Assembly: GCA_964016885.1 (NCBI GenBank)
Contig: OZ024750.1
Location: forward strand, 45,880,001 to 45,944,000
Length of the DNA: 64,000 nt
Direction of reading: 5' to 3'
From: Eledone cirrhosa
Lineage: Eukaryota
The translations under genes and the position numbers were made by a program. Positions 1 through 64,000 of this stretch are shown here, piece after piece. Under the pieces are notes generated by a model. The model was not told the DNA's origin. It ran no database searches and saw nothing but the letters and a program-made list of their open reading frames with translations. How positions within the stretch are numbered: position 1 is the first letter of the stretch; each line of letters begins with the position of its first letter.

Positions 1-288
1 GTTAGAAATCATCAGGACTACATATCCAGTGCTTTTATCGAGAATGACACAGCTAGAGACTTATAGAATACTTAGCTGTGTACAGGAACTGGTTTGAAAG
101 AGCGGTTGCCGGTCCGGCAGAAATTAGAAATTGGAATAAATGCTCTGAAATAGCGATATATATGTGAATATAGACATAGAATATTCGAAAATATTCTGTA
201 TGTTTATAATAAACATTTTGAAGACCTAATCGCTATAGAATAGAATACGTCACGTATTACAATTAGATTCTCGATAAAAGCAAGGGAA

Positions 289-331
289 GTAATCTACGCG
301 TTTCATTCTTGTTAGAAATCATCAGGACTAC
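289..331 (-). ncRNA. Type I hammerhead ribozyme (310-bp unit, inverted arm)
   Basis: Reverse complement of the motif at 754-796. Confidence 0.88.
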
Positions 332-753
332 ATATCCAGTGCTTTTATCGAGAATGACACAGCTAGAGACTTATAGAATACTTAGCTGTGTACAGGAACT
401 GGTTTGAAAGAGCGGTTGCCGGTCCGGCAGAAATTAGAAATTGGAATAAATGCTCTGAAATAGCGATATATATGTGAATATAGACATAGAATATTCGAAA
501 ATATTCTGTATGTTTATAATAAACATTTTGAAGACCTAATAGCGATTAGGTCTTCAAAATGTTTATTATAAACATACAGAATATTTTCGAATATTCTATG
601 TCTATATTCACATATATATCGCTATTTCAGAGCATTTATTCCAATTTCTAATTTCTGCCGGACCGGCAACCGCTCTTTCAAACCAGTTCCTGTACACAGC
701 TAAGTATTCTATAAGTCTCTAGCTGTGTCATTCTCGATAAAAGCACTGGATAT

Positions 754-796
754 GTAGTCCTGATGATTTCTAACAAGAATGAAACGCGTAGATTAC
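754..796 (+). ncRNA. Type I hammerhead ribozyme, minimal, with palindromic stem III
   Basis: GTAGTC-CTGATGA-tTTCT aaca AGAAt-GAAA-CGCG-TA-GATTAC. Stem I is GTAGTC/GATTAC, extended by ATTCTCGATAAAAGCA (730-745) / TGCTTTTATCGAGAAT (803-818). Cleavage triplet GUA. Confidence 0.9.
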
Positions 797-1063
797 TTCC
801 CTTGCTTTTATCGAGAATCTAATTGTAATACGTGACGTATTCTATTCTATAGCGATTAGGTCTTCAAAATGTTTATTATAAACATACAGAATATTTTCGA
901 ATATTCTATGTCTATATTCACATATATATCGCTATTTCAGAGCATTTATTCCAATTTCTAATTTCTGCCGGACCGGCAACCGCTCTTTCAAACCAGTTCC
1001 TGTACACAGCTAAGTATTCTATAAGTCTCTAGCTGTGTCATTCTCGATAAAAGCACTGGATAT

Positions 1064-1106
1064 GTAGTCCTGATGATTTCTAACAAGAATGAAACGCGTA
1101 GATTAC
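1064..1106 (+). ncRNA. Type I hammerhead ribozyme (310-bp unit copy)
   Basis: Identical to 754-796, offset +310. Confidence 0.88.
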
Positions 1107-1373
1107 TTCCCTTGCTTTTATCGAGAATCTAATTGTAATACGTGACGTATTCTATTCTATAGCGATTAGGTCTTCAAAATGTTTATTATAAACATACAGA
1201 ATATTTTCGAATATTCTATGTCTATATTCACATATATATCGCTATTTCAGAGCATTTATTCCAATTTCTAATTTCTGCCGGACCGGCAACCGCTCTTTCA
1301 AACCAGTTCCTGTACACAGCTAAGTATTCTATAAGTCTCTAGCTGTGTCATTCTCGATAAAAGCACTGGATAT

Positions 1374-1416
1374 GTAGTCCTGATGATTTCTAACAAGAAT
1401 GAAACGCGTAGATTAC
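1374..1416 (+). ncRNA. Type I hammerhead ribozyme (310-bp unit copy)
   Basis: Identical to 754-796, offset +620. Confidence 0.88.
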
Positions 1417-1683
1417 TTCCCTTGCTTTTATCGAGAATCTAATTGTAATACGTGACGTATTCTATTCTATAGCGATTAGGTCTTCAAAATGTTTATTATA
1501 AACATACAGAATATTTTCGAATATTCTATGTCTATATTCACATATATATCGCTATTTCGGAGCATTTATTCCAATTTCTAATTTCTGCCGGACCGGCAAC
1601 CGCTCTTTCAAACCAGTTCCTGTACACAGCTAAGTATTCTATAAGTCTCTAGCTGTGTCATTCTCGATAAAAGCACTGGATAT

Positions 1684-1726
1684 GTAGTCCTGATGATTTC
1701 TAACAAGAATGAAACGCGTAGATTAC
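1684..1726 (+). ncRNA. Type I hammerhead ribozyme (310-bp unit copy)
   Basis: Identical to 754-796, offset +930. Confidence 0.88.
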
Positions 1727-1865
1727 TTCCCTTGCTTTTATCGAGAATCTAATTGTAATACGTGACGTATTCTATTCTATAGCGATTAGGTCTTCAAAAT
1801 GTTTATTATAAACATACAGAATATTTTCGAATATTCTATGTCTATATTCACATATATATATATAT

Positions 1866-2100
1866 GAAGGCGTGTGGCTGAGTGGTTAGAGAATTGGATT
1901 CGCAATCGTGAGGTTGTGAGTTCGATTCCTGGAACAGGCGATGCGTTATGTCCTTGAGCAAGACACTTTATTTCACGTTGCTCCTTCTACCTGGAGTTGC
2001 GACCGATAGATAGTATTAGCAATTGCAAAGACCAACGGAAACATAGTTCCCTCGGTCCGATTTGACGAAAGTCGATCGTTCCTATATAATCGTTCCTATA
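1866..2100 (+). mobile_element. tRNA-derived SINE, family A
   Basis: Pol III A box TGGCTGAGTGG and B box GTTCGATTCC. Homologous copies at 37090 and 45224. Flanked by (TA)n. Confidence 0.8.
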
Positions 2101-2142
2101 ATATATATATATATACATAAATATATATATACATATATATAC

Positions 2143-2209
<67 letters not shown>

Positions 2210-2543
2210 AATGGGTGAGAAAGAAAGGAAGAGAAATGAGTATAAAAGAAAGTAGAGAAGCCTTGTTTGAATGAGATAAACCCAATGAGTGAATGAGTGA
2301 ACAAAGGTGACCTCCAAGGTCAGGCGTCGAGTGAACTTAGTCAAGAAATATAATGAAAAAAGCACTTTAGTGAATAAATGCATAAAAGTCTAAAACAGCT
2401 AAAGCCTGTTAAATGAAAATGTGATAAAACGACAGACAGCACTTATAGAAAACATTAATAAAACAAGACGAGGGTAATGTTACGTCACCAGCAAGAAATA
2501 TTACCAGAAAGGCAGCACGACACTGCCACAAATTTCTCTCGTT

Positions 2544-2599
<56 letters not shown>

Positions 2600-2603
<4 letters not shown>

Positions 2604-2730
2604 AATTAATATATCTAGTGACATATATATACACAGATGCATACTTATGCTAGCAAATATATAGGTTTTGTCTTAGTAACTTTGTAAGTAAGTTAATTTT
2701 ATAATTTTCTTATTTTTCGTCTCCCATATA
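2600..2730. mobile_element. Short fold-back fragment of the ~522-bp HHR element family
   Basis: 2600-2684 is the reverse complement of ~20774-20856, and 2685-2728 matches ~20699-20742 forward. Flanked by (TA)n. Confidence 0.65.
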
Positions 2731-2906
2731 TATATATATATATATATATAAGACGGTGACTGTCTTTGTTTATTTATCTATATTTGTATGTATGTGTAGG
2801 TGGATATATGTATATATATATATGTGTGAGTGTGTGTGTGTATATATATATATATGTTTATATAAATATATATCTATATATATATATATATATGTTTATA
2901 TAAATA

Positions 2907-2961
<55 letters not shown>

Positions 2962-3383
2962 CTACGTACGTCCATACATCTATACATGCATGAATATATA
3001 CATAAATTCATATAAAGAGTAAAATAAAATTTCTTGTAATGGATGATATATTTTTCAACCAGAAAACTATCCTACGTCAGCCATCAAAGGGATGACAATA
3101 GAAAAGCTGTACAGCGCAACACTTTTTACTGAGCATGCGTGGTACTCATTAGAGATGTTGAGTAATAAGCTATAGTCTCATATAATTAATGCTAAATACA
3201 TATATATTATATATATTATATCTACCTAATTCTTTGCTTCTCTTTGCTAGAATATATGTTTTTTTCCGCCATTGCTATCGTGTTTCGAATGCACACGCAT
3301 CCGTACACGACCACCCACGCACCCAAACACGTACACACACATACAAACACACGGATATACCCACACACACGTATATATATATG

Positions 3384-3426
<43 letters not shown>

Positions 3427-3630
3427 CCTTCTATCCGAATATATGTCTTTCACTTCATCTATCTACCTAATTATAAGCAAGCATGGCCGCAGTCTAATGT
3501 CTGAAACTTTTATAAGAATGTACATATATATATATTTATATGTTTGTATATGTATATATATATATATATATGTGTGTTTGTATGTATGCGTGAGATGTGT
3601 ATGTAAACATTCATACATCTACATACGAAA

Positions 3631-3750
<120 letters not shown>

Positions 3751-3908
3751 GTACGTATCTACATATTCACACATATATAGTGTGTGTCTGACTCGATTAG
3801 CCCCTAAAATATATGAAATATCACTCATATGATGCATGTTACAGGGTTCTAATTCTCTTTCCATACAATTATCTCTTTCTTTCTTTCTTTATTTCTCTCC
3901 CACTCTCT

Positions 3909-3976
<68 letters not shown>

Positions 3977-4004
3977 TTCGCTATATATATATATATATAT
4001 ATAT

Positions 4005-4185
4005 AACGAAGGAAGTGTGGTAAGGAACCAGAAGGACCATAACACACCAGAGTACTCAATACTTAGGGTAGTAGAGTGGGTAATAGGAAAATGTTTAACC
4101 CCAAGGGCAGAGCTCAAGCCGCTTCGACGAGAAATATCAGTCGAAACGGCTTGCGCTCTGCCGTCGGGGTTAAACATTTTCCTAT
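4005..4185 (-). mobile_element. Fold-back element (family F) retaining the 3' half of a hammerhead
   Basis: Homologous to 24948-25141 and 37345-37468. Hairpin ATAGGAAAATGTTTAACCCC...GGGGTTAAACATTTTCCTAT. Contains GAAA-CGGC..GCCG-TC-GGGG. (TA)n on both sides. Confidence 0.7.
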
Positions 4186-4384
4186 ATATATATATATATA
4201 TGTGTGTGTGCGTGTGAGTATGTGTGTATATGTGTGAGTGTGTGTGTGTGTATGTGTGTATCTGTGTGTATGTGTGTGGTGTGTGTATGTGTGTATCTGT
4301 GTGTGTATGTGAGTATGTGTGTATCTGTGTGTGTCTATGTATACTTTTTACAGACGAAGATTCTTACATAATTCTTTGCTCAGT

Positions 4385-5270
4385 GAAAATTCCACCTCAA
4401 AGAAATCTCAGGCCCATAACTCTTTTAAACAGAGAGTTTAAGATATTTGCCAAGGTGTTAGGGAAGCAGTTGGCACTTGGGAAATCCCGCCCATGGCTAT
4501 ACACCACACCTCCACCTCATGACATACGTCACAGTGAGGTTAGGTTATTAAACTGGCTTTTGTTGGAGTATGATCAATTTAGGACAATGGTAAGCTCTCG
4601 ATAGGGTCGACCAACGATACCTTGACGTTTTCCTGAAGGCAGTTGGCTTCGGTTCCTTCATCGCAGGCGGGATCGCTGCAATTGACAAATCCTTCCTACG
4701 TGTAGGAAGGATCTGACTAACAAGTGAGTAGATGGAGAACATCACCTCACCATCTTCCTTTAGAGGAGAAGGTCAGGCAATTTGTATCTGCTCGGTGGCC
4801 AATTCGGAAGAGGTCGTGTGGTGGATGCGTTTAAAAGGATTGAATACAGCCACATTACTCGTCAGCAAAGCTCTTATTACAGTTTTCAGGTTTCACTTGA
4901 AGAGGAAAATCAGGGAAGTGCTGTCCTCCAACTATATTGTTGAAATGTGGTTGAGAGTGTAGAGGATGGCCGTGTGAATGGGCCTGCCTTGAACATACGC
5001 CTATAGATTAGAGATCAAATAAGAGAGGGCACTTTGCCCTATCGCACAGGGTGACGGTGGATTTTTCTCGTATTTCACCACGAGTGACACGTGGAGTCTC
5101 CCCACCTTTGGGGAATTTAATTTGTTATGTTTGTTATTTTTTTTAAATGTTTATTTTTCTTAATCTCTCTTATAAATGTTATTTTACACAAACAACTAAC
5201 ACTGGATCGTCCTACACCCTAGTTAATGTTTTCTTAATGTGAACCCTGTGTGGCTAATAAAGAAATTATT
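4385..5270 (+). mobile_element. Degenerate, internally deleted L1/Tx1-like LINE remnant
   Basis: NLRPITLLNREFKIFAKVL resembles L1-clade RT domain 1; RVDQRYLDVFLKAVGFG is a domain 4-like stretch. The 3' UTR ends in AATAAA plus (ATT)n. A similar 3' end lies at 5625-5820. Confidence 0.65.
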
Positions 5271-5280
5271 ATCATTATTA

Positions 5281-5612
5281 ATGTTCTGAGTTCAAATCCC
5301 GCCAAGTTAACTTGTGCCTTTCATCGTTACGGGGTCGACAAAATAAAGTACCAGTAATACACTGGGATAATTGCTGGCCTTGTGCCAAAAGTAAAAACAA
5401 TCATGATTATGACTAGGGCGGTGGATTGGTAGTATCTGTAGAGAGTCGGCCAACATGCTTTGAAGCATAGAGTTACAGCCCTTTACGGTCGGAGATCAAA
5501 TCCCGCCGGGGTTAACTTTGCCTTTCATTCTTACGGGATCGATAAAATAAAGTAACAGTAATGCGCTGGATATTTGCTGGCCTTGTGCCAAAAGTAGAAA
5601 CAATTATTATTA
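5281..5612 (+). mobile_element. Two tandem copies of tRNA-derived SINE family B
   Basis: B box GTTCAAATCCC followed by GTTAACTTTGCCTTTCATC..ACGGGGTCGATAAAATAAAGTACCAGT; (ATT)n tail; many other copies in the window. Confidence 0.75.
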
Positions 5613-6626
5613 TTATTATTACTCCTGGTGTGGTTTTAGCCATGAGTGACCCTCGGAAGTTTCCCCTTTATTGGGGAATTTTTTTTATTTGAATTTTATT
5701 TATTTAACACTTTTCAGTCTTTTATAACCTTTTTACACGGCCAAAACCCACCTTGTATCGTCCTGTGCCGTCTGTAATGTTTTTCTTTATGTAAGCCCTT
5801 GAGGCCAATAAAGAAGCCATTATTATGACTCCTATGCTTATTCTTCTCCTTAGTCTTATTAATGTAATGATGATAAAGGATAACAATATTAATTACGATG
5901 AGAAGAGTGAGACTAATAATTAATTTCTTTATGACAATCTAATGTCAGACACATACACACACATTCATACACACACACATATTATTCATACACTTACACA
6001 TACACTCACATATATAGATGGGTATAAACAATAACTTCATGAGCAACATCAACAACAACAACAACAACAACAGCAACAACAACAACAACAACAACAACAT
6101 CAGCAATAACAAGAAAAAAGAGTGTTCGCTTGGTTTAGAATTCTAAGTTTCATAAAATTGAGGGACGCCCGCAAGGCTAACAAGTCTCAATGCATTTTAT
6201 CGAATGAAAACTTGAAAAAAAAATTCTGAAAAAAATCACATGGAGATAAGGCGTAAGCAATAATAATAATAATAATAGTAATAATAAAAATAATAATTTT
6301 GATAATAAAAATATTAATAGTTTTGATAATGGTAATAATAAAGAGGATAATGATAAATAATAGCAATTATGCGAACACTAATACAAATATATACGTTCCT
6401 CATTACATATTTCTTAATTCTTAATTACAAAATTAAGGATACAACTAATTATATTATAAAAAACATGTATATATGTACATATATATATATATATGTGTGT
6501 GTGTGTGAACGAATAAATATATAAGCATATGTTTATAAATATTTATAAATATATTTACATATGTATATGTATATATACATATGTATATAAATATATAAAT
6601 ATTTATACATACACAAAAATACACAA

Positions 6627-6698
<72 letters not shown>

Positions 6699-7048
6699 GT
6701 ATATATATATACTCATATATGTATATACACATATATGTATGTATATATATATATATATATATATGGGTATCAGTGTATGTGTGTGTATATATATATACAC
6801 ATATATGTATATATATATATGTATATATATGTATATATATATGGGTATGTGTGTGTGTGTGTATGTGTGTGTGTGTGTGTGTACATACATGTGGTGAGAT
6901 TGAGAGATGGTGAGAGTAATGTATGTCATAAACAAATACATCAATTAATAAAACTAATAAATACTGGAAAGTTGGTGAAACAGAGGTGTCAGGCTGTTGT
7001 AATCTAATTACTGAAATACACACACACACACATATATATGTATACACA

Positions 7049-7083
<35 letters not shown>

Positions 7084-7125
7084 ATATATATACATATATA
7101 ACTATATATATATATATAGATATAT

Positions 7126-7175
<50 letters not shown>

Positions 7176-7423
7176 GGAATAGAATGAAAAGAAATTTCAT
7201 TTCTCACACTTAGTACGACACTTACTTAAATGTAAGTATGTATGTATGTATACGTACATACATATATGTATACAGACGTACAGTAGTATGTATATATATT
7301 CATACATGCACACATACATGTCGGTGTGCCCGGCCGACTGCAGTCACTCGATATGCAAATTAGGCTGCTCAGCCGTTAATATGCATAAGGAAAGTATATA
7401 CTTTCAGACCTTCAACCATCTGG

Positions 7424-7482
7424 CAGGAAGGTATACGATGCAGACGATTGCTAATAAGCTTGAAACTAGTACATCGTTCCTG
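7424..7482 (+). ncRNA. Degenerate type I hammerhead (core CAGACGA)
   Basis: CAGGA..ACGATG-CAGACGA-ttGCT aata AGCtt-GAAA-CTAG-TA-CATCGT-TCCTG. Stem I is perfect and stem III is palindromic, with one core substitution. Confidence 0.6.
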
Positions 7483-7771
7483 TGTCAGTGTTGAACAAAA
7501 AGGTAACGTGGTTGCCTTAAACACAGTACGGCGTAATTCGGACTGTTTTTTTGTTTACAAACAAACCGAGCATTATAATAAATGTTCGGTAAACCGATAC
7601 GTGCATATATATGTGAGCATGTATGTAAATATATACATACTACTGTATGTCTGTATACATATATGTATGTACGTATACATACATACATACTTACATATAT
7701 ATATAAATATATATATATAAATATATATATATAAATATATATATTTAAATATATATATATAAATATATATT

Positions 7772-7815
<44 letters not shown>

Positions 7816-7860
7816 TAAACAAATAATGAACAAACAATTCCTTATATTAAACAAAAAAAG

Positions 7861-8015
7861 TTCACTATTTAACGATCGTTTCTAGGGTATATATGTGTTG
7901 TAATTGGTATGCATATTTAACAGATCTATGTACAAAATTATACAAAATTATACAAATTATCAAGATTAAATATACATACCTAACTCATATATACGCCGTC
8001 TTCAGAAATAATGAA
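7861..8015 (-). ncRNA. Type I hammerhead in PLE pseudo-LTR (long stem II)
   Basis: Minus strand: TTCATTATTT-CTGAAGA-cGGcGTATATATG...CATATATACCCta-GAAA-CGATCG-TT-AAATAGTGAA. Confidence 0.82.
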
Positions 8016-8784
8016 GTATATTTATTGATAATAACAACAATTCAAAATATCAGTTCAAAATTGACCAATGAAAACACAAAGGGTTAAAAAGCAGTTTGGT
8101 GTGTGTATATACATGTAAAACACTACACACATTTTACAATAATGTGTGTATAATCTGTATGTGCATACTAAAAAGATGGATGCAAATAAAAAATTTCAAG
8201 GTTAATATCTCTGTAAGCTTAATGCGCTGATAAGATACGCAATGATACTTATGGAGTCAAGCATATAAATATATTTTGTTCATACTCACACATATCAGTA
8301 TAATCACACATACATGTGCGTATATATATAAATATACACATAACCACGAACACACAAACACACACACTCCCCCACTCACATTTATATATGTGGATATAAA
8401 ATCATAAGCAAATAGAAATTAAGTCACTCACATAAACACACTGGTACACACATTTCAAGATCAAGATACAGAAATTAGGTGGGAGGGGGGGGGAGGGGTC
8501 AGTATTAGACTGTCAGACCAGACAACCTTAATATAAATGTATCTATAAATTATGAAAAATAAAAAAATAAAAACAATAAAATATAATACATATAATATAA
8601 TGTACATACGCATACAGATATACATACACATACAAACATGTATGCGCACATAGAGATATCTATACATACATACATACACACATACCTATACTGTCATACA
8701 CACACATACATTTACACGAACATACACATACACATATAAAAAGATATAAATACGGACACACACACGCGCAACACATACATACAT

Positions 8785-8831
<47 letters not shown>

Positions 8832-8940
8832 TATACACACACACGTAGACTCATATATATATACATACACATACATACATTTATACACAAACATATATAT
8901 CCCACACTCATACCACTATAAAAACACATACAAACATCCA

Positions 8941-8989
<49 letters not shown>

Positions 8990-9202
8990 ACATACACACA
9001 CGTACACACATATGTATATATACATACATATATACACACACACACATATATATATACACACACACACATAAAATACAGACATGCACATATATATATATAT
9101 ATATATATATTTCATTACTCTTATATATACACATAGTATATATACATACACAACCTCACTTATACACATATACACATAAGTTATATTACAATAATAATAA
9201 AG

Positions 9203-9247
<45 letters not shown>

Positions 9248-9390
9248 TATACACACATATACACATATACATACACATACATACACATACATACATACAT
9301 ACACATACATACATACACCTAAATATAAACATATATAAATACACACATACGAATAAAGACATATATTCACACATAGACACCTATATTCAC

Positions 9391-9424
<34 letters not shown>

Positions 9425-9454
9425 CTATATACACACACATACACATACATACAC

Positions 9455-9492
<38 letters not shown>

Positions 9493-11297
9493 GCACACAC
9501 ATACAGACACACATACACACTCACATATATATATATATATATATATATGTGTATGTGAGTGTGCGCAAATACATATATATATATATACACACACACATAC
9601 AAACACACACAAACTCATACATATGCATACGTACACACACACACACATATATCACATAGATACGAAGATAAACATATAAATAGAGAGACATACAAATATA
9701 TACAGAACCCATATACACATACATACAAACACGCATATACATATATATACATATATACACACATATATATTCCTATATACAAGCATACACATACACACAC
9801 ATATATACATATACATACACATATACATACCACACATTCACATACACGTACATATATAATACATATATATACATATATATACATACATATGTATGTACAA
9901 TCATATATACACACTCAATCTTACATTCATATTTACATGCTCATATATGTATTTTTATATTTAGAAATAAATACCAAAAAAAAAAAAAAAAAAAAAAAAA
10001 CCTATATAGACACCCATCTACACATATATTCATACATATACACTTACAAAAACAGATGATAATAGTATGGGGGAAAGGGGGGGTTTGGAGAAGGGGATCA
10101 AAGTAAATATATGTTTCAAGAAACATATAATATTTTCCATATCTTAATTCAATGTATGTTCCTACATATTTTCAGTGCTAGAAAATACGAAATCTATGCA
10201 TCACAAAATAAAAAAGTATACTATTAATCATATGTCAACTAAACCAAAGATAGTCAACATATTGATTTCCAAGGTATAAATTAGTTAGGTTTATAATATT
10301 TGAGGCAGAATTATGAAGTCAAACAGTAGTAGATTATTAATTACATTATAACTAAATTAAAGTTAATAACGTTATGGTATCAATATTAGGAGATGAATTT
10401 AGTAATAGGGAAAAGAAACCCAAATAAAAATAAAATAAAGTATTACATCGGTAGTAGCATATAAATTATATGTTAACTAAGTTAAAAATTATATATTTAT
10501 TTCAATAGTATATGTTAATTAGTATATGTTAATTAGGTATACAATACATAAAGCAGATATTGTATTTCATCAATAGCATAATATAATTATACGCAAATAA
10601 AAATCAAAATTAATACGCACACATATACATATACATACACATACACATACATATACATATACATACACATATATATATATATATATATACATATATATAC
10701 ACATACATACATATATAGTCACATAAATATACATACAGATACACATACAACACATACATATACATATACATATAGATATACATATCTTTTTCAAAAAATT
10801 TTTGCACAGAATATATTAACTAGGTATATATCCAAAAACACCTCCCATTCTATGATTACATGACATTCTGCAATTCGTCTGTACAAGGATACTAATTTTA
10901 AGCAAATTAAAGTTAAAATTAAAGTTTTAGGTTGATTAAAGCTAAAACCAAATAATAAATATATTTCCAAAATGTATATTAATTAGGTCAATAATACTAA
11001 AAATTCTTTCTCCGTCATAGGATACATGATATTATTTTGTTATATTTTATCTGTAAAAGAATTATAATAAAAAAAATTATAATAAAAGGTTAAACTAAAT
11101 TAAAAAATTATAATAAAAGGTTAAAATAAGTTAAAATTAATCTATAAATTAAATTACTGAATATATATTAGTAATATTTAAAGGTTTTTCAAAATTAATG
11201 ATTACATAATATTTTCTCATCTGTAATAAAATATTAATTAAATTAAATTTATAGGTTAACTAACATTTAAATTAAATTAAATTCTAGAATAATGTTA

Positions 11298-13739
11298 TTA
11301 ATTAGGTTTATAATATTTAAATGTTTTTTTTAGTTTATGATTACACGATATAATTAATTCCTGTCTTTTATTTAATAAGATATCCCTAGACTTCATTATT
11401 TCAAATAGTTCTTGGGAACATAATCTACATTCCTTTCTATTATTTTGATAAGGGGTGGCTCTTTTGAGCACACTCCAGGTCAAATCATATTTTATATTTT
11501 TATTTTTATAACTATTGATTTTTTCTGCTAGAGATGTTGTATTAGCCAGTGCGGCATTTTTAAAGCTATGTTTGTGGGTATTATATCTTGTCTTAAAATT
11601 GTTAGAGGTAGCTCCTATATATGAACAAATAGAATCTTTAGTTTTAACATTACATTTATAGACTATGTTGTTAACAAGACAATTCCCTTTTAATGGGCAG
11701 TTTGTTTTGTTTCTACAGTTACATCCTTTCGTTAATTCTGTATTTGAGGAGATATTATTGTTAATTTGATGTACTGGTGGTATACTTATAGTTTTCTTAC
11801 ATTTATATGCATTATATGCACTTATATTTTGTTTTATGTTATTTGTTGTAGAATATGAGAATTTAACTGTAGACCTATTTAAGATTTGATGGTATTTGTG
11901 GTTTGGCGGGAAGTTTTTCTCAAGGATATAAAAAAATTTTTTAGCAATATTATCCTTAACTTGTAAATTAAAAGGAGCATTATACCAAGTAACTCGTCTA
12001 TTACGGTTTCTATGTTGTTTATTATTTTTATTATTTTTATATGTTGTATCATGATTTTTACTAGGAGGAATAATGTTAATGATCTCACCACAACTATTTT
12101 TAGTTATATTTGTAGATTTAGGTGTTTTATCTTTTTTATTAGGAGTTTTATTATTAATATTTATTATAGTCTTATGATGAGTAGTTTTTTGAGGGTTACT
12201 ATACTTTATATTAAAAGATTTAGTATTTTGGGGTATACTGTGGGTGGCATTTAGGTGTGTACTTTTCATTTGGTGTTTGTTGGTAATATTATGCTGTATG
12301 CTTTCAGTATTTTTAGTAGAAGGTATATACTCTAATCTATTTTTGTGGCCACTTCTATCTAGAGCTTCATTATAAAAGGTCGCATTTTTATCAAATACAT
12401 CTTGGTTAGAAGAAAGGTTAGAAATTCTAAGTGATATATTATATGCAAGGTTTTTAAGGATAGATTTAGGGTGATTAGATTGTGAGTGTATGTAATGTAA
12501 GTTTTGGTTAGGTTTATGGTAAGGTTGGTATATACCCGTAGCTAAATCTAAAGTTATATCTAGGAAATTTACTACTTTACTTGTTTTTTCAAAAGTAATA
12601 TTAAGGTTATAATAGTCTTTAAGGAAAGTTCTAATATGCTTTTTGTTTTTTTCGATTTCTGAAAGGCTAAGGTTGTTAGAAAGAAGAAGACAGTCATCAC
12701 GATATAAACCACCTTTGAGGTGGGGAAAAGAGGCATTTATGTTGAAAAGGAGAAAGAGGCCCACAAGATCAGTAATTTGGGCAGAATCGCTTGAACCCAT
12801 AGTAATATCAAAAAGATTACTATAAGTGTTTCTGGTCCAGTATTCATTCTGAAATTCAATAAGTGTTTGTCTAGCATGTGTAATAATGTTAATGTCATCC
12901 GAAGTTAAACTAGATCTATTTTTAGCAAATATTAATGCTTTGTTCAGGAGTATGGGTGATATAGAAGAATAATAATTATCTATATCAAACTGTAGGAAAG
13001 AAGCAGAAGATTTACACCTAATATTTTTAAACCAATTAATTACCTGGGAGGTGTTTTCCCAGAGTGGTAAAATAACGTATTTTCTTATTTGTGGGATGAC
13101 TCTATCTAAAATTTTTTTGCTAATTATTCCAATATCTGATTTGGAGGGACATATAAGTCTAATAGAAGGATTAGAGTTAAAGTTAGATTTGTGATCTTTC
13201 AGGTTGAAGTGTGGACTTCTCAATGCCAAAGGTTCAGTTCTATCTTCAATATTTAGTTTTTTTACTATGTTGTGTGTTTTGTTGTTGATGTTGGTGAGTG
13301 ACGCATTATTAGATTTTTTATAATTTTTTCTGAGTTCTTTATATATGAACTCATTATAATGTTCAATATCCATATGATACAAGTTACCAGTTTTGTCCGA
13401 GTGGACATGGATTTTTTTAGACTTTTTTAGGTCCAATAGGGTAGAATCAAGGTCCTTTTGAAAGACGGATTTATACTTTTTAAATTTTAGGTGTTTAATT
13501 AAATTAAAAAGGTCTTTCTCGAAGTCTTCAAGTAAAAAGTTGTGTGGTGGATTCTTGTAAGTGTTGAAATCATACATATATTTCCGATCTGCTTGTTTAG
13601 ATTTTCTATCAAAGTGGTAGGCTCTCCATCTAACCCTTCTGATAAAATTATTAGTTTTCTGAATCATAAGGAGTAAGAAGTCGTCCTTAGAAGGTATTGG
13701 TATGTTTTTTAAGGAGGTTCCTAAATATTGTTTTTCCAT
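11298..13739 (-). CDS. Penelope-like element polyprotein: reverse transcriptase plus C-terminal GIY-YIG endonuclease (probably Naiad clade)
   Basis: Open 813 aa from the first ATG (track ORF 820 aa from TTG at 13760). RT motifs: SDKTGN, FDIDNYYSSI, MGSSDS, YRDD, FLDITL. CxCx5Cx5C motif (CNCRNKTNCPLKGNC). GIY-YIG-like NIVYKC..SYIGAT..FKTRYNTH. Terminal CRLC..E. Confidence 0.93.
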   Translation of the reverse strand: MEKQYLGTSLKNIPIPSKDDFLLLMIQKTNNFIRRVRWRAYHFDRKSKQADRKYMYDFNTYKNPPHNFLLEDFEKDLFNLIKHLKFKKYKSVFQKDLDSTLLDLKKSKKIHVHSDKTGNLYHMDIEHYNEFIYKELRKNYKKSNNASLTNINNKTHNIVKKLNIEDRTEPLALRSPHFNLKDHKSNFNSNPSIRLICPSKSDIGIISKKILDRVIPQIRKYVILPLWENTSQVINWFKNIRCKSSASFLQFDIDNYYSSISPILLNKALIFAKNRSSLTSDDINIITHARQTLIEFQNEYWTRNTYSNLFDITMGSSDSAQITDLVGLFLLFNINASFPHLKGGLYRDDCLLLSNNLSLSEIEKNKKHIRTFLKDYYNLNITFEKTSKVVNFLDITLDLATGIYQPYHKPNQNLHYIHSQSNHPKSILKNLAYNISLRISNLSSNQDVFDKNATFYNEALDRSGHKNRLEYIPSTKNTESIQHNITNKHQMKSTHLNATHSIPQNTKSFNIKYSNPQKTTHHKTIININNKTPNKKDKTPKSTNITKNSCGEIINIIPPSKNHDTTYKNNKNNKQHRNRNRRVTWYNAPFNLQVKDNIAKKFFYILEKNFPPNHKYHQILNRSTVKFSYSTTNNIKQNISAYNAYKCKKTISIPPVHQINNNISSNTELTKGCNCRNKTNCPLKGNCLVNNIVYKCNVKTKDSICSYIGATSNNFKTRYNTHKHSFKNAALANTTSLAEKINSYKNKNIKYDLTWSVLKRATPYQNNRKECRLCSQELFEIMKSRDILLNKRQELIISCNHKLKKTFKYYKPN

Positions 13740-14082
13740 TGTGATATGGATGATGGACAATTGAAAGAGCTCAACTAAATGTATATGGGTTTACAAAATC
13801 ATACATATATATATGTTTATACATAAATATAAAATTAATACACACATACAGTACAAAAATACGAATATTTCCGTGAAAATAGGAGCAAAATTATGTAGAT
13901 AAATCTACCAAGAGTTTACGGTAGTGTCCAATCCGTATGAAGAACTCAATGTATTCCGGATATCATGGAAAGAAGAGATGTAATGAAAATCCAATTTCGG
14001 TGAAAGATAAACGGTATACAGAGTCAAGATAAAATATTAAACAAATAATGAACAAACAATTCCTTATATTAAACAAAAAAAG

Positions 14083-14237
14083 TTCACTATTTAACGATCG
14101 TTTCTAGGGTATATATGTGTTGTAATTGGTATGCATATTTAACAGATCTATGTACAAAATTATACAAAATTATACAAATTATCAAGATTAAATATACATA
14201 CCTAACTCATATATACGCCGTCTTCAGAAATAATGAA
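14083..14237 (-). ncRNA. Type I hammerhead in the PLE repeat upstream of the ORF
   Basis: Identical to 7861-8015, offset +6222. Confidence 0.82.
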
Positions 14238-15005
14238 GTATATTTATTGATAATAACAACAATTCAAAATATCAGTTCAAAATTGACCAATGAAAACACA
14301 AAGGGTTAAAAAGCAGTTTGGTGTGTGTATATACATGTAAAACACTACACACATTTTACAATAATGTGTGTATAATCTGTATGTGCATACTAAAAAGATG
14401 GATGCAAATAAAAAATTTCAAGGTTAATATCTCTGTAAGCTTAATGCGCTGATAAGATACGCAATGATACTTATGGAGTCAAGCATATAAATATATTTTT
14501 TTCATACTCACACATATCAGTATAATCACACATACATGTGCGTATATATATAAATATACACATAACCACGAACACACAAACACACACACTCCCCCACTCA
14601 CATTTATATATGTGGATATAAAATCATAAGCAAATAGAAATTAAGTCACTCACATAAACACACTGGTACACACATTTCAAGATCAAGATACAGAAATTAG
14701 GTGGGAGGGGGGGGAGGGGTCAGTATTAGACTGTCAGACCAGACAACCTTAATATAAATGTATCTATAAATTATGAAAAATAAAAAAATAAAAACAATAA
14801 AATATAATACATATAATATAATGTACATACGCATACAGATATACATACACATACAAACATGTATGCGCACATAGAGATATCTATACATACATACATACAC
14901 ACATACCTATACTGTCATACACACACATACATTTACACGAACATACACATACACATATAAAAAGATATAAATACGGACACACACACGCGCAACACATACA
15001 TACAT

Positions 15006-15054
<49 letters not shown>

Positions 15055-15163
15055 TATACACACACACGTAGACTCATATATATATACATACACATACATA
15101 CATTTATACACAAACATATATATCCCACACTCATACCACTATAAAAACACATACAAACATCCA

Positions 15164-15208
<45 letters not shown>

Positions 15209-15421
15209 ACATACACACACGTACACACATATGTATATATACATACATATATACACACACACACATATATATATACACACACACACATAAAATACAGACA
15301 TGCACATATATATATATATATATATATATTTCATTACTCTTATATATACACATAGTATATATACATACACAACCTCACTTATACACATATACACATAAGT
15401 TATATTACAATAATAATAAAG

Positions 15422-15466
<45 letters not shown>

Positions 15467-15609
15467 TATACACACATATACACATATACATACACATACA
15501 TACACATACATACATACATACACATACATACATACACCTAAATATAAACATATATAAATACACACATACGAATAAAGACATATATTCACACATAGACACC
15601 TATATTCAC

Positions 15610-15645
<36 letters not shown>

Positions 15646-15675
15646 CTATATACACACACATACACATACATACAC

Positions 15676-15713
<38 letters not shown>

Positions 15714-17510
15714 GCACACACATACAGACACACATACACACTCACATATATATATATATATATATATATGTGTATGTGAGTGTGCGCAAATACATATATA
15801 TATATATACACACACACATACAAACACACACAAACTCATACATATGCATACGTACACACACACACACATATATCACATAGATACGAAGATAAACATATAA
15901 ATAGAGAGACATACAAATATATACAGAACCCATATACACATACATACAAACACGCATATACATATATATACATATATACACACATATATATTCCTATATA
16001 CAAGCATACACATACACACACATATATACATATACATACACATATACATACCACACATTCACATACACGTACATATATAATACATATATATACATATATA
16101 TACATACATATGTATGTACAATCATATATACACACTCAATCTTACATTCATATTTACATGCTCATATATGTATTTTTATATTTAGAAATAAATACCAAAA
16201 AAAAAAAAAAAAACCTATATAGACACCCATCTACACATATATTCATACATATACACTTACAAAAACAGATGATAATAGTATGGGGGAAAGGGGGGGTTTG
16301 GAGAAGGGGATCAAAGTAAATATATGTTTCAAGAAACATATAATATTTTCCATATCTTAATTCAATGTATGTTCCTACATATTTTCAGTGCTAGGAAATA
16401 CGAAATCTATGCATCACAAAATAAAAAAGTATACTATTAATCATATGTCAACTAAACCAAAGATAGTCAACATATTGATTTCCAAGGTATAAATTAGTTA
16501 GGTTTATAATATTTGAGGCAGAATTATGAAGTCAAACAGTAGTAGATTATTAATTACATTATAACTAAATTAAAGTTAATAACGTTATGGTATCAATATT
16601 AGGAGATGAATTTAGTAATAGGGAAAAGAAACCCAAATAAAAATAAAATAAAGTATTACATCGGTAGTAGCATATAAATTATATGTTAACTAAGTTAAAA
16701 ATTATATATTTATTTCAATAGTATATGTTAATTAGTATATGTTAATTAGGTATACAATACATAAAGCAGATATTGTATTTCATCAATAGCATAATATAAT
16801 TATACGCAAATAAAAATCAAAATTAATACGCACACATATACATATACATACACATACACATACATATACATATACATACACATATATATATATATATATA
16901 TACATATATATACACATACATACATATATAGTCACATAAATATACATACAGATACACATACAACACATACATATACATATACATATAGATATACATATCT
17001 TTTTCAAAAAATTTTTGCACAGAATATATTAACTAGGTATATATCCAAAAACACCTCCCATTCTATGATTACATGACATTCTGCAATTCGTCTGTACAAG
17101 GATACTAATTTTAAGCAAATTAAAGTTAAAATTAAAGTTTTAGGTTGATTAAAGCTAAAACCAAATAATAAATATATTTCCAAAATGTATATTAATTAGG
17201 TCAATAATACTAAAAATTCTTTCTCCGTCATAGGATACATGATATTATTTTGTTATATTTTATCTGTAAAAGAATTATAATAAAAAAAATTATAATAAAA
17301 GGTTAAACTAAATTAAAAAATTATAATAAAAGGTTAAAATAAGTTAAAATTAATCTATAAATTAAATTACTGAATATATATTAGTAATATTTAAAGGTTT
17401 TTCAAAATTAATGATTACATAATATTTTCTCATCTGTAATAAAATATTAATTAAATTAAATTTATAGGTTAACTAACATTTAAATTAAATTAAATTCTAG
17501 AATAATGTTA

Positions 17511-18991
17511 TTAATTAGGTTTATAATATTTAAATGTTTTTTTTAGTTTATGATTACACGATATAATTAATTCCTGTCTTTTATTTAATAAGATATCCCT
17601 AGACTTCATTATTTCAAATAGTTCTTGGGAACATAATCTACATTCCTTTCTATTATTTTGATAAGGGGTGGCTCTTTTGAGCACACTCCAGGTCAAATCA
17701 TATTTTATATTTTTATTTTTATAACTATTGATTTTTTCTGCTAGAGATGTTGTATTAGCCAGTGCGGCATTTTTAAAGCTATGTTTGTGGGTATTATATC
17801 TTGTCTTAAAATTGTTAGAGGTAGCTCCTATATATGAACAAATAGAATCTTTAGTTTTAACATTACATTTATAGACTATGTTGTTAACAAGACAATTCCC
17901 TTTTAATGGGCAGTTTGTTTTGTTTCTACAGTTACATCCTTTCGTTAATTCTGTATTTGAGGAGATATTATTGTTAATTTGATGTACTGGTGGTATACTT
18001 ATAGTTTTCTTACATTTATATGCATTATATGCACTTATATTTTGTTTTATGTTATTTGTTGTAGAATATGAGAATTTAACTGTAGACCTATTTAAGATTT
18101 GATGGTATTTGTGGTTTGGCGGGAAGTTTTTCTCAAGGATATAAAAAAATTTTTTAGCAATATTATCCTTAACTTGTAAATTAAAAGGAGCATTATACCA
18201 AGTAACTCGTCTATTACGGTTTCTATGTTGTTTATTATTTTTATTATTTTTATATGTTGTATCATGATTTTTACTAGGAGGAATAATGTTAATGATCTCA
18301 CCACAACTATTTTTAGTTATATTTGTAGATTTAGGTGTTTTATCTTTTTTATTAGGAGTTTTATTATTAATATTTATTATAGTCTTATGATGAGTAGTTT
18401 TTTGAGGGTTACTATACTTTATATTAAAAGATTTAGTATTTTGGGGTATACTGTGGGTGGCATTTAGGTGTGTACTTTTCATTTGGTGTTTGTTGGTAAT
18501 ATTATGCTGTATGCTTTCAGTATTTTTAGTAGAAGGTATATACTCTAATCTATTTTTGTGGCCACTTCTATCTAGAGCTTCATTATAAAAGGTCGCATTT
18601 TTATCAAATACATCTTGGTTAGAAGAAAGGTTAGAAATTCTAAGTGATATATTATATGCAAGGTTTTTAAGGATAGATTTAGGGTGATTAGATTGTGAGT
18701 GTATGTAATGTAAGTTTTGGTTAGGTTTATGGTAAGGTTGGTATATACCCGTAGCTAAATCTAAAGTTATATCTAGGAAATTTACTACTTTACTTGTTTT
18801 TTCAAAAGTAATATTAAGGTTATAATAGTCTTTAAGGAAAGTTCTAATATGCTTTTTGTTTTTTTCGATTTCTGAAAGGCTAAGGTTGTTAGAAAGAAGA
18901 AGACAGTCATCACGATATAAACCACCTTTGAGGTGGGGAAAAGAGGCATTTATGTTGAAAAGGAGAAAGAGGCCCACAAGATCAGTAATTT
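17511..18991 (-). pseudogene. 5'-truncated second copy of the PLE ORF (from just upstream of YRDD through the endonuclease)
   Basis: Protein identical to the C-terminal ~488 aa of the 11298-13739 ORF; truncated at the inversion junction. Confidence 0.9.
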
Positions 18992-19447
18992 CTGTATCTT
19001 GATCTTGAAATGTGTGTACCAGTGTGTTTATGTGAGTGACTTAATTTCTATTTGCTTATGATTTTATATCCACATATATAAATGTGAGTGGGGGAGTGTG
19101 TGTGTTTGTGTGTTCGTGGTTATGTGTATATTTATATATATACGCACATGTATGTGTGATTATACTGATATGTGTGAGTATGAAAAAAATATATTTATAT
19201 GCTTGACTCCATAAGTATCATTGCGTATCTTATCAGCGCATTAAGCTTACAGAGATATTAACCTTGAAATTTTTTATTTGCATCCATCTTTTTAGTATGC
19301 ACATACAGATTATACACACATTATTGTAAAATGTGTGTAGTGTTTTACATGTATATACACACACCAAACTGCTTTTTAACCCTTTGTGTTTTCATTGGTC
19401 AATTTTGAACTGATATTTTGAATTGTTGTTATTATCAATAAATATAC

Positions 19448-19602
19448 TTCATTATTTCTGAAGACGGCGTATATATGAGTTAGGTATGTATATTTAATCT
19501 TGATAATTTGTATAATTTTGTATAATTTTGTACATAGATCTGTTAAATATGCATACCAATTACAACACATATATACCCTAGAAACGATCGTTAAATAGTG
19601 AA
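19448..19602 (+). ncRNA. Type I hammerhead in the inverted PLE terminal segment
   Basis: TTCATTATTT (19448-57), CTGAAGA (19458-64) ... GAAA (19581-84), CGATCG, TT, AAATAGTGAA (19593-602). Confidence 0.82.
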
Positions 19603-19787
19603 CTTTTTTTGTTTAATATAAGGAATTGTTTGTTCATTATTTGTTTAATATTTTATCTTGACTCTGTATACCGTTTATCTTTCACCGAAATTGGATTTTC
19701 ATTACATCTCTTCTTTCCATGATATCCGGAATACATTGAGTTCTTCATACGGATTGGACACTACCGTAAACTCTTGGTAGATTTATC

Positions 19788-20056
<269 letters not shown>

Positions 20057-20097
20057 CGTAAATAAGAAAGTTATGAAAATTGACTTACTAAAATTTC

Positions 20098-20176
20098 ACT
20101 CCAACTAATTAGTTTCTGTAAGGGGATAAATATAGTTATGTAATAATTATAGAGAATCCTTACGTCATCAGGGAGT
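20098..20176 (-). ncRNA. Type I hammerhead (inverted copy)
   Basis: Reverse complement of 20610-20688, with 2-3 substitutions in the stem II region. Confidence 0.75.
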
Positions 20177-20609
20177 CTATTCTCATAATTTTCATAACTT
20201 TCTTATTTACGTCTTTCATATCATTGTTCTGCATTCCCCTGCATAGAACCACAAAATTACTAAAACAAAACATATATATTTGCTAGCATAGGTATGCATC
20301 GGTATACATATGTCGGTAGATATATTAATTCTTTACAATTACCTCCAAATTATTTGTTGAGCAAAATTTGCCAAATTACTACTGTGACTGATAGTAGTAG
20401 CTAGGCTCTGTCTTAATAGCACCCCCACTCCAAGCTGGTTAACCTCAGTGTCACGTGATTGATTCTTTTGAATTTGCCACTTGACCAAGAAGGCAGTGAA
20501 TTTTTCAATGGCTTGGAATCTAGCCCCGCTCGTTTTTATCCATCCACTGAATTATTTTTATGTAGGATCCCAGTGTCCCCGCATTGCCTGGAAACTTAGG
20601 TGAGAATAG

Positions 20610-20688
20610 ACTCCCTGATGACGTAAGGCTTCTCTATAGTTATTACATAACTATATTTATCCCCTTACAGAAACTAATTAGTTGGAGT
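20610..20688 (+). ncRNA. Type I hammerhead with extended stem II
   Basis: ACTCC-CTGATGA-cGTAAGG..TATAGTTAT tac ATAACTATA..CCTTACa-GAAA-CTAATTAG-TT-GGAGT. Confidence 0.8.
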
Positions 20689-20852
20689 GAAATTTTAGTA
20701 AGTAAGTCAATTTTCATAACTTTCTTATTTACGTCTTTCATATAACTGTTCTGCATTCCCCTGCATAGAACCACAAAGTTACTAAGACAAAACATATATA
20801 TCTGCTAGCATAGGCATGCATCGGTATACATATGTCGGTAGATATATTAATT

Positions 20853-20908
<56 letters not shown>

Positions 20909-20941
20909 CCATTTAACATCTCAGGGTATGTCATGTATCAT

Positions 20942-21000
20942 TATATTGTGTCTGATCATGACGTACTGTTGTACATCCGAAATATGTATAATAAAATGTA
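20942..21000 (+). ncRNA. Degenerate type I hammerhead (core CTGATCA), same family as 57905
   Basis: TATATTGTGT-CTGATCA-tGAcGTAC tgtt GTACaTCc-GAAA-TATGTA-TA-ATAAAATGTA. Flanks are similar to 57870-58025. Confidence 0.6.
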
Positions 21001-21136
21001 ATTGATCAATGAACATCTATTTTATTAATACTTATATTTTAATATTAATAACTTTTGAACAATTTTTTCTTGTTGTGTGCTTCCAATCTGCTGTAAAACT
21101 CATTCTTTGACATAATCATCGAATATTGTTTAAAAA

Positions 21137-21193
<57 letters not shown>

Positions 21194-21316
21194 CTGTGTG
21201 TGTTTATTTGTGTGTATATATCTCTGCTAGTATGTTTGTATATATGTCCGTCTAAGTGTGTTTAAACGTGTATGAATATGTTTACATTGTGAGTATAAGT
21301 TTCTAATATTGTCCAT

Positions 21317-21351
<35 letters not shown>

Positions 21352-21585
21352 TGAGTGTCTGTGTATGTAGGTGGTGGTTGTGTCAGGAGAATTAATAATA
21401 TTTAGAAAATAACTTAATTAATAACGAATATAGACATACATACAAACATACAAACCAACTTACTTGCATATATATACGCACACATATATACATACATGCA
21501 TACATGCATACATACATAATATATACACACATACATACATGCATAAATAGATACTTGCATACATACATGCATACATGCATACATA

Positions 21586-21932
21586 GTGGCTGCCAACACG
21601 TTTTCGAGTACAGCCTCTACTGTATATCCATGTAGGAGAGCCCCTAGCGATGCGCTGAACGAGTGTGACTTTTTAGTCCAGCCAGCGACTTACAAACTCT
21701 GGTACAAACACTACACTTGTGACAATTATTGACACATAATGCTGGGCCCATGGTACCATGTGATGACAAGTGCAGAGAGATCTCCAGATATAAAGCAATG
21801 CCTGTACCGTGAAGCTTTTATAGTGAGCAAAGGCACTGCACAAAGCCAGTCCCACTCTCTTAACCAAGATGATATTTAACAAAAAGAAGAACAAGTCAGC
21901 ATCATTGGATACCATCAGCGTTGCAGGGTTGC
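21586..21932 (-). mobile_element. RTE-type LINE-derived 3' fragment in (CATA)n
   Basis: Encodes a VCTRVCKSLAGLKSHTR C2H2-like tail typical of RTE-type ORF ends; homologous to 46985-47328. Confidence 0.6.
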
Positions 21933-22029
21933 ATACATACATGCATACATACATATATACACACATACATACAAACGTACTTACATACATACGTACATAT
22001 ATACATATATAAATACATTCAGACATACA

Positions 22030-22620
22030 TGATGGCTGTCCCCTCGTTATCAAGTATGGCCATTGCACGATATACCATTATTAATAAATATTAATTAATT
22101 CTATCATGCAATTCCTGTGCTTGAAGATATTTTTTAAAGTGAGGAAAGACTGTGCACTGAGCCAATCCCACTCTCTGAGCGACAGCAGCTATAACCCGAA
22201 AAGAAGAAAAGATCAACCTCATCGGTAAACTACTGAGCCGCAGGTTTTATGTCGGAGTTAACCCAGTTTCCTGAGTTGCCTTCTCTTAGAAGATGTCACA
22301 ACAAAGGCTAGGGGTCCTTCACTCACAATGGTTTAACCGCACGATCGGATGTTCAGCCGCATATACATACACATTCACCCATGTATATACACATATACAT
22401 ATACATGTGTATATACATATTTACATATTTAAACACTTTTGGATGGGCGTTGACCCTTATGAGTTCTTCCGGCCTTTGTCAGGTTTTGTTTTTTCTTCTG
22501 CAGGGTATCCAAAATCACCCTCCCACCAAGTCTACATGGTGAGGAGGGTTGCAGATTTATTCGCCATGCGACAGGTTGTACTGGGTTACATGTTACCTGA
22601 AGCACTCAAGAGTGACCCGA
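22030..22620 (-). mobile_element. Non-autonomous RTE-related element (5' UTR-like head)
   Basis: Second copy at 23990-24370. Shares GGGTGATTTTG..A..CCTGCAG, ...CCATCCAAAA and CTA.GAGAAGG.AACTC motifs with 46800-46990. Flanked by (CATA)n. Confidence 0.5.
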
Positions 22621-22637
22621 CATAACATACATACATA

Positions 22638-23458
22638 CAGGAAATCAACACAAAATACCTTGTTCACAAAAGAAATAGGGATGCAGGCAAAACACCTAGA
22701 TGTGACAACAAGTGCAGACTCTGCAGAATTAACATCGAAGATGTCACCAATGTCATAAGCAGCTGTCTAAAGATGTCATCGCAGTGCTATCTACCTATGA
22801 GGCATGATGTAGTGTCCAAAACAGTGTACAATGCAATCCGTAGAAAAGATAAACCCGATAATAAACACATTAAAAGCTACAGCAATGTGGAAGACATACA
22901 TATACATATTATGAAAGAGTACTGGTGGAATGTTACAGTAAAAACCCCAATAAGATGCGGGCATAACAGTCCAGACATAATGATAAGGGACAGGGAAGCA
23001 TGCACAGTAGTGGAAGTTAGCTGCCCTTCAGATACCAGTATAATATCAAAGATTAGCGAAAAGGAGAATATTTATGCAGAACTGATGATAAATCTGCAGA
23101 TGCTCCAGCCTGATTATGCCTGGGCCTCACAGGAACAGAAAGAACACAACTAGTTAGGAAATTACAAGTACAATTCATTAATGGAACAGTAAAAATATTT
23201 AAAACATTCCAAAAATGTTGCATCTAATAACTGCATATACACATGTACAGATACAAAACATATACACATGCACACATACAACTCAAAACATACACATCCA
23301 CACATACAATAACATCCATATCTACACATGCATGCAGACATGCAAACAATCTACCTAGTTGATGTTGTGTAAATTCCAATGAGAGAGTCTTGTGTCTATG
23401 TTAGAAACCGACTCTCTCTCTATTGGTAAAAAATTGTGAAATTATAAAACTAGAAGAA
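22638..23458 (+). mobile_element. 5'-truncated R4/Dong-like non-LTR retrotransposon (CCHC knuckle plus restriction-like endonuclease), disrupted
   Basis: CRLCRINIEDVTNVISSC..RHDVV..WWN..HNSPDIMI..VEVSCP..EKENIY. The 3' end AAAC.AGAAGAA abuts (CATA)n. Confidence 0.8.
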
Positions 23459-23611
23459 TATACATACATACATACATACATACTTACATAGTGACATACA
23501 TACATGCATTTATACATACATACGTACATAAATACATATATATACATACATACATACATGCTTACATACTGACATACATACATACAAACATTTAGACATA
23601 CATACATGCAA

Positions 23612-23966
23612 ACATAGAGGATTGTACTGAGGCAGTGTATATACGTATGTATGTTCTGGTTTTAAAATTTGTGAAATTATAAAACCAGAAGAACATATAT
23701 ACATATATACACTGCCTGAGTACAAATCCTGAGAAGCTGGGCTTCAGAGAAACAGAAAGAACACAACTAGTTAGGGAAATTAAAAGTACAATCCATTAAT
23801 GGAACAGGAAATATATGTAAAATATTCCAAATATTCTGCATCAAATAACTATACATACCTACCTGTTTTTGTTGTATAAATACCAATGAGAGAGTCTTGT
23901 AACTATGTTAGAAACCGACTCTCTCTCTATTGGCAAAAAATTTAGAAATTATAAAACCAGAAGAAC
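23612..23966 (+). mobile_element. Fold-back 3' end plus a second short 3' fragment of the R4/Dong-like element
   Basis: Hairpin at 23617-23730 containing the element's 3' terminus; 23726-23966 repeats the 3' UTR. Confidence 0.65.
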
Positions 23967-23989
23967 ATACATACATACATACATATATA

Positions 23990-24370
23990 CATGATGGCTG
24001 CCCCCTCATTATTGAGTATGGCCATTGCACGATATACCATTATTAATAATTATTAATTATTTCTATCGCGCAATGCCTGTGCGTGAAGACATTTTTTAAA
24101 GTGGGGAAAGACTGTGCACCGAGCCAATCCCACTCTCTGAGCGAGAGTAGCTATAACCGGAAAATATGAAAAGATCAACATCATTGGAAACTACTGAGCC
24201 GCAGGTTTTATATCAGAGTTATCCCAGTTTCCTGAGTTGCCTTCTCCTAGAAGAATGCCCTGAGAAAGGCTAGGGGTCCTTCACTCCCAGTGGTTTAACC
24301 ACGCGGTACATGTATATATACATATTTACACACTTTTGGATGGCCGTTGACTCTTATGAGTTCTTCCGCC
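23990..24370 (-). mobile_element. Second copy of the RTE-related non-autonomous element
   Basis: Aligns by eye to 22030-22472. Confidence 0.55.
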
Positions 24371-24627
24371 CATACATACATACATACAAACATAGACACA
24401 TATATGCATGCATGATGACTAAGTGAAGACATTGTTGTTCATCAGCAGAATTTTATATGACTCCATATATTTGTTTAAATAGAATGACCATTCGAGACAT
24501 ATAATCGGTATAAAACCGTTATATGGGGTTGATACAGTAAAATGCAAGTTAATACCCCTTGCCAACTACTTTTTTATCGACTTTCATGTTATTTTAACAC
24601 ATTTTCTAATGTTATTATTATTTATAG

Positions 24628-24822
24628 AGGGCGGTGGATTCGCAGGGTCGGTGGAGGGGCGAAAGCCATGCTTTGCGGCATAGAGTTACGCCCATTTACG
24701 TTCTGAGTTCAAATCCTGCCGAGGTTAACTTTGCCTTTCATCCTTACAGTGTCGATAAAATAAAGTACCAGTAATGCACTAGGATAATTGCTGGCCTTGT
24801 GCCTAAAGTAGAAACAATTATT
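24628..24822 (+). mobile_element. SINE family B
   Basis: GGGCGGTGGATT..GTTCAAATCC..GTCGATAAAATAAAGTACCAG. Confidence 0.75.
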
Positions 24823-24912
24823 ATTTATAGAGATCGACTGTTGTTACAGTTACATTCTGCAACTGGGTTCCCATATTAGACATTTTAAATAATTCAAACG
24901 TCTCATTAAATC

Positions 24913-24947
<35 letters not shown>

Positions 24948-24950
<3 letters not shown>

Positions 24951-25139
24951 AACAAGTAAGACCCCGACGGCTGAGCTCAAGCCGTTTCGGCGGCTGATTC
25001 GCGTCCAGAATTAGCCGTCGAAACGGCTTGAGCTCAGCCGTCGGGGTCTTACTTGTTCCTATTACCCACTCTACTACCCTAAGTATTGAGTACTTTGGTG
25101 CGTTATGGTCCACCTGGTTCCTTACCATATTTCCTTCGT

Positions 25140-25141
<2 letters not shown>
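24948..25141 (+). mobile_element. Fold-back element (family F), inverted at hammerhead stem II
   Basis: Palindrome at 24948-25060. The right arm reads stem II (GGCGGCTGATTC..GAATTAGCCGTC)-GAAA-CGGCT..AGCCG-TC-GGGGTC. The 3' end TTCCTTCGTT abuts (AT)n. Confidence 0.72.
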
Positions 25142-25176
<35 letters not shown>

Positions 25177-25402
25177 GTTCTTTTTCTTCCTCGCCCACTT
25201 ATTCCTGAGAGGGTCGTGGTGGCAGACCCCACTCTTTCAAGTGAGTCCTGCCAAAGGCAACTCTCTCTAACTGATCCAGCTGGATTCTCAAGCGTCAACT
25301 TAATCGTATAAGTTCATTGAACTTATAACATGTTATAAGTTCAATGACCTTATAACATGAAGTTCACATGAAGATATGTCACTATCTTTACACCAATTAT
25401 TG

Positions 25403-25463
25403 TATTTTATCTGACGAAAGCGTACTAAAATATTAGTACCCTTGAAATACGTATAATAAAATA
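25403..25463 (+). ncRNA. Type I hammerhead (first of a tandem pair)
   Basis: TATTTTAT-CTGACGA-AAGcGTACTAA aata TTAGTACcCTT-GAAA-TACGTA-TA-ATAAAATA. Confidence 0.85.
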
Positions 25464-25499
25464 AATATGCTTTGTTTTAACCTTCATATCATGTCTCCC

Positions 25500-25567
25500 T
25501 ATTTTATCTGACGAAAACGCAAATGTTATTGCATGATATTTGTTTTTGAAATGCGCATAATAAACTA
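25500..25567 (+). ncRNA. Type I hammerhead (second of a tandem pair)
   Basis: TTTAT-CTGACGA-AAAcGCAAATGTTAT tgc ATGATATTTGTtTTT-GAAA-TGCGCA-TA-ATAAA. Confidence 0.8.
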
Positions 25568-25594
25568 CATGGAACTCTTTTAACCATCTTTTGC

Positions 25595-25716
<122 letters not shown>

Positions 25717-25770
25717 TTATTTGTCATATATATATACATATATATGACAAGTAAGTATATATATATATCC

Positions 25771-25818
<48 letters not shown>

Positions 25819-25848
25819 CAAGTAAGTATGTTTTGGAACAGTGACCAG

Positions 25849-26038
25849 TTTTTGACTAAAGAAATTTTAGCCTGATAATGGGGTTTAGAACCCTCAGATT
25901 GTGTAATGGTAGCACAGTGGTCTGGATAACCAAAGATGTGGGTCGACTCCCATGTACGTCAATACTCATCTTTTTCCATTTATCTGAGGGTTCTAAACCC
26001 CATAATCAGGCTAAAATTAAATTTCTTTAGTCAAAAAC
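25849..26038. repeat. ~50-bp inverted repeats around a tRNA-like segment
   Basis: TTTTTGACTAAAGAAATTTTAGCCTGAT..GGGGTTTAGAACCCTCAGAT and its reverse complement at 25982-26038. The spacer has GTGTAATGGTAGCA..GGGTCGACTCCC. Confidence 0.6.
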
Positions 26039-26911
26039 ACGGTGAAAGCTATATATATATATATATATTTATATATATTGTTTAAACAAAGTTTCATGCA
26101 TTTAACATGTATGTGCTACGATTGGTTTTAGGGTCTAGTTATTTAAAAATGCTCCCTCCATTATAGAGTGGTGGCCATAACTGGACCACAAAACCAATAG
26201 TAAGTGTATGAAACTTTCTGTATATTAAATAACAGATCGAAGCTTGTTTTTCTTGACATTCTCTCTATGGATTTCTACTAACGTATATATATGTTTACAT
26301 ATGTACATACATATGTACATATTACACTGTATTCGTAAACATAGGAGCAACCGGAACCCAATGTTGAAACTAACGGAGTTAAATAACCTTTACAAAAGGA
26401 GACAAGTTTGTGGGGCTTATGAATAATTGCCTTCTAAAGCCATTAAAGGCTTATGTTTCCTTTTGTTAATAATTTTAGCTAACATATGGGACAAAGTAAC
26501 AATTTATGGGATGCAAGATGTTAAGAAAATGGAAATGCTAATAAAACAGATATAAAATAACGATTGGTGATTCCGAATGTCCTTAAGATGATGGATAATA
26601 ATGTGTGGTCCTTGTGATTGGGATTGTGTGAGTGTTTGTGGGGGGTTTATGTGTGAAGAGAGAGAAAATGACAGGAAGGTAGCGAGAGTGGAAGAGAGAG
26701 AGAGAGAACTAATGAGAGGAAGGGAGCGAGAGAGAGAACTAATGAGAAAGTAAGAACAACATTTATAAATAGAAAGTATATGTTTTGTGAAGACATGTGG
26801 TCACAGTCCAAACACACGGTGCGCCATAGATTTTGGAGATCTTATGCCCTTCCAGGTCGGAACATAACTGATTTCTCCGAGAGGAATAGAAAGACAGAGA
26901 CCAGAAAGAGC

Positions 26912-26942
<31 letters not shown>

Positions 26943-27355
26943 GTAAACCCAGAGCTCAGAGCTCAGAGAGTCAGACGAGATATTGAAGCATCTTTAATTC
27001 AAGGAGTTTACCAATTTGACGCCTTCCCTACACAAATCTCATATTAACTTCTCTCTTCTTCTCCATCTCTTTACTCCAATTTCTCATATCATATATATCT
27101 TCTTGTCACCCTTTATCACACCATCCTCTACTCCCACCCCCTACCTCTCTACACTCTCTCCCTCTCTTCCTGTTACTTGTTTTGTTTAACATCTCCCTCG
27201 TTCTTTTAACTGCAACACTAGTTATCAGCCCCTCTACATATATCATGACCAACGCCATCATCATCATCATCATCATCGTCATCATCGTAGTCGTAGTCGT
27301 CGTCACCTTCACCATGACCATCATCATCACCATCATCATCATCATCATCATCACA

Positions 27356-27387
<32 letters not shown>

Positions 27388-27543
27388 GCAGCAGCATTGC
27401 CGTCACCGTCATCACCATCATATCCCATATGTCCTGTATCTACGGCACCTCCCACATTTTCGCCGTATCCCTCTCCCCTCTCCCCTCTCCCCTCTCCCTT
27501 ATTTTCAAATTGTTACTGTAATACGTATCACCATGCATATACA

Positions 27544-27650
27544 CAGGGTGTCCCCCAAAAATGTATATATACATACATCAACAGCATTCTAACAAATATT
27601 ATTGCCTATGCAGGTAAACAAAGTGTGTATACATTTTTGGGGACACCCTG
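27544..27650. mobile_element. Tc1/mariner-type MITE (~107 bp)
   Basis: TIRs CAGGGTGTCCCC(C)AAAAATGTATA / TATACATTTTTGGGGACACCCTG, followed by TA. Confidence 0.65.
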
Positions 27651-30600
27651 TATAATATATTGTATTATATACGCACACACATATGTGTATATATATTTTG
27701 GGGGACAAAATATATATACACACATATGTGTATATATTTTTGGGGACACCCTGTATAATAAATTAAATTATATACACACACACATATGTGTATATATATT
27801 TTGGGGGACACCCTGTATAATATATTATATTATATAGACACACACATATGTGTGTATATATATTTTTGGGGACACCCTGTATAACATATTATATTATATA
27901 CACACACACATATGTGTATATATATATTTGGGGACACCCTGTATAATATATTATATTATATACTCACACACATATGTGTATATATATGTTTGGGGACACC
28001 CTGTATAATATATTATATTATATACACACACACATATGTGTATATATATGTTTGGGGACACCCTGTATAATATATTATATTATATACAGACACGCATATG
28101 TGTATATATATTTTTGGGGACACCCTGTATAATATATTATAATATATACACACACATATGTGTATATATATTTTGGGGGACACCCTGTATAACATATTAT
28201 ATTATATACACACACATATGTGTGTATATATATTTTTGGGGACACCCTGTATAATATATTATATTATATACACACACACATATGTGTATATATATTTTTG
28301 GGGACACCCTGTATAATATATTATATTATATACACACACGCATATGTGGATATATAATTTTTGGGACACCCTGTATAACATATTATGTTATATACACACA
28401 CATATGTGTGTATATATATTTTTGGCGACACCCTGTATAATATATTATATTATATACACACACACATATGTGTATATATATTTTTGGGACACCCTGTATA
28501 ATATATTATATTATATACACACACACATATGTGTAGATATTTTGGGGGACACCCTGTATAATATATATTGTATACACACACACATATGGGTATATATATT
28601 TTTTGGGACACCCTGTATAACATATTATATTATATACACACACATTTGTGTATATACATTTTTGGGGGACACCCTGTATAATATATTATATTATATACAC
28701 ACAAACATGTGTATATACATTTTTGGGGACACCCTGTATAATATATTATATTATATACACACACACATATGTGTATATATATTTTTGGGGACACCCTGCA
28801 TAATATATTATATTATATACACACACGCATATGTGTATATATATTTTTTGGGACACCCTGTATAACATATTATATTATATACACTCACATATGTGTGTAT
28901 ATATATTTTTGGGGACACCCTGTATAATATATTATATTATATACACACACACATATGTGTATATATATTTTTTGGGACACCCTGTATAATATATTATATT
29001 TTATACACACACGCATATGTGTATATATATTTTTTGGGACACCCTGTATAACATATAATATTATATACACACACATATGTGTATATATATATTTTTGGGG
29101 ACACCCTGTATAATATATTATATTATATACACACACACATATGTGTATATATATTTTTGGGGACACCCTGTATTATATATTATATTATATACACACACAC
29201 ATATGTGTATATATATTTTGGGGGACACCCTGTATAATATATTATATTATATACACACACACATATGGGTATATATATTTTTTGGGACACCCTGTATAAC
29301 ATATTATATTATATTCACACACATTTGTCTATATACATTTTTGGGGGACACCATGTATAATATATTATATTATATACACACAAACATGTGTATATACATT
29401 TTTGGGGACACCCTGTGTAATATATTACATTATATACACACACACATATGTGTGTATATATATTTTTGGGGACACCCTGTATAACATATTATATTATATA
29501 CACACATGTGTGCATATACATTTTGGGGGACACCCTGCATAATATATTATATTATATAGACACACACATATGTGTATATACATTTTCGGGGACACCCTGT
29601 ATAACATATTATATTATATACACACACATATGTGTGTATATATATTTTAGGGGTCACCCACCCTGTATAATATATTATATTATGTACACACATGTGTGCA
29701 TATATATTTTTTGGGACACCGTGTATAATATATTATATTATATACGCACACACATATGTGTGTATATATATTTTTGGGGACACCCTGTATAATATATTAT
29801 ATTATATACACACACACATATGTGTATATACATTTTTGGGGACATCCTGTATAACATATTATATTATATACACACACACATATGTGTATATACATTTTTG
29901 GGGGACACTCTGTATAATATATTACATTATATACACACACACATATGTGTATATATATTTTTGTGGACACCCTGTATAACATATTATATTATATACACAC
30001 ACATTTGTGTATATACATTTTTGGGGGACACCCTGTATAATATATTATATTATATAAACACACACATGCGTATATACATTCTTGGGGGACACCCTGTATA
30101 ATATATTATATTATATACACACACACATATGTGTATATATATATTTTGGGACACCCTGTATAACATATTATATTATATACACACACATATGTGTGTATAT
30201 ATATTTTTGGGGACACCCTGTATAATATATTATATTATATACACACACAATATGTGTTTATACATTTTTGGGGACACCCTTTCTTACATATTATATACAC
30301 ACACATGTGTATATACATTTTGGGGGACACCCTGTATAATATATTATATTATATACACACACACACATGTGTATATACATTTTGGGGGACACCCTGTATA
30401 ATATATTATATTATATACACACACACATATGTGTATATATATTTTTGAGGACACCCTGTATAACATATTATATTATATAACACACATATGTGTATATACA
30501 TTTTCGGGTACACCCTGTATAACACAATATATTATATACACACACACACATGTGTATATACATTTTTGGGGACACCCTTTCTAATATAATATATTATATA

Positions 30601-30733
30601 CACACACATATGCGTATATATATTTTTGGGGACACCCTGTATAATATATTATATTATATACACACACACATATGTGTATATATATTTTTGGGGACACCCT
30701 GTCTAATATATTATATTATATACACACACACAC

Positions 30734-30765
<32 letters not shown>

Positions 30766-30788
30766 TATATTATATACACACACACATG

Positions 30789-30790
<2 letters not shown>
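27620..30790. repeat. ~60-bp minisatellite (~50 units) built from the MITE right TIR plus flank
   Basis: Unit is approximately ATATGTGTATATATATTTTTGGGGACACCCTGTATAATATATTATATTATATACACACACAC. Confidence 0.92.
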
Positions 30791-30819
<29 letters not shown>

Positions 30820-31322
30820 TTATCACATATACGTTGGTACGACTCCCAACTTCGCCTCACTCCCAAACAGTAAATTGATATACACAGATTATTAACATAA
30901 TTGATCGATTGCTTTCACATATCAACTTGTAAATTTCTCCCCCTTTTCTTTAGGGGTCAAAGGGGCAGGATTAAAGAGATATTTATGAGGCAGTTATGAC
31001 CTAACATAACCCAGATCCTGTTTCACTTTAGATATAGAAACAGCTTGCTTAAGTTGTTAAATGGGGGTTTCAATTTACAGGGCATACGAACCAGACGAAG
31101 ATTTAAGTTACCTCCCCTTCTTTTAAACAGTGTACGGAATATACAATCTCTAATGTAAATGATTCAGAATAATCATAAAAAACACAAAAGGTTAATTAAT
31201 TCATTAATTATTTCATGCATATCATGGCGTATATTGAATAATCAGAAATATTTGGTATTTCTTTTGTCTGTCGTTTTGTTTAGTAGACCTATGATTTAGG
31301 AGACATTATTAATATCTTTGCA

Positions 31323-31513
31323 GGGGCGGTGGATTGGCAGTATCGGTAGAGGGTCGGACGCCATGCTTTGCAGCACAGTTACGTCCATTTACGATCTGAG
31401 TTCAAATCCCGCCGAGGTTGACTTTGCCTTTCATCCTTACGGGGTCGATAAAATAAAGTACCAGTAATGCACTGGGTAATTGCTGGCCTTGTGCCTAAAG
31501 TAGAAACAATTAT
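31323..31513 (+). mobile_element. SINE family B, full length, with apparent target-site duplication
   Basis: ATTATTAATATCTTTGCAG occurs on both sides (~31305-31323 and ~31509-31527); A and B boxes present. Confidence 0.8.
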
Positions 31514-31776
31514 TAATATCTTTGCAGAAATAGTACTACGGATGGATTTCTAAAGGACTTATATGTATTTTAGAGTAGATGTATTTACTAATGTGTATTT
31601 AAGTTATTTTAAGATTTCAGAGCCGTGCTACGGATGTATCTTTAACAGTCATAACGATGTTTGAACTACATCATCTAATAAGCTTTTAACTTTTTTAAGA
31701 TGTGAAAGCGGAGAATGGGAAAACAGGTTGGCGCATTGTTTAAGATGCATTACTGCATTTAGATACAGCTTTTTAA

Positions 31777-31997
31777 CCCTTTATCATTTAAACCGGCCAT
31801 ATCTGGCCTGAATTATCTCACCTGTTTCTGTTTAAACTGGTTGTAACTGGCCATTCATACTGATGTTAAGATATTCTTCTCAAAATAAATGATATAAAAA
31901 TCTTATAGATTCAATATTATATGCGATGATTATTTGAGATAAAGCCTTTACAGTGAAAATATATTAGTGAATATAGAGTAATGTAAATGCTAAAGGG
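31777..31997. mobile_element. piggyBac-type MITE
   Basis: TTAA|CCCTTTATCATTTA ... TAAATGCTAAAGGG|TTAA (13/14 TIR match, TTAA TSD). Confidence 0.75.
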
Positions 31998-32319
31998 TTA
32001 AGTTGTGAGTTCAAATTTGTGGAGGTTACATTTGCCTTTCATCCTTGGGGGTGGATAAAATATGTAGATAATGTCTATCCTTGTCCCTGAATTAGAAACA
32101 ATTTTAAGATGTATGTGTTTTGAGGTGGGTTCGGATTCTAATTCAAATAGGCTAACTGAACATTTCAGCCCTATAGTTATTGTTTTGTTGATTCAACACT
32201 CACTAGCTGACTGTCCACTATAGAATATTAACGGTAAGATCATATTAATTTTGGTCGGTTATATCAAACAACGTAAAATATTTTCCTTTCTTAACACACC
32301 AGCTTCGATTGATAAAAAG

Positions 32320-32352
<33 letters not shown>

Positions 32353-33227
32353 TGTACATATATATATATATCCCATGGACTGAGTGCTCTACCACTACGG
32401 ATATTACCTTCCAGTGTTCCACCACTATATATATTTATATTCTTTTTCCTTTACAGATTTTAGTTATTTCACTGCGGCCATATTGAAGCATCTTGTTATT
32501 TTTCTCATTATTTCTTATTATTGCTGCTGCTCTTGCCATCGTTGTTGCTGGTACAGCTGTTGTTTTTGTTCTTGTTGTTAATATTTTATTTATTCTCATA
32601 TTTACTTCTAAACTCTGGAACTCTAGCTCGCAGTATCATTTTTTTAAGAGGGTTGATTCAACAGCAATGTCTTCGGAACAGTAAGAATACAACAAACTAG
32701 GGTATAATCAGCGTGAAATGAAAGTTTGGTTGCAAATATTGATTGAAAACTAGTGAATTAATTAATAAAAGTAATTAATGTTTTAACCGCAAGCTGCGAA
32801 TATTGGTGAGAAAGTGGGAGAAGGGAGGTAATAAGGGAGAATGAGAGGTGGAAGGGGAGCGAAAACAAAAGAAAATATCAACAAAGGTGTGAAATATGAT
32901 TTTTCTTGGAAGCATTAACGGTTATCACATGCTTTACGTTATTTGGCTAAATTATGTGCAAGATATATTAACAGCTAATTCTTTATATTGGATTTTTAAC
33001 TCTTCACTGATAAAGAATTCTCTACGGAACTTTTGATGGCATAGTATTGACCTCGTTGTAGCATACGGTGTGCATTGGTCACTTTAAACCTGGCGGCGTT
33101 CAACCCTCTCCCGAGTGTTAATATTGCCATGTAAATGTGGGTGCTGAGAAAAAAAAAAGGTATAAAGGAAGAAAGGGAAAGAGAGGGGGGAGTGTGAGTG
33201 AAAGAGTGAGAGAGAGAGTGAGAGAGA

Positions 33228-33273
<46 letters not shown>

Positions 33274-33317
33274 CAGAGAGAGAGAGAAGTAAAGCGACCC
33301 AATACCAGACTGATATT

Positions 33318-33500
33318 GGATTGGCTGTATCAGTAGAGGGTTGGACATCATGCTTTGCAGCATAGAGTTACGGCCTTTTACGGTTGGAGTTCAAACCCCG
33401 CCGAGGTTAACTTTGCCTTTCACCCTTATGAGGTCGATAAAATAAAGTAATAGTAATAGACTGGGGTATTTGCCGGCCTTGTGCCAAAAGCAGAAATAAT
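33318..33500 (+). mobile_element. SINE family B
   Basis: Same core as 31323. Confidence 0.7.
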
Positions 33501-34493
33501 TATATTTATTGAGCCCAACATAAATGAGAAGCAAATTTGGCCTCAGCAGGAACTAAGAACTGTGAGAACCAGAACAAATACCATATAGTATTTTATCCTG
33601 CACAAAGTATTCTATACGTTGACCGAGACTAATTTAAATGTCATCGTGTCAAAATTCTAATTTACGGAATATAATCAAACAACAAACAAAAACACAGACC
33701 TCAACCGTCACACATATTCACATGACATGGATCAACCCAAGACTATATTATAAGACACTTGTTGGAGGTACCACGCAGTGGATCAGATCCCGAACCTATG
33801 TAGTTGCGAAAGTGAATTCCTCAATCGCATTAACGTATAATGTTATTAACAATGAAGTTATCGTTTATAAATGTTTAAGTTATTGTTAGTGGATACGATA
33901 CAGTTATGTTTGTTTCTGTCCTTGTCTTTCTTGATGCTATTGTTATCATTGTTGATGTTATTGTCTTGCCTAAAGCCATATTAGCCTTAATGAAGCAAAC
34001 TTCTGATCAGAAGCGTTCCATCCGTCATTATTCCATTTGAACTCTATGTATAGTGAACTCAGGACCTTATTATACAATATGTCGGTAAAGCGTGATATGG
34101 TGAGATTGACCACACAAATGGTTACTCACATTGTCTAAAGTGTATTTTCTAAGAGAGTACAATATAATTTGAGGGAGATGTAGCTGCTATCTTTAGCAGG
34201 TCGAGATCGACCATCTAAATGATCCTTCATACCACCCAGGTATCCTTTTCTAATAAGATGTTAATGTGTGACATGTAGGAGATTTTGGCTACATTTTATA
34301 GCTGATCGATGGAATATATTGGCTGATTGGCTCCTGTCTTCTTTTGATTTGTTTGTTGTTCTTATTGTCATAAACGATGGTGGTTGATTCTCTCCTCGTG
34401 GTTTTTGTTGTTGTTGTAGCATCGTCGAAAGAGCAGAAATAATAGAGAGAGAGAGAGAAGAAGGCAAAGAGAGAAAGTGAGAAAGAAAGAAAG

Positions 34494-34527
<34 letters not shown>

Positions 34528-34543
34528 ATATATATATATGATA

Positions 34544-34760
34544 TATCTATATATATATAAAACTGAGGATGTCTGTCTGTCTGTGAGTCTGTGAGTTTGA
34601 ATCCGTAAAACTTGAGAAGTACCCAACCGATTTTTTTCAAACTTTAAATGTGTATTACTTATGTTTTTTCCAGTTTTTTAGGGTTTTTTAGGCGTTACGT
34701 CAGACCGATTTCCTTGAAATTGTAACTATGTATTAGTCAGTCCTTTCTTCATACCGTGAG
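34544..34760 (+). mobile_element. Possible non-autonomous Helitron-like 5' end
   Basis: A|TCTATATATATAAAACTGAG..(GTCT)n..AACCGATTT..TCAAACTT pattern typical of invertebrate Helitron-derived repeats. No 3' CTRR end identified. Confidence 0.4.
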
Positions 34761-34899
34761 CAAAGAAAATCCAAATTTGTTATGTCCTAGGACCTGCATT
34801 AAGTGAAAAACTTCATTTTATTCAGATTTTTAGGGCTTTTTTGAGGCATTACGTTAATATATAATATAAGATATTTTTTCTAAGGCGGGTAAAATTCCC

Positions 34900-35030
34900 G
34901 AGATCCATGGACGAGTTCTCTCCAGCAGTCTCTGCCCCTCATTATCGCTGCCATGTCCTACGTCTTCAACAGACCAGTGTCTGTCCTTAGGGCATCAACA
35001 TACGCTAACCTTGGTCTTCCCCTTCCTGTG
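34900..35030 (-). mobile_element. RTE-like LINE ORF C-terminal fragment
   Basis: Minus strand reads GRGRPRLAYVDALRTDTGL..MRGRDCWREL. Confidence 0.55.
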
Positions 35031-35085
35031 TGTCCGATACCCTAACCACAAACCCCCGCTTTATATATGTATATATATATATATA

Positions 35086-35165
<80 letters not shown>

Positions 35166-35467
35166 GTATAGTGGTAGCTATGGTGCTTCCGTATGCGGTA
35201 TGCCAAAATTAGCACTCGATATTCATCAGAGTAGAGTGTAGATATTATCAAGAAAACGAAAAATCAGTGACGCATCTGGACTTAGTTTATTTCGTGTTAC
35301 AAATGTTTCGTCGGCATGTAGCTCGAGTCATGGTCCTTGTATGGATCTGGCTGATTCTACTTCTGCGGGTGGTTTCAGACACGGCTGTTATGTCCGGAGC
35401 AAATTTTATCACATTATATATATATATATATTAAAAAAAAAATATATATATATATATACATATATAA

Positions 35468-35720
35468 AGCGTGGGTTTGTGGTTAGGGTATCGGCTTACA
35501 ATCGTAAGGTCGTGAGTTCGATTCCCAGTGGTGCGTTGTGTCAATGAGCTCCAGTTCACTCAGCTGGCAAAGACGGATTGTACTTCTAGTTAAAGGGCCA
35601 GCCTTACCACATCTTGTGTCACGCTGAATCTCCCTGAGAACTACGTTATGGGTACACGTGTCTATGTAATGTTCAGCCACTTGCACGGTAATTTCACATG
35701 CGGACACTTCCATTGATCGC
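35468..35720 (+). mobile_element. tRNA-derived SINE related to family A
   Basis: TGTGGTTAGGGTATCGG..GTGAGTTCGATTCCC head followed by CCAGTTCACTCAGCTGGCAAA body. Confidence 0.6.
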
Positions 35721-35795
35721 ATCGTCTGGAACACTCGTCGTCGTAACTGACGGAGTGACTCTAATATATGAATATACATACAGTGAGATAGAGAA

Positions 35796-35922
<127 letters not shown>

Positions 35923-36128
35923 AGAGATATTGTGACACCATGACACGGTAAAGTCCAGACGGTCAACACCGGGATGATTTCCCTAGCGAGTTAGACATAA
36001 ATCTTGAAACGGAGAAAGTGTGGCGAGATTTCAACGTAAAGTTACACCATTTTGTAAACAAATTTAACACTGACGGGATGGTGTATTAACGTGTCTATAT
36101 GTGAGAATATTGAACACATATGCAGTGG

Positions 36129-36178
<50 letters not shown>

Positions 36179-36184
36179 TCATGC

Positions 36185-36262
<78 letters not shown>

Positions 36263-36268
36263 TCATGC

Positions 36269-36317
<49 letters not shown>

Positions 36318-36335
36318 GTGTGTGGCTATATATAT

Positions 36336-36373
<38 letters not shown>

Positions 36374-36398
36374 ATATATATATACCTATATATATATA

Positions 36399-36443
<45 letters not shown>

Positions 36444-36557
36444 ATATATATATATACCTATATATATATACCTATATATATATACCTATATATATATACC
36501 TATATATATACCCACACACCACACACACACATATATATATATATACATGCATGAGTG

Positions 36558-36594
<37 letters not shown>

Positions 36595-36631
36595 CGTGTG
36601 TGTGTGTGGTGTGTGTGCATATATATAGGTG

Positions 36632-36667
<36 letters not shown>

Positions 36668-36917
36668 TGTATATTTGTTTGTTCACTATGATTTGTTTAT
36701 TCGTGTTATGTTATATTATTTTCCATGTTTCAGCCACTAGACCGGGGCCATGCTGGAGCATGACCTTGTGTTATATGTGTATTTTGATGTTGTTTATTTT
36801 TTAACTACTTTTGTTTTTGTTGGAATTGAAAGATTTATTGTTTTTTTTCTGCATCTCGCCGTAAAACTCATCACACCTCTGTAACTGAGCATCATGTGTG
36901 CATATATATCTATCTCG

Positions 36918-37018
<101 letters not shown>

Positions 37019-37089
37019 GTATATATGTATATATACATATATATGTATATATGTATAAATGTATATATACATATATATGTATATATATT

Positions 37090-37303
37090 GAAGGCGTGTG
37101 GCTGTGTGGTTTGAGAATTGGATTCGCAATCTTGAGGTTGTGAGTTCGATTCCTGGACCAGGCGATGCGTTATGTCCTTGAGCAAGACACTTTATTCCAC
37201 GTTGCTCCTTCTACCTGGAGTTGCGACCGATAGATAGTATTAGCAATTGGAAAGACCAACGGAAACATTGTTTAGTCGGTCAGATTTGACAAAAGTCGAT
37301 CGA
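37090..37303 (+). mobile_element. SINE family A
   Basis: Close match to 1866-2090. Confidence 0.8.
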
Positions 37304-37344
37304 TATATATATGTGCGTGTGTGTATATATATATGTATATATAT

Positions 37345-37463
37345 AACGAAGGAAATATGGTAAGGAACCAGGTGGACCATACCGCACCAACGTACTCAAT
37401 ACTTAGGGTAGTAGAGTGGGTAATAGGAACGGCTTGAGCTCAGCCGTCGGGGTCCTACTCGTT

Positions 37464-37468
<5 letters not shown>
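37345..37468 (-). mobile_element. Fold-back element (family F)
   Basis: Minus-strand 3' arm joined at GAAC to a plus-strand GGCTTGAGCTCAGCCGTCGGGGTC segment; (TA)n flanks. Confidence 0.7.
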
Positions 37469-37511
<43 letters not shown>

Positions 37512-37787
37512 CATACATACATAAACATATATATTATGATAAATAAAAAAGAATTCAATTGTGCAAACAATAAAAATGTGAAACGAATCCATTTATTATA
37601 ATGATGATGATGATGGTGATGAGGTGGTATGGGAAGGAGGAGCAGAAGGAGGAGAAGAAGAAGAAGAAGAAGAAGAAGAAGAAGAAGAAGAAGAAGAAGA
37701 TGAAAATGGAAAGTAAGGCAAGCCAACGAGTATGTATGAAGTAGTAGTAGCGGTGGTGGTAGTGTTAGTAGTAGTAGTGGTTGTAGC

Positions 37788-37818
<31 letters not shown>

Positions 37819-37836
37819 ATAGTTGTAGCAGCAGCT

Positions 37837-37867
<31 letters not shown>

Positions 37868-37983
37868 GGGTGGTAGTAGTAGTAGCAGTAGTAGTTGTAG
37901 TAGTAGCAGTAGTAGTAGTAGCAGCAGCAGTAGTAGTAGTAGTATTAGTAGTAGTAATAGTGGTGGTGCTGATGGTGGTGGTG

Positions 37984-38016
<33 letters not shown>

Positions 38017-38278
38017 TATTTTGTGTAAATGAGGGTTCGCTCCCCTACTGTTTTAATTACAGCTAACATATCATTGGATGGCAGATCTAACACGTTGATG
38101 GCTTTGATGGGGAATGGCGAGAGATAGATAGAGGGAGATACTGAGAGAGAGAGAGAAGCGGAGAGAGTAAGATAAACTGAAAGAGAGGCAGAGTGTGTGT
38201 GAGAGAGATGGAGAGAGAGGGGAGAGAGAGGGAGGAGAGAGAGTAAGATAGACTGAGAGAGTGTGTGAGAGAGATAGA

Positions 38279-38323
<45 letters not shown>

Positions 38324-38689
38324 AGAGAAAGAGAGGGAAACGAAGCATGTAAATAGACATAAAAAGAACAATAGAAAAAATGAAAGGAAAACAAACTAAG
38401 GGAAGAAAGAAAGAAAGGAAGAAAGACAGGAATACAAATATTGTAAGATGGAGAGTAGAATTTAAAAAGCAATTAACTAGTAAGAAAGAAAAAAGAAAAA
38501 AATGTCGGATGAAAGAATGAGAGAAATAAATAAAGAAAGAAATAAGGAATAAAAGAAAGATATAAAGAGAAGAAAGCAATAAACAAGAAAGAGTGAAAGA
38601 ACGAAAGAAGAAAAGAGAGAATTGAATAAAGAAAGAATGAGCCTTGGAAAAAACTTATGAAGAAGAAAAATATCAGAAAAAAGGGGACC

Positions 38690-39160
38690 GGTAAGTTATG
38701 AAGAAGATAGGCGAATGAAATTGAAAGAAATTAAGAAAGAAGGATGGTAAGTTATGAAGAAGATAGTACAATGAAATTGAAAGAAATTAAGAAAGAAAGG
38801 AGGGTAAATTATGAAGAAGATAATACAATGAAATTGAAAGAAATTAAGAACGAAAGAAGGAGGGTAAGTTATGAAGAAGATAATACAATGAAATTGAAAC
38901 AAATTAAGAAAGAAAGAAGAACAGTAAGTTATGAAGAAGATAAGAGAATAAAATTGAAAGAAAGTAAGAAAGAAAGAAGGAGGATAAGTTATGAAGAAGA
39001 TAAGAGAATGAAATTGAATTAAAGTAAGAAAGAAAGAAGGAGGATAAGTTATGAAGAAGATAAGAGAATGAAATTGAAAGAAAGTAAGAAAGAGAGAAGA
39101 ACGGTGAGTTATGAATAAGATAAGAGAGTAAAATTGAAAGAAAGTAAGAAAGAAAGTTAG
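38690..39160. repeat. ~60-bp purine-rich tandem repeat (~8 units)
   Basis: AAGTTATGAAGAAGATAAGAGAATGAAATTGAAAGAAAGTAAGAAAGAAAGAAGG recurs at 56-60 bp spacing. Confidence 0.85.
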
Positions 39161-39243
39161 GAAGAAAGAAACGAAGAATGAGGATGAAGAAATGGAGGAT
39201 AAAGGAAGAAATGTAACAGCTGAATTAAGAAAGGTGCTGGAGA

Positions 39244-39436
39244 AATAATGATTTTTACTTTTGGCACAAAGCCAGTAATTATCTCAGTGTATTACTGCTA
39301 CTTCATTTTATCGACCCCGTAAGGATGAAAGGCAAAGTTTAACCTCGGCGGGATTTGAACTCAGTATGGCAAGGGCCGTAACTCTACGCATCAAAGCATG
39401 GCGTCCGACCCTCTACCGATACTGCCAATCCATCGC
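39244..39436 (-). mobile_element. SINE family B
   Basis: Reverse complement of the family B core. Confidence 0.75.
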
Positions 39437-41089
39437 TGTGCTAGAGTAATAATGTATAATAGACTGCAATGGTTGAAGACTAATCAACGAACAGCTAACT
39501 TCTGGTAAAACATAAAAGACTAACACAAGAAAGTCTCCTCAACTCAGGGCAATTTGATATGTCAGTTTTGTTACCTGAAGCGCTAAGTTATGGGTCATAA
39601 ATACATATAAAAGCGAACAAACACACACATAGACAGACAGACGCATATATATGCATATCCTCGTGTTACCCTCTGTATCGGTATCTTTTCCGCGCCTTTT
39701 TTTCTTTTTCTCCTTTCTGTTTAATTTATTTTCTCTCTCCCCAATAACTTATAAACGTTATTGACGCACTGGGGATAGACATATTGTCTTTAATGCGTTT
39801 AACTGTCCGAGACCCCAACAGACAACTGAAGAGGGGACCTGTCCCTGGTTTGTATACGTAGGAGACAAAGCAAGTCGAATAGAACAGACATTGCTTCGGC
39901 TGTTTTCCCATTAACTCGATGGACAACTAAGTTCAAATTATTTAAATTCAAACCCAGCTGGCCAGAGTGCACCCTTTCGTTAATCAGTGAGTAAGACGAG
40001 TTCGTGAGGGTAAGATTATATGGTATCTGGACTGCTATAACAGTTTCCAAGACTGCTGGTCGTGCACCGAAAAGTGCAGCCATGTGCAGAACTTTAGGTA
40101 ATGACAGAACACATCAGGTAAACTAGACGTTGGAACGTTTCGTCAGCGGGAGTTCGCCTCTCTGTTAAGGAAAGACAATATCGCTTTCTAGCTCTCTCAG
40201 TTGATGGTGGAAAAGATTTCAAATTTTCTTAACATTTGTTTTAACTCGTTCCGCAACTCATGGTGTCTGACACTATTACCAGCTACATAGCCTCTTCCTT
40301 GTTTCTTCAGTCGGACGGTATGCGAGACACACTCGAAAATGTAAGTCGTGTTTTCGATTCATACTATATATTTTTGTTCTCAGTCCATTACCTTTCTTAC
40401 AATAAACTATTCTATAGGCCCCTCATTCCTAATTGAGTAATAGGGATGTCGTCTTGGACATAGAAGATAGTTTCCAGAGGGGAAAGAATGAAATCATAGT
40501 ACTAAACAGCTAATATATTAATAGACCATCAAAGAAAGGAAAAATTACGTTGACACCTGTGTTAATCTTTTTTTCTTTCTTTCAATTTATTCAAAAGCTA
40601 AAAAAAAAAAAAATTATTTAGTAAGAAAAAAAAGGGGGGGAAACAAAGGAAAGAAAGAATAGGGAAATATAGAAAAAAAAAGAAGAAAAAGAACGGGAGT
40701 GGATGGCAAGAGCTCTGGATTGAACTCAAGATCCAGTAGGAATGTTATAAAGCAATCTAGCCTATGACCTAACCACTCTGCAAATCCGCTTTTTTTATTT
40801 TGTGAAAAGAACAAAACAGCCTGAACATAAATTGGAAATCTAATTTAACAATTTAAACCTACAACCTTAGACAACATTAATCTGACCTCTGTGTATTCAT
40901 ATTTTACAGTGTTTAAACGAAACAGTACTCAATACCTGGTGTAGAATATATTGCTTGTTATATCTGTATCATTTTATTTGTTGGTGGTTGTTGTGCTCTT
41001 GATATCCGAGATATATTTGTGTAGTTGTCGCTACTGTTGTGATTTCTATTGTTGGTGTTGGGGGTGATAGTGATGGTCCTGGCGGTTGC

Positions 41090-43546
41090 AGGTGGTCATT
41101 GTGATGACGATGGTGGTGATGGTGGTGGTGGTTCTGGTGCTGGTGGTGATAGTCACAGTTGGATATTGTGATGACCGTGATGTTGATGGTGGTGGTGGTA
41201 ATGTTAGTGGTGATGGTGGTGATGGTTGTGGCGGTGGTGGTGATTGTGGTTGTGGTGGTCATGGTGGTAGTGTTTGTGGTGGTGGTGGTGGTGGTGGTAG
41301 TAGTGTTTGTGGTGGTGGTGGTAGTGGTTGTGGTGGTGGTAGTGGTTTTTGTGGTGGTGGTGGTAGTGGTTTTGGTGGTGGTAGTGGTTATGGTGGCGGT
41401 GGTGGTAGTGGTTGTGGTGGTGGTGGTTGTGGTGGTGGTGGTGGTGGTAGTAGTGGTTGTGCTGGTGGTGGTGGTGGTAGTGGTTGTGGTGGTGGTGGTG
41501 GATGTGGTTCTGGGTAGTGGTTGCGGTGGGGTGGTGGTGGTAGTGGTTATGGTGGTGGTGGTGGTAGTGGTTGTGGTGGTTGTAGTGGTTGTGGTGGTGG
41601 TAGTGGTTGTGGTGGTGGTAGTGGTTGTGGTTGAGGTGGTGTTGGTGGTGGTTGTGGTGGTGGTGGTGGTGGTAGTTGTGGTGGTGGTGGTGGTGGTAGT
41701 GGTTTTGGTGGTGGTGGTGGTAGTGGTGGTGGTAGTAGTTGTGGTGGTGGTGGCGGTGGTAGTGGTTGTAGTGGTGGTGGTGGTAGTGGTGGTGGTGGTA
41801 GAAGTTGTGGTAGTGGTGGTGGTAGTGGTTGTGGTGGTGGTAGTGGTTGTGGTGATGGTGTTGGTGGTTGTGGTGGTGGTGGTAGTGGTGGTGGTGGTGG
41901 TGGTGGTGGTGGTTGTTGTGGTGGTGGTGGTAGTGGTTGTGGTGGTGGTGTTGGTGGTTGTGGTGGTGGTGGTAGTGGTTTTTGTGGTGGTGGTGGTAGT
42001 GGTTTTGGTGGTGATAGTGGTTGTGGTGGTGGTGGTGGTAGTGGTTGTGGTGGTGATGATTGTGGTGGTGGTGGTGGTGGTAGTAGTGCTTGTGCTGGTG
42101 GTGGTGGTGGTAGTGGTTGTGGTGGTGGTGGTGGTGGATGTGGTTCTGGGTAGTGGTTGCGGTGGGGTGGTGGTGGTGGTAGTGGTTACGGTGGTGGTGG
42201 TGGTAGTGGTTGTGTTGGTTGTAGTGGTTGTGGTGGTGGTAGTGGTTGTGGTAGTGGTGGTGGTAGTGGTTGTGGTTGTGGTGGTGTTGGTGGTGGTTGT
42301 GGTGGTGGTGGTGGTGGTAGTGGTTTTGGTGGTGGTGGTGGTAGTTGTGGTGGTGGTGGTGGTGGTAGTGGTTTTGGTGGTGGTGGTGGTGGTAGTGGTT
42401 TTGGTGGTGGTGGTGGTTGTGGTTGTTGTGGTGGTGGTGGTAGTGGTTTTGGTGGTGGTGGTGGTAGTTGTGGTGGTGGTGGTGGTAGTGGTTTTGGTGG
42501 TGGTGGTGGTAGTGGTTGTGGTGGTGGTGGTGGTTGTGGTTGTTGTGGTGGTGGTGGTAGTGGCTGTGGTGGTCGTGGTGGTAATGTTTGCGGTGGTGGT
42601 AGTGGTTGTGGTGGTTATGGTGGTAGTGTTTGTGGAGGTGGTGGTGGTAGTGGTTGTGGTGGTGGTGGTTGAGGTTTTGGTGGTGGTGGTGGTTCTGGTT
42701 GTGGTGGTTGTGGTGGTAGTGGTTGTGGTGGTGGTGGTGCTGTTGGTAATGGTAGTGATTATGGTGGTGGTGGTGGTGGTGGTGGTGGTGGTGGTGGTTT
42801 TAATGGTAGTGGTTGTGGTAGTGGTGATGGTGGTGGTCGTAGTGGTTGTGTTGGTGGTGGTGGTGGTGGTGGTGGTGGTGGTAGTCGTTGTGTTGGTGGT
42901 GGTGGTGGTTGTGGTGGTGGTGGTGGTAGTGGTTGTCGTGGTGGTTGTGGTATGGTTGTTAGTGGTGGTGGTGGTGGTGGTAGTGGTTGTGGTGGTGGTG
43001 GTGGTGGTGATAATGGTTGTGGTAGTGGTGGTAATGGTAGTGTTTGTGGTGGTAGTGGTTGTAGTTGTGGTGGTGGTGGTGGTAGTGGTGGTGGTGGTGG
43101 TAATGGTAGGGTTTGTGGTGATGGTTGTGGTGGTGGTGGTGGTGGTGCCTTGGGTTGTACTTGTGGTGGTGGTGGTGGTGTCTGTGGTTGTGGTGGTGGT
43201 GGTGGTGGTGGTGGTGGTGGTGGTGGCGCGGCTGGCACTGGTTATGGAGGTGGTGGTGGAGGTGGTGGCGGTGGCTGTGGTTGTGGTGGTGGTGGTGGTG
43301 GTGGTGGTGATGGATGTGTTTCCGTTGTTGCAATTAGTGATAGTGCTATTGGACCTGATATCAATGTTGTTTTTGATGGTCGTCGTAGTAGTAACGGTGG
43401 TGGTGGTGGCGGTGGTGGTGGCGGCGGCGGTGGAGACGGTTGTGGTGGTGGTGTTGGTGTCGGTTATGGTTCTAGTGGTGGTGTGTTGGTAGTGGTGGTG
43501 GTTTTAGTAGTCGTGGTGGTCGTGTTTGTGGTGGTGCTGGTAGTGG

Positions 43547-43578
<32 letters not shown>

Positions 43579-43680
43579 TCGTTGGTGTGGATGGAGGTGT
43601 TTGTATTTTTGGAGGTGGTGTTGGTGGTGATAGTTGTAGTTGTTGCTGCTGGTGGTGGTAGTGTTAGTGTTGTTTTTTGT
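41090..43680. repeat. Compound (GGT/AGT/TGT)n triplet repeat with an internal ~640-bp duplication
   Basis: Marker GGATGTGGTTCTGGGTAGTGGTTGCGGTGGGG at ~41500 and ~42137. Confidence 0.85.
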
Positions 43681-44130
43681 GTTGTATTTCCTTTTAATCT
43701 CACTACACATGATAACGTTTGTTTCTGTAGGAAATATTATTAATTTCAAACATAACAGCAAGTCTTGTATCTAAACATATCGCCAACGGAACTACATATT
43801 ATCGACATTAACTCAAGTCACACACACACACATCATATACATATACACCCACCCATATACAATGTGTATGTATGTATAATATTTGTATAAGTGTGTGTAT
43901 ATACAGAAAGAGCAGAGGCTGCGCAATGTTTAGGTCTATTTGTATAATTGTTTGTATAATTTTTCAATATATTTAATAATAATCATTGTACATTATTATA
44001 CATACATGTACTGATATACACACCTATACACAAACTACATCCACATCCAAACATACAAACGTGCACGCACACACCCATAAACACACACATACACACACAC
44101 ACATATGAATATATATATATATATTTCCAC

Positions 44131-44173
<43 letters not shown>

Positions 44174-44192
44174 ATATGTATTTATATAGTGG

Positions 44193-44226
<34 letters not shown>

Positions 44227-44227
44227 C

Positions 44228-44275
<48 letters not shown>

Positions 44276-44323
44276 ATATATATATGTATAAAACACAGAG
44301 CTGGCATATCTAAGAACTGACTA

Positions 44324-44379
44324 ACTGCCTGATGAGGTCATACCCATTCAATGGCTATCATCGAAATATATATAGCAGT
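44324..44379 (+). ncRNA. Type I hammerhead in a short (TA)n-embedded insert
   Basis: ACTGC-CTGATGA-GGTcATAcCCAT tca ATGGcTATcATC-GAAA-TATATA-TA-GCAGT. Confidence 0.8.
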
Positions 44380-44791
44380 AAATAAAGGATTATGAGTTCA
44401 TGCAATTGACTTATGTTTTCGTCACTATATATATATATGTATATATATACATTTATATATGTATACATATATATATATATATATGTATATATGTGTGTAT
44501 ATAAGTATATATATATAAATGTATGTATGCAATCATGGTGTCTGTGTACACATGTATGTGTGTGTTTGTGTGTTGTGTGTATATGTAAGTGTATATATAT
44601 GTGTATATGTATGCATATAAACAGGTGTGCATGCATTCATATGAAGACTTTCTATGGAATGTAGATAATTATGTACAAGAAGGCAAATATGCTGTAAATA
44701 CGTACATACATACATAAATATACATTGTGTATATATATATATATATATGTATGTATGAGTGGGTGTATATGTATGTATGTATATATATATA

Positions 44792-44858
<67 letters not shown>

Positions 44859-45223
44859 GGTTTCCTCTGTGTATAACTTCGTTCTTATCTAATCTACGAA
44901 TGAAACCTCAGGTAGCAATTTACAAGTTTTCTTTCTTGTGTTTGGAAAAGTCCAATATTGATGTAGTATTTACATTGCTTCTGGCGAGTGAGCTCCCTTT
45001 GATTTTGCACGCAGTATACTATTTGCTGTAAACATGCAGTTTCTTACTTACTGGCTACATAAGTGTATGCAAACCATGAAGACCTATTTGTAAACAGACA
45101 AATCTTTAAATGGAGTTACCCCATGCAAACATATATGTAGACACATACACATTCTGTATCTTACATATATATATATTCATAATGTTATTCATATATAATA
45201 TATGTGTATATATATATATTGTT

Positions 45224-45432
45224 GAAGGCACGTGACTGAGGTGGTTAGAGAATTGGATTCGCAAACTGAGGCTGTGTGTTCGATTCCCGGACCGGGTGGT
45301 GCGGCCTTCGGCAAGACACTTTATTTCGGGTTGCCCCTTCTACCTGGAGTTGCGACCGATAGAGAGTATCAGAAATGAGAAAGACCAATGGAAACATTGT
45401 TTCCTCGGTCCGATTTGATGAAAGTCGATTGT
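45224..45432 (+). mobile_element. SINE family A
   Basis: Homologous to 1866-2090. Confidence 0.75.
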
Positions 45433-45438
45433 CTGTGG

Positions 45439-45489
<51 letters not shown>

Positions 45490-46721
45490 TGTATGTGTGT
45501 GTATGTATATTTGTATATATTTAATGTCTGTAGGAGTTAACGAAGTTTTACATTCGTAATGTTTTTATTGTATATCGTATGTTTCGCAGATGAATGGCTC
45601 AATAAACCTCACCCACTCTCCATTTGGTTGTCAGCTGCTTGTCCTCAATTAAAGCAATATACGTATCTTAACTAATTACTAACACATGTGCTAATTATAC
45701 CCAAATTAGTACGTCCATTTCAGAATAATACTAATAGCGAATGGATATATAAGATCACCAAATATATGTTTCTTTGTGATTGTTCGGATGATCTAATTAA
45801 TAAGGCTTAATTAGGTTCGGACATCAATTAAAGCAGTTTATCATTTTTTTTTCAATTTACAGAGAAATTCGAATTTTCCGACATGGTCAGATACACATAT
45901 CTACAAAGTAGATATGTGTATATATTTATATTGATATTAGATCAGTTTCAGTGACCCTAAGTTTCTATATATTCAGGTTTAAAATTATTATGCATTTCGT
46001 TTGCTAACGACAAAATTCTAAGATCCAAAAGCAAAGATGGTAAATTTCTTAATGAAGTGAATGTTTTACCACATCCATTTTGTTCTTTGCAGATTACTTG
46101 CATTAGTCTCTATCCATTGCATCTGCATCTTTATTCAAATCTACAGGTTCTTTATTACTCTAAAGTCTGGTTGCTTCTTTCAAACCATTGTCCTTGTCAA
46201 ATGTGTATATTTCAATAATGGGTCCCCGCACCTTCACGTTCTGTCGTTCAATGTGCCCAAAGTATTTATTGAGATCATGAGACTTCTGTCAAAATTAGTT
46301 GTAGCAACATAACAATCCATAATTCTTATTATACCGAATTTGAACGAGAAGACAAATAATCTGAACTCAAGAGATGATTCTAACATAAAAAAAAATTAAT
46401 TATTTATAAAGATGAAATAGAAACATGTGTATGTATGTACGTATATATGTATGTATGTATGTTTGTATGTATAACTGTATGTATGTAAGCATGCACGTAT
46501 GTACGTATGTATGTTTGTATGTATAACTGTATGTATGTAAGTATGTAAGTATGCACGTATGTATGTATGTACGTATGTATGTTTGTATGTATAACTGTAC
46601 GTATGTATAACTGTATGTATGTAAGTAAGTATGCACGTATGTATGTATGTGCGTATGTATGTTTGTATGTATAACTGTATGTATGTATGTAAGTATGCAC
46701 GTATGCACGTATGTATGTATG

Positions 46722-47328
46722 TCACGTCACCAGTTGGTGCTACTGGTAACATGTATTCAAGTACCACCTGTCACATAGTCGGGTCGTTGGCGACTAAACT
46801 GGCAACCCCACCAAGGTTTCTTGGTGAGGAGGGTGATTTTGAACATCCTGCAGGACTAAAAACAAAATCTGTCAAAGGTCAAAGGAGCTCTTAAGAGTCA
46901 ATGGCCATCCAAAATCACCGGGAGAGATGACCCCTTAGCCTTAGTCAAGGCAGAATTCTAGGAGAATGAAAACTCTGATATAACACCTGCAACCCTGATG
47001 GTATCCAATGATGTAGAGTTGTTCTTCTTTTTGGTAAATATCATCTTGGTTAAGAGAATGGGACTGGCTTTGTGCAGTGCCTTTCTCACTATAAAAGCTT
47101 CACGGCACAGGCATTGCTTTATATCTGGAGATCTCCCTTTACTTGTCGTCACATGGTACCATGGCCCCAGCACTATGTGTCAATAATTGTCACAAGCGTA
47201 GTGTTTGTACCAGAGTTTTCAAGTCAATGGCTGGACTAAAAAGTCACACTCGTAGGGGTTCGGTAGGGGTTCTCCTACATGGATATAAAGTAGTGGCCGT
47301 ACTCGAAAACGAGTTGGCATCCACCATG
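46722..47328 (+). mobile_element. Bipartite RTE-derived non-autonomous element (5' UTR fused to 3' end), with (TATG)n tail/target
   Basis: CTAGGAGAATGAAAACTCTGAT..AACACCTGC resembles an RTE 5' UTR motif; the 3' part encodes VCTRVFKSMAGLKSHTR. Confidence 0.6.
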
Positions 47329-47394
47329 TATGTATGTAAGTATGTATGAATGTATGTATGTTATTCGTTTTGTATAAGTTTATAAATTGTTACC

Positions 47395-48650
47395 AATAGA
47401 AATAAAAAGAGAGAGAGTCGGTTTCTAACATAGTTACAAGACTCTCTCATTGGAATTTACACCACATCAACTTGGTAGATATGCATACATGTCTGCATGC
47501 ATCCATGTGTAGATATGGATGTTATTGTATGTGTGGATGTGTATGTTTTGAGTTGTATGTGTGCATGTGTATATGCTATGTATCTGAACAAGTGTATATG
47601 CAGTTATTAGATGGAGTATCTTTGGAATATTTTACATATATTTCCTGTTCCATTAATGGATTGTACTTTTAATTTCGCTAACTAGTTGTGTTCTTTCTGT
47701 TTCTCTGAAGCCCAGCTTCTCAGGATTTGTACTCAGGCAGTGTGTATATGTATGTATGTTCTTCTGGTTTAATAATTTCACAAATGTTAAAACCAGAACA
47801 TACATACATATATACACTGCCTCAGTACAATCCTCTATGTTTGCATGTATGTATGTCTAAATGTATGTATGTATGTCAGTATGTAAGCATGTATTTATAT
47901 AAGTATGTATGTACGTATGTATGTATAAATGCATGTATGTATGTCACTATGTAAGTATGTATGTATGTATGTATGTATGTATGTATGTATGTATGTATGT
48001 ATGTATGTATGTATGTATATTCTTCTAGTTTTATAATTTCACAATATTTTACCAATAGAGAGAGTGTCGGTTTCTAACATAGACACAAGATTCTCATTGG
48101 AATTTACACAGCATCAACTAAGTAGAATTGTTTGCATGTCTGATTGCATGTGTAGATATGGATGTTATTGTATGTGTGGATGTGGATGTTTTGAGTTGTA
48201 TGTGTGCCTGTGTATATGCTTTGTATCTGTATATGTGTATATGCAGTTATTAGATGCAACATTTTTGGAATGTTTTACATATTTTTACTGTTCCATTAAT
48301 GGATTGTACTTGTAATTTCCTAACTGGATGTGTTCTTTCTATTCCTGTGAAGCCTAGCTTCTCAAGATTTGTATTGAGGCAGTTACTAACATACCCCAGT
48401 GCCCCAATAATCACAGGCATAAATCTGAAGGTGTAATCAGGGTGGAGTATCTGCAGATTTCTCATCAGCTCTGCATAAATATTTTCCTTTTCGCTAACCT
48501 TTGATATTATATTGGCATCTGCTGTCCAGCTAACTTCCACTACTGTGCATGCTTTCTTTTCGCTGTCCCATATCATAATATTTTTTCTGTTATGCCTGCA
48601 TTTTATTGGGGTTTTTACTGGAATATTCCACCAGTACTCTTTCATATTAT
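47395..48650 (-). mobile_element. R4/Dong-like RLE retrotransposon composite (inverted paralog of 22910-23940)
   Basis: ORF 48250-48645 reads KEYWWN..HNRKNIMIWD..VEVS..EKENIY..PVIIGALG. Shares the hairpin and microsatellite spacers with 23460-23730. Confidence 0.78.
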
Positions 48651-49109
48651 GTATATATGTATGTATGTATGTTTGTATAAATGCATGTATGTATATATGT
48701 CAGTATGTAAGTATGTATGTATATATGTATGTACGTATGCATGTATGTATGTATTACGTTAGTCTGTATGTATGTATGTTAATATGTATATATATAATCT
48801 TTTTGGAGTGCAGCAAAGTGTGTCGATGATATTCTGGAGAGTCCTATGCAGCGCAGCTTGATAGACTAAACTGTTTCTATTGTTAAGCAATATTTAATTC
48901 TCATATTTTTTCTGTTGATTATCAGTCCTTAGTACAGCTCCAGACTTCCTCATTTACTGTGGCAAATATTTATACTATTTTCCCTATTTCAATGTCACAA
49001 TTATATATGAATGTTTATTGTACTGCAAACTGATTATGGGTACGGTATGGTGGTTTGCAAAATATAGAACCCTTATTTGCGAGAAACTGAATCATTTACT
49101 GGACACTCA

Positions 49110-50005
49110 TAATGGTTTCTGATTTAAGCGGAAAGCCAACAAATTTAAATAAGGAGAAAGTCGATTAAATCAACACGAGTGCGTTACTGGTACTTTATTT
49201 TATCGACCCCGTAATGATGAAAGGCAAAGCTAACCTCGACGGGATTCGAACACTCATAATCACTAGAAACATGTGACAGTGTGGATATATCTAAGGGTAT
49301 CCATGATCCCGGATGCAGAAATATGTCATGTGACTTCAATTCATGTCGTATGTTTTAATAAGATTCATCTTAAGAATCTGATGTAATTATCATTGAGATT
49401 TTTATTGAACTGTACTCGGTAAAATGGCGTTGATAAACCACGTGTGTGTTCATAATGGTTTCTGATTTCGGCTCAAGGCCAACAATTTCTGGGGAAAAGG
49501 ACAGTCGATTAAATCGAGCTCAGTTCGTTACAGGTACGTTATGTTATCAAGCACCTAATCATGAAAGGCGAAGCTAAACTCGGCGGGATTTGAACTTAAA
49601 ACGTAAAGGGTCGTAACTGTATGCAACGAAGCATGTTGTCCGACGCTCTACTGATCCTGCCAATCCACCGTGTTATATAAGTTCAAAATGTTCGATTTTA
49701 AAACATCTAACTTGTTGAAAGATTAATACATTTCAAAAGCAAATAACACAGGTTTTAGGTGTCTACACAATATAGAGATGTGTGATTAATTATGTGTGTT
49801 CTGGTAATGTGGAAAAACTGTATTTGGGTAATTATTCATATTGCATATGTATATGCAATCATTATTTCTGCGTAGTTACGTCCCTTTATGGTGTGAGTTC
49901 AAATCCCGCCGAGGTTAACTTTGCCTTTCATCCCTACGGGGTCGATAAAATAAAGTACCAGTAATGCACTGGATAATTTGCTGGCCTTGTGCCAAAAGTA
50001 AAAAC
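49110..50005. mobile_element. Three degenerate SINE family B copies (49110-49251 minus, 49452-49671 minus, 49872-50005 plus)
   Basis: Family B core motifs on the respective strands. Confidence 0.65.
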
Positions 50006-50620
50006 ATTTATTTCTCTAATATGATCACGGATATATATATATATATATATCCGTGATCATATATATATATATGTGTGTGTGTGTGCGTCTATATCTGTGT
50101 GTGTGTGAGTGTACGTGTGCATATGTGTGTATGTGTGTGATTGTGTATGTGTGTTTGTGGCTGTTAGTGCGTGTGTGTGTGTGGTTGTGTGTGTGTCTGT
50201 GTGAGTGTGAATGTAAAATATTTATTTATACGCCTCTGTATCTATAGGTGAGCGAATTTAAGTATGAGAGTGTATGTGTGTGTATGTGTGTGTGTATGCG
50301 TGTGTGTATGTGTCTGTGTGTGTGTTGTGCGTGTGCATGTGTGTGTGTAAAGTATATATTTATACGTCTCTATATCTATATGTGAGCAATAGTAAGTATG
50401 ACTGTCTGTGTGAGTGTCTGTGTGTTGTGTGTGTGTATGTATGTGTGTGTGTAAAGTATTTATTTCTACGTCTCTATATCTATAGGTGAGCAATAGTAAG
50501 TATGACTGTGTGTGTGTGTGTATGACTGTGTGTGTGTCTGTCTGTCTGTGCATTACAGCTTTGAGCACATAAAGAGATACGTGAAAAAAAGTATATAAAA
50601 ATATATATTTACATATATAA

Positions 50621-50713
<93 letters not shown>

Positions 50714-50872
50714 TGTGTGTGTGTGTATTTCTGTCTGTCTGTCTGTCAGTGTATGTGTGTGAGGGGTGGTATGTATGTTTAATCAGTGACAGAAAGTGAG
50801 AGGGGGCGACGCGCAAACAGTTTCTGATAGAAAAAAAACTTCTTCCTATATTTGTATTATTTCGTGTTTCTG

Positions 50873-50935
<63 letters not shown>

Positions 50936-51076
50936 TGGAAGTGCTCAATTGTGTATATATGTATGTATATATGTAGATATATATATATACATATTTACAT
51001 ATATATATACATATATATATACATATTTACATATATATACACATATATATATATATATATATATTCTGTTATTTTA

Positions 51077-51108
<32 letters not shown>

Positions 51109-51125
51109 ATATATGTTTACATAAA

Positions 51126-51167
<42 letters not shown>

Positions 51168-51499
51168 TAGATATAGATAGATATTCGAATACAGACATAC
51201 TTATATACTAACACACACACACACACACACACATGTATATATTAATTGTGTATATATGGGTATATTAACATGTATACATGGATGATAAGCGGAGTATGGT
51301 GTGTATATGAGAGTGTATATAATAGTGTATATACGTATAGAGTTGAACATGTAACCACAAAGCTGAAACATGTCAGTGGAGTTTATTGCTGCGACACAAT
51401 TCACTAATTAGTTGTTAATTGATTTAATTCTAATTACATGGAACTGCAGTTGAAAAAATTTATAGAAACATATATGGATTATCATATAAATCTCTCTCG

Positions 51500-51550
<51 letters not shown>

Positions 51551-51592
51551 CGTATATATATATATTTATATATGTATATATATATACACACA

Positions 51593-51678
<86 letters not shown>

Positions 51679-51715
51679 CGTATATATATATATATTTATA
51701 TATGTATATATATAT

Positions 51716-51767
<52 letters not shown>

Positions 51768-51830
51768 AAAAATTGAACAGGGACAGAACAGAGAGGCAGT
51801 ACGACAAATGTTTATTAGATTCACGCTCAG

Positions 51831-51878
<48 letters not shown>

Positions 51879-51937
51879 CTATATATATAGATATATAGAT
51901 ATTTATATATTTATATATGTATATATATATTTATATA

Positions 51938-52026
<89 letters not shown>

Positions 52027-52499
52027 ACATACATATATATATATGCATTATACATGCATTTTATACATGCATATGTAGATACCTTTAGAAAGACAGATAG
52101 GTAGGCAGAGAGAGAGAGAGAGAGAGAGAGAGTGAGAGAGAGAGAGAGAGACAGAGAGATAGAGAGAGAGAAGAAAATGTGTCTGTGTCTGTATATGAGT
52201 GTATGTATATACATCTATATTGATAAATACATGTATATTTATGTACATATATATATATATTTACATGTCTGTGTGTATATATATATATATATATATATAC
52301 ACGTACAGTAAATATACATACACCATACATACATCCATACAAGTAAAACCTTATGTAAATCGTGTAAATATAAATAAATATATAATAATAACGATAATAA
52401 TAAATACTCCCAAAAATATATAGAAATTGTAATCTTTATTTTCTTTTGAAATTTCCTGTTTGTTGCTTGGTTTTTCTTGTGTTGTTTTGTGTTTTAATG

Positions 52500-52640
52500 A
52501 AAGAAAACGAGCGGTTAATATGGCCGCCGGATCTTCGTTACACCGCGACACTTCCGAGGTGTAGAAGAAGTGTGTAGTTTTGTTTAACGTGTCTCTAACG
52601 TTTGTTACTTCTGTTGTTTTCGACAAGCTAGTAAGTGGTG
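52500..52640 (+). promoter_or_regulatory. Possible host promoter / non-coding first exon
   Basis: Unique CpG-rich patch with YY1-like AATATGGCCGCC, ETS-like ACTTCCG and a downstream donor-like GTAAGT (~52631). Confidence 0.3.
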
Positions 52641-53142
52641 GAGATGTAAATACTTTGGTTGACGTTTCGTTTCATCGTGGGCTTGGTTTGGAATGATTTT
52701 ATTCAAAGATTTTTATTTCTTCAACTATTTCGGTAATTTATTCAATTCTTTATTTATTTATTATCTGATGGTAACAAAGATACCAACCAGTTTCATTCTA
52801 AAGTTGTCGATTTTTTTGCTTCAATTCTTTATTTCTCAATCATCCCTTTAAGCAGAGTTTTCTAGAAAAAAATAATTCTTTAGATTTTTACCAAGTCTGG
52901 TTATATTATCGTCGTTGTTTGAGTTTTGTTTGAGTTTTGTTGTTGTCTTTACTGTTGTTTTTGCTACTGATGATCGTGAAGTTGATGATGATGGTGATGT
53001 TGTTATTGGTGTTATTCATATTGATGTTGTTGTTTTTGTTGTTGATGTTGTTGTTGTTGTGATAGTTTATTTTGCATTTGTTTCATGTTAACGTTATAAT
53101 GTCTCGCTCGATTTCTTCTGCTTTTGCAGAAAATCTCGCCCG

Positions 53143-53230
<88 letters not shown>

Positions 53231-53707
53231 ACACACACACACATACACACACACAGCGACACACACACACTCACTCACACATATATATATATATATATAT
53301 ATACACCCAGACACACAAACACAGAGCACATGCTAAAATCTCTATCTCTCTCTCCATATATATATATATGTGTGTGTGTTGGTGTGTGTGTGTGAGTGAA
53401 TCAGTGTGTGTGTGAGTGAGTGATTGTGTGTGTGTGAGTGTGTGTATGTATGTGTCTGTGTGTGTGAGTGTGTTTATATACATATATTTATGTTTGATGT
53501 ATACATATATTCTCTTGTCTTGTTCCCCTCCGTCTATCTCATGAAATAGTCATCAATAGAAGCGGTCTTTGCGGAAATACTATTTCTGCTACTGGTGTTT
53601 TTTGTTTATAATATTCTTTACAGTGTCGTTTTAATAGACATATACACATACAAACACCCACACGCAAACACATACACTTATATATATGTAAATATATATA
53701 TGTATGT

Positions 53708-53757
<50 letters not shown>

Positions 53758-53806
53758 TATATATATATATCATATATGTATATATACATACATACATTAA
53801 TACATA

Positions 53807-53840
<34 letters not shown>

Positions 53841-53858
53841 CATACATACATACATACA

Positions 53859-53891
<33 letters not shown>

Positions 53892-53954
53892 TTATATATG
53901 TATGTATGTATGTATTATTTATGGTCCACCTGGTTCCTTACCACATTTCCTTCG

Positions 53955-54036
<82 letters not shown>

Positions 54037-54223
54037 GTATATATAGGGAGATGTATTTTAATTATGTCTCATATAAAATAATACAACTGGCCATCCGCAA
54101 ATTACATATAGTTAGCACCCCAAACGTAAAATTAGGATTATACTAAGGTATATCCTAATGTTTGTTGAGTGAGATGGAAGCCAGTCAGAGTATTGCTTAA
54201 AGCTTTCTCTGTTAATGTATTAA

Positions 54224-54257
<34 letters not shown>

Positions 54258-54301
54258 TATTTTCCATATAATACATTCACACATACATATATACATACAT
54301 A

Positions 54302-55011
54302 CTGGCCAAAATACTGTACAATGCAGTTCGTAAAAAAGATAGCCCCGATAATAAACACATTAAAAGCTACAACAATGTGGAAGACATCCATGTACATAAT
54401 ATGAAAGGGTACTTCGTGGAATGTTCCAGTAAAAACCCCAATAAAATGCAGGCATAACAGACCAGATATTATGATATGGGACAGGGAGAAGAAAGCAGGC
54501 ACAGTAGTGGGAATTAGCAGCCCAGCAGATGCCAATATAGTATCAAAGATTAGCGAAAAGGAGAATATTTATGCAGAGCTGATGATTATCCACCCTGATT
54601 ACACCTTCAGATTTACACCTGTGATTATTGGGGCACTGGGGTATGTTAGTAACTGCCTCAATACAAATCTTGAGAAGCTAGGCTTTACAGGAACAGAAAG
54701 AACACAACTAGTTAGGAAATTACAAGTATAATCCATTAATGGAACAGAAAAATATGTAAAACATTCCAAAATGTTGCATCTAATAACTGCATATACACAT
54801 GTACAGATACAAAACATATACACATGCACACATACAACTCAAAACATACACATCCACACATATAATAACATCCATATCTACACATGCATGCAGACATACA
54901 TATCTACCTAGTTGATGTTGTGTCAATTCCAATGAGAGAGTCTTGTGTCTATGTTAGAAACCGACTCTCTCTCTATTGGTAAAACTTTGTGAAATTATAA
55001 AACCAGAAGAA
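54302..55011 (+). mobile_element. 5'-truncated R4/Dong-like RLE retrotransposon
   Basis: HNRPDIMIWD..EKENIY..PVIIGALG. The 3' end AAACCAGAAGAA abuts CATACATA. Confidence 0.8.
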
Positions 55012-55040
55012 CATACATATATACATATATATATTTATAA

Positions 55041-55130
<90 letters not shown>

Positions 55131-55164
55131 AGATTTGAATGGATACAGTTTAGTTGAAAGGAAT

Positions 55165-55281
55165 TTATTGACACGTGTTTCTATAACAGTTACATAACCT
55201 AAAACAGCTATCTACAAACTTTTAGTTATGCAGACATTCAATATTTCAATGTTATTATTTACTGTCATTTCATCAGAATAA
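55165..55281 (-). ncRNA. Type I hammerhead (inverted arm)
   Basis: Reverse complement of 55591-55707. Confidence 0.8.
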
Positions 55282-55590
55282 TATTACTGAGGACCTATTT
55301 AGTTTTTATAGAGAATATTAGGAGGGAGGGGTGAAGTTGTTAGAAGAATAGTTGAAGGAGTGGTTTTTCGATAGCATATCTTTACTATCTCTAATCCTTC
55401 TATAGATTTAGAAAAATAACCAATAATATATTCTATAAAAAATGTCAAAACAACAGATGGGAATCTAATTACTCACTGCCACCAAGAATTCTCACTGCTA
55501 TCGAAAAACCACTCCTTCAACCATTCTTCTAACAACTTCACCCCTCCCTCCTAATATTCTCTATAAAAACTAAATAGGTCCTCAGTAATA

Positions 55591-55707
55591 TTATTCTGAT
55601 GAAATGACAGTAAATAATAACATTGAAATATTGAATGTCTGCATAACTAAAAGTTTGTAGATAGCTGTTTTAGGTTATGTAACTGTTATAGAAACACGTG
55701 TCAATAA
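55591..55707 (+). ncRNA. Type I hammerhead with long stem II
   Basis: TTATT-CTGATGA-aATGACAGT...ACTGTTATa-GAAA-CACGTG-TC-AATAA. Canonical GUC triplet. Confidence 0.83.
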
Positions 55708-55857
55708 ATTCCTTTCAACTAAACTGTATCTATTCAAATCTTTCTATTTTTCTCCGGATTACTTTTGGAACTACAACTGGAACCGTCGAGCAAACTCTAC
55801 GTGAGCTGATAATCTACCGTGTGTAATATTTATATTACAACACAACGGAAAATACTG

Positions 55858-55897
<40 letters not shown>

Positions 55898-56004
55898 ATA
55901 CTTTCCATATAATACATTCATACATACATATATATATATTTATATATAGCGGCGATGAATTAGTTTTGCGAGGTTTTTTATATGAAATCGTGTGTCGAAA
56001 CAGA

Positions 56005-56937
56005 TATTGTTATATTTGGGGAGGGTCATATTTGCGTAATATTGCCAGAATTAATAACAGAACACACTCACTGTTTGGTTGGTTTTCGCTTCTCGCTGTC
56101 TTTTATATATATATATCTGCGATCTAACTTACTCGGTCCTCAATGTTGCCATTGACTGACCGGCGGTCAAAAATAATACAGATACAATATAGACAAACAC
56201 ATATATATATAGTTTACATAATTTACATAAATCTTTCGTTGCACATCTGCAACATCGTCAGTGGTGTTATATTCATTGTTCCTCCTGTTGTGTTGTATGT
56301 CTACGCCATTTTTTTTGTTCAGTCTGTCTATATATTTATTTATTTATTTGCTTGTTTGTTTATCTTATTTTATTTTGTCTTCTTTGCGCATGCGTTTGCG
56401 TGTGTGTATAGTGTTATGTGTGATGTGTGACTAGTGTGTATAGTGTTGTGTCTGCTGGGTGACTAGTGTGTGTTTATGTGCTTGTGTATGTATTTATTTA
56501 TCTTATTTTATTTTATTTAATTTACTTATTTATTTATACTTCTCTTAGGTCAGTGTTGTTTGTTTGGGTGTTGTTGTTGTTCCACTCATTCTTTCTGTTT
56601 AGCTTTGGTCTTCTAATTTCTATTTCACTGGCCTCTCTGATTTGCCTATCTGCTGGGTCATTCCTATGTTTAGATATTATTCTAATTTCTATGTTGTCTA
56701 TGTTACCGTCATGTTGTTGTCTATAAACTATATATATATGTGTTTGTCTATATTGTATCTGTATTATTTTTGACCGCCGGTCAGTCAATGGCAACATTGA
56801 GGACCGAGTAAGTTAGATCGCAGATATATATATATAAAAGACAGCGAGAAGCGAAAACCAACCAAACAGTGAGTGTGTTCTGTTATTAATTCTGGCAATA
56901 TTACGCAAATATGACCCTCCCCAAATATAACAATATT
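56005..56937. mobile_element. Element with ~210-bp near-perfect inverted repeats around a ~500-bp spacer
   Basis: 56005-56216 is the reverse complement of 56724-56937. A related end fragment lies at 57594-57655. Confidence 0.7.
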
Positions 56938-57012
56938 TATATATATATATCCATATAATAATTTCCATATAATACGTTGATTTTCTTCAATTTCGTTTTA
57001 TCTCAATTTTCT

Positions 57013-57153
<141 letters not shown>

Positions 57154-57324
57154 TATATATATATTCTTATTTCTTATTGCTTATTTTTAAACATGATATA
57201 AGCGGCCCTTGTTCCACTCATAAATAAGTGTTAAAAATGGTGTTAGTCTTATTCGTTCTCTGATTATATGATGATAATATTGTTGTTAATAATGCTACCT
57301 TTCCCCTCTTGTGTTTGTAGATTG

Positions 57325-57358
<34 letters not shown>

Positions 57359-57718
57359 AACAAGATGGCGTAGGACAGAACAAAGGAGAGGCACAAAAAC
57401 AAACAAAATAATCCACAGTCACTGAAGAGGTCACAAAATGTGTGACGAACGAACTTTGACAATATATGAACAACCGTCCGGTTATGGAACCAACCAACCA
57501 ACCAACCGGAAATTTATAAATTCTTAAATTTATAAATTTAATTCATAATAAATTGGAGTGAATGCAACTGGCGCGTGTGTTTCTTATTGGCAACATGACC
57601 CTCCCAAAGCATAACAATATCGTTTTCAACACACGCTTTCACTTAAAGAATCTCTCTCTCTATATATATATATTAATTCAAAATATTAATAAATATAGAC
57701 ATTCATGTAATCAAATGT

Positions 57719-57782
57719 ATTTTATTATATATATTTCGGAGGTACTGTGCTGCTTCCTCAGTACATCCTCATCACATAAAAT
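57719..57782 (-). ncRNA. Degenerate type I hammerhead (core GTGATGA)
   Basis: Minus strand: ATTTTAT-GTGATGA-GGAtGTACTG..CAGTACcTCC-GAAA-TATATA-TA-ATAAAAT. Confidence 0.65.
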
Positions 57783-57904
57783 ATATAAATTGATGTATGA
57801 CATACCTCAACTTTGCTAATGACATACCTCAACTGAGCTCAAGTCTGCCAAGACTGGAATTGCACCATCAGCACAGTTGAGGTGTGTCATACATCAATTT
57901 ATAT

Positions 57905-57968
57905 ATTGTATCTGATAAGGACGTACTGAGGAAACAGCACAGTACCTCCGAAATATATATAATAAAAT
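57905..57968 (+). ncRNA. Degenerate type I hammerhead (core CTGATAA)
   Basis: ATTGTAT-CTGATAA-GGAcGTACTG..CAGTACcTCC-GAAA-TATATA-TA-ATAAAAT. The consensus of the two arms restores CTGATGA. Confidence 0.68.
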
Positions 57969-58164
57969 ATATTTGATTACATGAATGTCTATATTTATTA
58001 ATATTTTGAATTAATATTAATAACTCCAGGGAAATTTAATTGTTGAGTGCTACTAATCTATTGTAAAACTATATTTATTGATTAATCAATGAACCTTGTT
58101 TAACTTTTGGTGTATATTCTAAGCCAGGCTAGAGTAGAAAATGGACGTTAACCGATGATAATTA

Positions 58165-58971
58165 AGAAGATGATGATGGTGATGGTGATGGTGATGATGG
58201 TGATGGTGATGATGGTGATGGTGATGGTGATGGTGTTGGTGATGATGGTGATGATGGTGATGAGGAAGTAGATGATGGTGGTGGTGATGATGGTGATGGT
58301 GATGATGGTGATGATGGTGATGGTGATGATGATGATGGTGATGGTGATGATGGTGATGGTGATGTTGGTGATGATGGTGGTGATGGTGATGATGATGATG
58401 ATGATTGTGGTGATGGTGATGATGGTGATGATGATGGTGATGATGATGATGATTGTGGTGATGGTGATGATGATAATGATGGTGATGATGATGATGATGG
58501 TGATGATGATTGTGGTGATGGTGATGATGGTTATGAATAGTGATGATGATTGTGATGGTGATGATGATGATGATGATTCGTGATGATGGTGATGAGGAAG
58601 ATGATGACGATGATGTTGATGAGGATGATGATGATGGTGATGATAATGAGGGGGATGGTGATGATGATGATGGTGGTGATGATGGTGATGATTGTGTGAT
58701 GATGGTGATTGCGATGATGGTGATGGTGATGGTGATGGCGATGGTGATGATGATGGTGGTGGTGGTGGTGATGTTATTACTGGTGCTTTTATGTATTATA
58801 TATATTATATATATTTTGTTTTATTGGTATTGTTGTCACACACACACACATACACACACATATATATATATATCTTTACACACACACACACAGATATATG
58901 TGTGTGTATTTTATATATATATATATATATTTCTGTGTGTGTGTGTGTGTGTTTGTATATTTGTATTTGTA

Positions 58972-59040
<69 letters not shown>

Positions 59041-59072
59041 ATAGTAGTAGTAGTAGTAGTAGTAGTAGTATC

Positions 59073-59146
<74 letters not shown>

Positions 59147-59160
59147 TGGTAGTAGTAGTG

Positions 59161-59226
<66 letters not shown>

Positions 59227-59228
59227 TC

Positions 59229-59264
<36 letters not shown>

Positions 59265-59286
59265 TGTAGTGGTAGTAGTAGTAGTT

Positions 59287-59319
<33 letters not shown>

Positions 59320-59347
59320 TCGGTCGTAGTAGTAGTAGTAGTCGTAC

Positions 59348-59395
<48 letters not shown>

Positions 59396-59410
59396 CAGTA
59401 GTAGTAGTTA
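58165..59410. repeat. (GAT/GGT)n and (GTA)n triplet repeats
   Basis: Directly visible. Confidence 0.9.
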
Positions 59411-59789
59411 TTGTTTTTTGTCTTCGTTATGTTTGCTTTTCTCGTTATTGTTGCTGCTGTTTATTGCTTTGTTTTTGTTGTCATTGTTCTCGTAGTAGTT
59501 GTTGTTATTGCTGTAGCTGTTATTGTTGTTGTCGTTGTTGTATTCGTCATTGTTATTGCCACTGTCATTGTCTTTATTGTTGTTGTAGTTGTCTGTAATC
59601 AGATGTACCAATCTATAGTTCAGGTGTTACCTGCCCCTGCAACTTACTATCTCTTCTTCATTTTATATCAAATAATTCCCTTCTCTTAATACTATTTACA
59701 CCAATTTCAACAAATATTTGTTGGTTTTCTTGTTTATTTTCTGTGTCTTTATGTATTTATTATCAAGATAATAATCATAATTAATTTCC

Positions 59790-60990
59790 CCACCACCAAC
59801 ACCACTAATACTACCATCAACATCACAAACACTATCACCAACACCACTAACACTACGATCACTACCACCGATACCACTAACACTACCACCAACACCACTA
59901 ACGCTACCACAAAGACTACTACCACTACCACCAACACCACTACCACCAAAAACCAGTAACACTACTACCAACACCACCAACACCGCTAACACTACCACCA
60001 ACACCACTAACACTACCACCAACACCACTAACACTACCACCAACACCACTAACGCTACCACCAACACCACTAACACTAGCACCAATACCACTAACATTAC
60101 CACCAACACCACTACCACCAACACCACTAAATCTAGCACCAACACCACTACCACCAAAAACCAGTAACACTACTACCAACACCACCAACACCACTAACAC
60201 TACCACCAACACCACTAACACTACCACCAACACCACTAACACTACCACCAACACCACTAACGCTACCACCAACACCACTAACACTAGCACCAATACCACT
60301 AACATTACCACCAACACCACTACCACCAACACCACTAAATCTAGCACCAACACCACTACCACCAAAATCCAGTAACACTACTACCAACACCACTATCACC
60401 ACTAACACTACCACCAACACCACTAACAATACCACCAACACCACTAACACTACCACCAACACCACTAACGCTACCACCAACACCACTAACACTAGCACCA
60501 ATACCACTAACATTACCACCAACACCACTACCACCAACACCACTAAATCTAGCACCAACACCACTACCACCAAAAACCAGTAACACTACTACCAACGCCA
60601 CCAACACCACTAACACTACCACCAGCACCACTAACACTACCACCAACACCACTAACACTACCACCAACACCACTACCACCAACACCACTAACTCTAGCAC
60701 CAACACCACTACCCCCAAAAACCAGTAACTCTACCACCAACACCACCAACACTAGCACCAATACCACTAACACTACCACCAACACCACTAACTCTAGCAC
60801 CAACACCACTACCACCAAAAACCAGTAACACTACCACCAACACCACCAACACCACTAACACTAGCACCAATACCACTAACACTACCACCAACACCACTAC
60901 CACCAACAACACTAACACTACCACCAACACCACTAACACTACCACCAACACCATAAGAACCACAACAACAACAATATCACCAACACCAGC
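59790..60990. repeat. (ACC/ACT/AAC) repeat with a 21-bp subunit and a 208-bp higher-order period
   Basis: CCACCAAAAACCAGTAAC marker at ~59943, 60151, 60359 and 60567, followed by shorter units. Confidence 0.85.
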
Positions 60991-61252
60991 AAACAAAACT
61001 ACTCGGAACAGCGCCTCTCACATTAAACAGTCTATACCTTCCACATAACCAATGCCATTTGACTAAAGCTGAGCAATGTAATAAATCTAAGACTCACATT
61101 GTTAACAAGGTCTTTACCACCATGACATCACCACTACCAGCACCACCACCAGCAGCAGCAACACCACCACGACCACCACCAACTCCACCACCACCACCAC
61201 CCCCACCCCCACCACCACCACCACCACTACCACCACCACCACCACTTTGCTC

Positions 61253-61335
61253 TCTGAGTTCAAATCTCGCTGAGTTCAACTTTGCCTATCATCCTTTGGA
61301 GGTCGATAAAAAAAATACCAGTTTAGTACTGGGGC
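61253..61335 (+). mobile_element. SINE family B-related fragment
   Basis: GAGTTCAAATCTCGCTGAGTTCAACTTTGCCTATCATCC..GTCGATAAAA. Confidence 0.55.
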
Positions 61336-63923
61336 AGATTCTTCCTCTATATCTCTTTCTCATTTCCTCCCTCTCACTTTCTATCTTTCTTTGGAAGAAA
61401 TCTGTTGTACTCAGACCAGGAGGAGGATGGACTCCGCCAGGCTTAAAATGCCCAGGAAACGCCGTATGTGAAGACGGCGCCCCTTTCGACTCTCTCTGGA
61501 GTTACGGGATCATACATACGTACATATTCTCATGTTCCCATCAAGCTCGTTATCATATATATCCTTTTCCACCTCCTCCACCTCCTCCTACTCCTCCTCC
61601 TCCTCCTACTCATCATCATCATCATCATCATCACCATCCTAGCCGTCGTCGCCAACGTCGTCCTCATCAGCATAAACTAAGCTGTGTTCGATGGGTTCAT
61701 TTATACACCCCTGAAGCCTGCCAACAGTAAAATCAATGCCTTTCTATCAATCTCTATTTTAAAGGTTGTTTATTTTAAAGGTTGAAGAGCATTAAGTGTT
61801 GTGCATGTCCAATATAATCGTGTACGCTGGGGATTCATATTAAATGTTCGGCACGGATGATTATTGGGTACCCCTCCTCTGGTTTCCTTTCTCTGGTGTC
61901 CACGATATAGAAATCTTTCAATTTTAAATGGTTATCAGGGTCGGAATGTGACTCACCAATCGAAACTGACGCAGTGTCACGGTGTTTGTAATGACTGGAA
62001 CTTGCTCTGCAAAAGAATTTCTACATTTTCCGTATGTAATTTTGGTGGAAGTGTCCAACTTCGTAACCGCATTTGTTGTCACATCTCTCATGTTTTACTG
62101 CCATATAAAACTGCTGAGAAAACTATTCGACTATAGAATGTGATCTTCATTTATGTGCTCATACTTGATGTTACTTTGAGTTAAATATTATGATGATGTG
62201 ACACACCTATTTTATATATCTGTACAAGAGGAAGGTAACACCCAAGGTGTAATTCCGAACTACCAAAGAGAAACTACAACGAGATTCCGCACACAAAGTT
62301 TCCCAGACAGTTCCTTTCAGTTCTTATTTATAGAGTTTGGCCAAGTCCACTTTTTGTTACGCGGGGATATTCAGGTTTTTTTCCCCACAACATTAAAGGA
62401 TTGACAAAGTGTCGTTTGGATCACTTTACTCTATGGAGCCTAGGTATTAAGGACATCGTGACTAAGTACATTAGGTGCAGTTTAGATGTGGATACTTAGA
62501 AGCTCTTTGAAGTTATAGACAGAATAAAAAACCTCAATAATTTTAACAAAAGTAGCATAAAATAAATGAGAAGCAGGTGAGATGTGCGCATATAGAAGCT
62601 GTTTGGTAACCATCATAGACAGAACATAGCAGACATATTGATGTAGGGATATTGGAAAATGTAAACGATGATAACTTTTATGGAAACCAACAAATGAAAA
62701 ACTATATCTAGTAGATTTGATTAGAAATAAAACACATTTAAAGGATCTGTGTAAAGGGGAAAATATGAAAGTTAAAACCAAGAATTCCGTGGATGGATAG
62801 AATATAAAATAAAGGGAAAGCTTAAGAACACTAGATGAAAGGAAATGATGTGGGGGGGGGGTATAGTATAGACCCTGCTGTGAGTAGACATTACGTGATG
62901 ATGATGATAACAATATATTTTAGTAATAGACGATGAAAGAAGCTTTCATTAGGGAGTCGGGGAGATTGCTTTGCGATATTTCCATACGCTTTCTTCGGTC
63001 TAAGCTCAAATACTGCCCAGGTAAAAACTCTTTTATTTTGGACACAGTTAAACAAAACATCATTTAAGTACTCGAAGAGATTTTGCTCCCTCTCAGAATT
63101 GGTTACATTATCCTGGGAGCAGGGTTGTTTTGCGCTTACACCCTACACAAAGGGTCTCTCTCTCTTTCCAGAAATGGTGTAGGTTTTTGCAAAGGGCTAG
63201 CGATAACGTGATACATCGAATGGCGTGCCGGAGAAGAAGAAGAAGAAGAAGAAGAAGAAGAAGAAATGTATAGAGTACCACAGTAATTCATTGCCTTCAA
63301 ACCATAAGTATTTAATTCCAACACCAGTAGCACCATCCTATTACATTCACACCATAACTACAGTATTGAATTCACAAGATAATTAAATTCGTCACCAACG
63401 CCACCTCTAGAATAATATTATAGTTTTTCAGCCATAAATATATGTAAATTTACCACTAATACAACGGCCATGACCACCACAATAATGTTAGATTCTAAAC
63501 ATAAGACTAAGTAACAACATTGCCACCACTGTCTTGCCTTAAGTGTATAGTAGACCAGAACCGTCATCCCACATTTTAAATTGAATGGTAAGGAACATGA
63601 AAAAAAAGTTTATTTCTTTCACACGATAAGAAAACGTGAGAATTAAAAGAATAAGAAGATTATACAAAACTTACATTAAAACATGGGATAAATAATCTTT
63701 GAAATAATCAAATATGAGTCTTCGAGCAATATATTTGTATTTAATTTTTTAAAAAGAAAACGCCCCATAAAAAGAGAATGTCCCCTTCTTCTCATTTGAT
63801 CGTGTTTGATTATGTAGCTTAGATAGTTTCTTAATATATATTAAAGTGTTTACTAAGGTATGTTTGATATTTTATATATACACACAGACTTACATACATA
63901 TATACACATGAAAGAAAAATATC

Positions 63924-63926
63924 TAC

Positions 63927-63982
<56 letters not shown>

Positions 63983-64000
63983 GTATCTATCTATCTATCT
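63924..64000. repeat. (TATC)n microsatellite
   Basis: Directly visible. Confidence 0.95.

What the first reader, a model, noticed from the sequence alone, without database searches (positions are those of the whole stretch)
1..1859. Very young 310-bp retrozyme concatemer with a near-perfect palindromic inversion
The units are nearly identical and each has an intact HHR with a long bulged stem I extension. Each also has several hairpins (AATACGT-g-ACGTATT, TGCCGG-a-CCGGCA, GAATATT..AATATTC). The array flips at ..AAGACCTAAT-agcg-ATTAGGTCTT.. (531-554) and ends where the unit's own CATATATAT runs into (TA)n. A non-integer unit count and a terminal inversion fit rolling-circle reverse transcription of a 310-nt circular RNA followed by a fold-back (inference). 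It would otherwise be mis-annotated as satellite DNA.
Basis: partly seen in the sequence, partly recalled or inferred. Interest (0 to 1): 0.8.

Follow-up and report, generated by a model that had tools for sequence, protein, structure and literature searches.

The report
Young retrozyme array with Penelope-type inversion
Six nearly identical 310-base repeats, carrying a self-cutting hammerhead RNA motif, form a young parasitic retroelement whose mirror-image head and landing site in a TA repeat are the known marks of insertion by Penelope-like jumping genes, so it is a new example of a known kind.

Summary
In detail: 539-1859 is 4.26 copies of a 310-bp unit (one mismatch), and 1-540 is the exact reverse complement of 545-1084. 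Each complete unit has a type I hammerhead (0 of 20,000 shuffles pass the descriptor). Its minimal helix III and U·U in helix II predict cleavage mainly as a dimer. The array ends at the unit's only (AT)4 run, inside a (TA)n tract. Best reading: a young non-LTR retrozyme inserted in trans by a Penelope-like element (PLE). Head-to-head palindromes and (TA)n targets are published PLE marks, and five other inverted-arm elements lie in this window, including an intact Hydra-type PLE and an aged near-palindrome. Rolling-circle copying is possible but not required; a multimeric transcript fits equally. This junction is not independently confirmed (artefact about 20%), and its left end lies outside the window. 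Unexpectedly, 20 listed runs under 17 organism labels hold the unit; in 2 of 4 runs laid it is letter-identical with only traces of the host's SINE. Library cross-talk is likelier than horizontal spread. New member of a known kind.

The parts
1..540 (-). Inverted arm, 1.74 units, cut by the window start
   Evidence: Exact reverse complement of 545-1084, 0 mismatches
539..544 (.). Head-to-head junction: 2-nt overlap (539-540) and 4-nt spacer (541-544)
   Evidence: a 2-bp fold-back is possible at 100 of 310 phases, so the overlap itself says little
539..1859 (+). Sense array, 4.26 x 310-bp units, 34% GC, longest Met-started ORF 30 aa, one variant at 1559
730..818 (+). Type I hammerhead of unit 1 with extended stem I: 16-bp helix 730-745:803-818, 3-bp helix 748-750:798-800, 3x1 internal loop, helix I 754-759:791-796, core from 760, helix II with U·U base and 4 pairs, palindromic helix III 784-789, cleavage after 790
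1064..1106 (+). Hammerhead of unit 2 (cleavage after 1100)
1374..1416 (+). Hammerhead of unit 3 (cleavage after 1410)
1684..1726 (+). Hammerhead of unit 4 (cleavage after 1720)
289..331 (-). Hammerhead in the inverted arm; a second is cut by the window start at 1-21
   Evidence: mirror arithmetic
539..625 (+). Predicted long hairpin closed by 539-546:618-625; both array breakpoints fall on its two closing strands
   Evidence: Pair probabilities 0.49-0.61 in the circular ensemble; noticed after the fact
1852..1865 (.). (AT)7 target tract; 1852-1859 also equals the unit's only (AT)4 run
1866..2095 (+). Flanking SINE-like repeat, very high copy in run X1; 3 of 3 other copies whose head was found in the window also follow TA-rich tracts
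7810..19793 (-). Neighbouring Hydra-type PLE insertion: 6222-bp unit, intact 813-aa ORF (11301-13739), 99.6% tandem partial copy, 808-nt inverted arm, (TA)n at both ends. Candidate helper class only; no homology to the 310-bp unit

Best explanation
A very young non-LTR retrozyme insertion made in trans by a Penelope-like element. Steps: (1) an array elsewhere is transcribed into multimers; neighbouring hammerheads pair through the palindromic helix III and cut as dimers, giving 310-nt monomers that may be ligated to circles (inferred from structure and from PMC7229834). (2) A PLE endonuclease nicks a (TA)n tract and the nicked end pairs with the RNA's one AUAUAUAU run, 612-619 (the junction is shown; the enzyme is inferred). 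(3) The reverse transcriptase copies 4.26 units and stops at phase 539, away from the cleavage site; template a circle about 55%, an uncleaved multimer about 45% (judgement). (4) The cDNA 3' end snaps back on a 2-bp AT stem with a 4-nt loop and primes copying of itself, giving the head-to-head palindrome (geometry shown; snap-back inferred). A Hydra-clade PLE is the likeliest helper, being intact, young, (TA)n-targeting and 6 kb away, but no sequence links the two.
For: Array, palindrome and junction geometry. Hammerhead beyond chance, with the canonical metazoan helix sizes described in PMC4209133; the dimer minimum-energy fold pairs the two helix III palindromes, and closing helix III in a monomer costs about 5 kcal/mol. 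Circular fold -67.8 kcal/mol, z -4.4, 0 of 60 shuffles as low, helices I and II left formed. The right end falls on the unit's only (AT)4 run, 8 of 310 phases. PLE insertions are partial tandems with an adjacent inverted 5'-truncated copy and (TA)n bias (PMC8557442), with palindromes at head-to-head junctions ascribed to self-priming (PMC3846280). Five other inverted-arm elements in this window; one, 57670-58017, has a 44-nt spacer and arms 143 of 152 alike, so such structures exist as real aged DNA here. The neighbouring ORF has all Hydra motifs looked for. The unit is a closed 340-nt contig in 3 of 4 runs laid.
Against: No strand-change joint and no piece bridging 1859/1860 is listed in any of the 4 runs laid; contigs drop rare variants and part of the tables was not shown. 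The left end, any target-site duplication and the PLE 'tail' are outside the window; no genome is held. No homology between the unit and the neighbouring PLE, which also lacks a canonical hammerhead, although Hydra elements are said to carry one. Rfam score is far below cut-off. Two weak helices may leave little activity; 8 of 9 predicted Xenopus dimers did not cleave in 10.64898/2026.07.22.740005. Spacers of the other inverted elements are 44 to 4286 nt, none as short as 4. Dispersed copies were not shown.
Confidence: 0.65

Rival explanations
1. The retrozyme array is real but the inverted arm is a read chimera or assembly artefact (fold-back read at a contig end).
For: Arms are 100% identical with a 4-nt spacer; the arm runs off position 1, which may be a contig start (not known); no strand-change joint in 4 of 4 runs laid; long perfect palindromes are unstable in vivo (own knowledge).
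Against: The same runs list no bridge at the right-hand flank either, so they cannot show single-locus junctions; five other inverted-arm elements in the window, two with clearly diverged arms (93.5% and 143 of 152); palindromic junctions are expected of PLE insertions.
Confidence: 0.2
2. A hammerhead-bearing satellite or pLTR remnant amplified in place by slippage or unequal exchange, the inversion arising later by break repair (fold-back at a cruciform or stalled fork), with no reverse transcription of a multimer.
For: The local-amplification model is proposed in 10.64898/2026.07.22.740005; dispersed copies and RNA are not shown; one private variant at 1559.
Against: The sharp right end at the unit's only (AT)4 run inside a pre-existing TA tract; no diverged edge units in the window; the same architecture recurs in unrelated elements of the window.
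Confidence: 0.08
3. Real and PLE-made, but by two cDNAs primed from both nicked strands and joined at their 3' ends, not by snap-back of one cDNA.
For: The Anolis PLE protein nicks and extends both strands and is modelled as a dimer (PMC11167929); the neighbouring PLE's inversion joins two different phases through 6 shared bases.
Against: Two independent cDNAs would have to stop within about 6 nt of the same phase of 310, unless there is a strong stop there; the breakpoints do lie on one predicted helix.
Confidence: 0.07

Closest known systems
Metazoan non-LTR retrozymes (Cervera and de la Pena 2020, PMC7229834; abstract, sections 13, 14, 15, 17 and passages read)
   Same: Tandem 150-450-bp unit, under 50% GC, one type I hammerhead per unit, self-paired circle that leaves the ribozyme free, PLE proposed as helper.
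   Different: An inverted head and a (TA)n junction are not mentioned in the passages found for 'invert', 'palindrom' and 'microsatellite'. The ribozyme joins both axolotl weaknesses, the one-pair helix III of HHR_Amex1 and the U·U of HHR_Amex2, whereas most invertebrate ones were reported to cleave as monomers. Units there are called species-specific and heterogeneous; this one is identical in runs under different organism labels.
Vertebrate non-LTR retrozymes as non-autonomous PLE derivatives (Li, Clavereau, Pollet 2026, 10.64898/2026.07.22.740005; parts 1-3 of 5 read, supplements closed)
   Same: [quoted passage not shown]
   Different: Their evidence is co-occurrence and pLTR phylogeny, with no mollusc sampled; here the evidence is the shape of one insertion, and no parent pLTR was found in the window.
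Insertion architecture of endonuclease-bearing PLEs (PMC3846280 passages; PMC8557442 section 11 and passages; PMC11167929 parts 1-2 of 4)
   Same: Partial tandem, 5' truncation, adjacent inverted copy joined head to head, palindrome at the junction, AT-rich or (TA)n target, internal start of reverse transcription.
   Different: The element is non-coding; the palindrome arm is at least 540 bp against 18-38-bp palindromes in the rotifer pLTR passages; the right junction shares 8 bases with the target, whereas the Anolis enzyme started at a non-homologous site in vitro.

Membership tests
Non-LTR retrozyme | Tandem repeat of 150-450 bp, at least two units | tested here: met
   4.26 + 1.74 units of 310 bp
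Non-LTR retrozyme | Type I hammerhead in every unit | tested here: met
   5 of 5 hammerhead positions wholly inside the window; 0 of 20,000 shuffles; Rfam below cut-off
Non-LTR retrozyme | Low GC, no coding frame | tested here: met
   34% GC; longest Met-started ORF 30 aa
Non-LTR retrozyme | No LTR, primer-binding site or polypurine tract | not tested
   No LTR layout is visible; PBS and PPT were not searched for
Non-LTR retrozyme | Self-paired circle with the ribozyme unblocked | tested here: met
   z -4.4; helix I pair probabilities 0.85-1.0, helix II 0.74-0.83; prediction only
Non-LTR retrozyme | Multiple dispersed genomic loci | tested here: inconclusive
   No genome held; unit depth 128 in X1 against about 2-7 for five of the seven SINE-copy contigs shown suggests more than six units, but the tool warns depth is no copy number
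Non-LTR retrozyme | Expressed as linear and circular RNA; self-cleaves | not testable with these tools
   A closed contig cannot tell tandem DNA, multimer and circle apart; needs northern blot and cleavage assay
PLE-type insertion (works like) | Inverted copy joined head to head at the 5' end, palindrome at the junction | tested here: met
   not confirmed by independent reads
PLE-type insertion (works like) | (TA)n target | tested here: met
   Right end only
PLE-type insertion (works like) | 30-40-bp tail at one end; target-site duplication | not testable with these tools
   Left end lies outside the window
Autonomous PLE | RT and GIY-YIG ORF within the element | tested here: not met
   the array is non-coding
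Derivative of the neighbouring Hydra-type PLE | Homology to its pLTR | tested here: not met
   Only TA-rich chance matches, best 18 bp
Hydra clade (neighbouring ORF 11301-13739) | RW[K/R], DKT, CxCX5C linker, CxxC and CxH, no CX2-5CxxC, C-terminal endonuclease, (TA)n target | tested here: met
   (TA)n ends; Pfam finds no family in it and weak GIY-YIG in 2 of 11 relatives scanned; no tree was built
Hydra clade (neighbouring ORF 11301-13739) | Canonical hammerhead in the element; length under 3 kb | tested here: not met
   One CTGANGA in 6222 bp, without the rest of the fold; so called Hydra-type only

The most novel reading that the evidence does not exclude
The 310-nt circle moves between species. 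The same sequence is held by runs under 17 organism labels; in two laid runs it is letter-identical while the host's SINE is present only in traces, and it is missing from a DNA run of one holder's organism label and from two sister runs of another holder's sample. It could be a retrozyme that spreads horizontally or persists as an RNA-only, viroid-like circle in other animals, and this palindromic insertion would be a fresh landing made by a resident PLE.
Probability: 0.07. Interest if true: 0.85.

Novelty: new member of a known kind. Interest (0 to 1): 0.38.

Why it matters
Which enzyme moves animal retrozymes is still argued from co-occurrence and pLTR trees. One almost unmutated insertion that carries the PLE signature (start in a (TA)n tract, head-to-head palindrome), with an intact PLE ORF nearby, gives a defined substrate, target and candidate enzyme for a direct trans-mobilisation test. 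If the cross-species presence survived contamination controls it would be horizontal spread of a ribozyme-bearing animal circular RNA, which would matter much more. Otherwise it is one more retrozyme family, in a host group for which my searches found none described.

Tried and rejected
Own genome: none held. Rfam: 0 hits at gathering score; the fluoride riboswitch hit at E 6.2 is treated as chance. ARAGORN: 0 genes. Exact-pattern scans: 0 hits in metagenome contigs and viral contigs; genome contigs not scanned. Sequencing runs: no RNA holder listed, which is no evidence either way. Homology of the unit to the neighbouring PLE: none. Pol III box patterns (recalled consensus): loose A-box-like matches, no B box on the sense strand, no promoter identified. 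The 2-bp microhomology at the fold is not evidence: 100 of 310 phases allow one. My first label 'Naiad' for the neighbouring ORF was dropped, since Naiads have an N-terminal endonuclease. Cluster look-up gave no names for 5 relatives and the exact ORF is not in the collection. Plain DNA contamination from a genome like X1's is rejected for X2 and X6: unit to SINE depth is about 1:3,800 in X1 but 1:2 and 1:1 there (bin 1949-1967). Literature searches for a described octopus hammerhead repeat and for retrozyme horizontal transfer (listing only) found none; the search on palindrome artefacts (listing only) gave nothing useful. PMC5785218 was not held. Earlier-findings look-ups by sequence, place and six words were empty.

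Full report
OBSERVATION. The + strand from 539 to 1859 holds 4.26 copies of a 310-bp unit, identical except 1559 A>G. Bases 1-540 are the exact reverse complement of 545-1084, around a 4-nt spacer; 539-540 fit both sides. The left arm is cut by the window start and no genome is held, so its true end is unknown. The unit is 34% GC and non-coding (longest Met-started ORF 30 aa).

RIBOZYME. A type I hammerhead descriptor hits at 760, 1070, 1380, 1690 (+) and 325 (-), and in 0 of 20,000 shuffled units. Rfam gives only HH9 at 19.2 bits, E 0.13, against a cut-off of 52 (nothing at gathering score), but that alignment places the core, loop 2 and the stem I bulge in register. Helix I has 6 bp and continues through a 3x1 loop, 3 bp, a 2x2 loop and 16 bp. 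Helix II has 4 bp over a U·U pair. Helix III is one pair closed by a palindromic tetraloop; closing it in a monomer costs about 5 kcal/mol, while the two-copy minimum-energy fold pairs the two palindromes. PMC4209133 (passages and section 5) describes this as the canonical metazoan form that needs a second copy. In PMC7229834 (section 15) axolotl ribozymes with either weakness cleaved 6% and 22% in an hour as monomers and much better as dimers. So 'intact' is right for the core, but dimer-dependent, possibly weak, cleavage is expected (inference). As a circle the unit folds at -67.8 kcal/mol, z -4.4, 0 of 60 shuffles as low, with helices I and II formed.

ENDS. The right end lies on the unit's only (AT)4 run (612-619 phase, 8 of 310 positions), inside a 14-nt TA tract in front of a SINE-like repeat. 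The three other copies of that SINE head found in the window also follow TA-rich tracts, so the tract was there first. Neither end is at the cleavage site (172 and 58 nt away), so the cDNA did not simply run off a cleaved RNA. Read on the - strand, the insert is antisense cDNA from the TA tract for 4.26 units, a 2-bp fold with a 4-nt loop, then a copy of itself. A 2-bp fold is possible at 100 of 310 phases, so it carries no weight; the exact mirror does. Both breakpoints fall on the two strands of one predicted 8-bp helix (539-546:618-625); I noticed this afterwards and cannot explain it.

CONTEXT. The window holds five other elements with an inverted arm. One is a PLE at 7810-19793: intact 813-aa ORF, 99.6% tandem partial copy, 808-nt fully complementary arm, (TA)n at both ends. 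Its protein has 14,124 relatives at E up to 0.001, no Pfam family, and the Hydra-clade motifs listed in PMC8557442 section 11; it lacks a canonical hammerhead and shares no homology with the unit. The others are 20046-20857 (hammerhead in both arms, 93.5%), 55125-55858 (core in both arms, 99.2%, spacer 119), 56004-56936 (100%, spacer 507) and 57670-58017 (143 of 152, spacer 44; by eye each arm has a different core mutation). Three of the five have long (TA)n at both ends, two a short TA run at one end. Diverged arms cannot be read chimeras. The host looks like an octopus-type cephalopod; this is recalled from the SINE and microsatellite content and was not tested.

LITERATURE. PLE insertions are partial tandems, often with an adjacent inverted 5'-truncated copy, and Naiad and Hydra elements favour (TA)n (PMC8557442, passages and section 11). 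Palindromes at head-to-head junctions are consistent and were read as self-priming (PMC3846280, passages). The Anolis PLE nicks AT-rich DNA on both strands, starts inside the RNA at a non-homologous site and mainly uses uncleaved RNA (PMC11167929, parts 1-2 of 4). Retrozymes were proposed to use PLEs (PMC7229834) and tied to pLTRs by phylogeny (10.64898/2026.07.22.740005, parts 1-3 of 5; its supplements are closed and might bear on arrangement). Term searches in those two papers and PMC7761336 (passages) found no inverted retrozyme array. An Octopus vulgaris repeat annotation has no 'ribozyme' or 'retrozyme' in its main text (PMC13282606, passages); supplements of these papers were not read. 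PMC6431247 (passages) added nothing.

OTHER RUNS. Of 24 runs listed, 20 hold 72-100% of the unit's 25 sampled words, under 17 organism labels in 16 studies; X1 may be the source. I laid 4 of the 24 on 1550-2095. In X1, X2 and X6 the unit is one closed 340-nt contig with one other letter, placed where 1559 lies for X2, at depth 128, 11.9 and 10. No variant row falls in the unit. No strand-change joint and no bridge over 1859/1860 is listed; contigs drop rare forms and many rows were not shown, so the inversion is neither confirmed nor refuted. X1 is full of the flanking SINE (3,334 contigs laid); X2 and X6 have 15 and 5 contigs in all, mostly 151-nt pieces at depth 2-3. In 1,938 million letters of raw DNA reads of organism M (X23) no read fits the unit beyond its TA run, although X15 of the same label holds 84% of the words; X21 and X22 hold none although X20 of the same sample does. 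Run-specific presence with traces of the host SINE points to cross-talk between libraries, from material in which the unit is far richer than in X1's DNA (abundant RNA is the simplest guess, a genome with a large array another). Some holders may be close relatives. Library types are not on record, so expression is not shown.

MECHANISM AND RIVALS. Most likely (0.65): multimeric transcript, dimer cleavage, perhaps circularisation; PLE nick in (TA)n; priming at the unit's AT run; 4.26 units of cDNA; snap-back and self-copying. Shown: geometry, ribozyme fold, target. Inferred: enzyme, template form (circle about 55%, multimer about 45%), snap-back. Rivals: inversion an artefact (0.2), local satellite amplification with later fold-back (0.08), two cDNAs joined end to end (0.07). 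The non-integer count does not separate circle from multimer.

VERDICT. A member of the non-LTR retrozymes by every sequence feature tested, with RNA-level features untested; it works like a PLE passenger. New member of a known kind, interest 0.38. Earlier AI notes of this scan reach similar readings in other genomes; they are unchecked and not used as support.

Noticed in passing
window 7810-19793: Young Hydra-type PLE with an intact 813-aa ORF, about 3.5 kb of microsatellite-rich sequence after the ORF, a tandem partial copy and an 808-nt inverted arm joined through 6 shared bases; no canonical hammerhead found, though degenerate core-like words follow the ORF.
   Followed up: partly
window 57670-58017: Aged near-palindrome, arms 143 of 152 alike, 44-nt spacer; by eye a hammerhead in each arm with a different core mutation.
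   Followed up: partly
window 20046-20857, 55125-55858, 56004-56936: Three more short elements with inverted arms next to TA runs; hammerhead or core in both arms of the first two.
   Followed up: partly
window 25400-25570 and 44320-44385: Further type I hammerhead-like motifs with palindromic helix III (cores at 25411, 25508, 44329), beside (TA)n; a 74-nt imperfect palindrome at 25294-25367.
   Followed up: no
window 539-546 and 618-625: Both array breakpoints lie on the two strands of one predicted 8-bp helix; may mark where reverse transcription starts and stops, or be chance.
   Followed up: partly
runs X2, X6, X15, X20-X23: The unit is letter-identical in runs that hold only traces of the host SINE, and absent from sister or DNA runs of the same labels.
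   Followed up: partly
window 27623-30801: 62-bp minisatellite, about 50 copies, 88% matches.
   Followed up: no
window 22626-23559, 47594-48699, 54300-55127: Several 85-90% alike fragments with coding remnants that look like a non-LTR retrotransposon C-terminus (recalled resemblance).
   Followed up: no
window 59696-60730: Low-complexity tandem frames rich in Thr, Pro and Asn, repeating about every 200 bp.
   Followed up: no
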